Shown here: piece after piece, positions 1 through 64,000 of the stretch
How the letters are laid out: each line of letters begins with the position of its first letter
Position numbering within the stretch: the first letter of the stretch is position 1
NCBI GenBank assembly: GCA_963726455.1
Contig: CAVSCK010000004.1
Location: 768,001-832,000 of the forward strand
Source of the DNA: an uncultured bacterium
GTDB taxonomy: Bacteria; Zixibacteria; MSB-5A5; CAIYYT01
Reading direction: 5' to 3'
DNA: 64,000 nt
Made by a program: the position numbers and the translations under genes
The notes under the pieces: model-generated
The model's database searches: none
What the model was told of the DNA's origin: nothing
Seen by the model: only the letters and a program-made list of their open reading frames with translations

Positions 1-23
1 GCGGCTGAGAGAATTTTCTTCAT
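1..23 (-). CDS. 5' fragment of a gene running off the left edge (MKKILSA..., signal-peptide-like)
   Basis: ATG at 23 with AGGAG RBS 7 nt upstream. Confidence 0.6.
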
Positions 24-326
24 AATTAAACTCCTATGATCCTGGTTAACACTTCATGGCCCAAGTTTCGAGTCCCTATTGCTGGCTTCTAGCCATAGAC
101 CGTAATTTTGAATCGGGAGGTGTCCGATTCGACAAGACCTACAGAAAGTACGACGGTTCTACCCCGAAATTGTTGAATCGTTTCGGGAATGTTGAATTCC
201 CTCAGGTAAGTCGTTGAGAGACAGTGAGTGAAAAAATTTGCATCAAAACTGCCGCGAGCATTAATGCCAAAACAAAAACGGTTTTGACTCACGAACAATT
301 AGATAATAAGTCGGCGCCGAAACTGA

Positions 327-358
327 AAGCCCCACCAGCGTTGTCGCTGACGGGGCTT
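327..358 (-). terminator. Putative intrinsic terminator after the PEP-CTERM gene
   Basis: AAGCCCC-ACCAGCG...CGCTGAC-GGGGCTT hairpin. Confidence 0.55.
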
Positions 359-393
359 CATCAATTTGCTCGCAGATCGAATCTATGCCAGCT

Positions 394-1077
394 TTACTTC
401 TTGAACAGCACAACTCCAATGCTGAGCAGGCCAAGACCAAGCAGAATCAGTGTGCCTGGCTCTGGAACCGTCGGCTGCGGCTCAAGGTCGGAGAAGAAAT
501 TCAACTGGAAACCGGACTGAACAACATGCCGCTCGGCAAAGAAGATGTCGATGTCATGCCAACCTTGAGTAAGATTAATGTTGTAGTTGTCATAGGTTAT
601 GCCATGCACTCCGCCCAGATCAAGGACCAGGCTCTTGTCAATGAACAACCAGGAATCGTCATCGGAACCCATGCTGTAAGTATAATTCAGGTCTGAGGCG
701 ACATAGAATTTCCCCGTCCACTTAACCGCGAAATCCTGGGGATCCCCCGGCAAGCCGGTGTTGATTATGCTTGGAAACCAGGAATTGGCGAAGTTCGACT
801 GAAGATCAACATCGGAGTCGATTCTCTGTCCGACTTTGTACTGGTCAGTCCACCAATCCCACTGCTGCACCCGCGTGGCGCCGTAAGCACTGAGTGTCGG
901 CATGTTACCGACGAGCGCGTTTTCCACATAGCCCTGATCGAGACCGGTGATCCAGCGTTCCATGTCAGGGTGCTGGTTGCTCAGATTATAGTATGTACCC
1001 AGCAATCCGGCTTGAGCGCTGGCAGTAACCAGAAGCAGCGACATCAAGACCAAAACCGCGATTGAAAATCTCTTCAC
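394..1077 (-). CDS. PEP-CTERM sorting-domain protein with PA14/fibro-slime domain
   Basis: Signal peptide; SDDDSWLFID..LDLGGVHG..FFAERH fibro-slime motif; C-terminal VPEPGT + TM + KK. Confidence 0.92.
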   Translation of the reverse strand: MKRFSIAVLVLMSLLLVTASAQAGLLGTYYNLSNQHPDMERWITGLDQGYVENALVGNMPTLSAYGATRVQQWDWWTDQYKVGQRIDSDVDLQSNFANSWFPSIINTGLPGDPQDFAVKWTGKFYVASDLNYTYSMGSDDDSWLFIDKSLVLDLGGVHGITYDNYNINLTQGWHDIDIFFAERHVVQSGFQLNFFSDLEPQPTVPEPGTLILLGLGLLSIGVVLFKK

Positions 1078-1148
1078 ATTATCTCCTTAGTGTTAAATGC
1101 CATGAATTTCAACTTTGAGCGTCTGCCAAAGACATCACCATTATCTGA

Positions 1149-1165
1149 AGCAAATTGTCTGCCGG
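1149..1165 (-). promoter_or_regulatory. Sigma-54 (-24/-12) promoter of the PEP-CTERM gene
   Basis: Minus strand CCGGCAGACAATTTGCT: GG-N10-GC with TTGC. Confidence 0.7.
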
Positions 1166-1344
1166 TTTATGCTGGTCTGGTCAATCCCATGAATTACAAT
1201 AGATTATGTCCTTCGAACTAGAGTCCGAGTCTACATTACGAGTGGCTAAGTGTCGAAGATGTTTACGACTCCAGACACGGCCCGACTCGGTTGTCTGCTT
1301 AAGTGTCTTGCTGAATTAAAGTTAGCATCGCAAAGCAATCTGTC

Positions 1345-1500
1345 AGAATCGTGGACAGCCGGTCGGGTGGCCCGGACGTTCAGCGAACTGAAGTTGTCGA
1401 AATCCGCGGCTAGGCGGGGAGATGAAATCGAGGGTGTGCCAGAAGTGGTTTCGGTCTACTACATTAACTCCGCCCGCAGTCGGGCGGAGTTAGTCTTTGT
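1345..1500. repeat. Copy 1 of a degenerate ~150 bp intergenic repeat
   Basis: Shares GAACTGAAGTTGTCGAAA and flanking blocks with 4523-4690; includes perfect hairpin TAACTCCGCCCG-cagt-CGGGCGGAGTTA. Confidence 0.75.
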
Positions 1501-1562
1501 GTCACGGACTGACGGGCGGCCCGGACGGGGTTGGTATGATTACTGCTCTGCGGTACCTGACG

Positions 1563-3668
1563 TTACATTCCGACGCAGGGAACAGATCCGCTGCTGAAGA
1601 TATATTGGATTAGGTACACGGCATCCGAAATGTCACATCCCCGATCGCAATTGACGTCGCCCTGCCGATACGGATACGGAGCTCCTCCCTGGCCGAATAT
1701 GTAATTGATCAGAAAGACAACGTCCGATATATCGATGGCTCCGGAAGTGTTGGCATCCCCCATCATGAACGTCGGCGGCGTCATCTGGAGCACACTGACA
1801 TAGCTGGACCCCATGACGTAAGCGTAGTCGCCGCGGACCGCAAGCGAATGCGCAAGGTTTCCGGTCCAGTAGTTGGATATCTGCTGCGGCCTTTGCGGAT
1901 TATACAGATCAATCACCGAGACTTCGTTTGTCGCAGAAAAGAGAAAGTCACCCTGGCGCGCCAACGATTTTGCGGCGCCGTTCACCCAACATGTTCCGAT
2001 CTCTTTTGGCGCCGCCGGATTGGTACAGTCGACAATCATCGTCCGGTACGACGTAAGACTCAAGTAGGCGGTGTCATTAACTACTTCCATACCGTAAATC
2101 ACGGTACTCGGCGTCGGCTGATAACGGCCGATTACGCTTGGATTGGTGGGTTGGGAGAGGTCCATTATCGCCAGCGAATTCGGGAAATCGTTGCCGACAA
2201 TTACATAGGCGCGATTGCCTATCAATTTGATCTTTTCAATAGTCCAGAGTTCCGACGACCTGAACTGCGAAAGCACAACGGGGCGAACGGGATCGGAAAC
2301 ATCAATGATATCCATGAAGTCTGCCAGACCGGTGACAGCGATATTTCCTTGGACGTCGAGATGGAAGGGAACGTCCACCTCCGTCGAGGATAGTAGCGCG
2401 GGGTTGGAGGGATCGGATATGTCGAGAATGTTGAGCCAATTGGCGTCGGTCAGATACACGAGATTCCCAATGGCTTCGACTTCCTGTGCCTTGTCACCTT
2501 GCGGCACAAATGTGCTCAGGAGAACCGGTGCGGCAGGATTAGAAATGTCGATGAGACTAAGGCCCGAGTACACAACGGCGACTGTATTGCCCGTAAGTGC
2601 CAGGTTACCCGGAAAGTTCAATTCTTGAAACGGCAAGTCCCCCATAGATACCGGACTGGTGGGAACAGCAACGTTCCAGACATCTAGACGGCCGGAGCTG
2701 CAAATGTAAAGATTGTCACCCTCCTTCGCGAGAGTAGATGTCGAGGTTGGGAACGTGGCTACCTGTAGCGGTGCGGCGGGATCGCTGAAATCGATCACGC
2801 AGGCAGGTTTCGACAGATATACATATGACCCGGAAGCCGCAATCATCCCAGGGAAACGGGCGGCAAAGAACCCGAGTGTAGCCGGCATGGCACGATTTGA
2901 TATATCGAACGCCGCCACCCCTGAGTCGCCCTGGACGACGTAGAGCGTGTTGCCGCTGAGGGCGAAGTACTGTGGACTCAACTCGCTCGGGAATGGATAC
3001 ACGGACACAGTTTGCATGTTTGCCGGATCAGAAATGTCAACGACGTCGATGTCATCATGCGCAGCGAGATACGCATGGTTACCAACGATCTGAATCCTTG
3101 AGATATTCATGGCGCTCGGCCAAAAACCCACTGGGTCGGGGTTCAGCGGATTCGAAATGTCAACCGCGAGCAGGCCGTCGTGAGCAGCCACCAGCGCCGT
3201 TGAACCGGACACCTTGAGGTCGTTGCAGTATACAGCGAGGGTGCACGATGCCACAATGACCGGATGCACCGGATCGGTCAAGTCCATTACTGTGAAAGCC
3301 GGCTGCAAGTTTCGAACCATATAGAGGTAATTCCCGGAAATGTCGACCGACCATGGCTTGGCACCGCCTTCGATCTTCATTTGGTTCACGATAACCGGAT
3401 TTGTCGGATCGCTCACATCAACCACGATTAGCCCATTATCATTTGGGCTGTATATATAGTTGCCCTCAGGATGAACCGATCCCAGCACCGGGAAATTGAA
3501 CCGCCCCACCTCCTGGATTGGATACAAGCTGTCGTAATCCGACCGGCTCTCGCCGGTCTGCGCTTTGCCCAGACTGGTTGACGCCGAACGTTCACCGCCA
3601 TTCAGAGATACGAAGGCAGCAGCGATCAGAGCGACGGCCAGGACGATGCAACGGTAGCTGCGACTCAT
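1563..3668 (-). CDS. Secreted LVIVD-repeat protein with C-terminal dockerin-like domain
   Basis: Many (L/V)xxxDxSxPxxP repeats; GDANTSGAIDISD / GDVNCDRGCDISD; ATG 3668 with AGGAGG RBS. Confidence 0.88.
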   Translation of the reverse strand: MSRSYRCIVLAVALIAAAFVSLNGGERSASTSLGKAQTGESRSDYDSLYPIQEVGRFNFPVLGSVHPEGNYIYSPNDNGLIVVDVSDPTNPVIVNQMKIEGGAKPWSVDISGNYLYMVRNLQPAFTVMDLTDPVHPVIVASCTLAVYCNDLKVSGSTALVAAHDGLLAVDISNPLNPDPVGFWPSAMNISRIQIVGNHAYLAAHDDIDVVDISDPANMQTVSVYPFPSELSPQYFALSGNTLYVVQGDSGVAAFDISNRAMPATLGFFAARFPGMIAASGSYVYLSKPACVIDFSDPAAPLQVATFPTSTSTLAKEGDNLYICSSGRLDVWNVAVPTSPVSMGDLPFQELNFPGNLALTGNTVAVVYSGLSLIDISNPAAPVLLSTFVPQGDKAQEVEAIGNLVYLTDANWLNILDISDPSNPALLSSTEVDVPFHLDVQGNIAVTGLADFMDIIDVSDPVRPVVLSQFRSSELWTIEKIKLIGNRAYVIVGNDFPNSLAIMDLSQPTNPSVIGRYQPTPSTVIYGMEVVNDTAYLSLTSYRTMIVDCTNPAAPKEIGTCWVNGAAKSLARQGDFLFSATNEVSVIDLYNPQRPQQISNYWTGNLAHSLAVRGDYAYVMGSSYVSVLQMTPPTFMMGDANTSGAIDISDVVFLINYIFGQGGAPYPYRQGDVNCDRGCDISDAVYLIQYIFSSGSVPCVGM

Positions 3669-3938
3669 GAAATACCTCCTTGGAACAAATAGATCAAGAT
3701 CGGTCTGCAAGAGTGACCCGTTTCCGCTTTTGAATATATGCTCACCGGCTGCGCTTCCTCACAGACAGCGCGCCGCATAGACTTTGAGTTTCCGACTATT
3801 TACAGTGCGACGGAAAGCTAATGAAACAAAATCGACATGTCAAGAGTTTTTATGGCCTGTTCCAACCGGGATGCGAGATTGAGTTCGTATCGGAGACTAT
3901 CGAATGCAGCTGGACAAAGGCCACGGAACGTTTGAGTT

Positions 3939-4409
3939 CTACGTCCCGGATTTCGCACTCCTCGGGCCGATGGCTCCCCCGGACAAGCTGATCAACTGCA
4001 TGTTTGCTTTGTATGTCTTGACGCCGAAGACCACAGCGATAATGCCGAAGATCAGCAGGAACAGGTGATGAATGAATACGAAATTCACGAGCATTGACAC
4101 TCCGCCGGAAAGCTCAAAGATGAGAGCCGTCCAGCCAGTTGATTGAAAAGCTTTCCGGATCCCCCAGATGATCAGGAAGAGTCCTCCGCCTCCGATTAAC
4201 ACAAACATGGCCCACGCCAGCGGAGAAGCTCCGGAGATGCCTTCTGGGATAAGACCGAAATGTGCCCCGAGCAACAGGGCCAGGAAGAACAAACCGACTT
4301 CGAACATCAGCACGCCCACAATCTGCGCGGCGATGATTTTCACGAGAGTTCCTTGCGCCAGCGGCATAATAGCCGGACTGTCGGCCTTTGACATTCCCCT
4401 TAGACTCAT
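3939..4409 (-). CDS. Hypothetical membrane protein (~4 TM)
   Basis: Hydrophobic segments; plausible RBS. Confidence 0.6.
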   Translation of the reverse strand: MSLRGMSKADSPAIMPLAQGTLVKIIAAQIVGVLMFEVGLFFLALLLGAHFGLIPEGISGASPLAWAMFVLIGGGGLFLIIWGIRKAFQSTGWTALIFELSGGVSMLVNFVFIHHLFLLIFGIIAVVFGVKTYKANMQLISLSGGAIGPRSAKSGT

Positions 4410-4522
4410 GATATTCCTGCCTTTCTAATTCGTTGACCTTTCCCCGAACGTTTTCGCATCTCTCGGCGAAGGTGGTTGCCTTATCAAAGACAAGATGGTG
4501 AGATTGTGTGACAGTCGGCAAA

Positions 4523-4690
4523 CAGAATTATGGGAGTGGTGGGTGGTGCGGACGTATGTGTTCCCGTTCGGTGAACTGAAGTTGTCGAAACCCGCATGGA
4601 GGCGGGAGACGAGTTTGATTGTGTACCGCCTGGGGTTTCGAGCTACTCAACTCTCCCCACAGCAAGCTGCGGCGGACTAGGGCTTTCATT
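4523..4690. repeat. Copy 2 of the degenerate ~150 bp intergenic repeat
   Basis: Collinear similarity to 1345-1500. Confidence 0.75.
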
Positions 4691-4692
4691 GT

Positions 4693-5436
4693 TTAGGTAT
4701 CCAGGAAGTCCCATTCATCTCCAAGGACCCACCGGATTGCTGACAGTTTTCCGTTTATCATTCCCCATTCAAAATCATCATGAGGTCCCAAGCACTTTTT
4801 CCCATATGTATTCTCTATTCTCTTTGCTTCCGCTCGTGCTCTTTTCCAAATTTCCTGATCCACTTTTTCTTTCTTCTCGTCCACTGCGCATTTTATGAGT
4901 TGATGGCGGTCATACCACATTCTATCGAAGAATTCGACTTCCGCCGCCACTATCTCCTCAATATTGCGAATCGACTCGTCAATCAGATTGTACTTTCTGA
5001 GGAGGGCCCTTTTCCTTCTACAGAGCTTTTCAATTGTCGGCTTTTCCCACAATCTTATTTCGAAAGGTGGCTTCCTATTCCTCTTATATTCCTGTAAATA
5101 TCTTTTGGCTGGATTAGACAAATGTCCGGAAATGATGAATAAGGCGACGCGTGGGCTTTCTGCCTCGGCCCAGCTTAATAGGTTCTGAAGTTGAGTCGGA
5201 GGGACAGCTTTTTTGTGGTGTTTACACTCGATGTACCAAGTTTCGACTGATCTTGACAAGTCAATGTCTGTCTTGAATAGCTCACCGATTATGTCCCGCC
5301 CCTGATCGGCTGGGCTAGCAGGACGATTCGTTCCTTTTCTCCAGTCCAAGTTCACAAAGCCAAGGGAGTCTAGGAGGTCATAGCAGAATTGTTCAAATTC
5401 TGTTGGCTTCAATTTTTCGAATTGTAGCTTCACCAT
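4693..5436 (-). CDS. Mrr-like (type IV) restriction endonuclease domain protein
   Basis: EFEQFCYDLL..GF..DQGRDI..IECKH PD-(D/E)xK pattern. Confidence 0.85.
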   Translation of the reverse strand: MVKLQFEKLKPTEFEQFCYDLLDSLGFVNLDWRKGTNRPASPADQGRDIIGELFKTDIDLSRSVETWYIECKHHKKAVPPTQLQNLLSWAEAESPRVALFIISGHLSNPAKRYLQEYKRNRKPPFEIRLWEKPTIEKLCRRKRALLRKYNLIDESIRNIEEIVAAEVEFFDRMWYDRHQLIKCAVDEKKEKVDQEIWKRARAEAKRIENTYGKKCLGPHDDFEWGMINGKLSAIRWVLGDEWDFLDT

Positions 5437-5655
5437 CTTAACTTCTTCACTCCTTTATCACTTGCCGCTCGGTGCCGTGCACCCACATGATTGGGAAACT
5501 GAAAGAGACGAGTCTCACGTCCAAGTGCGTTCAGGAGTCGTGCCTTTGAGCAATTGTGCATCACGGTTCCGTAAGATACCGGACGCACGTCCGGGCCACC
5601 CAGCACCCGGCGGTTATGACTTACGGAAATATGAATCGGCCCATCGTTCAGCGGA

Positions 5656-5937
5656 TTACTCGAGATGCTCCGGACCGCACAAATTCCGCAAGAACATCGC
5701 GAGTTCCTCATTGGAGATCCGTCCACTTGACACTGCTTGTCTTATGATTGCGCCCAGACTTGACCAAGTGAAGTATGCAGGACGGAGGACGAATCCGTCT
5801 GGAGAGACTTTGGTTCCCCTCCAGACGAGCGCGAACTCCACTCTTCCGTCCTCATCATCTCGAATCACTCTGTCAAGGCAGAAGCGATACCGACCGTGAT
5901 GAACAGGCATACCTACCAACTCCTCATGTGTCGCCAA
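5656..5937 (-). CDS. Hypothetical protein
   Basis: 93 aa ORF with GAGG RBS, co-oriented with neighbours. Confidence 0.55.
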   Translation of the reverse strand: MATHEELVGMPVHHGRYRFCLDRVIRDDEDGRVEFALVWRGTKVSPDGFVLRPAYFTWSSLGAIIRQAVSSGRISNEELAMFLRNLCGPEHLE

Positions 5938-5979
5938 TTCCTCATCCTTTCCGAAGTTTTGTCACAACTTCCAGAGTGT

Positions 5980-6630
5980 CTATTCTTCGACCTCTCCTAT
6001 TTCGAGCTTCCAGCTTCCCACGCTGTTTACCTGCAGATAGAAGATACCCCCCTTCGGAATATATGAGGACCCAACTCCACTACCAAGCTGATTCGCAATT
6101 ACTTCCTCCCTTGACGAGGTTGCGGAATGAAGGTAAACTTGAAATATATCTCCGGTAGCACTCCACCGCACTTCCCATTCTCCCGATACCTTGAAGGGTC
6201 GCGTTGTCTGAACACCCTTTCCCTGGAAAGTCAAAGCCTCTGGCTTGCTGCCGACCTTTGCAGGCGTTACGAGTGTCTCTCTTGCAATCTGCACTATTCT
6301 GACATTCCATGTTCCAAGAGCATTTATCTGGAGATAGAATCTGCCCGCTCTGGGCTGGTAAGAACTGCCTCTCCCATCACCCAACTGATTCGCAACAATT
6401 TCATCCATATCGCCATTGGTGTCGCGAAGCGACAGCTGAAAAAGGTCTCCGCTGGCCTCCCATTGTATTTCCCAGTCTTCGCCAGCGGTGAAAGGCCTGG
6501 TATTACTTATGCCTGTGCCGGAAAACGATCGAATCAATGAATCGTTTCCTACCGCTAACGATGCAGTTATGACCACGAACGCTGCCAGCCATCTTATCAC
6601 AATGACAGTCATAATACTTTGTCCCTCCAC
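5980..6630 (-). CDS. Secreted hypothetical protein with two tandem homologous beta domains
   Basis: Signal peptide; duplicated G..TRPF...W...W...GD.FQ...ANQLG.G.GSSY.P..G.FYLQ.N..G.W. Confidence 0.8.
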   Translation of the reverse strand: MEGQSIMTVIVIRWLAAFVVITASLAVGNDSLIRSFSGTGISNTRPFTAGEDWEIQWEASGDLFQLSLRDTNGDMDEIVANQLGDGRGSSYQPRAGRFYLQINALGTWNVRIVQIARETLVTPAKVGSKPEALTFQGKGVQTTRPFKVSGEWEVRWSATGDIFQVYLHSATSSREEVIANQLGSGVGSSYIPKGGIFYLQVNSVGSWKLEIGEVEE

Positions 6631-6755
6631 CAGTTTCGAAAGTCAAGACCGGCCCAGTCATGGCAGTCTCTATCTATAGGTTTGCCCTTTCCTAGCCCCG
6701 TATTCAATTTTCGATCATTAACACAATAATCTGTGCGGCATTTCTTGTCAAACAT

Positions 6756-6892
6756 AAAAAACCCCTGCCGTTACCGACAGGGGTTTATATATCAAGAAAT
6801 AGCGTGCAGGATGAAAGCTTGGGTGTCGTTAGTATTGGATTCCCGCCCGTCAGTGCCGGATATTCGACTTTCGCGGGAATGACAAGTATCGT
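6756..6892. repeat. Direct repeat copy A (terminator hairpin plus REP-like block)
   Basis: 6756-6820 nearly identical to 7379-7442; 6872-6892 identical to 7545-7565. Confidence 0.9.
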
Positions 6893-6906
6893 GCGAGCCC
6901 AAGTCC

Positions 6907-7127
6907 TCACAGGAGCTTGACGAATTCATCGACACCGAGGCCGGACTGACGAAGGATCGCACGCAGAGTACCACGGTCGAGTTCCTTGTGGTCAGGCACG
7001 ACGAGTTGGGCGAAAGGATCATCACGTCGGAGGATAACGTGGCTTCCTCCTGCCTCTTGAAATAGAAGTCTGCCTTCTCCAAAGCCCTAATGCATTCACG
7101 ACCGGAAATACGCGGGAGCTTACTCAT
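6907..7127 (-). CDS. hicA: HicA family toxin (1-nt deletion near 7047)
   Basis: MSKLPRISGRECIRALEK..RQE[G]SHVILRRDDPFAQLVVPDHKELDRGTLRAIL after frame repair. Confidence 0.85.
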
Positions 7128-7330
7128 ACGGCGATTATGACGGCGTCGAACCGCTCGCCGGGCACAGGAAGCTTATCCTCCTCAAGAGCGGCCACGTAGC
7201 CACGAATCGCTTCTCGGATATTCTCGATGGCCTGTTCTTTCGTCTCACCTTGACTAATACATCCGGGCAAGCTGGGGCATTCCGCGACCCAGTAACCATC
7301 CTCGCCGGGATAGATGATTGCTTGTCTCAT
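7124..7330 (-). CDS. hicB: HicB family antitoxin (short form)
   Basis: EDGYWVAECPSLPGCISQGETKEQAIENIREAI; 4-nt overlap with hicA. Confidence 0.92.
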   Translation of the reverse strand: MRQAIIYPGEDGYWVAECPSLPGCISQGETKEQAIENIREAIRGYVAALEEDKLPVPGERFDAVIIAV

Positions 7331-7378
7331 TTGCTTCCTCCTACAAATAATATACGCCATGGCACATCTGAGCCAAAC

Positions 7379-7565
7379 AAAAAACCCCTGCCGTTGCCGG
7401 CAGGGGTTTATATATCAAGAAATAGCGTGCGGATGAAAGCTTCTTTGGCGTTCGTCTGGACTCGCTTCGCGGTATTGCGACGAAACCGAGATACGTCGAC
7501 AGAGTTTGTAAAGCGATACGAGTTGATACTTGCGTGTCCGCTTGCGCGGGAATGACAAGTATCGT
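7379..7565. repeat. Direct repeat copy B; contains the likely 16S terminator
   Basis: AAACCCCTGCCG-ttgc-CGGCAGGGGTTT hairpin with T-tract on the minus strand. Confidence 0.9.
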
Positions 7566-7601
7566 ATGCCGTGTTGTACCGCTGTACACCCATAACTCCT
7601 T

Positions 7602-9164
<1,563 letters not shown>

Positions 9165-9324
9165 AAATTTGAATTAGCTCTAGAATTAGAAGTTCCGTGA
9201 TCTCGTACTAAATTCGACACCAGATCACGTCGTTCGAATTGGCTTAAAATTTGGTTTTGACAGAGTCGCTTTTTTCAAAACAACTTTGCCCGTATCTCAA
9301 GCTTTCATATTAGCACACTATTTT

Positions 9325-9337
9325 CTTGTCAAAGACC
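9325..9337 (-). promoter_or_regulatory. boxA-like antitermination element in the rRNA leader
   Basis: GGTCTTTGACAAG. Confidence 0.55.
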
Positions 9338-9430
9338 GTTACGCTCTCCCGTCGAGAGCGATAAAAAAGCTGACCGAGGTCAGTTGTCATTCGCTGATTT
9401 AAAGATCACTGCCCCCATCAGCGGGCAAAC

Positions 9431-9458
9431 AATATACGTATGGCCTTTCAGGTGTCAA
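9431..9458 (-). promoter_or_regulatory. Sigma-70 rRNA promoter
   Basis: TTGACA-16 nt-TATATT followed by a GC-rich stretch. Confidence 0.8.
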
Positions 9459-9625
9459 GGGAAATTCTCAAGTATTTCGAGAAAAAGTTCGTGGGGCGTT
9501 TTGACGCGCCAGAATTGGCCGTCAAGCGATTGTCCGGCTATTATCAGGATATCGACGGCATTACGTCAGAAGGTATACTTCGAAGAACCTGTTAACCTCC
9601 CCTATCCATTGGACGTCTTAGGGGC

Positions 9626-9982
9626 ATGATGCAAGACGACGTAGCAAGTAGCCAGTGTTCATCGCAGCATGAAGGCGCCACGATCGGCTCAAGCGACTTG
9701 ATGGCAGACAAGATGGCGACAAAAGTTTCGGGTCAACTGCCGACCAGAGCCATGGTCAGAGCAATTCAGATCGGCACAGTCCTGTTGACTTTGGGAAGTG
9801 GCCTCCTTCTGAATAGCTGGATCCTGGGCAAGACGAGCGACCTCAATAATTTGAGTAGGTCCAGCGACGCCGGTTATTGGGGACTAATGTCCGTGGCTGT
9901 TGGCGCAGGTATGATGCTTGGAGTTGCGGTCACCTATTTCTATCGCCTGATCTTCTTGATCGTCAAGAGGCACACTGAATGA
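9626..9982 (+). CDS. Hypothetical membrane protein (2 TM)
   Basis: Two hydrophobic segments; start uncertain. Confidence 0.55.
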   Translation: MMQDDVASSQCSSQHEGATIGSSDLMADKMATKVSGQLPTRAMVRAIQIGTVLLTLGSGLLLNSWILGKTSDLNNLSRSSDAGYWGLMSVAVGAGMMLGVAVTYFYRLIFLIVKRHTE

Positions 9983-10025
9983 GATTTGAAATTGCAGATA
10001 TTTATCTTGAGACAGGAGAGCAAGA

Positions 10026-10517
10026 ATGGATGCAATAGTTATCCAGGAAACGGTAATCGCCGTCGCGGGTATTGGCTTTGCCGCATTTGTCATCTGGTTG
10101 GTTTTTCGCCGATACAGTATGTCGGTGAAAGCGCGGCTGGAACAGGCGGAATACAGGAATCGACTGCTGGAGAAATTCGCCACTGCCGCGGAGTTCATCG
10201 AATTCGTGCGCACGCCCGAAGGTCGATCAATGGTCGACCCCTGGACATCCAAGTTGACCTCGAATCCAGCCCTGGGTGTGATTCGCACAATTCAGGTGGG
10301 AGTAGGAAGCTTCTTCATCGGCATCGCCCTGACGTTAGGTTCACATCGACTGGACGGCAAGACCGATATCAACTTTGTCATGCAATCCCTCAATGAAAGA
10401 TTCTGGGGCACGGTGGGAATCTCTCTGGGAATCGGATTGATTATTGCCGGTTTGATCGCGTATGTGCTGGCGAGGCGGATGGGATTGATAAAACCGGGCG
10501 CGTCCGATGCCAAATGA
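10026..10517 (+). CDS. Membrane protein (3 TM) associated with ECF sigma
   Basis: AGGAG RBS; TM-charged helix-2TM layout. Confidence 0.7.
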   Translation: MDAIVIQETVIAVAGIGFAAFVIWLVFRRYSMSVKARLEQAEYRNRLLEKFATAAEFIEFVRTPEGRSMVDPWTSKLTSNPALGVIRTIQVGVGSFFIGIALTLGSHRLDGKTDINFVMQSLNERFWGTVGISLGIGLIIAGLIAYVLARRMGLIKPGASDAK

Positions 10518-10533
10518 ATTATCGTGCAAGTGA

Positions 10534-11097
10534 GTGGCCAGAGTCGAAGCTGTGATCAATGAGGAAAGCTTCACCGAATTCCATCGTCGAACATCAGAGG
10601 CGTTCTGGTCGTACCTGTTTCGACTGACGGCCGACCGAAGTCTGGCGGATGATATGTTGCAGGATTCGTATGTACGCCTCATTAACAAAGCTCCCGACGG
10701 GCTTGATGGTCGGCAGTTGAAATCATACCTGTATCAGATCGGCACGAGGATCTTCTACGATCATCTTCGGACTCTCAAGCGCAAACGCCGGTGGTTTGCC
10801 GAATCTGCAAATGGCGCGGGACCTTCTGGTGACGAAATTGAACAATCCGAGGCAGCAGATCAAACCAGCTCTATCACTGGCGATCAGCGGCGTACGGTTG
10901 CGCGGGCGCTGAATGATCTCACACCTCAGGAGAGAAGTCTCCTTTGGCTGGCCCATGTTGAGGGCTATACTCATGAAGAGATTGCGCAGATTCATGGACT
11001 CAGTCCGGCAAGTATCAAAGTCCTATTGTTTCGCGCCAGAAAGCGGCTCAAAGAAGTACTTGGAGCCATGGGAATTCAATCAATTGGTGATGTATGA
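10534..11097 (+). CDS. ECF RNA polymerase sigma factor
   Basis: ADDMLQDSY region 2; EGYTHEEIA..SIKVLLFRARKRL region 4. Confidence 0.93.
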   Translation: MARVEAVINEESFTEFHRRTSEAFWSYLFRLTADRSLADDMLQDSYVRLINKAPDGLDGRQLKSYLYQIGTRIFYDHLRTLKRKRRWFAESANGAGPSGDEIEQSEAADQTSSITGDQRRTVARALNDLTPQERSLLWLAHVEGYTHEEIAQIHGLSPASIKVLLFRARKRLKEVLGAMGIQSIGDV

Positions 11098-11576
11098 AAG
11101 ATTCAGATTGTAAACGCGAAGAAGAGCTGCTGGCCGCCTTCGTCACCGGCACGTTGACTGAGCCGCAGCAAGAGCATCTGGTTCAATGTGCAACCTGCAG
11201 TAGTGCGATCGAAACCTCCAGGTTGATGTCGGTTCTCGTGAACTCGACCGAAGGTGCCTCCACTGTCAGCACGAGCGCTTCCGTCATATGGGGAGTAGCG
11301 ATGATCGAACGAGAACGGCAGTCCAGAATGCGATTTAGATTGATTCAATTGGCACTTGGAATCGGCGCCATGTTGGCGAGTGTTATAGTCTCTGTGATCA
11401 TTTGGTCTCTGAGAGGAATAGAAGGCGGCCTTGCTGAAAAACCACTGTCCCTTATGTTCGGTGTCGATGGACAGTCGGCTGTCGCACCTTTCGTGGCTCT
11501 GGTCGCACTAAGCGTCGCAGTTGCGCTACTAGTACGTATAGTGAACTTATCGTCGCGCGCTTCGAACTCTGCCTAG
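11094..11576 (+). CDS. Zinc-binding (ZAS) membrane anti-sigma factor
   Basis: HLVQCATC (HxxxCxxC); 2 TM; ATGA overlap with sigma. Confidence 0.8.
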   Translation: MKDSDCKREEELLAAFVTGTLTEPQQEHLVQCATCSSAIETSRLMSVLVNSTEGASTVSTSASVIWGVAMIERERQSRMRFRLIQLALGIGAMLASVIVSVIIWSLRGIEGGLAEKPLSLMFGVDGQSAVAPFVALVALSVAVALLVRIVNLSSRASNSA

Positions 11577-11713
11577 CATTATTTCAGCAGAATCATTTTG
11601 CGCGTGAGGGTCTCCTGTCCAGCAACCTATCGCAACAGGTAAACACCGCTCGCTGCTGTATTTCTGTTCGCGTCCGTTCCGCTATCTCCACGAATTTTCG
11701 CGATAGATTTCTG

Positions 11714-11775
11714 TTGCATCGGTTTTCAATAACTGATATCCTTATTGCATCAAATGCCGATCTCTTGCAATAAGG
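11714..11775 (+). promoter_or_regulatory. Fic promoter with overlapping inverted repeat
   Basis: TTGCAT-17-TATCCT; CCTTATTGCA-16-TGCAATAAGG. Confidence 0.55.
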
Positions 11776-11822
11776 AAACCCTTAGTGAATATGGCTGAAA
11801 TAACGAAAAATGGCGTAGTCGC

Positions 11823-12974
11823 ATGAATCCCAAGGACTTTAGCACCTCGACTGCCGGAAAGTGCATCAAGACACCCGAAGGATATTGGTCATTCGTGCCG
11901 AACCCTCTGCCGCCTAAACTCAGCTACGATCAGAAGCTGATATCTCTGCTATCCGACGCGGATCGTCGGCTAGGAGAATTGTCGGGTACCGGTCAACTAC
12001 TTCCCAATCCCTATCTTCTCATCTCGCCGTACACACATCGCGAAGCTGTGTCAAGTTCGCGCATCGAAGGAACGCGCGCGTCTCTCAACGATCTCTTCTT
12101 GTACGAGGCGTCTTCATCCGAAAAACCGCGCGTGGACGATGTCAAAGAAGTTCGAAATTACGTGCTCGCGATGGAACACGGACTGGAATTACTCAAGACA
12201 TTGCCGATCTCCATCCGATTGATCAGAGAAATTCATGCCGTGCTCATGCAGGGAGTGCGAGGCAACCAGGCCACGCCGGGTGAATTGCGACGATCACAAA
12301 ACTGGATCGGCCCACGAGGAAGCACACCGGAAACATCGACCATAGTCCCACCACCCGTAGCCGAAATGAAGAACGCTCTCGGTGAGTGGGAAAAATACCT
12401 TCACTCAAAACCCACACAACCACCTTTGATTCAGTGCGCGCTGATGCACTATCAGTTCGAAGCGATCCATCCCTTCTTAGACGGTAACGGCCGCATAGGT
12501 CGCCTGCTCATAACATTCTTCTTGATCGACCGGGGGCACCTCACGCAGCCGCTTCTGTATTTGTCGCGATACTTTGAGGCAAATCGTCAGGAGTATTATG
12601 AACGGCTTTTGTCCGTCAGTCAGAAAGGCGACTGGAGCGGCTGGCTGGAGTACTTCCTGGAGGCAGTCGTCGACCAGGCGGCCGATGCAATTTCCGATTC
12701 GCGAAAGATTCTCAAACTCAGCGCCGAATATCAGAAGCAAATCGAGAAATCCAAAAGCGTGCCGGAGACCACCCGCCGAATTGTAGATGAGGCCTTCGTC
12801 AATCCTTACATCTCCATTTCCTCGCTGGCAAAGAAATGGGATCTGCCGTTCAATTCCGTCAAGAATGGAGTGAACAAACTCATCGAGTTGGGGATACTTG
12901 AGGAAGTCCCCGGACGCGCCCGCAACCGCCTGTTTGCCGCCAAGAAGCTGTTAGAACTTCTCAACAAGGGATGA
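11823..12974 (+). CDS. Fic family protein (class II) with C-terminal HTH
   Basis: HPFLDGNGRIGR catalytic motif; N-terminal SSRIEG inhibitory motif. Confidence 0.95.
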   Translation: MNPKDFSTSTAGKCIKTPEGYWSFVPNPLPPKLSYDQKLISLLSDADRRLGELSGTGQLLPNPYLLISPYTHREAVSSSRIEGTRASLNDLFLYEASSSEKPRVDDVKEVRNYVLAMEHGLELLKTLPISIRLIREIHAVLMQGVRGNQATPGELRRSQNWIGPRGSTPETSTIVPPPVAEMKNALGEWEKYLHSKPTQPPLIQCALMHYQFEAIHPFLDGNGRIGRLLITFFLIDRGHLTQPLLYLSRYFEANRQEYYERLLSVSQKGDWSGWLEYFLEAVVDQAADAISDSRKILKLSAEYQKQIEKSKSVPETTRRIVDEAFVNPYISISSLAKKWDLPFNSVKNGVNKLIELGILEEVPGRARNRLFAAKKLLELLNKG

Positions 12975-12992
12975 TTCCGACCGCAACAAGCA

Positions 12993-15900
12993 TCACTTCA
13001 GCAACACAATCTTCTTGACCGCGCTCTGATTCCGCGACGACACCTTGAAGAAATACACTCCTGAAGCGACCGCCTCTCCCCCATCATTCTTCGCATCCCA
13101 TTCGATTGTATGTCGCCCGGCCGGTTGAAGTTCGGCATCAAACGACCGAATCACTTGACCGAGAATATTCAGAATCTCGATGCCGACCTGCCCCGGCCTG
13201 GGGAGAGAATAGCTGATCATAGTCGAGCTGTTGAATGGATTCGGATAGTTTTGTTCCAGCGTGAAGTTCGATGGAACTTGTTCCTGTTGTGGTTGATCGA
13301 CTACATCCGTGATTACTCGGGGCGAATACGGCGCGTTGTTGTTCAGTCGGCGATTGTATCGCCACATCGGGCATGGCATCTTATCAGCTCTGAACTGACG
13401 GTCGGGAAAATTCAGGAAGACAAGCTCGCCCAGGGCCGTCGTCATCATCAAGTCAATCTTACCATCCTGATTTATATCACCGATCACAGGCGTGTTGGCG
13501 TAGTCATGGGTGATTTGCGTGCCGTGTGCCACGTTGAGCGGCCAACCTGGAAGTATGGCAGCTTCCCGATTCCAGGCAAAAATCCCCTGTCTGTCGGAAG
13601 CTCCCCAGGCATCGGGAATCGCACAACTCACTATCTCTGCGTCATTATCATCATTGACATCACCTAGAATCGCCATGTTGAGCATGCTGGGTTCGGACGC
13701 CGAATTGAAAAATCCATTGGAGGTGCTGTCGCCCAGATACGGCCTACCGTCGTGACGCCAGGCGTAGACGTGACCGTAGTTTAGATCGTAGCAGGTGGAT
13801 ACATATTCGGAGAGAGAATCTCCATCTATGTCGCCGAAGACAGGCATGGTGGGGATGAGAAGGCGACTGATTGGTATTCTTCTGGGCCAACCTGTTTCAA
13901 CTGCGAGCCCGTCACGGAAGGCGTGCAACCAATACGTCATCAGATTCTGCGACCAGCGGTACCGTCCAAAGACGAGCAGCTCGCGTTTGCCGTCGTCGTC
14001 GACGTCCACCGCAGACATGCCTTGCGGCAGGAAACCTGTCGCCAAAGTCAAAGTGACCGACTCGTGTTCGACACCTGCCTGATCATAACACCGGAGAACG
14101 CATTCACCCTCGAGACAGTATATCTCGTCGATTCCATCGCCGTTCAGGTCGGTCGTCAGGCAATTCTGCAGGTAACTTGCGTAGAAGACAATGGGCGTGA
14201 GACTGCCGCCGGCTCTCCAGATGTAAAATCCGCTCGCGGAATTGACGTCAGGATCCGTGCCGGTCTTCAGTTGAATCTCGTCGATGCCGTCGCCGTCGAT
14301 GTCCTTGAGAGAGAGAGCGGCCAGCTTTTCCTCGTCGTTGCGGGCGAAACACGCCGTGTTGGGTGGTTGCGGTATCCAGACCGATTTCAGTCCATTCGCT
14401 GAACTTTGGATATACAAAGCTTGCGGCTCCTGGCTGACCGCCACGAAATCATCAATGTCGTCATAATCGAGTTTGCCCACCGCAATGGGCGTTTGAAAAT
14501 CCAGCGGCGGTAGCGATGGAACTCCAGTCGTCATTGCGGTTCCGTCCGTGCGGAAGAACTTGACCCCGGCGGATGTTCCGACCACAATCTCATTTTGGCC
14601 GTCGCCGTTGAAATCGCCGTAATTCGGAACAATGCTCGCTATGCCTCCAAGGTTGGCGCGCCAGCCGTTGGGAGCAGAAAATGGCGAGCGCACACGAAAG
14701 GCGACGCTGTCGGATACAATTCCACGACGAGTATGCATAGACAGCCGTATGACGTACGACTCTCCATCAGCACTCGCCGCGTTCCAGGAACTAAGCAGCC
14801 CCTTGTACACCGGCGCAGTCACGGTGTCGATCAGTTCCCACTGTGACCCCGCTGCTTCCGCCCTTACGTCCAGCACGGCATACTGGAAATCGATGGCCGA
14901 GGCACTGCCTTGGATCGAGACTGTGGTCGACAACGTTTCGGCCTCCGCGGGCGAGATTATCTCGATACTCTCGCCATTTGCCACATACAGCGTAACCTGC
15001 GACTCATTGACGTCACCAACTTTCAATCTCAGTGTATAGCAGCCGTTCAGTGTGTCAGTGTTCCACTCTGCCAGGGTTGAGTGATTTGCGGGCGTGGATG
15101 CTGAACTGATCGCATACCAAGTCGATGGGTTGGCTCCGTTTCCGAACTCGACAGTGGCCGAACTTATTCCTGATCCCGCAGCCACGCCAAAGATGTTCAC
15201 TAAACCACTCACGATGCTATTCCGTCGCGGAGATTCTATTTGGGCTTGTGTTGCCGGCACGAGCGCCAGCGCTTGCCGCAAATTAATTCTGCCATAGCCA
15301 CTATAGATATCCTGACCAGGGTTATTCCCTCCCGTTCCGTAAGGATCAGTCAAGTCCTTTGCCGATTGTTGAATGATCTGCTGTACCCGATCCACAACGA
15401 GACCGGTAGAAACCGATTTGACATAAGCGGCGACGGCAGCCACGTGCGGACACGCCATGCTGGTACCGGACGCCTCGTAGTAGTAATTCTGGATAATGTG
15501 GACGACCGGCTCATTTGATGGAGGCGCCCCATACATGTCGGTACCGGCGCCACGAAGCGACAGAATCGATTCCCCGGGGGCGACCACATCGACGTGAGTT
15601 CCGTATGTCGAAAAGCTCGTTACGCGATCGCGGCTGTCGGTAGCGCCAACGGCAATAGTAGACGGAAGAACGGACGGATAGAATGCCTCGTTTTGACCGG
15701 AGTTGCCGGTGGCGGCGCAGAGCACAACCCCTTTGGAGCGCGCATAGTTCAGAGCATCTTCCAGTAGTTTGGAGGGATATGGCGAGCCCCAACTCATGTT
15801 GATTACGTCAGCGCCGTTGTCGGTGGCATACACTATCGCTCGGGCGGCTGAGGAAGCAAACATCATGGGATAGAATTTCAAGGGCATGAGCTTTGCGTGC

Positions 15901-16740
15901 GGCGCGATGCCGGCAATGCCAACTCCGTTGTTCGTTGTGGCGGCAATTATCCCCGCAATGTGGCTGCCGTGACCATAGAGATCGGTAGGATCGTTGTCCT
16001 CGTAGACTGGAACCAGCGTTGTATCGTTGGCCGAATAATCCCAACCATGGACGTCGTCAACATAACCATTGTGATCGTCATCCAATCCGTTACCGGGGAT
16101 TTCGCGCGTGTTCGTCCAGAACTGTCCCTGCAAGTCCGGATGAGTGAAATCAATTCCGGTATCAATGATCGCTACGATCACTGTGCTCCTGACCGGCGGA
16201 TTTGTATATACCGCGTCGGCGGCGATGTCACTTCCCGTGGTCCCGGTTGCCAGTGTCATTTGGTCGTTGTTGTCGCCGGGGTTGCGAAGTACGTGCCAGT
16301 AATCTCTGCCCGGTGTTGTGAAGATTCCATTGCTGCAAATACAGTGGATCGTTGGGAGCCGCAAACAACTCCATACGGAAGTCTTGCTCCACGTATTCCA
16401 CATTGCTCAGCGCACGTATTTCGTCCGCCGCCTGCTCGGCATCGCTGGCTACGGGCAGAGTGAGCACAGCCACGCCGCTCATAAACCGGTCGGGCGCTGC
16501 CTCTGGGAATCCCTTGCTCGACTCAACAAATCTGTACTTTCCCGCGAGTCGGTTGAATTCCTCCATTGCCGAGGCCCCTCTGCGAGATAATTTTGACAAA
16601 CCAGCCACAGAGTCGTTCTTGAACTTCACGATTAATCGCGCCGGCGCAGATTGTGCGTCGATCCCGGCCATCGTTTCTTCGTTGAAACTCAGGCAAAGCG
16701 CAGACAAGAAAGCCACTATAAAGAGCCAAGTCGTTGTCAT
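12993..16740 (-). CDS. S8 subtilisin-like protease with FG-GAP-like repeats and FlgD/T9SS-like C-terminal domain (frameshift ~16305)
   Basis: IIDTG, HGSHIAG, SGTSMA triad; QNYPNPFN..ASGVYF tail; signal and propeptide lie in ORF 16228..16824. Confidence 0.92.
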
Positions 16741-16916
16741 CCGCCGACCTCCTTCCCTGTTCACTTCTGCTCTTCCCGCATTCATTTCTCCAGTTCCCTT
16801 GCGCGCGATAATTCGCGCAGCCAACGCACAGATTGACCGAGTACTGAGTCGTCCTTTTCGCGTCGAGACCGTCTACACTTGCGTTGAATTAACTCCCATC
16901 GACTGAGACGAGTCAG

Positions 16917-18218
16917 CTAAAACTCAATGTCGTCGGCATTTCCCGTTCTGCGCGCTCGCTTGAACTCAACAGTCCATTCACTGTCAAAGAATCGTCCGAA
17001 AACGCTCACGTCGGCGCGGCTGGCAGACGGTATCATAGTGACTATGTTCGACACATAGACAATTACCCGACGCGACCAACCATCGCGGTTGTATGGTATC
17101 ACATCGTAGTACCACAATGGCGAGCTCGTAATACCTTCGCTGCAACAGATAGAGTGGTTGGGGTCCAGACGCCTCATAAATCGAGGAATCGAGTCCGGCA
17201 GAATCCAATTAATCTCGAAAGGACTATTACCAATGTCAGGTGAATACTGTCCGCCGCTGCAATTCCAATCATCCGCAATAGTCACCGGCTGCGTGGTGGC
17301 GGCGCCCCAGCGCCAGATGTCAATGAACTTCTCACCCGCCAGCGGACCAACAGTCATTGCTCCCATTTCATAGGCGGTTTTGGGCAACTCCGAGAGCGCT
17401 TCGGTGCTTTCCGGCGACCAGTAGATTGCCACCTTGTCCTCGCTAGCCGAATCGCTTTTCCAAATCAATACAGTGTCGTATGTTGTGTCATACGTTACAT
17501 CGCAGATGACGGGCGGCAAAGGTGGCGGCGGGAAACAGACGCTGTCCACATGGATGATTCGCCTCACTCGGAGATTCGAAAACAGTGTGTCAATTTCGCG
17601 TCGCCCGTTCGTGAAGCGGACAACGGTATCGGGATGGCTGACATCCAGGTACAGTCTGTTGTCTTCAATGTTGTCCCCTGCTGTCACAATCGCGACCTGT
17701 TGTCCGTCGTCAGCATGGCCGAGTATCGTGACCTCCCGCCAGCTTATGAGGAGATAGAAGTATTGGTCGTCATAAGCGGCGCGGCAAAGCGCCCTGTAGA
17801 TATGCGGATCCCGAACAGTATCTCCATCAATGCCGGTTGGCACCGGACGCAGCCGCAAGAACGTTTCCTGCGGACCCCATTCTTCCTTACCGCCGTCAAT
17901 CCCATCCAATAGCGGGGATCTCTGCAGACGGTTGGCAGTAATGGTGTCGGAGTGTCCGGCCGTACTCGAATCGAAACTAACTATGATCGGTTCAGAAGCC
18001 ACGATAGCTCGCATACATCCATTGACAATTCCCACGGATACGAAGCGCGGCGGGGGCGGTGCGCCCGTCGGATCGGTTCCGGTATCACCGGGCGGCCCCT
18101 TCTCGCCTCGTTTGCCACCGACACCTGTATCCCCATCACAACCGGCGATAAAAGCCACAACGCAAATACAATAGGTACACGCTAGAATTACCCTAAGTTG
18201 ACCCACTACAGCACCCAA
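16917..18218 (-). CDS. Lipoprotein with short collagen-like stretch and ethylbenzene-dehydrogenase gamma/DOMON-like domain
   Basis: IAGC lipobox; GKRGEKGPPG; AYD..YFYLLISW, EDKVAIYW, DIWRW, WTVEFKR. Confidence 0.7.
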   Translation of the reverse strand: MGAVVGQLRVILACTYCICVVAFIAGCDGDTGVGGKRGEKGPPGDTGTDPTGAPPPPRFVSVGIVNGCMRAIVASEPIIVSFDSSTAGHSDTITANRLQRSPLLDGIDGGKEEWGPQETFLRLRPVPTGIDGDTVRDPHIYRALCRAAYDDQYFYLLISWREVTILGHADDGQQVAIVTAGDNIEDNRLYLDVSHPDTVVRFTNGRREIDTLFSNLRVRRIIHVDSVCFPPPPLPPVICDVTYDTTYDTVLIWKSDSASEDKVAIYWSPESTEALSELPKTAYEMGAMTVGPLAGEKFIDIWRWGAATTQPVTIADDWNCSGGQYSPDIGNSPFEINWILPDSIPRFMRRLDPNHSICCSEGITSSPLWYYDVIPYNRDGWSRRVIVYVSNIVTMIPSASRADVSVFGRFFDSEWTVEFKRARRTGNADDIEF

Positions 18219-18256
18219 CTTTAGTTATGAGGTCGCCGAACTAATTTGATCCAGAA

Positions 18257-18273
18257 GGCAAAATACGTGCCAA
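18257..18273 (-). promoter_or_regulatory. Sigma-54 promoter
   Basis: Minus strand TTGGCACGTATTTTGCC matches consensus TGGCAC-N5-TTGC. Confidence 0.85.
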
Positions 18274-18405
18274 AGTGCAAGGTGTGTGCTCTTACATTGC
18301 GTAGGTAACTACTACTACTCCCTTTTATGGCTGGACTAGCTCGGATCTGTAGTAAGCTGCGCAATTCCTGGAATAAGTCAACGGGAATCTAACTGCGCAA
18401 GTTTG

Positions 18406-18606
18406 TCAGCGCTGGCCCAGCAGGCGAGCGGGCAGGAAGAAAATTGCTTTGAGTAGCTGAAATACTGCTTCAATAGTGATGCCGATCAGGCGTAATGGCA
18501 ATGACAGCAACCAGACGATCGGGAAAAGAATCAGAGCCAATAGTGCCAACGGCCACCACAGGATCAGCAGGAAGCACCACAAAAGCAGAACAATCAAGAC
18601 TCTCAT
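18406..18606 (-). CDS. Small hydrophobic membrane protein
   Basis: 66 aa Leu-rich ORF; GAGGTG RBS. Confidence 0.7.
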   Translation of the reverse strand: MRVLIVLLLWCFLLILWWPLALLALILFPIVWLLSLPLRLIGITIEAVFQLLKAIFFLPARLLGQR

Positions 18607-18763
18607 TTGGTCATCACCTCTTCGCTGGTACTACGTGACCTCCGGTAAAGTGTTTCGGTTTATGTTTCGCCGAAAACAGGAACCGCATTTATTGTTGACG
18701 CTTTTGATGTTCGAGGGCAATTTGGCGTCACTGATCGTGTATAACTAGAAGGAGAGACTGGGT

Positions 18764-19345
18764 GTGACGTTATTGCATATGCGACGCGCTATTCTGATAA
18801 TCTCACTCTTGTTTTCGGCACACGCTTGGGCACAATCGGAGAGGCCAATTGAGTTGTACCTGGCCGCCGGAGGCGCTTTCCCGACGAGTGATTTCAATCT
18901 CCGTTACAACTTCGGAGTTAACGGTTCTGTCGGCTTGGGATTCAGACTGGCTCCGGGATTTCGGGTGGTACCCAAACTGGAAGTTCAGTCGTTCGCCATG
19001 GACGCAAACGCTCCCTATGATTCGGTTGGTGGCGGCGATCATGTCTCGCTGATGTTGGGTGCGGATTTGCGCTATTACAAGGATATCGCCAACTGGCCGG
19101 TAGACCCTCTCATCGTGATCGGCGGTGGGATGGCGTATTCTTCGGAAGCCCAATTTAACCTGGGCGCCGACACTTATCCCACGGTTACTGAAACTAAGAC
19201 CTATTTCAACTTCGGCGTGGGTTTCGATTTCAAGTTGTCGCCACGTGTAAGCTGCTTCGCCACCATGCGCTACGTGCAAATATCATCCGGCTACACTAAG
19301 GCGGAGTTCTTTCCCGTTACGGTTGGGGTACGATACCCCATTTAG
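18764..19345 (+). CDS. Outer-membrane beta-barrel (OmpA-like TM domain)
   Basis: Signal peptide; alternating strands; FNFGVGFDF, VTVGVRY. Confidence 0.85.
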   Translation: MTLLHMRRAILIISLLFSAHAWAQSERPIELYLAAGGAFPTSDFNLRYNFGVNGSVGLGFRLAPGFRVVPKLEVQSFAMDANAPYDSVGGGDHVSLMLGADLRYYKDIANWPVDPLIVIGGGMAYSSEAQFNLGADTYPTVTETKTYFNFGVGFDFKLSPRVSCFATMRYVQISSGYTKAEFFPVTVGVRYPI

Positions 19346-19350
19346 TTCCC

Positions 19351-19851
19351 CTACTGCGCCACAGGGCTGTTCTCACTTTGGCTTTGTCCGGCCTCCGGCC
19401 TGACAACCAGAACTCCGGTCATTCCTTTCTTCGCATGACTTCCCTTGTCACAGAAGAACGAATACTCGCCCGGTTTCGTCGGCGTGAACTCAACAACTTT
19501 AGTAGCACCGTGGCCGACATCCTGGCTGATATCAATGCCTGCCTCCGGAGCGTGTAGCGTGAAGTTATGGGGAATCAAGTGAGTGTCACTTTTCAGGACG
19601 AGTCGTACCGGCATGTTGACCATGACATTGATCTTGTTCGGCTTGAAGTAGAAGCTTTCCACTTGAACCGTGACTTCCTGAAGATGCTCAGCCGTAATCT
19701 GGGCGGTGGTTTCACTAATGGGAAGATTCTTGCCGGGCGTGCCGCACGACACCAACAATGCGGCGGTCATCAAGGCCCACACCGACACGCCAAACGCGGC
19801 GAGTGCACCTGACTTTCGTCGTCTGGAATTCACCGGATTACTCCTTTCCAA
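19351..19851 (-). CDS. Cupredoxin-domain lipoprotein
   Basis: LVSC lipobox; PHNF..FFCDKGSHAKKGM type-1 Cu ligands. Confidence 0.88.
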   Translation of the reverse strand: MERSNPVNSRRRKSGALAAFGVSVWALMTAALLVSCGTPGKNLPISETTAQITAEHLQEVTVQVESFYFKPNKINVMVNMPVRLVLKSDTHLIPHNFTLHAPEAGIDISQDVGHGATKVVEFTPTKPGEYSFFCDKGSHAKKGMTGVLVVRPEAGQSQSENSPVAQ

Positions 19852-20199
19852 TCATAACTTGATATCTCATGGCAATGGATTTGACCGTTGCCTGCTCACA
19901 CTAGTCTCCGTGAACAGTTGGCAGAGGATTCACTCGAGTCCGACACAGGCAATACGCAGCACTCTGGCGGGATTAGAAACGAAAATGGCACCTTCGCGAA
20001 TCCATTCGAAAATGCAGGTATCTATTCAGGGCCTGGATCGGCAGCCGCGCTTGATACTGCTGATTAGCGGGCTACCCGCAAACGATCCTTGACAAACGAT
20101 CAAATGTGATCGATAATGTAGTATTCATTAGCTTGAAGTTGTCCCGCGAAGACAGTCATCCTGGGACACAGGTGTGGAGAATTGGAAAGGAGCAGCAAA

Positions 20200-21024
20200 G
20201 TGAATCGCAGAAATCTCATTTGGATAGCCCTGACAGCCATCATGATGACAGCAATCTTCGTCGCATTTGCCGGGTGCAGCGACAAGAGCAACAATACTCC
20301 GCAGACGCCGCCGACACTGCCACCACAATCATCTTTCCTTATGAGCTTCGCAGGATTTGCGACTCCGAGCGCCTCACCGGCGACGGGAGATGATTCCGGC
20401 CACGTCAACTTTGCGCAATCTGCACTTCGCGTCGGTTACTGGAATCTGATATTGACGGTAACGTTGGCGGTCCCGACCGCGGCATTCATCGAGTCATTCA
20501 ATCATGAGCCGGTCAGGCAGGACGATGGGTCATGGGCGTGGTCATACAATGTGACCGTTGGCGTTCAGTACACCTGCAAACTAGTCGGCAGTACCGGCAA
20601 CAATGAGATTCTGTGGAAGATGTACATTACCAAGGCGGGTGCATACTCCGACTATCTGTGGTACAGCGGCAGTCAGAATCTGACCGGCACGCAGGGTACG
20701 TGGACGGTTAATCGCAATCCGGATCAGACCAACCCCTACCTCAGAATTGACTGGCATCACAATTACACCGACAGCACCGGTGACTTGAAGTATACGAATA
20801 TCATTCCCGGCGACGCCGAGAACGGCGCTTATATTTACTATGGCATCCCGGCAAGCGGCGACTACAACCGGTTCTACAACATATATAGCCACAGTCTGGA
20901 TAATCTTGCCGAAATCGAATGGAACAACCCGAGTTTCAACGGCCGCGTGAAGGATCACAACTTCTATCTCGACGATGCCTGGCACTGCTGGGACGAGAGT
21001 CAACACGATATAACGTGTCCGTAA
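20200..21024 (+). CDS. Hypothetical lipoprotein
   Basis: FAGC lipobox; AAGGAG RBS before GTG 20200. Confidence 0.8.
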   Translation: MNRRNLIWIALTAIMMTAIFVAFAGCSDKSNNTPQTPPTLPPQSSFLMSFAGFATPSASPATGDDSGHVNFAQSALRVGYWNLILTVTLAVPTAAFIESFNHEPVRQDDGSWAWSYNVTVGVQYTCKLVGSTGNNEILWKMYITKAGAYSDYLWYSGSQNLTGTQGTWTVNRNPDQTNPYLRIDWHHNYTDSTGDLKYTNIIPGDAENGAYIYYGIPASGDYNRFYNIYSHSLDNLAEIEWNNPSFNGRVKDHNFYLDDAWHCWDESQHDITCP

Positions 21025-21046
21025 GTTTGGAGAATTCCGAAGACAG

Positions 21047-21084
21047 AAATGCGGGCTGTCCATCTAATAGGACGGCCCGCATTT
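21047..21084. terminator. Bidirectional intrinsic terminator
   Basis: AAATGCGGGCTGTCC...GGACGGCCCGCATTT between convergent units. Confidence 0.75.
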
Positions 21085-21129
21085 TCATTATCTATTCGCG
21101 CTATGTATTCAAGACGTATCAAATAAAAG

Positions 21130-21202
21130 AGCCACCCATCGGAGTCGAACCGACGACCTGCTGATTACGAATCAGCTGCTCTACCAACTGAGCTAGGGTG
21201 GC
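21130..21202 (-). tRNA. tRNA-Thr(CGT)
   Basis: Cloverleaf; anticodon loop TTCGTAA; CCA not encoded. Confidence 0.96.
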
Positions 21203-21213
21203 GTGATTTTAAA

Positions 21214-21287
21214 GTGGCGCCCCCCAGAATCGAACTGGGGACACGCAGATTTTCAGTCTGCTGCTCTACCAACTGAGCTAGGGCGCC
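21214..21287 (-). tRNA. tRNA-Phe(GAA)
   Basis: Cloverleaf; loop CTGAAAA; one surplus G in the G-run at the T-stem/acceptor junction. Confidence 0.95.
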
Positions 21288-21303
21288 AGTGTCAAGGTCG
21301 GTT

Positions 21304-21331
21304 AATTTAGGGTTTCGAATTTAGATGTCAA
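21304..21331 (-). promoter_or_regulatory. Sigma-70 promoter for the tRNA pair
   Basis: TTGACA-16-TAAATT. Confidence 0.7.
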
Positions 21332-21347
21332 CCATTTTTCCGGCCGG

Positions 21348-22271
21348 TTACATTTCACCGGCCAGGTTCGATTGACGTTGCACTTTTTCAAGTGCTGTAA
21401 ACGCCCACTGGAATAACTTCTTGGCCTCACGGAAACGGCGGCTGTTGGAATGTGCGCCTAACACCACGCCGGTGAGATCATGTCCCTTATCGTCCGCGAC
21501 GCGCACGGCAAAGCAGTATCCAGATTCGCCGATGTAACCGGTCTTTCCGCCCTCGATCTTCCAGGTGCTCGAAAGGAGGCGATTGGTGTTTCCAAGGGTA
21601 TACAGGCGATGGCGTCTTTCAGATATGAAGGTGTATTCTTTGGTGCACAGAACTGATTGAATTGTGGGGTTCGTCGAGGCGATATTAACCAGCCGCGCAA
21701 TATCATAGGCGCTGGCGACATTGTTTTCCGACAGGCCGGTCACTTCATCGACCTTGATACTGTACAATCCCAGACTGTCAACTTTGCGGTTCATCCGCAC
21801 GATAAAACTGTCGGTGGAGACGCCGGTTGAACGTACGATCGCACGAGTAGCGCGGTTATCGGAGGACATCAGGCTGCAATGGAACAGGTCGCCGACACGA
21901 TAAATGTCACCGGCGCGCAACTGCGAGCGAGAGGAATTGTTGGCATCGGAGGTATCCATCTCGATTGTCTTGTCCCAGTCGACCTTGAAATCGAGGAAGG
22001 TCAGTGCCGTGATCAACTTGGTAATACTGGCGATCGAACGGACGTTGTATTCGTCCTTGCCGTACAGTTTTTCGGAAGTGCTGTTGTCCTGCAGGAACGC
22101 GGCTTCACACATCAGTTTCGGAGGTGGAACCGCAAGCGTATGGAATCTCGGAGCCGGCGGGCCGTAAGTTTCCTTCGTCATCGACTGTGTTGCCGGTGTC
22201 GGCCAGAATATGGTGATTGACAAGAATGCTGCGAGCGCAATAAATCCGATACGCCTAGTTCCGTTGAACAT
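21348..22271 (-). CDS. S11 D-Ala-D-Ala carboxypeptidase/endopeptidase (PbpG-like)
   Basis: SITK, SDN, KTG motifs. Confidence 0.92.
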   Translation of the reverse strand: MFNGTRRIGFIALAAFLSITIFWPTPATQSMTKETYGPPAPRFHTLAVPPPKLMCEAAFLQDNSTSEKLYGKDEYNVRSIASITKLITALTFLDFKVDWDKTIEMDTSDANNSSRSQLRAGDIYRVGDLFHCSLMSSDNRATRAIVRSTGVSTDSFIVRMNRKVDSLGLYSIKVDEVTGLSENNVASAYDIARLVNIASTNPTIQSVLCTKEYTFISERRHRLYTLGNTNRLLSSTWKIEGGKTGYIGESGYCFAVRVADDKGHDLTGVVLGAHSNSRRFREAKKLFQWAFTALEKVQRQSNLAGEM

Positions 22272-23043
22272 CCAACATCTCCATTATTTGTTTCGCATTA
22301 GACACGGCCTGGCCGCGATGGCAGTTGTTGAAGAACAGATAAATAGTATCCGTCTCCTTCTGCATCCGTTTGATTTTCTCTACCCACTCGGCCAGTTCTT
22401 CCCTACTATATGAATAGTTATACCTATCAGACCCTTTGCCGCTGTACCAATCTTTTGCATTGCGGCCATGAAATCGCACATACCCGATCGAAGTCGTCGC
22501 AACCGCCAGCGGCTCCATCATCTTCTCCAATTGAGGTTCATCGACAGAAACGAAGCCAATCTCTAGCAATTTCAACAACTCGAAGATCTCCTGGCGAACC
22601 CAACTGGCATGCCGAAATTCGACGAAAAGTGGCAGCGTACCCAACATCTCGCGGCATCTTTTGAGATGGTCAATGTGCGCCGGGACGCGAGGAAACGACC
22701 ACGGGAACTGCGCCAGAATACCCTTGAACTTGCCCGATTCGATCATCGGGCGGACGGCTTCAAGGTACTTGGGTGTTTCCTGCTCCAACTGGTCACGCTT
22801 ATGCGTAAGTGATTGGTGCGCTTTGACCATGAAGTCGAACCCGGGCGGCGTCTTGCGCACCATGGCCTCGAAAACCCGCGCATTCGGGATGCCGTAATAG
22901 GTTGAGTTTATTTCCACGGTATCAAAATGTCCGACATAGAAATCCAGCATCTTGGTCTTTTCAATCTTCTCCGGGTAGAACACGCCACGCCAATCCTCAA
23001 AGGAGTATCCCGATGTGCCGACTCGAACTAACCCATTGCTCAT
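22255..23043 (-). CDS. DUF72 (YecE-like) protein
   Basis: VGTSGYS..W.GVFYP; VEINSTYY; YVRFHGRN; FFNNCH. Confidence 0.93.
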   Translation of the reverse strand: MSNGLVRVGTSGYSFEDWRGVFYPEKIEKTKMLDFYVGHFDTVEINSTYYGIPNARVFEAMVRKTPPGFDFMVKAHQSLTHKRDQLEQETPKYLEAVRPMIESGKFKGILAQFPWSFPRVPAHIDHLKRCREMLGTLPLFVEFRHASWVRQEIFELLKLLEIGFVSVDEPQLEKMMEPLAVATTSIGYVRFHGRNAKDWYSGKGSDRYNYSYSREELAEWVEKIKRMQKETDTIYLFFNNCHRGQAVSNAKQIMEMLDVQRN

Positions 23044-23211
23044 AAATGAATTAAAACATTTTTCGCCACAGGGCAAATAATTTTTAACCGCTCTTCTCTC
23101 GTTTTCTAATCTGCTGAAAACGAACTTTACCGCACCTGGGACAAATCCACTTGCGCTGCTTGTGAAACGTACGCTTCTGTTCCTCCATTTGTATCTGACA
23201 TTTCTTGCACA

Positions 23212-23838
23212 TCATATTATGTGGAGCACATCGCCCAACAGAAACTCCATTCTACCAATCAAGAGCGTCATCCGGGATGTGACCGTGTACCCGAACGTCG
23301 CTCCGAAAAAGATCATCAGAAAATAGACGCCGATCTGGCTGATTGCGTTGAAGAACCGTGTGTCGGGCCGCGTGTAGAAAAAATAGACCATCACGGTAAC
23401 TACTCCGACCAGCGAGATGAGCAGGCCGACCAGGGCCAGAGCCGAAACAGTTCCTGCGGCAACATCACTGAACGGCGCAATACCGGCGGCGATTTGCTGC
23501 AGCACGCGGGCATCAAACATCGCCGGAATACTCACACCGGCGCCGGCACCTATTACCAGTGCAAGCACGGGTTTGCTCAAGTATGATAACGAACTCTTCA
23601 AGCGAAGCAACAGCAGCAAACTCAAGGCGAATGGAATGACGCTCAACAGACGTCCATCGACAAAGAGCGGATATAACAGTTTTGGAATGAGTACTGAGTT
23701 CCACAACAGCACCAACGAGAAGCCGACGGATAATCCGATCAGCAAGTGCTCGCAGGCGCGATAAAACGGATTATCGCGATAGAGAAATGAGAAAATGCCG
23801 AGAGTTACGATCGCGGCGGCCAATGTGGCTATCGCCAT
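23212..23838 (-). CDS. Conserved polytopic membrane protein (gene 4 of DUF6754-like operon)
   Basis: FSFLYRDNPFYR..EHLLIG; FFGATFGYTV.SRMTLLIGR; ~6 TM. Confidence 0.8.
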   Translation of the reverse strand: MAIATLAAAIVTLGIFSFLYRDNPFYRACEHLLIGLSVGFSLVLLWNSVLIPKLLYPLFVDGRLLSVIPFALSLLLLLRLKSSLSYLSKPVLALVIGAGAGVSIPAMFDARVLQQIAAGIAPFSDVAAGTVSALALVGLLISLVGVVTVMVYFFYTRPDTRFFNAISQIGVYFLMIFFGATFGYTVTSRMTLLIGRMEFLLGDVLHII

Positions 23839-24653
23839 TTGCGCCTCCGCCCCATGTAGTCGATGACGTTGCCGACGATGATAACAGCCACGATTACGAA
23901 CTGCGACACCGACTGCGCAAACAGGCCTCTTCCCCCACCACCAGACTCGTTCAGCAGTTGTTCGTACTCGGCCGCGCCTTTCAGCCCGGCAACCAGTCCC
24001 GCAATTTGGCCGGATGAGATATAGGGATAAAATGACGTCGCCATAGTCGCGGTCAGCACCGTCTGCAAACGTGCATGATAACGGGTGACCGCATAATCGA
24101 CCCAATAGGTCGGCATGCTTGCATCCGTAATGGAAATCACCATGGCGATCTGATCGTAATTACTGACACCAGACAGAATCGGCAGGAACGATGTCGGATT
24201 GCCAAGATAATCTGTCGGAAACTCCTTCGGCAGCGATTCCCCTATCGCCAGCATCGCCGCTGTATATTGCGGACGAAAGCCGAGGTAGACATAATCCACG
24301 CCGTACTTCTTGCTCTTCTCTGCCGCGACCTGAGACAGTGTGTGCTCGCCCAGTGCGGTACCTTCGGCAAACAGTGATAGTCCGATCACTCGCAGATTCT
24401 TCTGAAAACAATGTCTGATAACTGCAACCGCCAACGGCTTGATTTCGGCAAAGGCGGAGGCCTCGAAGTCGAACGACATTAGTACCGCGCTTCCAGGCGC
24501 TAATGTGTCAATGTTGGCATAGAACTGCCTGGTCTCGGGCGAAGCCGAATGAGTCAACTTGATGTTGAACAACAACGGTACGGCAACTGCCAACAGTATC
24601 ACGAGAAACACAACGTGTCGAGCGGATATGGATTGCATGAATTTCGCCGTCAT
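23829..24653 (-). CDS. Membrane-anchored alpha/beta protein (gene 3; likely DUF6754-related)
   Basis: N- and C-terminal TM; YGVDYVYLGF; PYISSGQIAGLVAGLKGAAEYE. Confidence 0.8.
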   Translation of the reverse strand: MTAKFMQSISARHVVFLVILLAVAVPLLFNIKLTHSASPETRQFYANIDTLAPGSAVLMSFDFEASAFAEIKPLAVAVIRHCFQKNLRVIGLSLFAEGTALGEHTLSQVAAEKSKKYGVDYVYLGFRPQYTAAMLAIGESLPKEFPTDYLGNPTSFLPILSGVSNYDQIAMVISITDASMPTYWVDYAVTRYHARLQTVLTATMATSFYPYISSGQIAGLVAGLKGAAEYEQLLNESGGGGRGLFAQSVSQFVIVAVIIVGNVIDYMGRRRKWR

Positions 24654-25261
24654 CGATAGCTCCGTTCGATCCCGAGAATGACCCTCAACGCCGTTGCGAC
24701 AGAGCCGATTCCAACGCCAATGAGAATACCGCGTTTGGCTGCCGTGGACGGATTGTTCAGCACCCAGCCGGCGATGTCGGGCAGTTGTTGCGAAATCATT
24801 TCGCTGAAACCACTTTTGCCGACCAGCACAATTACCGCTGCGAGCGCCAGCACAAACGCGGGACGCGAGCGAACCCGGAACCCGCGGTAAGCCGCCGAGG
24901 CGACAAAGAACGCCAGCAACGAGAATGTCGTTGCCTGCATCGGCGCCTGGAGATTGTTGAACGCCCACTGATAAGGCGAACTCGCACCTGCGCCTGCTAC
25001 GATGGCAGCAATGATCATGAATAAAATGGCGCCGACGGCGATCAAGCTGTAGCCGCGCTGTTGGGGCGAACGCTGAATCTTGATTGTGTGCTGCTTGAGC
25101 AGACCGATACCGCCGACAATCATCGTTACTGCAAAGACGATCTGGTAGTAGTCCAGAAGCGTTGAGTAGACAGCAGTCGTGGCCGGTGTCCTGAGGAAAT
25201 ACTGCGCCATCATAAAGAGGCCGGTAATCAGCGTCACGATCAATGCCAGCCGGTTGATCAC
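24650..25261 (-). CDS. Conserved polytopic membrane protein (gene 2)
   Basis: FSLLAFFVASAAYRGFRVRS; LRVILGIER; ~6 TM. Confidence 0.8.
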   Translation of the reverse strand: MINRLALIVTLITGLFMMAQYFLRTPATTAVYSTLLDYYQIVFAVTMIVGGIGLLKQHTIKIQRSPQQRGYSLIAVGAILFMIIAAIVAGAGASSPYQWAFNNLQAPMQATTFSLLAFFVASAAYRGFRVRSRPAFVLALAAVIVLVGKSGFSEMISQQLPDIAGWVLNNPSTAAKRGILIGVGIGSVATALRVILGIERSYR

Positions 25262-26053
25262 AATATCCTCCGATAAACATTGACACCGAAGATCGCCAGC
25301 ACTGGAAGCAGGAGAAGCAGCGCAACAATCAGCAAGCGCACCAGGTCTTGCGCGTACATTGATGATTTGACACGATAGTCATCCGTCAAATATGCCGACG
25401 CTGTGTACAGTTCCTCGCCGATCAATGTGTAATCACACGCCACGATAAAAAATGAAAGCTGTATTGTTGAATCGGTGCCCGCTATTTGTAGCGCTCCGTT
25501 GAAATTGCCTGTCTCAGCAAGGATCAGCGCCTCGCCTTCGAAGGTGCCCAGAAGGAACATCGCACCCGGTTTAAGGCGTGACACGATGCCGTCAACACCT
25601 GCGGCATAGCCGAACTGCGAAGGCGAAACAAAGGTGATATCTTCTTCGTGAAACTGGTCTGGACGACCGGCTTCGTTACACGCCGTTCTGATTATTTCCT
25701 TGGCCGTTTCGGCTATGACGGGATCGTGGGTCGGAAAGATGAATGCGACAACCGTATGCTGCCGCCTTGGTGGCGACAAAACGCAACAGGTTCAGTGCGG
25801 CGAGAGTCGTCGGACGCTGAATGTCGCCTCCCCAACCGGTCGTAAAAACGATGGGCTTGCCCTGTTCGGTAGCACGACCGATGGCTTCTTCAATCGCTTT
25901 GATACCCGGTATAGTGCGCAACGGCAGGCGCGGCTGGCGCAGGCGATAACTGAAATAGGTAACGACACCGCCGGTCAGCAGCACCCAAATCAGGAGCATC
26001 AACGACGCCCGATCAAACGCACCCGCTACGAGAACGAATGAAACCATGTTCAC
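25258..26053 (-). CDS. DUF6754-like protein (gene 1; frameshift ~25743)
   Basis: IPGIKAIEEAIGRATEQGKPI; EALILAETG..GALQIAGT..FFIVACDYTLIGEELYTASAYL; family name from recall. Confidence 0.78.
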
Positions 26054-26175
26054 ACCAATTCAGCCAAAAGCGTTACAGTATGGCGCCTGCAGATTTTGAG
26101 ATCAACAAAAATATCTGGGCGACTGCCGCCCCGGTTTTAGTTGACAAAAATGCGCCGTGGCTGTTTGATACTCGC

Positions 26176-27441
26176 ATGCGACACCTCAAAAACACACTGC
26201 ACTTATTGGGTATTGCGCTATTTTTGGCAGGCCTTCCATTTCTGATTTTGTCCTGCGGAAAATCATCTTCCGGAAACAATGCCATAGCCTTCTGGCAGTT
26301 CTGGACAAGCCCCGACGTGAAGCCAACAGTACGGCAATTGGCCGATGATTTTGAGAAGACTCACAACGGAATTAAGGTGGAGCTCGGCGACCTGACCTGG
26401 TCGGATGGGCACGAGAAGATTGCAATTGCACTCGCGGCCGGCAGCGGCCCCGACGTTATCGAACTCGGCTCCGACTGGATTGCCGAATTCGCAGCAAGCG
26501 GGAAACTACTCGATCTCACAGACGCCACCTCCGGTTTGAAGGATAGTCTGGTGATGTGGGACCCTGCGATTTACCAGGGCAAACGCTATGCTGTTCCCTG
26601 GATGCTAGGCACGCGGGTTCTGTTCTGCAACAGGACTTTGTTAAGAGAAGCGGGCTACGAGGATTCGTTCGTGCCTAAAACCTGGGTCGAACTGGCTGAG
26701 GCGGCGGCAAAGATCAACAGACTTGGCAGCGGCCGCTTTGGCTTCGGATCGAATTCGGCGGAACGACATCGACTCTACAAGAAATATCTTCCCTTCTTCT
26801 GGTCTGCCGGCGGCGAAGTATTCAACGGCGACATGACAGCGACCCAATTTAGTTCTGACGCCGGCCGCAAGAGCATGGAATATTACCTGCGCCTGGCGGC
26901 AAATGGTTTGACGGAAACACAATCTCGCATCGAGGATTACTTCGCTGCAGGCAAAATCGGATTCGTGATCTCAGGTGAATGGCTGGTAAAGCGGTTGGAG
27001 CGTTCTGAAAGATCATTCGACTATTTCGTCACAACCATGCCTTCCCCCGGCGGCAGGAAGCCGGGCGTGTCATTTGCGGGTGGTGAATATCTAGTGATCA
27101 AGGCGTCGTCGAAGGCCGCGCCAATGGCGTTCGAGATGATTCGGTCTTTCGTGCAACCACAGAACGACACCATGTTCGCAACGGCGACCGGAAGCTTCAC
27201 GCCGGTGAACAAATATTCCACGATGGCATTCCCGAGTACGCTGACGCCGATCGCTTCGGTATTTCAGGAGCAACTGCGCAACTCACGCTCCACACCGGTA
27301 CATCCGGCCTGGGTTTCGCTTGAAGAAGCACTGGAACGCGGCATTGAACAGGCGCTGTACAAGAAACAATCCCCGGAATCGGCGCTGCAAATGATCGACA
27401 GCGATTGCGCTGCCATACTCAAGAAATATGCCGGCCAATAG
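26176..27441 (+). CDS. Sugar ABC transporter substrate-binding lipoprotein
   Basis: ILSC lipobox; AAGSGPDV, YAVPW, FAGGEYL. Confidence 0.92.
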   Translation: MRHLKNTLHLLGIALFLAGLPFLILSCGKSSSGNNAIAFWQFWTSPDVKPTVRQLADDFEKTHNGIKVELGDLTWSDGHEKIAIALAAGSGPDVIELGSDWIAEFAASGKLLDLTDATSGLKDSLVMWDPAIYQGKRYAVPWMLGTRVLFCNRTLLREAGYEDSFVPKTWVELAEAAAKINRLGSGRFGFGSNSAERHRLYKKYLPFFWSAGGEVFNGDMTATQFSSDAGRKSMEYYLRLAANGLTETQSRIEDYFAAGKIGFVISGEWLVKRLERSERSFDYFVTTMPSPGGRKPGVSFAGGEYLVIKASSKAAPMAFEMIRSFVQPQNDTMFATATGSFTPVNKYSTMAFPSTLTPIASVFQEQLRNSRSTPVHPAWVSLEEALERGIEQALYKKQSPESALQMIDSDCAAILKKYAGQ

Positions 27442-28310
27442 CACGCAGCGTCTGCGTATCTCGGATTACTTCTTTCTGTCGCCTTGGCTGTTGACGCTGC
27501 TGATATTCTGGCTCTTTCCGATTCTGGCGTCATTGCTCCTGAGTTTCACCGACTATCGCCTTTTGTCAAGCGGGTATAACTTTCGTCGGTGTCGACAATT
27601 TCGTGGCGCTGCTTCGTGATCCGACTTTCGTCAGAGCCATCGTAAATACATTCCTATTCACAGTCGGTACACTGCCATTCACTACTTGCTTTGCCATTCT
27701 GCTGGCGGTCTTTCTGAATCGGAGTCTGCCGTTACGGACATTTTTCCAGTCGGTATACTTCTTCCCGTCGATGGTGTCGCTCGTCGTAGTCGCCCTGATC
27801 TTCACTTCTCTATATGCGCGCGGCGGCTACATACAACAGCTCTGCGGCCTGGTGGGAGTCTCCGCGCCCTCCGACGGCTTCTTGTTCTCGACTGCAACGG
27901 CGCTGCCGGCGATCATGGCGATGGATGTCTGGATGTCGACCGGCTATTACATGCTGCTATTTCTTGCGGCTCTGCAATCAATTCCCAATGAACTATATGA
28001 AGCTGCACGTCTCGACGGCGCAAGTGCCTGGCGGCAGTTTCAGGTGGTTACGCTGCCGCATCTGAAGCCGATGCTGTTGTTTGTGGTCGTCCTGAACAGC
28101 ATCAAATCGTTTCAGGTATTCGTCGAAGTGTTCGTCATGACCAAGGGCGGTCCGCTCAATTCGACCATGACGATGGTGTATTTCGTTTACGAGGAAGGCC
28201 TGCACAAATTCAACATCGGTTACGGCGCCGCGGCGGCGAATATACTATTCTTGATTATCGCAATTGTCTCCTTTTTGGAACTGAAACTCATCAAGGAAAA
28301 GACTGCGTAG
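27428..28310 (+). CDS. Carbohydrate ABC permease (frameshift ~27582)
   Basis: LYEAARLDGA EAA loop; extra T in a T-run. Confidence 0.9.
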
Positions 28311-28311
28311 A

Positions 28312-29130
28312 ATGAACCGCCCGCTAAAGTCATACGCCAACTTGGCCGTCGCGATTGTGATTGCACTGATCATGCTCCTGCCGTTCGCCTACCTTCTGCT
28401 CGGCGCGTTGGCCAAAACATTTTCGCTGACCGGAATGATCGATTCTGCAAATTACCGCCTGACTTTCGCCAACTTCAGCGCCCTGTTTGCGCGCGCCGAA
28501 CTGTATCTGCCCCTTGTCAACTCGATTATCGTTGCCGGCATTGTCACTATCGGCAATCTCTTCTTCTGCACTCTTTGCGGCTATGTGCTGGCGCGCCGTC
28601 GCTTCCGAGGCAAAGGGATACTGACGATGACCGTGATCCTCGTCTTGATGGTGCCGATACACGTCGTGATTATTCCAATGTATTTGATGACCAACTGGCT
28701 GGGCATTTTCGACACTTATTTGGCGCTGATCTTGCCGTTCCTCGTCAGCCCGTTGGGAATCTTTCTGATGCGACAGTACATTTCGGCGATACCTCCCGAT
28801 ATGGAGGACTCCGCGCGACTTGAAGGCGCCGGCGAATTGACCATCATCTGGCGCATCGTGATGCCGTTGTGCAAACCGGCGCTGGCGGTGCTTGCGGTAC
28901 AAACTTTCATGGTCAATTGGAATTCGTTCATCTACCCCTTTATCCTGACGTCGTCCGAATCCATGCGAACGTTGCCGGTTGCGCTGGCGCTGTTGCAGGG
29001 ATATCAAAACATCGACGTGCCTCAATTATTCGCGGCATCAGTAATCTCAGTGCTGCCAACAACGATTCTTTTCGTCGCCTACTCGAAACGAATTACTGAG
29101 GGGATTATCGCCGGCGCGCTCAAGGGTTAG
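28312..29130 (+). CDS. Carbohydrate ABC permease
   Basis: MEDSARLEGA; WNSFIYP; RTLPVAL. Confidence 0.93.
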   Translation: MNRPLKSYANLAVAIVIALIMLLPFAYLLLGALAKTFSLTGMIDSANYRLTFANFSALFARAELYLPLVNSIIVAGIVTIGNLFFCTLCGYVLARRRFRGKGILTMTVILVLMVPIHVVIIPMYLMTNWLGIFDTYLALILPFLVSPLGIFLMRQYISAIPPDMEDSARLEGAGELTIIWRIVMPLCKPALAVLAVQTFMVNWNSFIYPFILTSSESMRTLPVALALLQGYQNIDVPQLFAASVISVLPTTILFVAYSKRITEGIIAGALKG

Positions 29131-29139
29131 CGCGCATCA

Positions 29140-30987
29140 CTATTTGCCGCAGTTGGACTTTTCGACTTCGCTGTCGACGAAATCCATCACGCCTTCAACA
29201 ATGGCTTCTGCGGTCTTCTTCTGGAACGCCGGGTCTTTCAAGTCCATCTCCTGTTCTGGAATCATCATGAATGCACACTCCACCAGGATCGCCAGATAGC
29301 CGGTCGGGCGCACTACCGCAAAATTGCCGTTGTACAGGCCGATATCGGTCAGTCCCGTTGCCTTCACCAGTCGCGCTTGCACGCACTTGGCGAGATCGTG
29401 CGATTGCGGTTCGTAGTAGTAGGTCGAACTGCCGCTGTTATAAAATGGATTGATGCCGTCCGGCAGTGCATTGTTGTGAATCGAAATGTAAAAGTCGGGG
29501 CTATATCTGTAGGCCAGCTTCGGTCGATCATACAGTGCGATTCCAGTGTCGCCATTTCGGGTCATATAGACCGTCGCCTTGCGATCGCGCAATTGCTCTG
29601 CCACATCCAGCGCGATGGCCAGATTAGCATCTTTCTCGGCATAACCAGTTGGTCCGACCGCACCTGGATCAGGCGAGTGGCCGGGATCAATCACGAACTT
29701 GAGCCCCTTGAGCTTCTCCTCGAAATGCGGACGATTGCGCAATTTGAGATTGAAGCGTGTTCCTTCATAGTAGCAGTCGTATCCCCAGAGCGTTTGATTG
29801 AGGTCGATCGTTAGTCGCAACAACCCGACCTGCGGCTGACTCCATTCAATGCGATTGATCAGACTGTCATTCGTATCGTAGCGGATGAAATCGATTGAGG
29901 ATGTCGCATTGAATATATCAACACAGACTTCGTTTTCGACAGGGTCTTCCTCAACGCGGTAAGGCACTTTGGCGCCGAGATTGAAAGTGACTAACACACC
30001 ACGATCGACTTTGCGCGTCCGTATCAGCGATACATCGCCAGACGGCAATTGCGTTCCAACCGGAAGAATCTTCACGGAACTATCGGGCACCCAGCCGTCG
30101 ACGTCAGTCAGAAGCCGCGCCCGGTAGTGGTCATTATACTTGCCCGTGATCCGCAGCCGAATGCCTTTCGGTTGATAGACTGCCAGGTATCCTTTCCGCG
30201 GGCCCGTGCGAATAGTCTGCACGGAGTCGATCAATTCTCCGATGACCACCTTCGAAGCTGGCATTACCGCAACAGCCGCGTCATTACTTCGGTTCACGCA
30301 GCCGCAATCGGCTAATTGCTGTTTGAAAGTCTTGTCTTTGGTGCCGAGCTTCTTGAGCAGTTTGCGGCATAGATAGTAGTCGATCTTGTTGGAGTCGCTC
30401 ACATGCTTATCTGTAAGAACCTCGCAGCCGGTGTAGACTCCCCGCACCAACAGGGATTCGGGATACTCGCCGCTCCCCCACAACGCATCTGCCCAGTAAC
30501 TCTGTTGCGTCGGCGGTGTCTCGGTCATTCGATACAGGTCGGCGTCGCTGGAAAGCTTGAAATATCCAAACATGCCCGGCGTGCCTCGGAAAGAAGTGTT
30601 GAAGAGATCGCCTTCCATGAGCATGATGTCATTGGAGGGCGACATGTAACCTTTGACAATTGCAGGTCCCAGTCCCTCGGGAATCTCATATGGTTGAGGA
30701 ACATCAATCGGCACTTCTAGTGTCGCCGATTGACCTTTGAGCGAGGCTTCGAGACGAAATACGAATGAGCCCGACCTGACCGCCAGCCAGCCGAGAAAGG
30801 CGCCGTCAGGATAGACCTTGACATCAATACCGTTAATCCTCAGTTTCGATTCCGGGGTTACGTTTCCGAAAATGAACATTGAATCGACCGCCGCGATTCG
30901 CTGTTTGGCTTTGGGATATATTACCTCTATTCGCGGCTTCTCTTGTGCCACGGCGCTTGCCGCGCAGAATACCAGAACCAGCAACAT
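29140..30987 (-). CDS. N-acetylmuramoyl-L-alanine amidase (Amidase_3)
   Basis: IDPGH, EKDANL, SIHNNA, ILVECAF. Confidence 0.93.
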   Translation of the reverse strand: MLLVLVFCAASAVAQEKPRIEVIYPKAKQRIAAVDSMFIFGNVTPESKLRINGIDVKVYPDGAFLGWLAVRSGSFVFRLEASLKGQSATLEVPIDVPQPYEIPEGLGPAIVKGYMSPSNDIMLMEGDLFNTSFRGTPGMFGYFKLSSDADLYRMTETPPTQQSYWADALWGSGEYPESLLVRGVYTGCEVLTDKHVSDSNKIDYYLCRKLLKKLGTKDKTFKQQLADCGCVNRSNDAAVAVMPASKVVIGELIDSVQTIRTGPRKGYLAVYQPKGIRLRITGKYNDHYRARLLTDVDGWVPDSSVKILPVGTQLPSGDVSLIRTRKVDRGVLVTFNLGAKVPYRVEEDPVENEVCVDIFNATSSIDFIRYDTNDSLINRIEWSQPQVGLLRLTIDLNQTLWGYDCYYEGTRFNLKLRNRPHFEEKLKGLKFVIDPGHSPDPGAVGPTGYAEKDANLAIALDVAEQLRDRKATVYMTRNGDTGIALYDRPKLAYRYSPDFYISIHNNALPDGINPFYNSGSSTYYYEPQSHDLAKCVQARLVKATGLTDIGLYNGNFAVVRPTGYLAILVECAFMMIPEQEMDLKDPAFQKKTAEAIVEGVMDFVDSEVEKSNCGK

Positions 30988-30988
30988 C

Positions 30989-32008
30989 CTAAGCAAGTGT
31001 GTTCTCCTCCGTCGTAATACCGATTCCCGGGCCTTCCGGCAGCAGTAGAGTTTCTCCCACGAATTGTGCGCCCCAGTAAGGATCATTTGCCGTCAGCAGG
31101 ATCGCGTCGAGATCGAAGTAATCAAAGAGTGATTCCAGGTGTAGCGCGGCCGTAATGCCGATTGCGGTTTCAATCATGCAGCCGAGCATGAGCTTTAGGT
31201 TATGCTTTCTCGCGCGCTCGGCGATCTCCATTGCCAGCGTGATGCCACCGCATCTCATAAGTTTGACATTCACGCCGTCAATAACCGCCGCAAATTTGTC
31301 GACGTCAGCGACCGTGACTACGGATTCATCCAGAAAGATGCTGCACGCAACTTTCGTCTTTATCTTGTCCAACTCCGCTATTTCGGGATTAGTCAACGGT
31401 TGCTCGATGAAATCAACCGGGTATCCTCGCAACTGTCGCAAGGCATCGATTGTCTGATCGACTGTCCAGCCACCGTTGGCATCGAGGCGCAGGCGACAGT
31501 CCTTGTGCTTCAATATGTAATCAACGAAATCCAGATCACGCGCAAAGCCAACTTTGATTTTGATCGCACTGAACGGCTCCGCGCGCTCCAACTGCTTCTG
31601 CACCTCTTCTTCGGTGCCGGGTGTAATCGTAAAAGAGCTGACAGCTTTGCGGGGCTTTGGGAGATTCAGATACTGCCAGAGTGGAATTCCTTTTTGCCTC
31701 GCGCGATTGTCGAGATAAGCCATTTCGAGCCCGCAGCGGGCGACATTCATTTCTCGCGGCAGTTGTTCAATAAATTCTCGAAGACTGTCTTCGTCGATAT
31801 TACCACCATACTCCCTGAGCCGTAGGTCGAGCACCTCTTTCATTTCGCTCGCGGATTTCCCGTAGTGAACTGATGGCGAGCCCTCGCCCAGGCCACTGCC
31901 GTACCTAACGATCAGGGTATCTTTCTCTTCTGCCTTTGCCTTGGAGATGTTAAAGGATTGCTTCAACCGCAGCCGGTAAAGTCTTAGCGTCACAGGATAA
32001 TTAGCCAC
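30989..32008 (-). CDS. Dipeptide (L-Ala-D/L-Glu) epimerase, enolase superfamily
   Basis: KIKVG, DANGGW, EQP, DES, GCMIE, DLD. Confidence 0.9.
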   Translation of the reverse strand: MANYPVTLRLYRLRLKQSFNISKAKAEEKDTLIVRYGSGLGEGSPSVHYGKSASEMKEVLDLRLREYGGNIDEDSLREFIEQLPREMNVARCGLEMAYLDNRARQKGIPLWQYLNLPKPRKAVSSFTITPGTEEEVQKQLERAEPFSAIKIKVGFARDLDFVDYILKHKDCRLRLDANGGWTVDQTIDALRQLRGYPVDFIEQPLTNPEIAELDKIKTKVACSIFLDESVVTVADVDKFAAVIDGVNVKLMRCGGITLAMEIAERARKHNLKLMLGCMIETAIGITAALHLESLFDYFDLDAILLTANDPYWGAQFVGETLLLPEGPGIGITTEENTLA

Positions 32009-32047
32009 GCATCTCGCCTCGTTCAGTCGAAAGCCAGTCCATTCTGT

Positions 32048-32797
32048 TCACGGCAATACCCTCCTGACCGCCCTGACCTTGTCCGCCAAGTCAGCTCGAA
32101 AATCGGGCGCATCCTTGTCAAGCGACTCAATCACAACCATACCACGCAATCGTGTCGCGTGAATGATCCGCAATCCCCCAAGACATATCGCCACATGGCC
32201 GGGAAAGAAAATCAGATCACTGTCGCGTGCATTTGCCAGTGTCACCTCGCTTCCCAACCTGCTCTGGTCTTTGCTGTCGCGAGGAAGATTGACACCGCAC
32301 CGACTGTACACTGCCTGCACCAGTCCGCTGCAGTCGTAACCAAACGGAGATGAACCGCCCCACAGATAAGGCGCCGACAGGAGCGTCCGGGCAATTTGGT
32401 TCGGTATCAGTTCGGCACGCTGCATGACGCTATCCACGTCGCCGGAGATAGTGGTCATTTTCGACTGTGTGCAGATTTCCCGATACACACCGCCTGATTT
32501 TTCGGGATACACCAACGCACCGAACGGCAAAACTAACTCGCTACCATTCTCCATTGTGAAAGTTGCCCACCGGGAGGCAACCACGGCAGGATTCGGCAAC
32601 GAGTCGTCAGTCTCCTCCAGGTAACTCTCGGCCAGAAAGCCGTCGTACCCGTCGCCAGTGCGCACGCGGCAGAATTTCTCTGCCTGATCGATTAGCTCTA
32701 CGCAATGGCCGTACAAGACCTGCGACATGCGTTCGCAACCATGACGGGGTTCACGCCGAAGATCGGCAACGGGAACGATCACAATGCGGGAAGACAT
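32048..32797 (-). CDS. SH3 + NlpC/P60 (C40) peptidase, YkfC-like
   Basis: SQVLYG; PYLWGG..DCSG..LPRDS..GHV..H. Confidence 0.92.
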   Translation of the reverse strand: MSSRIVIVPVADLRREPRHGCERMSQVLYGHCVELIDQAEKFCRVRTGDGYDGFLAESYLEETDDSLPNPAVVASRWATFTMENGSELVLPFGALVYPEKSGGVYREICTQSKMTTISGDVDSVMQRAELIPNQIARTLLSAPYLWGGSSPFGYDCSGLVQAVYSRCGVNLPRDSKDQSRLGSEVTLANARDSDLIFFPGHVAICLGGLRIIHATRLRGMVVIESLDKDAPDFRADLADKVRAVRRVLP

Positions 32798-32908
32798 AGG
32801 TCAATAAAGGGCAGACTCAAGCCATACTTCAACAAAAATTGCATCGTCAGTTGATCGCGATTCAAGTGAATCGCAATCTCAGCCATATCAATTCATACGT
32901 CTGCCAAC

Positions 32909-32940
32909 AAAAAAGCCGGTGGAGTAATCTCCACCGGCTT
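32909..32940 (-). terminator. Intrinsic terminator after the PorV-like gene
   Basis: AAGCCGGTGGAG-atta-CTCCACCGGCTT followed by T-tract. Confidence 0.85.
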
Positions 32941-32959
32941 GAAATGAATGTCGGACAGC

Positions 32960-33977
32960 TTAGAACGACACCTTAAAGGTGAAATAGTTGTTGCTGCCCG
33001 AAAAGAAGTCGCGCTGCTGCCAGCTGTAGTCAAAACCCATGTGCGTCTGACCCCAAGCCACTTTTACGCCGGCGCCCAACGCCGGCCCAAACATGTAATC
33101 CGATTGGCTGGAAGTTGAATAACCAGCACGCAGGAAGAACATGTCGTTGTAAGAGTACTCGCCGCCGCCTCTGATTTCGTCCTGCGAGAAGTTGTTGCTC
33201 TGGAACGTTGCCGCCAGTTCAACATTGTTCTTCTCGCCGGCTTTGTTCAAAGGATCCCAGGCCGCACCGAATTGCACCGAGGAGGGCAATTCAAATGCCA
33301 CACTCTGGGAACGCAAGTCATGAGTGAAGCCATTCGCCGGTGGTGTCACCTTTGTGCCGAAATTGGGGCCGTCGAATTTCATGTGTGGTCCAAAATTCTT
33401 GACCACCACACCGAACTTCAATCCCCGATAGTTGGGCACGTAGGTGAATCCGAAATCGAAGGAGACTCCCCGCGCCGACACCTGTTCAACTCTTTCGTTG
33501 ACAAATGCGGCTGTCAGGCCAAATGCCACTCTGTCGGTAAAACTGCGAGCGTAGGTCAGGCCGACTACTGAGAATGTCGGATTGAACGTTTCACCGGCGG
33601 CATTCTGCTGATCATCCCAGGTCGTCTTCTGCATGGTGCCGATCGACAGCACCTTGGCAGAAACGCCAATCGAGCCAAAGCCCTCGATCGAAGTCGTTAC
33701 CGCGGCATACTCGACGCTTCATACCGGCAAAATAATCGAGATGCGAGAACATGGCCTCGGTGCCGGATTGCCTTACCACGCCGGCAGGATTCCAATAGAG
33801 CGCCTCCGTACCGGAGCAATTGGCGACCAGCGCCCCACCCATGGCGACGCCCCGGGAGCCGACCGAAATGCGCAACTCCTGCGCACCTGCCGTTCCAATG
33901 CGATCCTCGCTACCGGCGAGGAGCATAGCGCTGAGTGCGATGACTAGCGCTAACGATAGCCATAATGTCTTTCTCAT
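32960..33977 (-). CDS. PorV/PorQ-like outer-membrane barrel (frameshift ~33718)
   Basis: GTAGAQELRISVGSRGVAMG..YWNPAG; C-terminal F. Confidence 0.85.
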
Positions 33978-33995
33978 CGTTTTTACCTCCTCACC

Positions 33996-36900
33996 TTAGA
34001 ATGTGTTAAGTTGTTCAACTTCAGTGAATATTGCCATCTTGCCGTATTTGCTGCCCAGCCCCGGGGCCTCAATCAGCCAGACGTAAATACCTGGTGCAAC
34101 CCAGAGGCCTTTGTCCGTCTTGAGATCCCAGACAAACTCCGAGTTGTAAATGTCCGTTCGCTGCATCGTCCGCACCAAATCGCCGGCAATGTTAAAGACC
34201 CTGATGGTCATCGGCGCTGCCGGCAAGTTGATGAATTTGATCATCCGATGGAATTGGTCCCTCTCCTCATTGTAGTAATTGTAATATGGATTTGGAACCG
34301 TCAGGACCCCATCAAGTGAGTTGGCGACATACGTGCCATTCACCGTCTCAGCTTTCTTCGACGTGTACTGGAACACATCAGCCGGAAGGTTCGGCTTCGC
34401 CGCCTCGATGGTTAGCTTGTCACCCTCTTGAATGTCGGTGATCGCAAACGGTGGATTACGCAACTTTGGAGTCATGGCGTACATGATATCCATGTCGCTG
34501 CCATTGGCGTTGGGGTTGTTATTCATATAGAACGGATCCGGCGTCTCAGAGTAAGTAGAGTTGAATATGAAGAGATACTCGCGGGCTTTGGTACCGTCCG
34601 CACCTGGGAACCAAGTCGAATCGTAGGTAGCGGGTTGACCGTTATTCTCGACAAAACCGGCATTGAGCTGCCGTGGCGGATTTGACTGCACATCCCAAAT
34701 CGTAAACGGACAATCGAAATATCCGATAGCGGCATAGTTGGGAGTTCCACCACGCAAGTAGTCGTAGCATTTCTGCTTCGTCGTATTGCTGAAACGAATT
34801 TCAACAGTGCGGTATTGTGCCGGTTGAATATTCGATCCAAAGAAATCCGGACCGTTCCACAGGCCACCGTTGAGCCAGTCAGGGTTGCCCCCAAATGCGG
34901 CTTCACCGGTGATCCATCTGGTTTGACCTGCCCACGCCCAACCCTTGATTCCCGGAGGCAGACCTTCCATCTTCCATTGGATTCCGTCCACAGTCTTGTA
35001 AGGGCCGTTGGGGTCCTGATTCGTCTGATTCACAAGCAGCGTTTCCTGTGCCGCAGGCAAATTCAGATCACGCAGGAACCAGGTAAGATCCTCGGCAAAG
35101 CCAACCTGGTAGGTGTGACCGGTTACGTCCGCCGGTATCATATACTCGATGGCCAATGTACCGTCACTCGTACCGGTGTGCTGGGCGGTATCCTGGAACA
35201 CTCCAGAAAAGACACGCGGTCTCACCTCGTACGAGATGATCGGACTTTCGAGGTTCTCAACGATGAATCCTAAGAATTTCTGGTTAAGGTCGAAGAAAGG
35301 AGTCATGTTCCTGACATCGTAGGAATAAGCAGTGACCGCATACCAATAAGGCTGATTGTCCTTCAAAGGACTACCGTCAACTTTACTGGTATTCAAGCTC
35401 AAATGATATTGCAGCCCCGAATTTGAGCCTTTTTGGAGAATGAGCCGCTGGGTCCCCCCGGCCGCAGGGTCGACCACATCACCATAGAGTGAGGCCACAT
35501 CGCAGAATGTAAATGTTGTTTCAGGTGGATCTCCAGAGATATCTGAGATGCCACAAGCCGCCTGATCCGATATGTCATAAGTGGCGAATTTTGTCCAGGG
35601 GCCAACCGCAGATGCGCCCTGCCAGACATTGAAACCTTCGAAATGGAATTCCTGATTGAGAATAGCGCTGGAGTCGACAGTGCCTACCGGCTCGTCGCCC
35701 CAACTCAAGTCAACGCCGCCTTCGATACCACGCGCCCAGACTGAAGGCGGAGGTGGCGGGTTGGGAATTTGGAAGTTGAGATTAAACACTGCCTGAATCT
35801 TCCCTACGTTGTTCTTCAACGCGCTGACCGAGCTAATCGGGTCAGTGCCCTGGCCGACGATACATGCAATAACCACTTCCTGGGTGTCACCGGGATTCAT
35901 GGTGAAGGGACCTGCATTCAGCATCATTCTCTTGTCGGCCGGCGTGGGGTCAAGCCAACCCGTACCTTCCTTGGGATCACCAGAAGCGACAAACGTTGTG
36001 ACTTCGTTGGTGACCGGATTGATCACCTGCGTGCCGTCACGGTTAAGTCCTTTCATGTAAGTATAGGTCACACTTGGATTATCAGGATCGGTGCCATTGA
36101 CATAACGGTTGAAAGCAGTCATCGGCAGGTTCTTGAAACCGTGGCGCCACTTACCGGACACCAGAGCAGAATCCTCAGGAGCGGCGGGAATAATGGGCCC
36201 CTCCAGAAATACAAAGCCGACGGACGGAGGAGCGGCTCCATAGAGATTGTCCGGTCCTGAATTGTAGCAGTAGCCGAGACTGAGAAGTGTGTCGCAGCCA
36301 ACAAGATCGTCGCTGGCCTCACCCAGATCGGGATCAGACCAGGCGGAAACGAAGGCGCTGTCCAACTGGTTCGGTCCTTTGTTGATGATCCTGAACTTCA
36401 GATAGATGGCATTGCCCAAGGCGCCGGCACGAGCAAAAGCGAACGTCGATTGTTGGATTTCAAGCCCGAGCGGTTGGGTGCTGCCCGCATTATTCGAGTG
36501 CTGCGCCGGATCACCGTCGTTGTAGACCGCCCAGGCCATCTGATCGCCCAGGATTGCCGGACTTCCCGTTGAATCGACCGGAGCTCCCTGGTTCACCGGC
36601 CAAATAGCGAAGTCCGGATTGGTCGCGGCATCGTCACCTCTGTTCAACTCGTAGACTCTAAAGTCTGGGCTATCCGTCTGAAAGGTGCCGTCCAGCATCG
36701 GGCCCGGAGTGAACTCACTCGAGTACTCTGCCACGGCGATTCTGGTGCGACCATTTACCTTGGCGCCCAGCCAGATACCGGCATCATAAATACAGTGTAG
36801 ATTCGTACCGCGAGGAAAATACAAACCGTCGTTTCTTCCACGCGATGCGGTCTTATCGTAAGCGTAGTTTCCAACGTTGGTAATGATCATATCCAGCGAG

Positions 36901-37043
36901 TTCACACCGACGTTATGAGTCGCGTCGATTATCATGATTTCGCCGGGACTTTCCCATTTCCCTGAAATGTTGCTGAGACTCCACGCCACCGCGGTCATCA
37001 ACAGAAACATTGTCAGGGAAAGAACCAATCTCGATTTATTCAT
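33996..37043 (-). CDS. Large secreted protein with T9SS/FlgD-like C-terminal domain
   Basis: Signal peptide; DPDLG..DDLVGCD; YAVTAY; VPNPY..IKFINLP..IFNIAGDLV-like..WDL..PGIY. Confidence 0.85.
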   Translation of the reverse strand: MNKSRLVLSLTMFLLMTAVAWSLSNISGKWESPGEIMIIDATHNVGVNSLDMIITNVGNYAYDKTASRGRNDGLYFPRGTNLHCIYDAGIWLGAKVNGRTRIAVAEYSSEFTPGPMLDGTFQTDSPDFRVYELNRGDDAATNPDFAIWPVNQGAPVDSTGSPAILGDQMAWAVYNDGDPAQHSNNAGSTQPLGLEIQQSTFAFARAGALGNAIYLKFRIINKGPNQLDSAFVSAWSDPDLGEASDDLVGCDTLLSLGYCYNSGPDNLYGAAPPSVGFVFLEGPIIPAAPEDSALVSGKWRHGFKNLPMTAFNRYVNGTDPDNPSVTYTYMKGLNRDGTQVINPVTNEVTTFVASGDPKEGTGWLDPTPADKRMMLNAGPFTMNPGDTQEVVIACIVGQGTDPISSVSALKNNVGKIQAVFNLNFQIPNPPPPPSVWARGIEGGVDLSWGDEPVGTVDSSAILNQEFHFEGFNVWQGASAVGPWTKFATYDISDQAACGISDISGDPPETTFTFCDVASLYGDVVDPAAGGTQRLILQKGSNSGLQYHLSLNTSKVDGSPLKDNQPYWYAVTAYSYDVRNMTPFFDLNQKFLGFIVENLESPIISYEVRPRVFSGVFQDTAQHTGTSDGTLAIEYMIPADVTGHTYQVGFAEDLTWFLRDLNLPAAQETLLVNQTNQDPNGPYKTVDGIQWKMEGLPPGIKGWAWAGQTRWITGEAAFGGNPDWLNGGLWNGPDFFGSNIQPAQYRTVEIRFSNTTKQKCYDYLRGGTPNYAAIGYFDCPFTIWDVQSNPPRQLNAGFVENNGQPATYDSTWFPGADGTKAREYLFIFNSTYSETPDPFYMNNNPNANGSDMDIMYAMTPKLRNPPFAITDIQEGDKLTIEAAKPNLPADVFQYTSKKAETVNGTYVANSLDGVLTVPNPYYNYYNEERDQFHRMIKFINLPAAPMTIRVFNIAGDLVRTMQRTDIYNSEFVWDLKTDKGLWVAPGIYVWLIEAPGLGSKYGKMAIFTEVEQLNTF

Positions 37044-37095
37044 CTGCTTCCTCCTATAGCTCGTGATCCTTTCAACTCATAATCCATGGTTGACA

Positions 37096-39897
37096 TTAGA
37101 AGTTCATCCTCAGGCCGAGACGCAACTGACGCGGAGTGTCGTAGTTCATCGGATTCCGCTGTTTGAAGTCATACTTCGCTTGTCCGTCAGTTGGATGGGT
37201 CGCCAGATATTCCTGACCTCCCGGCGTGATGAGCCAGCCGGTATTGTCCGGAAGACCGGTGCCTTCGTAAACGTTGATCACGTTCTTGGTATTGAAAACG
37301 TTGATCACCCAAAGATAAATATCCCAATTCAACTTGCCGATTCCGAAGGTCTTGTTGGCCTTCAGGTCGAGTCGATAGGTCCACGGCATATTGCGCGAGT
37401 TTACCGTTCCGGCGGGATTGGGGGAAAGCGCCTGAATCGATATCTCGTTGTAAATGTTCACTGGAGTGTAAGGAGTTCCCGAAGCCGCCTGGAATACGAA
37501 ATTGATACCGGCATTTTCCAGCGGGTAAGTTTCGCCAAGCTTGGGCCCCTGGTGCTTCTGGGCGCGGACATCCATCATTGCAGTGATCTTGTGGCGCTGG
37601 TCAAAGTCCAGTGGCGCTACGCGCTGCGGACGCTCGCTATTTGTCCAGGCGATGTTGGACTGGGTCGTCGCGTAAGAACCGGTACCGTCGGCATAAGCCA
37701 GCGAATAATCCAGTTCTCCCGAGACGCTACGAGTCCGTCTCATCACCAACTGGAAATCAATACCTTTGATTGTGCCAAAGTCAGTGTTTTGATACATCGG
37801 GAACGAATTCGGAATCGACGAGATATTCAGAATCTCCGTTAGGTTCTTCACGTCCTTGTAATAAGCAGTTGCCGTGAAGCTCGTAAAATCGCCCAACTGA
37901 TGCGCAATACCGACCTCGTATGCCGTTGTCTCTTCCGGCTTCAAGTTCGGATTGCCGATCGGGGCATAGTAAGGATTGAACTTCAGCATGCGCTGCAACC
38001 ACGCCGTGCCAACATACAGGTATTGCAGTTCCGGTCTCTGGAAGAACTTGCCGTAGTTGACGTGCAACACGGTCTTGTCTGAAACCGGGAATCCGACGCC
38101 CAAACGCGGCGATACCTTCTGCTCGGCCTTGGCCTTCACAAATTGGTCTGGACCCAGAAGGTTGGTAACGGGGTCAAGCGGACGAGCCGGGTTCTTTAAC
38201 TGATCGGTATTTACATTGAGATAGTCCCAACGTATACCGGCGTTGACTACCAGTCCCTGCCATTCCAACTTGTCCTGCAAATAGACAGCGAAGTCGTACG
38301 GCTTCTTGACGCCATTCGGCCCACTGTTGACGGCGTTCTGTCCGGTAATATCCCAGCCATACGCATTGGCGTCCTGGTAACTTACCTGCTGGAATAACGC
38401 CGGATCGTGAACCGTCGTGTCAATCTTGGTCGGACTAAGATGCTGGTACCAACGAAGACGATGGAAATTAGCATCAATACCGAATTGCATCAGGTTCGTC
38501 TTGTTTATCTGGCTGCTCAACGCGAACGTTGCGCCGACGTAGGAAGACCGTCTCTTTAGGAAGTCATCCCACACGTGGCCGAGATCTTTTCCCGTGCTGT
38601 CGGTACCACCGAGCCAGAACAATGTTGACTCGTCGAAGCGCGGATTTCCGCCTGGGCGACCATAGGCGATTAGATTGTCCCAATATTTCGAGTCGCCGCG
38701 CGTGCGTTTGGTCAGATAGTAAGTCGTTCCCAACTCGAAGAACGTTTTGGGCGAGAGATTGCTCGTCCACTTGCCGTAATACGAGTAGTTCTCGTCCACA
38801 TAGCGCGGCGAATGATTCTGGTCGAAGTAGTAGTCCATGCGGAACTCGCGCCAGTCATCCTTGCTACCGAGCGTGCCAAAGCGCAAAGTGTTCTTCTTGT
38901 TTACATCGTACTGAAGTTTGCCCTGCCAGGTCCAACCAGACAGCGAGTTCATCGGCAGGATTCCGTTGGTAATTGCCTTGGGAGTTCGATCGCCGGTGCG
39001 ACGACGCTCCATCGAAGCAAAGAACGTCGCTTTATCGCTCCCCGGTTTCACGGGGCCGCCGATGTTGAAATCAATGACGTTGTAATCATACCGGTGCGAC
39101 TTGTTGTTGAAGCCGTCTGTGACTCCTTCCAATGCACCGGAATATTGGCTGCTGCCCGCTTTCGTGGTTACGTTGATTGCGCCAGAAGAAACCCACCCGT
39201 ATTCGGCGTTGAAACCTCCGGTCGAGATCGCAATCTGATCGATCGCGTTGTTGTTAATTGAGGTAGTCGACAAGTTGGTCAACGGATCCTGTTGCGAGAA
39301 ACCGTCCACGTAATAGGCGACTTCGCCCTGACGGCCTCCGCGAATGTTCAAAACCGGTTCATTAGTGGCTTCGCGCGCACCGCGCAAGTTTAGCGTCGGC
39401 GGCTGCTTGTAATTTGCCACTACACCGGCATTCAAACCGACGACATCCTGATAACCGCGTGTCGGCAGTTGTTGTACCTGATCCGACGTTACGATCTTCA
39501 GTGAAGCCGTCTGGTCTTTGATAATCATCGGACGCTCAGCAATTACTATCTGAGTCTCTCCGATGTTAAGCACCTTGGATGACAGCTGAAAATCTGCGTT
39601 CGAAGTCAAGTCGACGGAAACACGCAGACTCTGCAACTCCACCGGCGCATAACCGATAATGTTCGCTACGAGGTCATATTGACCGGCCGGGACGTTAAGT
39701 ATGAAATACTTACCTTCCGCATCCGTGAGCGCTCCCATGGTGGTTCCTTTGATCGAAACCGCCACTCCCGGCAGAGGAGACCCTGTATCCTTATCCGTGC
39801 ATCTACCTGAGATCTTGCCTACCGTTGCGGCAAACACCATCCCACTGAGCACCAGAACCAAGAACAGGGTGGCTACAAGTTTTGATCTAAGCTCCAA
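37096..39897 (-). CDS. TonB-dependent receptor
   Basis: CarboxypepD_reg-like N-terminus; IRGGR..YYVDG plug; GGFNAEYG; GNPNLKPE; C-terminal F. Confidence 0.95.
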   Translation of the reverse strand: MELRSKLVATLFLVLVLSGMVFAATVGKISGRCTDKDTGSPLPGVAVSIKGTTMGALTDAEGKYFILNVPAGQYDLVANIIGYAPVELQSLRVSVDLTSNADFQLSSKVLNIGETQIVIAERPMIIKDQTASLKIVTSDQVQQLPTRGYQDVVGLNAGVVANYKQPPTLNLRGAREATNEPVLNIRGGRQGEVAYYVDGFSQQDPLTNLSTTSINNNAIDQIAISTGGFNAEYGWVSSGAINVTTKAGSSQYSGALEGVTDGFNNKSHRYDYNVIDFNIGGPVKPGSDKATFFASMERRRTGDRTPKAITNGILPMNSLSGWTWQGKLQYDVNKKNTLRFGTLGSKDDWREFRMDYYFDQNHSPRYVDENYSYYGKWTSNLSPKTFFELGTTYYLTKRTRGDSKYWDNLIAYGRPGGNPRFDESTLFWLGGTDSTGKDLGHVWDDFLKRRSSYVGATFALSSQINKTNLMQFGIDANFHRLRWYQHLSPTKIDTTVHDPALFQQVSYQDANAYGWDITGQNAVNSGPNGVKKPYDFAVYLQDKLEWQGLVVNAGIRWDYLNVNTDQLKNPARPLDPVTNLLGPDQFVKAKAEQKVSPRLGVGFPVSDKTVLHVNYGKFFQRPELQYLYVGTAWLQRMLKFNPYYAPIGNPNLKPEETTAYEVGIAHQLGDFTSFTATAYYKDVKNLTEILNISSIPNSFPMYQNTDFGTIKGIDFQLVMRRTRSVSGELDYSLAYADGTGSYATTQSNIAWTNSERPQRVAPLDFDQRHKITAMMDVRAQKHQGPKLGETYPLENAGINFVFQAASGTPYTPVNIYNEISIQALSPNPAGTVNSRNMPWTYRLDLKANKTFGIGKLNWDIYLWVINVFNTKNVINVYEGTGLPDNTGWLITPGGQEYLATHPTDGQAKYDFKQRNPMNYDTPRQLRLGLRMNF

Positions 39898-40379
39898 ATC
39901 TGAACCTCCTGTTACACAAGTTGATACGTTGCCAAACGTACATAACGATACTCCTTAAGTTCAACGGCATTCCTCCTCAAAACTTTAGGGCTCCTCCTTT
40001 CGATCCACTCACTTCTGACATTTTTCTTCCAACGTTTTAAACGCAATAAAAACACAATCTTCTAAGTCTATCTATGTGTCCACGCATATTGGCAGCAGGC
40101 AGGAAGCGCAAATACCCCGATGTAGAATCCAATGCTGAGACAACCTCCAGTCGACCCGCATTCAATAGAATCATACCCAGCCATGCATCCTTGCCGGACA
40201 TCGATATGATTTTGCTCCCCTTCGTATACGCAATAGTTGCCCCGATGCCACTATTTTGTCAATATAAAACTTTAACTAACCATTTGATCTAGAGCGGCTT
40301 AATCGTACGAATAGTGGAGCGCACCTACCGGCTGGGTGGCCCGGCAAACTTGGATCGATTCCTGCGTGCTCCGGTGCCG

Positions 40380-41048
40380 CTAAATGCACAATTTGACTTG
40401 AAAAACTTCCTCGATGCTGTCGACGAGTCGATAGAAGACATCAGACTTATCAATCGGCTTTCCGATGAGCGATGACAAACTTGTGACACTTGAGGACGGA
40501 AATCCGCAGGGATTAATCAGGTCAAAATAGGAAAGATCAACGTCGAGATTCAACGCCAATCCGTGATAGCTTATCCAGCGTTTTACCGCAATTCCGATGG
40601 CGCAGATCTTTCTTTCCCCTACCCACACCCCCGTCTTGCCGGGATGCCTGCTGCCCGCTACATCATAGTGAGTCAAGAAGCGGATCACCACTTCTTCCAA
40701 GTCGCGCAGGAAGCGGTGGAGGTCCCGCGAACGCTTTTCCAGATCAATTATCGGATAGATCACTTGCTGGCCCGGACCGTGAAAAGTCACGTCTCCTCCG
40801 CGCTCGACTTCGAAAACCGAGACGCCTCGTTGGCGCAGCAATTCCTCAGATGCCAGAATATTACCTTCGCGGCTGCCTCGGCCGATTGTGATTGTCGGCG
40901 GGTGCTCTGCGAATATGAAAGTGTCGCCAATTTTGCCGTCGATTCTTTGGTCGACACAATTCAACTGAATAGAATGAGCCCGGCCGTAATCAAGACGACC
41001 GAGCTCTAGTATCTTGGCAGTCGGTTCAGTAGCGGCGTCGGAATCCAT
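40380..41048 (-). CDS. lipB: Lipoyl(octanoyl) transferase
   Basis: EHPPTITIG; RGGDVTFHGPGQ; KICAIG; HGLALN; INPCG. Confidence 0.96.
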   Translation of the reverse strand: MDSDAATEPTAKILELGRLDYGRAHSIQLNCVDQRIDGKIGDTFIFAEHPPTITIGRGSREGNILASEELLRQRGVSVFEVERGGDVTFHGPGQQVIYPIIDLEKRSRDLHRFLRDLEEVVIRFLTHYDVAGSRHPGKTGVWVGERKICAIGIAVKRWISYHGLALNLDVDLSYFDLINPCGFPSSSVTSLSSLIGKPIDKSDVFYRLVDSIEEVFQVKLCI

Positions 41049-42302
41049 TTACAAGAACATCATCTCGGGATCTTCGATGTACGTAATCAGACGTCTCAGA
41101 AATTGCACGGCAAGGTGACCGTCAATCAGGCGATGATCAAAAGACAGCGCAAAATTCATCATGTCTCGGATTACGATCTGGCCGTCACGGACGACCGGCC
41201 GCTTTTGGATCGCGTGCACTCCCAAAATGGCCACCTGTGGCTGATTGATAATCGGCGTGGAATTGAGCGCGCCGAAGCCGCCGGCATTGGTGATCGAAAA
41301 CGTTCCGTCCTCGATGTCCACCGGATAGAGTCTTTCCGCTCGTGCCCGGTCGCCCAGGTCCTTGAGTTCGCGCATCAATTGGACCAGTCCCTTGGCGTCC
41401 GCATCTTTTATGACCGGCACAATCAATCCGACTTCACGGGCCACGGCAATGCCAATGTTGTAGTAGTGCTTGAGCAAAATCTTGTCCTCGGTAAACGAGG
41501 CATTCACGTATGGAAATTCCTTCAGCGCCTTACAGGCCGCAACGATGATAAACGGCATATAAGTAAGCCGGACGCCGTGTTCTTTCTCAATCTGCTCACC
41601 GTGACGCTTCCTGAATTCGACGACATGGGTGAAATCACATTCGTCAAAGGTTGTAACATGAGGCGACGTGTGTTTGGAGCGAACCATGTGCTCAGAGATC
41701 AATTTGCGAATTCTCGATGCCGGGACTTCCTCAACACGTTTTCCCGGCTCGGTCTTGACCGTCGGCGCGAACACAGACGGGGATGCCGGGGGCTTGGCTG
41801 CAGCGGCAAGCTTTGGCGCGGCTGCGAGATAATCTTCAACATCTTTTTGAGTGATCCTGCCGCCGGCGCCGCTGCCTTTGAGTTGAGTCACGTCGATCCC
41901 GTGTTCCTTGATCAGGCGCCTGACTGCCGGTGACAAACGCTGGGCTTCTTCGGACGCTGGCATTGTCACCGGAGCAACGGGAGCAGCAGGTGCAGGAGTC
42001 GCTTTGGCCGCCACCGGTGAAGCTGACTGAGCAGGCGCGGTCACCGCACTGCCGGGCTTCTCTCCCGGCGTACCGATAATCGCAATTTCCTTTCCGACCG
42101 GAACCAGGGTGCCTACCGGAGCGAGTATTTGCAGCAGCACGCCGTCGAATTCCGCCGGTATTGCTACATTGACTTTATCTGTCAACAGTTCGACAATCGG
42201 TTGATCCTTGACGATCGGCTGGCCTACTTCAACGAACCATTTGTTGATCGTTCCCTCGACAACCGATTCCCCCATTTGTGGCACTTTAAGCACAGTCGCC
42301 AT
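41049..42302 (-). CDS. 2-oxoacid dehydrogenase E2 dihydrolipoamide acyltransferase
   Basis: TDK lipoyl site; GSGAGGRI E3-binding; DHRLIDG. Confidence 0.95.
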   Translation of the reverse strand: MATVLKVPQMGESVVEGTINKWFVEVGQPIVKDQPIVELLTDKVNVAIPAEFDGVLLQILAPVGTLVPVGKEIAIIGTPGEKPGSAVTAPAQSASPVAAKATPAPAAPVAPVTMPASEEAQRLSPAVRRLIKEHGIDVTQLKGSGAGGRITQKDVEDYLAAAPKLAAAAKPPASPSVFAPTVKTEPGKRVEEVPASRIRKLISEHMVRSKHTSPHVTTFDECDFTHVVEFRKRHGEQIEKEHGVRLTYMPFIIVAACKALKEFPYVNASFTEDKILLKHYYNIGIAVAREVGLIVPVIKDADAKGLVQLMRELKDLGDRARAERLYPVDIEDGTFSITNAGGFGALNSTPIINQPQVAILGVHAIQKRPVVRDGQIVIRDMMNFALSFDHRLIDGHLAVQFLRRLITYIEDPEMMFL

Positions 42303-42424
42303 CAGTACTTCTCCTTATGGTTCCTTGCTCGTTGATCTTTCAATCAGCAGCATTGTTAATCATATCGGCAGGAGTTGTCAACAAACATCGGTGTCGGTCG
42401 CCCAGTTCGGGAACCGTTGCTCCC

Positions 42425-43516
42425 CTACCCGCCTATCGCCAGCATTCGCTCCAGAGCAATACGGGCATTATCCTTTATGTCCTCAAAAACCGACATCGGT
42501 TTGAGGGTGTCGAGATTGTCGATGGTATATGCCAGATCAGCAAGCGTGGTGCGATACATGTTAACGCACATGGCGCAGGTCTGACCGGCTAACTCCAGAA
42601 TCTGTTTGTCTGGATACTGATGAGCAAGGCGATCGACGAGATTAAGTTCGGTGCCAATCGCAATCACGCTTCCGGATGGCTGTTCTTCAACGAATCTTAC
42701 TATATGGCTGGTCGAACCCGCGGAGTCCGCCAACGCCACAACGTCCTCGGTGCATTCAGGATGAACGACGATTTTGATACCGGGGTGTTGCTCGCGCATT
42801 TGCCGGACATGGTACGGCTGAAATACCGAATGAACATGGCAGTAACCCTTCCAAACGACGACTCTGGCCTTGCGAATAGCCGCCTCATCGCGGGGCTGCG
42901 ACTTGTTCGCGAAGTCCCAGACATACAATTGGTCGCGAGGGATGCCCAGTTTATTCGCCGTATTTCGTCCCAGGTGTTCGTCCGGAAAGAAGAAAACGAT
43001 TCCACCTTGATCGAAGGCACAGGCAAATGCTTTATCAGCATTTGATGAAGTGCAAATCATGCCACCGTTGCGGCCGCAAAACGCTTTCAAGTCGGCGGCG
43101 GAATTCATGTAAGCAATTGGAATAATCTTGGATTTCGGCAGAATTCGCGTCAACTCATCCCAGGCGCCGTAGACGGCATCGATTGCCGCCATATCAGCCA
43201 TCGGACATCCGGCCAATGGGTTCGGCAAGTATACTTTCTGATCAGGACGGGCGAGAATCACCGCCGATTCAGCCATGAAATGCACGCCGCAAAACACGAT
43301 ATATTCGGCATCCAATTTTGCAGCGATCTTGCAGAGGCCATACGAGTCGCCCTGATAATCACCCAGGGCAACAACGCCACGCCGTTGATAATGGTGGGTC
43401 AACAATACCATTCGGCTTCCGAGTTCGCGCTTGCGGATGCGAATTTTCGCGGTCAGCTCGTCATCACTCATTGACCGATACTTGTCGGGAGTCACTGTAT
43501 ATGCACTCGGAATCAT
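42425..43516 (-). CDS. nadA: Quinolinate synthase
   Basis: HHYQ, FCGVHFMAES, GCPMADM, CTSSNA, HPEC. Confidence 0.96.
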   Translation of the reverse strand: MIPSAYTVTPDKYRSMSDDELTAKIRIRKRELGSRMVLLTHHYQRRGVVALGDYQGDSYGLCKIAAKLDAEYIVFCGVHFMAESAVILARPDQKVYLPNPLAGCPMADMAAIDAVYGAWDELTRILPKSKIIPIAYMNSAADLKAFCGRNGGMICTSSNADKAFACAFDQGGIVFFFPDEHLGRNTANKLGIPRDQLYVWDFANKSQPRDEAAIRKARVVVWKGYCHVHSVFQPYHVRQMREQHPGIKIVVHPECTEDVVALADSAGSTSHIVRFVEEQPSGSVIAIGTELNLVDRLAHQYPDKQILELAGQTCAMCVNMYRTTLADLAYTIDNLDTLKPMSVFEDIKDNARIALERMLAIGG

Positions 43517-43641
43517 GTTTCTTATCTCAATTGCTTAAGGTTCTACAACCACACTACCACCCTGCAACCCGAAAAAGCTACGCCGCCAGACCGTTACCTC
43601 TTTGACAAAACGCCACTTAGAGGCACTACCGGCGACGCGGA

Positions 43642-45000
43642 TCATTCGGCTGGCCTGCCAATTCCATACTCCTTCATCTTCTGCCTGAGGGTATTGCGAT
43701 GAATACCCAGCATGTCGGCGGCCTTTTGCAGACTGTATCCGGTCGATGCCAGCACGTTTTCGATCTGGCGCTTCTCCAACTCCTTGAGGGTAGCAGAAAC
43801 CGGCGCAGTGTACTCGCCGGCGGCGGAATCCGACCTCCGCAACTGCGGGAAGTCATCGACATCCAAAATATCCGACCGTGACAACACAATCGCGCGTTCA
43901 ATCGTGTTTGCCAATTCGCGCACATTCCCCGGCCAATCATGCGCCATTAACAGGTCTTTGGCTTGGGCGGTTATTCCCCTGGTCGGGCGGTTTAGTCGCT
44001 CCGAAGTTTGCTTAAGAAAGTGCTCCGTCAGAGGCATAATGTCTTCGCGGCGATCACGCAACGGCGGCAGGAAAATATTGACGACGTTTATTCGGTAATA
44101 CAGATCCTCACGAAACCGTCCCTGTTCGACGTCCTCCGCGAGATTTCGATTGGTTGCTGTGATGATGCGAACGTCGGCATCAAGTTCCTCATCTCCCCCC
44201 AGGCGCTCGAATCGCTTGTCTTCAAGTATCCGGAGCAACTTCACCTGTATCGCCCCCGGCAACTCGCCAACTTCATCCAACAAAATCGTTCCGCCGATAG
44301 CCAATTCAAACCGTCCGGTGCGCCTGCGATCGGCCCCGGTAAAAGCACCTTTCTCGTGGCCGAACAGTTCTGATTCCAGGAGCGTCTCCGGGATGGCGGC
44401 GCAGTTGACCGCCACGAATCTTCCCTCACCTCTGGAGGACAAACGATGAATCGTCCGAGCCACCAGCTCCTTGCCAGAGCCCGACTCGCCCGTGATCAGA
44501 ACTGTACTATCGGTCGGTGCTACCCGAGCAATCTCCGATAACACCTGTTTCAGTTTGGAAGAACTGCCGATAATCTCTTTAACTTCAAGTCCTTCAAGGT
44601 GTTCACGGAGTAATCGATTCTCTGAAAGCAGATAGTGCCGCTCACCGGCCTTCTTGACAAGTTCCAGAAGCTCTTCAAGATTTATCGGCTTACTCAAATA
44701 ATCGTATGCTCCCGCACGCATCGCGTCCACGGCAGTCTCCACAGTCCCAAAGGCGGTTATCATGATGACCTGCATCTCAGGATCTTTCGCCTTCACCTTT
44801 TTGAGCAAATCGAGACCGCTTTCGCCAGTCATCTTCATGTCGAAGAGGCCAATTTCGAACGAGTTATGCGTCATATTTTCGAGTGCAACTTCGGACGAAT
44901 CAGCGGTCGTAACCGTGTAGCCCTTTCGGGTAAGGAAACCAGCCAACATTTCGCGCTGATTCTTTTCGTCGTCGACGACGATAACTCGTAAAGACAGCAT
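43642..45000 (-). CDS. Sigma-54-dependent response regulator (NtrC family)
   Basis: Receiver; GESGSGKE; GAFTGA; WPGNVREL; Fis HTH. Confidence 0.96.
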   Translation of the reverse strand: MLSLRVIVVDDEKNQREMLAGFLTRKGYTVTTADSSEVALENMTHNSFEIGLFDMKMTGESGLDLLKKVKAKDPEMQVIMITAFGTVETAVDAMRAGAYDYLSKPINLEELLELVKKAGERHYLLSENRLLREHLEGLEVKEIIGSSSKLKQVLSEIARVAPTDSTVLITGESGSGKELVARTIHRLSSRGEGRFVAVNCAAIPETLLESELFGHEKGAFTGADRRRTGRFELAIGGTILLDEVGELPGAIQVKLLRILEDKRFERLGGDEELDADVRIITATNRNLAEDVEQGRFREDLYYRINVVNIFLPPLRDRREDIMPLTEHFLKQTSERLNRPTRGITAQAKDLLMAHDWPGNVRELANTIERAIVLSRSDILDVDDFPQLRRSDSAAGEYTAPVSATLKELEKRQIENVLASTGYSLQKAADMLGIHRNTLRQKMKEYGIGRPAE

Positions 45001-45089
45001 CTTTTACATGGTATTTCTTTTGCCGGTAGAAAGCAAACTTTTTCATGACTGCGCACCAGCCCCAAACGCCCGTGCTGTTCAAAAAAGGG

Positions 45090-45118
45090 TTTGACAAAAC
45101 AGCATGGGTTGATTAGAT
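45090..45118 (+). promoter_or_regulatory. Sigma-70 promoter ~360 nt upstream of the 45476 gene
   Basis: TTGACA-17-TAGATT. Confidence 0.65.
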
Positions 45119-45475
45119 TTAAAGGAGAAGAGCAAGAGCAGTATTGGGTCTAAAATACTTCAGCAGGCGATCCTGAGTTAGCGGTTGCTTGGTACAGTAA
45201 TACTTAGAAGTGACAACATTGGTGTCGTCGGAGATGTTCTCCCTTCGTTGACCTCAATTGGATGGTGCCCGACTTAAGCTCAGTCATCGCAAATGAATGA
45301 AACGGTAGACCTTTTAAGTTCATATTTGTGTCAGTCAGTTATTTTACTGGTTCCGACTTCGTTATGTGGAACTGAGGGAGGTGATAGTCCACAACTGAGC
45401 GTACTCGGATGAATTAGTCCGAACATTGTTGTAACCGATTTTTCTCGCAAATTTCGGAAAGGAGCAAACGAACCG

Positions 45476-48400
45476 ATGCGAAAACTAACGGTCCTCACTT
45501 TAGCACTATTGTACGTGGTTGCTCTGACCTCGGTTGCGGCTTTTGCCGCCAACGCGCCAAGAATTAATGGCGTGGAGAGCCAGCCACATATGGTTCCAAT
45601 CGAAAATAGCAATGTCCCAATGCTGGAGACCGGTCCGGAAATCGGCACCACCAGCAAGCCGTCAGCCGCGTCGATGCAGGCACTGGGATACTATATGTCG
45701 CCGGGTCTGATCCTGGAAACGACCGACTACGACTTACAGCACAACAGCCGCATGGCCCGTCAGGTTGAAGTTGGCACCGATGGCCGCGTCCATTTTATTT
45801 GGACGTACAAAGCCGTCGCCGCTGATCTCGGCCTTCGCGCCGCGCATTACAGAACCTGGGTCACCAATGGTGGTGGCTTCGGTAGCATACTGTCTCTGTC
45901 AGACGACCTTGGCAAGACGCCGGGACGTTTCTGCACAGTTGACGTATATAACAACGCTGGCATGGGTGTCTGGCACTACACTGTTGGCGCCGACCCGCAG
46001 ACTACTTCGGCAATGGATGCCGGCTCTGGACTGAATCTGTTCACTGCCGTTAATCCGCCAGCCGGTGTAATCAACTGCCAGAATATCCACGCAGGCACGA
46101 AATTTATTCCCTACATTTGGCCGAGCGCTTGCACTGATGTTGACGGCTCCGGCAACGTGGTTGTTCACATCATAGCAATGGAAGGCAATACCGGTGCCGG
46201 TTATGCCGCCCTCACTTACTTCCGCGGCGCCCCGGGTGGAACTACCTTCCAGGACGGCATGTACGGCACGTGCGGCACATTTATTGACTCCACCACAACG
46301 ACTGCTTACGATGTCGCCGCCAGCCCGACCACGAACGACGTGGTCATCGCTTATGCCAAGGCGAGACAGAACAATAACCGTGAAAACAGTGATATGGTCT
46401 ATCGCAAGTCGACCGACATGGGCGTCAACTGGGGCCCCATTGTGAATATCACCAACTACCCAACCGGCACCAAGGAACGCGCCGGTGAAGACGTTTCGGT
46501 GTTATTTGATGGTCGCAACTGTTTCCATATTCTGTATCTGGGAACGATCTACGATTCCATCGCCGGTACTTATTCTGATCAGGAAGTTAAGTTGTTTCAC
46601 TGGACAAGCTGCAATGCGCTCTGCAAGAGCTTGATCGTGAATGCCACGAACCATGATGCCAACTGTAACACTCCTGCATTTGCCTACAATGTGACCAAGA
46701 TCAACATCACCCAGTGCGCCAGAACGGCTACGAACGACACGCTGCTCTATGCCGTTTACACGCGTTATCTGGGCACAACGGCGGATCCGGATTGCTCCTT
46801 CAAGCATTATCCGAACGGCGAAGTATTTGTGTCAGCGTCGTCGACTTGGGGCGAAACCTGGGGTGCTCCAATCAACCTGACGAATACCAAGACCAATAAC
46901 TGCACGGGCGGCAACTGCGCCGACGATCGTTACACATCTTCGTCGCGTTACGCCAAAGACACGCTGCGCATTGAATACCTGCAGGATCTCGACGCCGGCA
47001 GCTTCGTCAGCAACGAAAGCTCGACTGCTGACCTCGCCAACCCGGTAATGTTCCTCAGCTATCCTTGCGTCTCGATGTCTCCGTATCAGTCGCTGTCCGC
47101 GACTCCGAGCGTTATCAAGTACTGGCCTACCCCGTTCTTTGCCAAGCGTAATGCCACTGCGACGCAGAACATCACGCTGATGAACGCCGGTAACCAGTCG
47201 GCCAGCTGGACCAGAGCCTTCTCATATACCAATGGTTCTAACTGGTTGAGTTGCCAGGCCAGCGGTTCTGTAGGCGCCGGTTGCACCAACTCGGCTTCGT
47301 TCGTTCTTACAGCCGGTCCGATCGCGACCGAAGGTTTGTACAAAGGCAAGGTTACGTTCTCGTACGACAGCCCGGTGCAGACGTTTGATCTTCCGATCGA
47401 CTTCTACGTATTTGACACGTTCAGATTGCCGCAGGATATACCGCTTCGCACTGCGACCAGCCGTATGATGGTCAACCAGACCGGCCAAGTCGGCGATGAC
47501 ATTGGTGGTTCCTCGTGGACTTACTTCTCGGAGGTCGACGTCGACGCCATCACCGACGGTTCGCTTATTCTTGGTAATGCCGCTCACAACCTGAGCTGGA
47601 GAATCTACCAGAGTGGCCAGGGTGAGCCGACTGCGTCGAACCCCTATGGCATAATTTATGCTAGAGACACGATCGCTATTGATACCCTGCCCAGTGGCAA
47701 CGCTTTCTATCGCAAGGCCTGGGGCACGGGCACGAACCGCGACTCCACGTTGGAGTTCTCGGTAGAGTGGTATGCACCGAAGTTTGTCGATACTGACGGC
47801 TTCTACATTGGCAAGTTCGATCTGTATAAAGGCCGCAAGACCCCTGGGACACCGGTTACGGGCCTCACAGTGGCCTTCTCAACCGACTGGGACGTCCCGG
47901 ATGATTCACTCGGTTCTGACAACATTGCCCACAACGATCCTACCAGAAACCTGGTGTATTTACAGGGTGCATACTCTGTGGATAAGAACAACGGCTACGG
48001 TGGTATCGCGGCATATCGTGAAGACAACCAGCCGATCGCCGGTGGTTTCACCTGGACAAACTCGCAGCATGTGTACCTGGAATCTGGTTACAACTGCGAC
48101 TCCATGTGGAATTGGCTGACTCGAATCAACTCTGTTCAGAGTCTTCCGGTGGACACCGTGACCGACCAGTCCATCACGATGATCATTGCCAAGGGTCTGA
48201 CAATCAGCCAGGGTGATCACTTCAAGTTTGACGTGATTCACGTCGGTAAGCGCGGCGAACTTAATCCGGGAGGGCTTCCAGCTTTCCTGGCCATGGTTGA
48301 TGCCGGCAAGAAGTTCCTGTGCGGCCACATTTCCAACTCTAGCGCACTGTGCTCCGGTTGTGTCGATTGTGGCGATGCCAACAGCGACGGCGCGGTTGAC

Positions 48401-48589
48401 ATTTCCGACGCGGTGTTCTTGATTCAGTACATCTTCGCCGGTGGTGCGGCTCCGGGAACCTGCACCTACGCCTTTGGTAAGGGCGATGCCAACGGTGACT
48501 GCACAGTTGACATTTCCGACGCGGTGTACTTGATTCAGTACATCTTCGCCGGTGGCGCTGCTCCTCACTGCGGAGTGGGCTGCAAATAG
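45476..48589 (+). CDS. Large Cys-rich secreted protein with BNR/Asp-box-like motifs and C-terminal dockerin-like domain
   Basis: Signal peptide; STDMGVNW, SSTWGETW; two GDAN.D..VDISDAV.LIQYIFAGGAAP repeats. Confidence 0.85.
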   Translation: MRKLTVLTLALLYVVALTSVAAFAANAPRINGVESQPHMVPIENSNVPMLETGPEIGTTSKPSAASMQALGYYMSPGLILETTDYDLQHNSRMARQVEVGTDGRVHFIWTYKAVAADLGLRAAHYRTWVTNGGGFGSILSLSDDLGKTPGRFCTVDVYNNAGMGVWHYTVGADPQTTSAMDAGSGLNLFTAVNPPAGVINCQNIHAGTKFIPYIWPSACTDVDGSGNVVVHIIAMEGNTGAGYAALTYFRGAPGGTTFQDGMYGTCGTFIDSTTTTAYDVAASPTTNDVVIAYAKARQNNNRENSDMVYRKSTDMGVNWGPIVNITNYPTGTKERAGEDVSVLFDGRNCFHILYLGTIYDSIAGTYSDQEVKLFHWTSCNALCKSLIVNATNHDANCNTPAFAYNVTKINITQCARTATNDTLLYAVYTRYLGTTADPDCSFKHYPNGEVFVSASSTWGETWGAPINLTNTKTNNCTGGNCADDRYTSSSRYAKDTLRIEYLQDLDAGSFVSNESSTADLANPVMFLSYPCVSMSPYQSLSATPSVIKYWPTPFFAKRNATATQNITLMNAGNQSASWTRAFSYTNGSNWLSCQASGSVGAGCTNSASFVLTAGPIATEGLYKGKVTFSYDSPVQTFDLPIDFYVFDTFRLPQDIPLRTATSRMMVNQTGQVGDDIGGSSWTYFSEVDVDAITDGSLILGNAAHNLSWRIYQSGQGEPTASNPYGIIYARDTIAIDTLPSGNAFYRKAWGTGTNRDSTLEFSVEWYAPKFVDTDGFYIGKFDLYKGRKTPGTPVTGLTVAFSTDWDVPDDSLGSDNIAHNDPTRNLVYLQGAYSVDKNNGYGGIAAYREDNQPIAGGFTWTNSQHVYLESGYNCDSMWNWLTRINSVQSLPVDTVTDQSITMIIAKGLTISQGDHFKFDVIHVGKRGELNPGGLPAFLAMVDAGKKFLCGHISNSSALCSGCVDCGDANSDGAVDISDAVFLIQYIFAGGAAPGTCTYAFGKGDANGDCTVDISDAVYLIQYIFAGGAAPHCGVGCK

Positions 48590-48645
48590 TTCATTCAATT
48601 GACTAGTCCAACGAGTTCTTGATTCGTGGAACTAGCCGAAATAAG

Positions 48646-48678
48646 ACCGTGCCGACCGTTTGGTCGGCACGGTTTTTT
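48646..48678 (+). terminator. Intrinsic terminator
   Basis: ACCGTGCCGACC-gttt-GGTCGGCACGGT followed by T-tract. Confidence 0.9.
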
Positions 48679-48736
48679 GTTTGCCACTAATCCGCAAGTC
48701 GTTGCTTTAGTCATGCCGTCATGGTATGTTTCGGTG

Positions 48737-50932
48737 ATGCTTCAGATTGTCAAAACCAGACTTCTGTGTCTGTTCGGCATATTTCTGTTGGCATTCGCGC
48801 ACAGTGCGATAGCCGCAGATGACACCCTTGGTCTGTCCCCGGGTGGCGTGCAGGACGAAGCATTTTGGAAGGCGCACATTCATCAACTGCAGAAGATGTC
48901 TCTCTCGGCCAGAGCGCAGGAAATGACCCCACTGGAAAAACGCTTTGATGTGACCTACTATATCATCCGCCTGAAGATCGATCCGTCCACAACTGCTGAA
49001 ACCATCGACGGTGCAGTCACCGTTTTCGGAAGTGCTGTTGCGGGTACACTCGACACCGTTCAACTCGATTTCTCTCAGTCTCTGACCGCCGATTCAGTGA
49101 CCAGCGGCGCCTCGCGGCTGGACTTTCAACAGACAGGTGACTTGCTCACAATAGCGCTGCCGGGCGGCGGAAGTAACATTGGTTTTGCCTTGACCGTTCA
49201 TTATCGTGGTCAACCACAGAATTTTGGTTTCGGTTCGTTCAAATTCGAAAGCTTCAACTCACATCCGACTGTTTCCACGCTCTCCGAGCCATATTATGCA
49301 CGCGGTTGGTGGCCATGCAAGGATCATCCAACCGACAAACCGGATTCCGTAGATATGTATGTCACAATCGACAGCAATTTGATTGTGGCTTCCAACGGTT
49401 CGCTGGTCTCGATTGTGAAAAATGGCGACGGCACCAACACCACACATTGGCATGAATCGTATCCCATCGCCACCTACCTGGTCAGTCTCGCCATCGCCGA
49501 TTATTACACCTATTCCGATACTTTGAAATATGGCGGCTTCACTATGCCGATCGATTTCTTTCACTACGGGCCGCCGGGAGATGTGATCAGAGCTAGATAT
49601 GCCAAAGTGAAGGACATGATCGCAGCCTTCTCGGATATGTTCGGGATTTACCCTTTCATCAGGGAAAAGTACGGGCATGCAGAATTCACCTTTGGCGGTG
49701 GCATGGAGCATCAAACTTGCACTTCGCTGGGCGCCTTCGACGAAAATGTGATTGCACACGAACTCGCACACCAATGGTGGGGCGATATGGTAACGTGCGG
49801 CTCCTGGCACGATATCTGGCTGAATGAAGGGTTCGCGAGCTACGGTGAAGCACTCTGGGCCGAACATACCGACGGCATGGCCGGGTACCATGCCATGATG
49901 AATACATTTCCCGATACGTGGGATACAACGCGGGCGCGTGATACTCTGATCGTCACTGACACGACCTCCGAATTTACCCTATTCAACTGGAAAGTGTACC
50001 GCAAGGGTGGATATGTGCTGCACATGCTGCGTTACACGATCGGTGATTCTGCCTTTTTTCGCACTTTGCACCGTTACGGTGAACCACCTTACAAGTATAG
50101 TACCGCAGTGACCGAGGACTTTCGCCGTGTTGCCGAGGAGGAATCGGGCCAGAATCTCGAGACATTCTTCCAGCAGTGGGTCTATTCCGGAGGTCAGCCA
50201 TACTACCACTATGGAATGTTACCGATCACCACTGATACCGGAGTGGTGACCTACTTCTTCCTTGACCAGGTACAGGCAGGGCGCAATCCGTTTCAGACTG
50301 ATATCGACGTTAGGTTTGACTTTGCCGACACAGCGTTGACGTTCCGACTGTCGGACACATTGTCTAGCCAGAATTTCGTTTTCCGGTTTGACACAGCTCC
50401 CATCAGTTGCACAGTCGACCCCGACCACTGGATATTGCAGCGGAATTCACTGGCGGACTTCGGCTTCCGGTTCATCACGGATTCGCTGCCTGACGCTTAT
50501 ATCTCTGCGCCATATAGTCAGCAACTCATTGTGGCCGGCGGACGTGATCCCCTGACCTGGTGGGCGCCGGTTGTGACCCTACCACCCGGCCTGACCCTAA
50601 GCTTCGACGGCATACTGTCAGGCACGCCAACCGAAACCGGCCAGTATCTAATTGGTGTGCGCGTTACCGATGCCTCGTCACCGGCACGGGTTCTTGTAAC
50701 GAACCTGCCGTTGAATGTCAAAGAGCTTCACGGCAACGTCGATGGCCAGCCCGGAATCGGCCTCTCGGACCTGATATACTTGATCAGATACCTGTTCAAG
50801 GGCGGCAATCCCCCCGCAAACTTGCAGCTTGCCGACACCAACTGTGATGGCGCGGTGGACCTTGTCGACGTTGTCGTACTACTCAACTACCTCTATGATC
50901 GCGGACCACTTCCCTGCGCCACCTTCAATTGA
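48737..50932 (+). CDS. M1 aminopeptidase with Ig-like and dockerin-like domains
   Basis: GGMEH; HELAHQWWG..WLNEGFA; LPPGLTL..GILSGTP; DTNCDGAVDLVD. Confidence 0.93.
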   Translation: MLQIVKTRLLCLFGIFLLAFAHSAIAADDTLGLSPGGVQDEAFWKAHIHQLQKMSLSARAQEMTPLEKRFDVTYYIIRLKIDPSTTAETIDGAVTVFGSAVAGTLDTVQLDFSQSLTADSVTSGASRLDFQQTGDLLTIALPGGGSNIGFALTVHYRGQPQNFGFGSFKFESFNSHPTVSTLSEPYYARGWWPCKDHPTDKPDSVDMYVTIDSNLIVASNGSLVSIVKNGDGTNTTHWHESYPIATYLVSLAIADYYTYSDTLKYGGFTMPIDFFHYGPPGDVIRARYAKVKDMIAAFSDMFGIYPFIREKYGHAEFTFGGGMEHQTCTSLGAFDENVIAHELAHQWWGDMVTCGSWHDIWLNEGFASYGEALWAEHTDGMAGYHAMMNTFPDTWDTTRARDTLIVTDTTSEFTLFNWKVYRKGGYVLHMLRYTIGDSAFFRTLHRYGEPPYKYSTAVTEDFRRVAEEESGQNLETFFQQWVYSGGQPYYHYGMLPITTDTGVVTYFFLDQVQAGRNPFQTDIDVRFDFADTALTFRLSDTLSSQNFVFRFDTAPISCTVDPDHWILQRNSLADFGFRFITDSLPDAYISAPYSQQLIVAGGRDPLTWWAPVVTLPPGLTLSFDGILSGTPTETGQYLIGVRVTDASSPARVLVTNLPLNVKELHGNVDGQPGIGLSDLIYLIRYLFKGGNPPANLQLADTNCDGAVDLVDVVVLLNYLYDRGPLPCATFN

Positions 50933-51162
50933 TCCGCGCTTATTGCGTCGCAATCAACAACGCTACCCGGATCATCAATTAGTTTGCGTTCCGACTCCCA
51001 GATGCGTCGCAGAATTGGAATGCCGAATTGCAGAATTGTCCGCACGGCATGCGCCATCGTGTGGTTATGAGTCTGAGCCAGTTCCTTTAGGGCAGTCTTC
51101 AACTCGCGCGAAACTTGTATGTTGAGTGTTTGTTCGCCTGGATGTTTGCCTTCGTTTTCCAT
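50893..51162 (-). CDS. Ribbon-helix-helix-like small protein
   Basis: TLNIQVSRELKTALKELAQ..MAHAVRTIL; GGGAG RBS. Confidence 0.65.
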   Translation of the reverse strand: MENEGKHPGEQTLNIQVSRELKTALKELAQTHNHTMAHAVRTILQFGIPILRRIWESERKLIDDPGSVVDCDAISADQLKVAQGSGPRS

Positions 51163-51180
51163 GGTAGTTTCTCCCTTGCT

Positions 51181-51666
51181 TTAACAGTGGTATTTTATAT
51201 GTCCGATGATTGTCTGCGGCGAGACAATCGCAACACCGTAGACGTTTCTTAATTCAGAAATGACCCCGCAATATGAGTCACCATCCTCGTGTTGCACTAT
51301 CACGGCCTCGACTTCCAATCGTTGCGCGCAACGACAGATGGGACAATCTGAGGCCTCCGCAGTTATCCCGAACCGCACCAGAACAAATGGCGCCAGAAGT
51401 TTTCGCAACCGTTTGCAGGTGCGCCGGTGTATCCCCTGAACCAGTGCCGGTGAACAACGAGTCTCCCTGGCTATTCGGGCCAGAGACTTACCCTCGAAGT
51501 AGTGTCGCTCAACAATGAGCCGTTCGGCCGCGTCCAATTTGTCGACGGCATCTCTAACCTGTTGTTCCAGTACCTCCTGCTTACGAAGCGATTCCTCGTT
51601 AGGCTCCGGCGGCCAAATTGAACTAGTGGACGTCAAATAAACCCATTCGTGTAGCATAACGGTCAT
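51181..51666 (-). CDS. Sigma-70 region-4-like HTH protein with Cys/His C-terminal domain
   Basis: AVDKL..ERLIVERHYFEGKSLARIA; CPICRC...HIKYH. Confidence 0.7.
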   Translation of the reverse strand: MTVMLHEWVYLTSTSSIWPPEPNEESLRKQEVLEQQVRDAVDKLDAAERLIVERHYFEGKSLARIARETRCSPALVQGIHRRTCKRLRKLLAPFVLVRFGITAEASDCPICRCAQRLEVEAVIVQHEDGDSYCGVISELRNVYGVAIVSPQTIIGHIKYHC

Positions 51667-51768
51667 GCCCGATCTCCTTTCGGGCAGGATTAAACGTCAT
51701 GGATCAGAGAAGGTAAATCAGGTGACATTCGCATTGTGAATCACATCAGCAAGTGATATCATGCCGGC

Positions 51769-52464
51769 ATGCAACCGGCTCCCGAGAACTTCCGGCTCAC
51801 TGTCATTAGTTACCTGATACTATTGCTATTGGCGGCCTTGTGGCCGTTGTCATCATTTGTTTTCCTGGGATCGCAGCTTGAGCTGTTGCGCGATATCGCC
51901 AATCCCGTGACAGACATCTATTATCCGACGATTATCGTGCAGTTGGTGACCTTGCTGTTGGTATTCGCCGCCGTCAGGTCGGAACAGGTGAAACTGAACG
52001 ACATCGGCTTGCGGGCGTTCAATCGCTGGACTACGTTGCAGGCGATCGGATTCCTGATCATTGCCAACAGCGTACTTTCAGTATTGCAGGTCGCCATTTT
52101 TGCCCAATCGCCGCAAAGCTTCAACCCCATCACCGCGATTGTCCCCACCACGGCCTATGCGCGCTCAGTCTGGGTGATTCTCTGCGTGATTGTCGCATTC
52201 AGTGAGGAGATGGCATATCGCGGCTACATTCTAACTCGTGTGACTCGCATGAGCGGCGGCAGAGTCTGGCTGGGTGTGCTGGTATCGACAGTCGCATTTG
52301 CCAGTGGGCATTTGTATCAGGGAATCGGTGGATTTGCCGTGATATTCGTGTACGGGTTGATGTTTGCCGGCTTGTACCTGTATACCGGCTCGATATTCCC
52401 CGGAATTATTGCCCACTTCCTGCAGGACACAATGATCATTTTCGTGCCGGGTCTGTCGCGCTAA
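51769..52464 (+). CDS. CPBP (CAAX/Abi) intramembrane metalloprotease
   Basis: EEMAYRG, FASGH, IAHFLQD. Confidence 0.9.
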   Translation: MQPAPENFRLTVISYLILLLLAALWPLSSFVFLGSQLELLRDIANPVTDIYYPTIIVQLVTLLLVFAAVRSEQVKLNDIGLRAFNRWTTLQAIGFLIIANSVLSVLQVAIFAQSPQSFNPITAIVPTTAYARSVWVILCVIVAFSEEMAYRGYILTRVTRMSGGRVWLGVLVSTVAFASGHLYQGIGGFAVIFVYGLMFAGLYLYTGSIFPGIIAHFLQDTMIIFVPGLSR

Positions 52465-52597
52465 ACAATAGTGCGCCGACCATGATTAGTCATATTTCCC
52501 CGTTCAATTTGGCGCTTTACAGTCGCGAAGCATGGGTTTATATTGCGACGAATATTTCCCGGTGGACAGTTTCCCATCGCGGTGAGAGGAGTCTGAA

Positions 52598-53620
52598 TTG
52601 ACAGGCATAGGCATCATAGGTTGCGGCTATTGGGGCCCAAATCTGGTACGGAATTTCAAATCGCTTTCATCTTGCAAGGTTGTTGGAATACATGACCTTA
52701 GACCGGAACGCGTCAAGTTTATCCAGTCAAGTTATCCTGATCTGAAGAGTTACGAGTCCGTGCAAAAGCTGATCGAGGATCCGGCTATTGAAGCGGTCGT
52801 GATTGCGACGCCGGTTGCGGCGCACTTTGAGGTAGCCAAAGCTGCACTGACCGCAGGCAAGCATGTGCTGCTGGAGAAGCCGTTGACGTCCTCGGTGGCG
52901 CAAGCATCGGAGCTGGTGGATCTGGCGGCAAAGAAGGGCCTGACTTTGATGGTTGACCACACGTTTCTGTACACGGGCGCCGTCCGCAAGATCAAAGAAC
53001 TGGTAGACTCCGGAGAGATCGGCAAGTTGCTCTATTTCGATTCCGTTCGTGTCAACCTCGGACTTTTCCAGCATGACATCAATGTGATTTGGGACCTGAC
53101 TCCTCACGACATTTCGATCTGCGACTACATCTCGCGTAAGAAGGCGGTATCGGTCAATGCTGTTGGCCATGCGTTCTACGGCCAGAGCATCGAGAACATC
53201 AGTTATCTCGCGGTGAAGTATGAAGACGAAATGCTGGCGCATTTCCACGTCAACTGGCTGGCGCCGGTGAAAGTGCGCACGACGCTGATCGGCGGCACTG
53301 AACGGATGATTGTCTATGATGACATGGAGCCGTCCGAGAAGATCAAGATCTACGACAAGAAAGTCGTGCTGACCGACCATGCGGGCCAGGAAGACCAGGA
53401 GAAGGTATATAGCGCGCTGGTGGAATATCGAATCGGTGATATGCGAGCGCCGAAACTGGAGAGCACCGAGGCGCTGAAACTGGTCGCCAAGGAATATGTC
53501 GATTCGATCACTCAGAAACGTAAGCCGCTGACCTCCGGTGAGGATGGTCTGCACGTGGTGCGAATTCTTGAAGCCGCAGACAAGTCGCTCAAGATGAACG
53601 GCGCACAGGTGAAGCTATAA
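52598..53620 (+). CDS. Gfo/Idh/MocA oxidoreductase (likely nucleotide-sugar)
   Basis: IIGCGYWG; HVLLEKP; WDLTPHD. Confidence 0.92.
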   Translation: MTGIGIIGCGYWGPNLVRNFKSLSSCKVVGIHDLRPERVKFIQSSYPDLKSYESVQKLIEDPAIEAVVIATPVAAHFEVAKAALTAGKHVLLEKPLTSSVAQASELVDLAAKKGLTLMVDHTFLYTGAVRKIKELVDSGEIGKLLYFDSVRVNLGLFQHDINVIWDLTPHDISICDYISRKKAVSVNAVGHAFYGQSIENISYLAVKYEDEMLAHFHVNWLAPVKVRTTLIGGTERMIVYDDMEPSEKIKIYDKKVVLTDHAGQEDQEKVYSALVEYRIGDMRAPKLESTEALKLVAKEYVDSITQKRKPLTSGEDGLHVVRILEAADKSLKMNGAQVKL

Positions 53621-53688
53621 CACGATTGCTTCCCCGTATGATAAGATTGGAACACTATTGTTCGTGATACAAAAGCAAGGATCAAACG

Positions 53689-54180
53689 ATGAATGAATAT
53701 CAATGTGTTGCTCCGGACGTCGTTCTGGGGAAAGATGTCAAGCTCGGGAAGTTTATTAATCTCTACGGTTGTTCGATCGGTGACGGCACCAAGGTCGGCG
53801 CAATGGTGGAGATTCAGAAGAACGCCTCCATCGGTAAGTCGTGCAAGATATCGTCGCACACGTTTATCTGCGACGGCGTCGCAATCGGCGACAACTGCTT
53901 TATCGGGCACGGCGTGATGTTCATCAACGACAACTATCCGCAAGCGACACGCCCTGACGGCCAACTCGAAACGGAAGCGGACTGGAAACCGCGTTTTGTC
54001 TATACGCAGATCGGCAACCATGTCGCCATCGGGAGTAACGCCACGATAAAAGGCGGCGTAAAGATCGGTGACAATGCCATTATCGGCGCCGGGAGTGTCG
54101 TCACCAAGGACGTGCCGGCAGGAGAAATCTGGGCGGGAAATCCGGCGCGCAAGTTGCGGGAAGTTCCGAAGAGCAAGTAG
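53689..54180 (+). CDS. Hexapeptide-repeat sugar N-acyltransferase
   Basis: Left-handed beta-helix repeats; GAGSVVTKDVP..GNPAR. Confidence 0.9.
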   Translation: MNEYQCVAPDVVLGKDVKLGKFINLYGCSIGDGTKVGAMVEIQKNASIGKSCKISSHTFICDGVAIGDNCFIGHGVMFINDNYPQATRPDGQLETEADWKPRFVYTQIGNHVAIGSNATIKGGVKIGDNAIIGAGSVVTKDVPAGEIWAGNPARKLREVPKSK

Positions 54181-54249
54181 GCGGAAAACGCCTTCGCCCG
54201 TCTCTATGCACCGGGCGATTATATTGACCCGGGCTGAGGGACGAACTGG

Positions 54250-54957
54250 ATGAAAGTACTCGTAGCAGTCTTCTGCTATAACGAAGGGGGCAAACTTCGC
54301 AATGTGCTGCAGAAATTCGGAACGCAGCCGGCGTGGGACGTGCTGGTGGTGGACGATGGTTCAACCGACGACTCCCCTGCTGTAATGAAGGAATTCCCGT
54401 TCACCGTGATTCGCCATGATGCAAACAAAGGCGTAGGTGAATCAATCAAGACATCGCTACGATACGCCAAAGAACATGGACACGAAGCCATCGTGATTAT
54501 GGCGGGCAACGGGAAAATGGACCCCAACCAGGTCACGGTGCTGTTGGAGCCGATTGTCGAACGCGGATTTGATTACGTCCAGGGTTCACGATACTTGGTG
54601 GGTGGTTCGAGCCCCAATCTGCCGTTCAAGCGGGCGATGATGATCAAGGCATTTACCTTCTGTGTTAATGTGTTCATGCCCTTCAAAGGCACTGACGTCA
54701 CCTGCGGTTTTCGCGCGTATCGCACGGATATATTCAGTCGGGCGGCGATCAATATTGATCAGGACTGGCTCGGGCGGTACGAAATGGAATACTACATCCA
54801 CTACCGAGTGATCAAGGGCGGCCTGAAGGTAACCGAAGTGCCGGTTGCGATGACTTACCCGCCGGAAAAGAAGAACTATTCCAAAATCAAGGCAGGTTCC
54901 GGGTGGTGGTCGATGATCCGTCCCTGGGTATTTCTAATTCTTAGGATCAAGAAATAG
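54250..54957 (+). CDS. GT2 glycosyltransferase (DPM1-like)
   Basis: YNE, VDDGSTD, QGSRY, DVTCGFRAY. Confidence 0.9.
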   Translation: MKVLVAVFCYNEGGKLRNVLQKFGTQPAWDVLVVDDGSTDDSPAVMKEFPFTVIRHDANKGVGESIKTSLRYAKEHGHEAIVIMAGNGKMDPNQVTVLLEPIVERGFDYVQGSRYLVGGSSPNLPFKRAMMIKAFTFCVNVFMPFKGTDVTCGFRAYRTDIFSRAAINIDQDWLGRYEMEYYIHYRVIKGGLKVTEVPVAMTYPPEKKNYSKIKAGSGWWSMIRPWVFLILRIKK

Positions 54958-55070
54958 CCGACTGCCCTTCTCGCAGAGCCCCCGCACGCTGTCGAATTCG
55001 ATGCTGCTAACTGGCTGCGATGGTTGAAGTATCAAGGATTTACACCCGTCGGGCAGGGCAAGCTTGTTGC

Positions 55071-55099
55071 TTGACAGTTATCCAACAAAAGGGCATATT
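55071..55099 (+). promoter_or_regulatory. Sigma-70 promoter
   Basis: TTGACA-17-CATATT; AAGGAGG RBS downstream. Confidence 0.55.
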
Positions 55100-55127
55100 G
55101 ACCGTTTGGTAAGGAGGTTGGAAAAGT

Positions 55128-56207
55128 ATGATGTACGGTGTTATCATTGCCGGTGGAAAGGGAGAGCGTTTTTGGCCCTTCTCCACTAAGGAGAAGCCCA
55201 AGCAACTGCTCAACATCTACTCAAATCGCTCGATGCTGCAAGACACTATTGAGCGAGTGTCCGACCTTGTGCCCATGGACAGAACGGTGATCGTAACCGG
55301 TGAGAGTATCCGAAATCAGATACTCGAACACGTCCCCAATGTTAAAGAGCAGAATATACTTGCCGAACCATTTGGCAAGAATACCTGCCTGGCGATCGCC
55401 TTTGCGGCGGCGCATCTGGCGAAGAAGGATCCCCAGGCAACGATGCTGGTTTTGTCGGCAGATCACTTCATCCAGCCCAAGGAAAGACTGCTAGAGATAC
55501 TGAAGTACGGAGCGACGATCGCCGAGCGCGATGAAATGTTGATCACAATCGGTATCAATCCGACTCGCCCCGAGACCGGATATGGATATATCGAACAGGG
55601 ACAACTCTACGATTCGTACAACGGCATCAGCAGCTATACAGTAAAGCAATTCAAGGAAAAGCCGAGCCGCCCCCTGGCACAGCAGTATTATGTAGGCAGA
55701 TCGCACCTGTGGAATTCCGGTATGTTCATCTGGACGGCAGCCGCATTCCTGAAAGCCGTGTCGCAGTGCAAGCCAGACATGTACTCACAATTGATGGCTT
55801 ATTCCGAGAAGATCGGCACAGGAGAAGAGCGTGACTACCGTCAGAAATTGTTCGAAAACGCCGAGAACATTTCTGTCGACGTGGCGATACTTGAAGCCGC
55901 TGCCAATGTCGTAGTCATCAAGGGTGATTTGATCTGGGACGACATCGGTAGCTGGCTGGCGCTGGAGCGAATCAATCCCAAGGACAAAGATAATAACGTG
56001 ATCATCGGCAACACGATATTGCACGATTCGTACGAAATCACTGCGGTTAATGCCAATGACGGCATTATCGCAACTCTGGGAGTATCGGATCTGGTGGTCG
56101 TCAAGACCGATCAAGTGGTTTTGGTGGCGCACAAGACCAAGGTTGGCGATATCAAGGCGTTGCTGGCCATCCTCAAAGAGGACCCCAATCTTGAGAAATA
56201 TCTATAG
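55128..56207 (+). CDS. manC: Mannose-1-phosphate guanylyltransferase
   Basis: AGGKGERFWP..PKQ; ETGYGYI; FKEKP; WNSGMF; WDDIGSW. Confidence 0.93.
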   Translation: MMYGVIIAGGKGERFWPFSTKEKPKQLLNIYSNRSMLQDTIERVSDLVPMDRTVIVTGESIRNQILEHVPNVKEQNILAEPFGKNTCLAIAFAAAHLAKKDPQATMLVLSADHFIQPKERLLEILKYGATIAERDEMLITIGINPTRPETGYGYIEQGQLYDSYNGISSYTVKQFKEKPSRPLAQQYYVGRSHLWNSGMFIWTAAAFLKAVSQCKPDMYSQLMAYSEKIGTGEERDYRQKLFENAENISVDVAILEAAANVVVIKGDLIWDDIGSWLALERINPKDKDNNVIIGNTILHDSYEITAVNANDGIIATLGVSDLVVVKTDQVVLVAHKTKVGDIKALLAILKEDPNLEKYL

Positions 56208-56344
56208 CAGGAAATCGAACAAGCTGCGTCTCCTGCTAGTATTCGCGCAGAGTCTGTTACCTGAGGATCATGACACTAAGCACTAGTAATCTTTCCGGGG
56301 AGTACCCTAAGGCACGTGCAGTCACGTCAAAACGGTGGCAGGAA

Positions 56345-56968
56345 ATGAAAGCGATAATCCGCTTAATCACCGAACCGGGTGTCCTGGAGCAAGCCGTCGC
56401 GCTGATCTCGCAGGGACATCAGGTTGTGATACCGACGGAAACAATCTTCGGCCTGACCTGTGATGCCCTCAATGACAAAGCCGTAAGTGAGTTGTACGCC
56501 ATCAAGGGGCGACCACTCGACAAAGTATCGGCAATATTCGTGCCGTCAATCGAAGCGATAAGAAGTTACGCCATAATCGAGCAAGAATATGCGCGCCGCG
56601 TTATCGAACAATTATTGCCCGGTCCCCTGACGATAGTCGTCAAGAGCAGGAGAAGTCACTGGCCGGGAGTTGTAGGCGACGACGGCAAGATAGGAATTCG
56701 TGTCAGTTCCGAGGCGTTCGTTGGCGAATTGGCAGGCCAGGTTGGGCGTCCGTTGATTGCGACCTCAGCGAACAAGTCGGGTTTGCCCGATTGCACGAGC
56801 GTGGCGATGCTCACGGAGCAACTCGGTGACGTCGTAACACTCATATTGTATCGCGATCTCCAATGCCCGAGTATTCCGTCGACGGTAGTGGACTTGACGG
56901 GCGAGGAACCGAGACTGTTGCGACAGGGTTCTATACCGTGGGAAAAGATTTTGCAGATAACTGGATAA
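56345..56968 (+). CDS. tsaC: L-threonylcarbamoyladenylate synthase (YrdC/Sua5)
   Basis: PTETIFGL; KGRP..K; PGPLT; ATSANKSG; PSTVVD. Confidence 0.92.
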   Translation: MKAIIRLITEPGVLEQAVALISQGHQVVIPTETIFGLTCDALNDKAVSELYAIKGRPLDKVSAIFVPSIEAIRSYAIIEQEYARRVIEQLLPGPLTIVVKSRRSHWPGVVGDDGKIGIRVSSEAFVGELAGQVGRPLIATSANKSGLPDCTSVAMLTEQLGDVVTLILYRDLQCPSIPSTVVDLTGEEPRLLRQGSIPWEKILQITG

Positions 56969-56983
56969 ACCAACGGAAATTGA

Positions 56984-57460
56984 ATGTATAAGATAGTGTA
57001 CGTTTGCACAGGAAATACCTGCCGTTCACCCATGGCCGAGGGGATTTTGCGGAAATTGATCGCGGAGAGCGGCCACAAGGATGTGGAGGTTTTGTCGGCC
57101 GGGATCGGCACTCTGGACGGATATCCAGCCACACTTACTGCGGTGCAGACGGCGGCAAATCACGGTATTGATATTTCCGAGCACCACTCGCAGCGGTTGA
57201 CCGGCAAGCTGTTCAAAGACGCTGATCTGGTGTTCGCCCTTTCGGACAATCATTACGAGTTCATGCGGAATTTCCCGGACGCCGACGAGAAGCTGTACAT
57301 GGTAAAGGGCTTTCCCGAGAAGGAGCTCGCCGATCTGGAACACTCAGTGGATGATCCATTGGGAGGAACTTCTGAAGAATACCAACGTATCTTCGAGGAA
57401 ATCGAGCGGGAAATCAAACGGTCACTGCCGGAGATTTTGCGGAGGGTTGATCATAAGTAG
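56984..57460 (+). CDS. Low-molecular-weight protein Arg/Tyr phosphatase (YwlE-like)
   Basis: VCTGNTCRSPMAE; DDPLGG. Confidence 0.92.
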   Translation: MYKIVYVCTGNTCRSPMAEGILRKLIAESGHKDVEVLSAGIGTLDGYPATLTAVQTAANHGIDISEHHSQRLTGKLFKDADLVFALSDNHYEFMRNFPDADEKLYMVKGFPEKELADLEHSVDDPLGGTSEEYQRIFEEIEREIKRSLPEILRRVDHK

Positions 57461-57470
57461 GAAAAGAATT

Positions 57471-58280
57471 ATGGCGGCGACGCTGACGATTGCCGTGGCG
57501 CTGTTGCTGCTGATCGGAAGCATTCAGGGTGAGAGCGGCAAACCGGAAAGTGCGGCTGCCACAGCACAGGATAGTCTCACCCGGCAGGTGTCCAACGACG
57601 CATTTGGATTGGGAGAACGGCTGAAGTTTTCGATCGGCTACGGTCCGATCACGGCGGGAACGGCATACCTGGAAGTAAGCGACACGAATACTTACAACGG
57701 CAATATCTGCTACAGGATCACGTCACACACTACATCAAACGGCTTCTTTGACAATTTCTACAAGGTGCGCGACACGATATTAAGTCAGCTGGATGTCGAT
57801 GGATTATTTTCGCGCTACTTCTTCAAGGCACTGCACGAAGGTTCGTACCATTCGTCGCGTGAGATCGTTCTGGAACCCCGCCATCAACGCGCTTTATTTC
57901 GCAAGGGTACGGACAAGCCCGATACTGTGTCGCTTCTGCCGTTTGCCAACGATGAACTTTCTGTTCTTTACTATGCGCGTACTCAGCCGCTGAAGGTCGG
58001 CACGAGCATACACGTACCGGCGATGTCCGGAGACACGAGCCAGATGATCGAAGTGCGCGTAATTGGACGCGAAACGGTCGAAGTGCCGGCGGGTGAGTTC
58101 AAGTGCATCGTTGTCGAACCGATGCTGATAGCAGCCGGTGTGTTCAAGCAGGAGGGCGAAATCAAGGTTTGGCTTACCGATGATCGCCTGCGGATGCCGG
58201 TGCTGATGAAGAGCAAGATTTTGGTCGGTTCGATTTATGCCGAGTTGGAAGAATACAAATTGGGCAATCTGGACTGGTAG
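57471..58280 (+). CDS. DUF3108-like exported protein
   Basis: GERLKF.IGYG.ITAG; FYKVRD; VPAGEF.C; WLTDD..RMPV. Confidence 0.8.
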   Translation: MAATLTIAVALLLLIGSIQGESGKPESAAATAQDSLTRQVSNDAFGLGERLKFSIGYGPITAGTAYLEVSDTNTYNGNICYRITSHTTSNGFFDNFYKVRDTILSQLDVDGLFSRYFFKALHEGSYHSSREIVLEPRHQRALFRKGTDKPDTVSLLPFANDELSVLYYARTQPLKVGTSIHVPAMSGDTSQMIEVRVIGRETVEVPAGEFKCIVVEPMLIAAGVFKQEGEIKVWLTDDRLRMPVLMKSKILVGSIYAELEEYKLGNLDW

Positions 58281-58281
58281 T

Positions 58282-59221
58282 ATGAAGCAAATCGACTTCA
58301 GCAAACTCAGAGTCAACAGCATCCGTGACCGCAAATCGAAGGTCGAGCGCGCGGAGTTGGCATTGAGTCTCAAGAGCAAAGGTGTGGCCGCTTTCGTTGA
58401 TTCCCTGCCTGATCTTCTCAAGGCCCGCGATCTGAAGGCTCTGACGAGCGCCATTGTAACTGCGCAACAAAAGCGTAAGCCGATTCTCTGGATGTTCGGC
58501 GCGCATGTGGTAAAAGTCGGATTGGCGCCGATACTGTGCGAGATTATGCAGAACGGGGCGGCGCAGCAGATTTCGACGAACAATGCCGGATTGATTCACG
58601 ATCTGGAATTGGCGTTCTTCGGGCCGACATCGGAGGATGTGGAAGCGGCGATCACGGAAGGCCAATTTGGAATGACTCGCGAAACGGGCGAGTTGTATGC
58701 CGGAATTCTCTATCTGGCGGCGAAAGACAAGATCGGACTCGGCGAAGCGGCCGGCAAATTCATGAATTCACGTAAGGCCAAGTACCGCAACACTTCGGTC
58801 TTTGCCACTGCGCAGAAGAAAAGCATACCGGCGACGGTGCACGTGGCAATCGGCACCGATGTTGTCAATGCGCATGCGGGATATGACGGCGCCAAGGCCG
58901 GAGCGGCATCGCAGATTGATTTCGGATATTCTGTGAAAACGTGAGGCACTTGAAGAACGGCGGCGTCGCGCTCAATTTCGGTTCGGCGGTGATTCTGCCG
59001 GAAGTGTTTCTGAAAGCGATCGCGATTGCGCGGAATCTGGATCCCAAGTTTACGAAATTTACGACAGCAAATTTTGATATGATCAGTCTTTATCGACCGC
59101 AAAACAATTTTGTCAAGCGCCCGCGCCTGTTGGGAGCTACGAGCTACGATTTTGCCGGGCATCATGAAATCATGTTGCCGTTGCTCTGGGCGGTGTGCGG
59201 GACCGATTGGGAAAACGGTAA
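58282..59221 (+). CDS. Conserved hypothetical protein, deoxyhypusine-synthase-like (frameshifts ~58920 and near 3' end)
   Basis: GAHVVKVG; IHDLE; TVHVAIGTD; GSAVILPEVFLKA; GHHEIMLP. Confidence 0.7.
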
Positions 59222-59242
59222 CGGTGTTATTGAGGTTACGAG

Positions 59243-60790
59243 ATGGCGAAGATTGTTGAATGTGTTCCGAATTTTTCCGAGGGCAGACGTCCGGAAATCA
59301 TCAAGAGTATTACCGATACGATTACTTCAGTCCCCGGAGTCGTGCTGCTTGATTCGGAGATGGACAAGGATCATAACCGCGCGGTGGTAACTGTCGCGGG
59401 TGAACCGAACGCGATGAAGAAGGCGATGTTCCTTGGCATCAAGAAGGCGGCGGAGGTGATCGACCTGCGGACGCACAAGGGCGAGCATCCGCGCATGGGC
59501 GCGACCGATGTTTGCCCGTTCGTTCCGATCAGCGAGATGACGACCGAGGAATGTATCGAGCTGGCAAAGTCACTTGGCGAACAGGTGGGAAGCGAATTGC
59601 AGATTCCGGTATATCTGTACGATCAGGCGGCGACACGGCTGGAGCGCCAGAGCTTGCCCAATATCCGCAATAAGCATGGCGAGTATGAAGGAATCAAGGC
59701 CAAGATCGCGACCGAGCCGGAACTGGCGCCGGATTATGGTCCGCGCAAGGTGCACGAGCAGGCGGGCGCGATCGCGATCGGCGTGCGGTTTCCGCTTATT
59801 GCGTTCAATGCCTATCTCGGCACCAACAATGTCGATATCGCCAAACGGATTGCCAAGGCGATTCGCTCAAACACCGGCGGATTTGCGTTCTGCCGCGCGC
59901 TGGGATTTGAGATCGCCGACCGCAATTGCGTGCAGGTGTCGATGAACATGATCAATTACCTGCAGACACCGCTTTACCGCGTGCTGGAGACGATCAAGTC
60001 GGAGGCGGCGCGCTGGGGTACGATGGTGACGTCGACCGAGATCGTCGGACTGGTGCCGAGTGAGGCGATCACCAATTCGGCGCGCTGGTATCTGATGCTG
60101 GAGAATTTCAGCAAAGAACAGATTCTTGAAGAACGATTGAACAAGGCGACGGAAGGCCAGGCGACGCAGTCAGGGACTATCGACATTCGTGGAGAGTGTG
60201 GCGTCATCCTCCCCTGCTCCGGGTGGCGGCTCGGTGTCGGCAGCGGCAGGATCGCTGGCGGCAGGCGTTGGCTTCGATGGTCTGCCGATTGACGCTCGGC
60301 AAGAAGAAATACGCCGAAGTGCAGGATCAGGTGACGGCGATTCTGAGTCAGAACCGACAAGTTGAAGGATGAGCTATACGAATTGGTGCAGCGCGACGCG
60401 TCAGCGTTTGATGACGTGATGGCGGCGATGAAACTGCCGAAAGAAACTGAGGAACAACAGAAGCAGCGCGCAGGAGGCAATTCAGAAAGCAACGATCATG
60501 GCGACGCGTACGCCTCTGGAAGTTATGAACAAGTCGTTGCAGGCGCTTGATCTGGCAATTGAAGATTGCGAAGATCGGCAACGTCAATTCGGTGAGCGAC
60601 GCCGGTGTCGGCTCGCTGATGGCACGGACGGCTGTTGAAGGGGCGTTCTACAACGTGCAAATCAATCTGCCGGGCATTGCGGACAAGGCGATTGCCGAGG
60701 AAATAGATCGAGAAGCACGGCAGATTCTGACAGCGGCTGAGGAACAAAGCGAAAATCGCGCGCGACATCGTGCTTGAGAAAATCGGATGC
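59243..60790 (+). CDS. ftcd: Glutamate formimidoyltransferase/cyclodeaminase (several indels in the 3' half; end approximate)
   Basis: ECVPNFSEG; DHNR; HPRMGATDVCPF; after repair SPAPGGGSVS..GNVNSVSDAGV. Confidence 0.9.
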
Positions 60791-61615
60791 CGGAAAAACT
60801 AATCGATCTGCATTTACATACGCATCACTCCGATGGATCGTGTACGCCTGAGGAGACGATGCAGCGTGCACACGAAACCGGATTGTCGGCGATGGCGATC
60901 ACCGACCACGACAGTCTGTCGGCGATCGATGAGGCGCGGAAATACGCCGACGGTATCGAGTTCGTAACCGGCGTGGAATTGTCATGCCATTATCAGGGCG
61001 TCGACATTCACATGCTGGCCTACTTCGTCGATCCGACCTATCCGCCGCTAGTCGAGAAGGTGAAGTTCTATCAGCAGGAACGGCTCAAACGCGGCATCCT
61101 GATCGTAGAGAAGCTGAACGAGCTGGGGATCGATCTGAAGATGGAGACCGTACAGCGCATGGCCAAGGACGCCACGATCGGCAGAGTACACGTCGCCGAT
61201 GCCCTGCTGAAGGAAGAGTATGTGCAGGACGTTTGACGAGGCCTTCAGCCGTTATCTGGGCTACCATGCTCCGGCCTATGTTCCCAAGACGCATTTCGAA
61301 CCGGCGGAAGCGATTGAACTGGTGCATCAGGCGGGCGGTATCGCGGTGATGGCGCATCCGGGCTCAACGCGCCGCGACGATGCGATCGCGTTTCTGAAGG
61401 GGGTCGGCATGGATGGCCTTGAAGTCTATCATTCTAAACACACACCGGCCCAGGTACGTCATTACAAAGAGATGGCCACGCGCAACAGTCTGCTGGTTTC
61501 CGGCGGGTCCGACTGGCATGGTCGCAACGACCCGCGCTCGGAAATGGGAAATCAGCGCGTATCTTATTCGGTGCTTGCACGCATGAAGGACTACCTGGAA
61601 GCCCGTGGCAAATGA
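60787..61615 (+). CDS. PHP-domain phosphoesterase (frameshift ~61228)
   Basis: DLHLHTHHSDG; ITDHD; AHP; GGSDWHG. Confidence 0.9.
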
Positions 61616-61637
61616 AAATGATCTGAAAGGAGTTGCC

Positions 61638-63533
61638 GTGACAATCCGTACCCACGTACTCACTGCCCTACTATTCGCACTTATCCTTGTTCCCTCTGTG
61701 AGCTATGCCGACGAGGCGCTGGATACTTACAACCAGATCAAGCAGTATTTTCCGTACGCAAATAGCTCCACGGCGCTGACAGGCCAGCCGGCCGGGACCG
61801 ACAGTGTGCAGTTTGTCAAATGCGGAACTCCAATCATGAGATTGGCGCAAGGACTGCCTGAAGAATACCGCAAGGCACTGGGGATCATGACCTACGCCCA
61901 TAGGCCATATTGGTCCGACCTGCCGCTAGTGTTCCGCTCAGCGTCGGGTCGCTTTGTCATTCATTACAACAACACTCCGGGCAACCAGGACCAAATCAAC
62001 CAGACCTTTGGTGATGCCAACGCGAACGGTGTTCCTGACTACGCTGAGATCGTTGCCAGAATAGCGGATTCAGTTTGGGTGCATCATATAGATTCGCTTG
62101 GCTTTCACGAACCGCTCAATGACAGCGCGTATGTATGGGGTGACGGACCGGGGTATGACATCTATGTCGGTCACCTTGGCGCCGGGTATTACGGAGCTAC
62201 CATGAGCGATACGGTCATAGTTGACGGCACCCACTATAGGGCGACAAGTTGGATGCAACTCCAGAATCACTACGAAACGTTCCAGGGATATGCCCACCGA
62301 CCGATTGAAGCGTTACAGGTCACAATTGCGCACGAGTTCCTGCACGCGCTTCAGTTCTGGTACGATGGTATTGAGGATTGCACTGATCCCATATGTGCTG
62401 GGCGCAATGGATACTGGATGGAAATGTCGGCGGTCTGGGCGGAAGATGAAACATACAATAATGTAAATGACTATTACTACTACCTTCCATCATATTTCCC
62501 GCATATCGATCGCTCTCTGCGATTCTGGCAAACCACCGGTGTGTGGGAACCCAACTATCCATACGGCGCAGGTGTATTCCCCATGTATCTTTCACAACGA
62601 TTTGGCAGGGACATCGTAAGAAAAGCCTGGGAGCATTGTGGCGATGTCAATGGAGGAAATTTCCTCGAGAGTGCACTTAGCAGTGCGCTTGCCGAAATGA
62701 CCGGTGGGCAGATTGATATGCCCCATGCCTGGACCGAATATAGCCGCTGGCTCTTTTTCACCGGCGCGCGCACGCGGCCAGGCCAGTTTTATCGAGAAGC
62801 ATCCAACTATCCGGCGATTCCTGACTCGGCTCTGAATAATGTCAACGCGAACGTGCCATACATTCGCACTTTTAGTCAATACCCGATCTCGATGCCTGAT
62901 ACCAGGGGATTCCAATTCTATCCCGATGACTTCGCTTTTAATTATCTGGATTTCAAAACTTCCACGCTGGATAGCGTACTCACGTTTACGTTCGACGGTT
63001 CCAAAGTAGGTGATGCCTCAGATTGGCGCATAACTGCCATTGCCTACAGCTCCACCGACCCGTCGAGCGCCATCTGGATCGACGACGTGCTTCACACAAA
63101 CAAAGAGACATTCGAGGAAAAGGACTTCCACGCTTACACGGATATTTTGATCGTTCCGACGTTGGTCAATCCGGCCTTACACTGGAGCCGGAACGCTTAC
63201 CAATTTGCCGTGGCTGACACTTCAATTCCGATCACCAATGACCAGATCACCTATGGACCGTCCAAGATATTCCCGAACGGCAGCGATCCCGATCAGGCAT
63301 CGTTGAAAGTATATGTCAAGACGATCAACGGCGGCAATGTCACGATGAATGTCTTCACGACGGCCGGTGAGAAAGTGTTTTCGACATCAAAGACCGTCCC
63401 GCAAGCCACGCTCGATCAATTGCAGTGGGATGCGAACAGTGACTATGATCAGCAGGTGGCATCGGGCGTCTATGTCGTGCAGGTGCGGTTCGGCGGATCG
63501 GAGCAACACTTCAAGGTACTGGTAGTTCGTTGA
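61638..63533 (+). CDS. Secreted zinc metalloprotease (MXAN_6640-like) with FlgD-like tail
   Basis: KCGTP; VTIAHEFLHALQF; W.EMSAVWAED; ASGVYVV. Confidence 0.85.
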   Translation: MTIRTHVLTALLFALILVPSVSYADEALDTYNQIKQYFPYANSSTALTGQPAGTDSVQFVKCGTPIMRLAQGLPEEYRKALGIMTYAHRPYWSDLPLVFRSASGRFVIHYNNTPGNQDQINQTFGDANANGVPDYAEIVARIADSVWVHHIDSLGFHEPLNDSAYVWGDGPGYDIYVGHLGAGYYGATMSDTVIVDGTHYRATSWMQLQNHYETFQGYAHRPIEALQVTIAHEFLHALQFWYDGIEDCTDPICAGRNGYWMEMSAVWAEDETYNNVNDYYYYLPSYFPHIDRSLRFWQTTGVWEPNYPYGAGVFPMYLSQRFGRDIVRKAWEHCGDVNGGNFLESALSSALAEMTGGQIDMPHAWTEYSRWLFFTGARTRPGQFYREASNYPAIPDSALNNVNANVPYIRTFSQYPISMPDTRGFQFYPDDFAFNYLDFKTSTLDSVLTFTFDGSKVGDASDWRITAIAYSSTDPSSAIWIDDVLHTNKETFEEKDFHAYTDILIVPTLVNPALHWSRNAYQFAVADTSIPITNDQITYGPSKIFPNGSDPDQASLKVYVKTINGGNVTMNVFTTAGEKVFSTSKTVPQATLDQLQWDANSDYDQQVASGVYVVQVRFGGSEQHFKVLVVR

Positions 63534-64000
63534 GTGCAAAACGAGTCGCGGCGATTGGCGTCTTTGCGGCGCTAGCGTACGTCGGCTCGTTTGTCTTGAT
63601 GACCATACCGAACGCCACGCTGTCAATACTTCTCGTGTTCTTCGCCGGCTATTATTTAGGCATTACCGGCGGCGCTCTGACAGGTGTAGTGAGCGCGCTG
63701 TTGATTTCACTGTTTAATCCCTACGGCTTGGCGATGCTGCCGATTCTGGTGGCACAGGTATTCGCCTACATGGTTATTGGCGGACTGGGCGGCTTGTTTT
63801 CCGGGCGTACCGGGTTCGATGATTATGGTCGCTCCCTGATTCCGCTGGCTCTGCTTGGTTTGTTGACGGCGCTGATTTATCAGGTACCGGTGTCGCTGGC
63901 CGATGCCTGGCTGTTCGGCCCTTTCTGGGCGCGGCTAACGATGTCAGCCGGGTTTGCGTTGATTACTATTGTTTCGAATATTCTCTTCTTCGTGCTGCTC
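63530..64000 (+). CDS. ECF transporter S-component-like membrane protein (runs off the right edge)
   Basis: Manual translation from TTG 63530: SAKRVAAIGVFAALAYVGSFVLMTIPNATL..LFNPYG; absent from the ORF track. Confidence 0.75.
   Translation, partial: MSAKRVAAIGVFAALAYVGSFVLMTIPNATLSILLVFFAGYYLGITGGALTGVVSALLISLFNPYGLAMLPILVAQVFAYMVIGGLGGLFSGRTGFDDYGRSLIPLALLGLLTALIYQVPVSLADAWLFGPFWARLTMSAGFALITIVSNILFFVLL

Follow-up and report, generated by a model that had tools for sequence, protein, structure and literature searches.

Several described membrane systems bear a partial resemblance to the locus analyzed here. TRAP (DctQM) and TTT (TctAB) transporters have ATPase-free membrane subunits encoded beside a solute-binding protein gene, and in the EIIB/EIIC components of the PTS a cytoplasmic Rossmann-like domain with an invariant cysteine is tethered to polytopic subunits. 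The locus itself takes its name from DUF6754 (PF20539), for which Pfam lists no function, as the preliminary description of this DNA had stated, and no paper naming the family was found by full-text literature search.

At 50% identity, DUF6754 falls into 2334 representative clusters; of clusters drawn at 90% identity, at least 8000 resemble a single long-type member. Among its record names are Zixibacteria, Cloacimonetes, Riflebacteria, Wallbacteria, Coatesbacteria, Eremiobacterota, Armatimonadetes, and Chloroflexi. The long type is the usual form, carrying a signal peptide and an extracellular N-terminal extension in which fn3 domains (5/75 proteins scanned) or PQQ_2 beta-propellers (5/75) are recognizable. 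A profile built from a diverse DUF6754 alignment matched nothing among PDB sequences below E 0.1, and a tblastn search of a plasmid collection with a long-type member gave no match. The Zixibacteria proteins form a short branch of their own (100/100 support). Unlike the long type, they lack both signal peptide and extracellular extension, and their GWGGDIQRPTT and PTHDP sequences are replaced by other residues in the long type.

A conserved four-gene set

The window, a 64,000-nucleotide stretch from the genome of an uncultured member of the Zixibacteria, contains four minus-strand genes, here designated A to D, each of which proved real at its proposed position by having relatives across related loci. 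Gene A (25258-26053) encodes the DUF6754 protein and is split between two frames; gene B (24650-25261) encodes a polytopic protein of 203 amino acids, gene C (23829-24653) a protein of 274 amino acids in which an alpha/beta domain lies between transmembrane (TM) segments, and gene D (23212-23838) a polytopic protein of 208 amino acids. The stop codon of A and the start codon of B have GTGA in common (25261-25258), the stop of B and the start of C have ATGA in common (24653-24650), and C and D overlap by 10 nt (23838-23829), exactly as had been reported. GGAGG-type ribosome sites lie upstream of D and of B, where GGAGG precedes the GTG start. For A, the ATG at 26047 is more likely to be the start than the GTG at 26053. 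Scans of 22900-26300 for consensus promoters and terminators returned matches at chance level only.

Conservation of the set was assessed in 80 related loci of one lineage, whose records carry the name Zixibacteria (33), the name Ignavibacteria (27), or no phylum name (20). Relatives of A are present in all 80, of B in 78, of C in 76, and of D in 64; every absence sits at a contig end, the 16 incomplete loci ending no more than 205 nt past the last gene found. The proposed survey of four-gene synteny was strongly positive: the order A-B-C-D is kept on one strand in 64/64 loci with enough DNA, mostly Zixibacteria metagenome-assembled genomes, and in none of the 80 loci is the set interrupted or rearranged. 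Adjacent genes abut or overlap in all 59 complete loci, with spacings of -4 to +1 at the A/B junction, mostly -4 or -1 at B/C, and mostly -1, -4, or -10 at C/D. Minimum pairwise identity is 37-47%, and 75 columns of A are invariant. Because the order is strictly kept and characterized proteins provide no match, A to D are fairly read as a co-translated, co-inherited set of an undescribed kind. That the four might instead be independent membrane proteins, adjacent by shared descent and without joint function, is suggested by the restriction of all loci to one lineage and by pairwise-identity correlations (r 0.83-0.94) that are high for all pairs, including those with the neighboring solute-binding protein (SBP) and DUF72 genes, and do not set A to D apart. 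The persistence of overlapping start and stop codons in every complete locus, down to approximately 37% identity, and of an unsplit, unreordered set makes this quite improbable.

In the window, A occupies two frames (25676-26053 and 25258-25779). DNA alignment with the three closest relatives (L001-L003) places one extra base at about 25740, within a break at 25739-25742 on the minus strand, and tblastn frames -1 and -2 join at 25742/25740. One continuous DUF6754 frame, found in 80/80 related loci, is therefore lacking in the window. Programmed frameshifting was ruled out, since the break is absent from every relative. A real break would make the system a pseudogene remnant in this genome, as the split itself and the source's own gene call for A, a 100-amino-acid fragment (P0097), would suggest. 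All 75 family-invariant positions, however, are present and undamaged across the two pieces, B, C, and D are undamaged, and a second single frame break lies approximately 1.8 kb off, in ABC permease 1, on the same 1.9-Mb contig. Because a second break close by, together with retained invariants, resembles indel error in an assembly, assembly error is the most likely explanation, and decay of the system an improbable one.

Predicted structures of the four proteins

Both pieces of A match PF20539 (profile length 257; gathering cut-off 27 bits), the N-terminal piece with 72 bits over profile positions 6-100 and the C-terminal piece with 191.4 bits over positions 97-254. The designation of the operon as DUF6754-like is thus accurate for A but does not extend to B, C, or D, which belong to no Pfam family. 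The protein is approximately 262 amino acids long in relatives and retains the family-wide invariant residues (GRxTE, QF, AGT, CDY, and GEEL), among which are D75, T81, E117, E172, E178, T191, C204-D205, and E211-E212. An AF2 model of the L001 orthologue, of modest confidence (pLDDT 72), has a Rossmann-like alpha/beta domain between N- and C-terminal TM helices, with several of the invariant residues at or just past predicted strands; within residues 184-208, where conservation is highest, pLDDT is below 50. A Foldseek search of the PDB with this model gave generic Rossmann likeness only (best E 0.1). From a K/R-rich stretch after TM helix 1 we infer that the domain is cytoplasmic, and the signal peptide and fn3 or beta-propeller domains that precede TM1 in long-type relatives fit an N-terminus on the outside.

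The model of C is more confident (pLDDT 91.2, pTM 0.86) and places a parallel alpha/beta domain of Rossmann-like form, with six strands, between an N-terminal TM helix and a C-terminal one that is followed by a K/R-rich tail. A and C are in this way the two TM-flanked alpha/beta proteins recognized earlier, and the AF2 models bear out that description. The charge bias of the K/R-rich termini of C predicts a periplasmic domain for this protein, which probably puts it across the membrane from the alpha/beta domain of A. C has 40 invariant columns, including D62/E64, E97, and D177; the invariant columns of A and C include acidic, Cys, and Thr residues. Foldseek matches of the C model in the PDB reach E 4.8e-4 but a TM score of at most 0.33, and are to alcohol dehydrogenases, SDRs, eIF2B, and similar proteins, a generic Rossmann likeness. 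No Pfam family at E ≤ 1 and no NCBIfam model matches C.

B and D are polytopic, as the preliminary description had it, although its count of about six TM helices in each is approximate: a 19-residue hydropathy scan finds 4-5 segments in B and 5-6 in D. Invariant columns number 41 in B (35 sequences) and 42 in D, and invariant charged or polar residues lie in or beside hydrophobic segments of both; D also carries a Gly-rich helix, IGxGAGVxIPAM. Among the 120 listed of its 4071 database relatives, none contains a Pfam domain, and D itself matches no Pfam family at E ≤ 1 and no NCBIfam model above cut-off. B has Pfam matches below threshold only, and nothing above cut-off in NCBIfam. A Pfam comparison at E ≤ 1 that covered 35 relatives of B and as many of D brought nothing above cut-off; DUF5658 (15/35 relatives, best E 0.01) and Acyl_transf_3 (7/35, best E 0.0088) fell below it and were treated as hydrophobic noise. 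The nearest ESM Atlas clusters to D and B (scores 0.96-0.97) are nameless proteins of approximately 190-207 amino acids from Bacillota, Bathyarchaeota, and Chloroflexota, and are leads only. A separate profile for each of the four proteins matched no PDB sequence below E 0.1.

Profile comparison does not support the related late motifs that had been perceived in A and C (hhalign probability 2.4%), and B and D are no closer to each other (4.2%). Comparison of halves, covering internal repeats and B/D kinship, reached at most 11.8% and revealed none. The earlier picture of paired subunits in a 2+2 arrangement is unsupported, given this lack of detectable A/C or B/D homology and the probable placement of the A and C domains on opposite sides. 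A joint model of A (the L001 orthologue, as partner), B, C, and D from 34-row alignments gave scores not separated from those of a control with another chain in place of C. No B-, C-, or D-like region was found in the 150 best DUF6754 representatives, the set covered by the fusion check. Support for an A-D complex is genetic, consisting of strict co-occurrence and overlapping genes.

Neighboring genes and possible functions

Divergently oriented from A lies a CUT1-type sugar ABC importer without an ATPase gene (26176-29130, plus strand), comprising a lipoprotein SBP (26176-27441; Pfam SBP_bac_1), permease 1 (27428-28310; BPD_transp_1), which is frame-broken near 27579-27583, and permease 2 (28312-29130; BPD_transp_1). 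All three match sugar SBPs or permeases in the PDB and NCBIfam, the SBP most closely 3uor (E 1.3e-38) and then Lin1841, and both permeases retain EAA-type loops. As the SBP pairs with two EAA-loop permeases, it most likely works in a canonical ABC system whose ATPase gene lies elsewhere. Its cluster is found upstream of A in 69/71 loci with enough upstream DNA and the ABC permeases in 56/56 loci; because a single lineage was sampled, this adjacency could reflect inherited order and not function. Downstream of D, a DUF72 gene (22255-23076, minus strand; Pfam PF01904) belongs to a cluster that is frequent but not constant, being found in 38/50 loci with more than 1200 nt past D; the DUF72/YecE literature offered nothing useful among the records listed. 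Amidase_3 clusters are present in 18 loci and S11 clusters likewise in 18, peptidase, amidase, and NlpC/P60 neighbors are clade-specific, and in two clades cell-wall genes (amidase, DD-carboxypeptidase, NlpC/P60, OmpA-like) are close by. No regulator gene is found among the conserved neighbor clusters.

The intergenic region between A and the SBP gene (26054-26175) contains two copies of the motif GTTTTWGTTGA in inverted orientation, one (26102-26112) pointing to A and the other (26134-26144) to the SBP gene. The motif points to A in 51/71 related loci, and the inverted pair pointing to both operons is found in the window and in 15/71 loci. Half of its matches (66/132) fall within these upstream regions, which make up 30.5 kb of 771 kb of locus DNA; 15 matches precede ABC-2 permease genes and 42 are associated with no gene. 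The motif may be no more than a promoter -35 region.

We consider it likely that A to D belong as subunits to a single conserved membrane system, the "DUF6754 system." Its function has been sought among several alternatives. The ATP-independent peptide or amino-acid importer of 2+2 composition proposed in the preliminary description could draw on the absence of an ATPase, on polar residues conserved in the two polytopic subunits, and on the proteases and peptidoglycan hydrolases elsewhere in the window. For its substrate it rests only on those last genes, however: the peptidase, amidase, and NlpC/P60 neighbors are clade-specific, the conserved neighbor is a CUT1-type sugar SBP with two permeases, homology within the supposed pairs is lacking, and relatives of B match AA_permease_2 (1/35, E 2e-4) and Na_Ala_symp (2/35) below cut-off only, all of which leaves little room for this reading. 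Scarcely more probable is a transmembrane sensor or regulator of periplasmic sugar or envelope state that controls the ABC operon. The divergent layout with its shared inverted motif, the absence of a regulator gene from the conserved neighbor clusters, and domains on both sides of the membrane would suit such a role, but Pfam and NCBIfam reveal no kinase, DNA-binding, cyclase, or other signalling domain, and four subunits, two of them polytopic, would be unusual.

A stronger contender, although still rather unlikely, is that of an enzyme complex embedded in the membrane, and not a solute transporter, that would serve envelope biogenesis or recycling, for example by acting on a lipid-linked glycan or on a sugar derived from peptidoglycan, with A and/or C as catalytic subunits. 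It is consistent with the family-wide invariant acidic, Thr, and Cys residues of A, several of them by predicted strands, with the invariant D62/E64, E97, and D177 of C, with the extracellular fn3 or PQQ_2 domains of long-type relatives, and with the cell-wall genes close by in two clades. Those cell-wall neighbors differ between the clades, however, no enzyme family is matched, and the Foldseek likeness is that of a generic Rossmann fold at TM scores no higher than 0.33.

Our best explanation for the whole, which we hold tentatively and at somewhat less than even confidence, is an inner-membrane complex of four subunits tied to carbohydrate or envelope metabolism; a carbohydrate- or envelope-linked machine for translocation or processing is possible, with slightly less assurance. 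In such a complex, A to D would form one inner-membrane hetero-oligomer of an undescribed type, made jointly from one translationally coupled mRNA. B and D would provide the membrane core. A, held by two TM helices, would extend its conserved Rossmann-like domain into the cytoplasm as the ligand-binding or catalytic end, and C, also held by two TM helices, would extend a second, unrelated Rossmann-like domain into the periplasm. We infer assembly and topology from the features described above, and likewise co-regulation with the ABC operon, so that the complex might act in step with the divergent CUT1 sugar importer. Its job, at a guess, would be to move a carbohydrate or cell-envelope-derived substrate across the inner membrane or to process it chemically there. 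More doubtful is the broader proposal of a new class of ABC-independent machine, distributed over uncultivated bacterial phyla and possibly archaea, that translocates or modifies carbohydrate or envelope material. In it, two novel polytopic subunits would link a cytoplasmic catalytic or ligand-binding Rossmann-like subunit to a periplasmic one, and in most lineages A would bear extracellular fn3 or beta-propeller domains. "New" is used here for the lack of a detectable link to anything characterized, and not for a demonstrated new mechanism.

In the Zixibacteria at least, DUF6754 is invariably encoded together with three further membrane proteins (B, C, and D) that no family database contains, and a lone domain of unknown function thereby becomes a defined, testable system. 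Should it prove to be a new kind of transporter or envelope enzyme, it would fill a gap in the metabolic reconstructions of several candidate phyla.

Comparison with characterized systems

No subunit matches a characterized transporter or enzyme, whether by sequence (A to D) or by fold (A and C), and the four proteins match none of the PADLOC anti-phage defence families. The earlier statement that the proteins lack an ATPase, an EAA loop, and redox motifs agrees with our searches, in which A to D matched no ATPase, ABC-permease, or redox family and neither a Walker A motif (GxxxxGK[ST]) nor CxxC was visible in their translations. The PTS invites comparison through its cytoplasmic domain, with C204 of A as a possible counterpart of the invariant cysteine, but A to D have no Pfam or NCBIfam match to EIIB or EIIC, no PTS chain is among the listed Foldseek matches of A and C, and no EI or HPr genes were seen nearby. 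The likeness to TRAP and TTT transporters is one of idea only, there being no DctQ/DctM or TctA/TctB match in the window proteins or in the 35 relatives each of B and D. From CUT1 ABC importers A to D differ in having no BPD_transp_1 domain, EAA loop, or nucleotide-binding domain, and neither Pfam nor NCBIfam yields an ABC_tran or BPD_transp_1 match; it is the divergent neighbor, and not A to D, that CUT1 importers of the MalEFG, UgpABE, and GlcSTU-like kinds resemble.

Organization and Conservation of the A-B-C-D Set

Four overlapping genes, A to D, occupy positions 23212..26053 on the minus strand of the window. Gene A extends from 26053 (GTG; the ATG at 26047 is the likelier start) to 25258 and is represented here by two ORFs. 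Its stop shares the sequence GTGA with the GTG start of gene B (25261–24650), which has GGAGG ahead of it; gene C (24653–23829) meets B at an ATGA junction, and gene D (23838–23212), its start likewise preceded by GGAGG, overlaps C by 10 nt. Translation of the window reproduced the four frames and three overlaps reported in the preliminary description. The accompanying label "DUF6754-like" holds for A, which HMM score assigns to DUF6754 (PF20539) through both of its pieces (N-terminal, 72 bits over profile positions 6–100 of 257; C-terminal, 191 bits over 97–254 of 257; cut-off 27), and not for B, C, or D, none of which scores above cut-off against a Pfam or NCBIfam model.

A DUF6754 alignment was scanned against one genome per species. 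It matched 195 stretches; a relative is encoded in 190, from which the best 80 were kept as related loci (L001–L080). As deposited, their labels are Zixibacteria (33), Ignavibacteria/Ignavibacteriales (27), or none at phylum level (20), and the Ignavibacteria-labelled loci are intermixed with the Zixibacteria ones by similarity. With the proteins of the window as queries, tblastn detected A in 80 loci, B in 78, C in 76, and D in 64, in every locus in the order A-B-C-D on a single strand. The DNA of the 16 loci that lack one or more genes ends no more than 205 nt past the last gene detected; where there is enough DNA the full set is present (64/64), and other orders occur in none, so that the gene-neighborhood survey suggested in the preliminary description does reveal conserved four-gene synteny.

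Junctions were measured in the 59 loci for which four complete ORFs could be called, with start codons picked by homology. In these the genes abut or overlap, with spacings of -4 to +1 for A/B, mostly -4 or -1 for B/C (one outlier of -128 has a doubtful start), and mostly -1, -4, or -10 for C/D (one outlier of +272 has an apparently truncated C). Mean pairwise identity across 57 loci (leaving out L029 and L062, whose ORF calls are doubtful) is 0.65 for A, 0.58 for B, 0.56 for C, and 0.61 for D, compared with 0.52 for the neighboring sugar-binding protein (SBP). Invariant columns number 75, 41, 40, and 42 in A, B, C, and D, respectively; they include Q40, P96, W99, P107, Q109, T111, R126-G-F128, W166, P171, R177, G182/G184/G186-S187, T190, R193, E199, and R200 in B, and Y20, N23-P24, Y26, E30, G97-x-G99-A-G101, P105, R111, Q115, T181, T185, S188-R189, R196, and D203 in D. 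In one metagenome-assembled genome (isolate Gpa_37) the locus occurs twice (L020 and L027), on separate contigs, which could represent duplication, strain mixture, or a binning artefact.

In the window itself gene A is broken: its frame shifts near 25740, leaving ORFs at 25676–26053 and 25258–25779, and the database gene call for A, on a 1.9-Mb contig, is a 100-aa fragment (P0097). Alignment with intact relatives places the break at ...YGCRI/LFPTHDP..., DNA alignment with the three closest loci (74–75% nucleotide identity) places a single extra base at 25740, and tblastn with the L001 orthologue of A as query places the frame switch between 25742 and 25740. A programmed frameshift is ruled out because A is read in one frame in all 80 related loci. 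The two pieces retain 75/75 positions that are invariant among 34 relatives. Permease 1 of the adjacent sugar importer (27428–28310, plus strand) is also split once, near 27579–27583 (tblastn frames 2 and 3; L001/L002 orthologues). Two isolated indels, approximately 1.8 kb apart in otherwise well-conserved genes, suggest errors in the assembly; a real break in A, such as a recent mutation, which could leave the locus inactive in this genome, seems to us rather improbable.

Family Relationships and Predicted Folds

The DUF6754 profile matches 2334 representative clusters at E <= 1e-3 and 895 at <= 1e-30 (1.84 billion representatives searched). In the best 150 clusters, 143 of 151 domain rows have an N-terminal extension of >60 aa (median 255) ahead of the domain. 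Pfam scanning of 75 of these 150 found DUF6754 in 75/75, with fn3 in the extension of five and a PQQ_2 beta-propeller in the extension of five. One query of this long type gave at least 8000 matches at E <= 1e-3 (8000/8000 candidates scored), all annotated "hypothetical," from sources including Cloacimonetes, Riflebacteria, Wallbacteria, Coatesbacteria, Eremiobacterota, Armatimonadetes, Chloroflexi, and Erysipelotrichia. A tree of 35 members groups the short Zixibacteria-type sequences in a single split with 100/100 support. Invariant across the family are G57-R58-x-T60-E61, G71, D75, T81, E117, Q144-F145, G153, P160, E172, E178, Q187-x-A-G-T191, Q196, F199-F200, C204-D205-Y206, G210-E-E-L213, Y219, and Q233-D234. 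For D, 4071 relatives were found at E <= 1e-3 among 8000 scored, and the 120 listed (~204 aa) contain no Pfam domains. The nearest ESM Atlas entries to B and D, unnamed clusters of like length from Chloroflexota, Bacillota, and Bathyarchaeota, are leads only. DUF6754 is a family name without a function; text searching of 8.1 million papers in PMC and of 0.36 million preprints retrieved none that names it or PF20539.

The AlphaFold2 model of C (35-row alignment; pLDDT 91.2, pTM 0.86) places a six-stranded parallel alpha/beta domain between an N-terminal helix and a long C-terminal one; Foldseek against the PDB returned only generic Rossmann-type folds (best E 4.8e-4, TM <= 0.33). The model of A (L001 orthologue, 34 rows; pLDDT 72) has the same layout of transmembrane (TM) segment, alpha/beta domain, and TM segment; its best PDB match reaches only E 0.1, and its most conserved stretch, residues 184–208, is modelled at pLDDT <50. 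The two TM-flanked alpha/beta proteins of the preliminary description are thus recognizable in A and C. Its "2+2" composition and related motifs lack sequence support, since profile comparison detects kinship neither between A and C nor between B and D; it detects no internal repeats either. The termini of C are rich in K/R (2–4 and 4–5 residues), and those of A are poor in K/R, with a basic stretch after the first TM helix. From this distribution and the positive-inside rule, we infer that the domain of C is periplasmic and that of A cytoplasmic. The signal-peptide-like segments with which long-type examples open fit an outside N-terminus.

Genomic Surroundings and the GTTTTWGTTGA Motif

Divergent from A and upstream of it lie genes for a lipoprotein SBP and for two permeases of the MalFG type, their EAA-type loops retained; no ATPase gene lies beside them, as is common in CUT1 systems. 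The SBP start is set at 26176 (plus strand; MRHLK..., lipobox-like ILSC), where homologues begin; a lipoprotein of ~421 aa is the probable product. The mechanically called ORF of the SBP starts earlier, at 26038, taking in 26038–26175 (plus strand), and would overlap the start of A head to head. By ORF clustering followed by Pfam on cluster representatives, the SBP occurs in 69/71 loci with >1700 nt upstream (misses, L046 and L053), the permeases in 56/56 with >3800 nt upstream, and a downstream DUF72 gene in 38/50. Remaining neighbors differ by clade: that of the window has Amidase_3 and S11 DD-carboxypeptidase (18 loci each), and the other has an OmpA-like protein (39 loci), Big_5 (32), and ABC-2 permeases (28).

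In the window's clade the operon lies among genes that share a peptidoglycan-peptide theme (29140–32797 and 21348–22271, minus strand), namely those for a 648-aa Amidase_3 protein, an MR_MLE enzyme (nearest, below cut-off, to N-acetyl-D-Glu racemase and L-Ala-D/L-Glu epimerase models), an NlpC/P60+SH3 protein, and the S11 DD-carboxypeptidase, downstream of whose gene are adjacent tRNA-Thr(CGU) and tRNA-Phe(GAA) genes (21129–21287, minus strand). Farther away, an Mrr-type restriction endonuclease gene (4693–5436, minus strand) is followed by ~3.4 kb in which every ORF is short (6630–10026; <= 137 aa); this may reflect a small islet with a mobile or defence role, or further genes with broken frames. 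Two different predicted surface-sorting signals in one genome are implied by a PEP-CTERM anchor on a PA14 protein (394–1077, minus strand) and a Por_Secre_tail (T9SS) sorting domain on an S8 protease (12993–16403, minus strand).

The 122-bp divergent region between A and the SBP gene contains an inverted pair of GTTTTWGTTGA (26102–26112, minus; 26134–26144, plus). With <= 1 mismatch the window holds six matches versus 2.1 expected, the others, all on the minus strand, being at 32829–32839, 16913–16923, 36998–37008, and 8493–8503; one copy lies ~32 nt ahead of the NlpC/P60-epimerase-amidase gene string. The motif faces A in 51/71 loci and the SBP gene as well in 15, and these upstream regions, ~4% of the locus DNA, hold 66 of its 132 matches. 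Other genes also have it ahead of them, among them ABC-2 permease genes in 15 loci, so instead of a shared operator it may be the -35 region of a promoter, its upstream half rich in T.

Possible Functions and Comparison with Known Systems

The four-gene set is a real and strongly conserved feature that is uncharacterised. We think it likely that A-D constitute one system; that the four are unrelated proteins held together by descent is improbable. Most likely they are translated together, inherited together, and assembled as four subunits into an inner-membrane complex of an uncharacterised type. Its role can be proposed only tentatively: A-D would act on carbohydrate or on material derived from the envelope, translocating or processing it in coordination with the neighboring sugar ABC importer, and the cytoplasmic domain of A would be the part that binds the ligand or performs catalysis. 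A somewhat weaker candidate is a membrane enzyme that acts in envelope biogenesis. A sensor or regulator is very unlikely, and the peptide or amino-acid importer of the preliminary description is given slightly less credence still. The operon is a good candidate for experimental work, and is not surprising in itself.

The putative complex differs from ABC, TRAP/TTT, and PTS transporters, whose defining domains are missing from A-D (Pfam, NCBIfam), those of TRAP/TTT systems being missing also from the scanned relatives of B and D; the defining domains of PADLOC defence systems are likewise missing from A-D. By every test run, the putative A-D system stands far from any described one.
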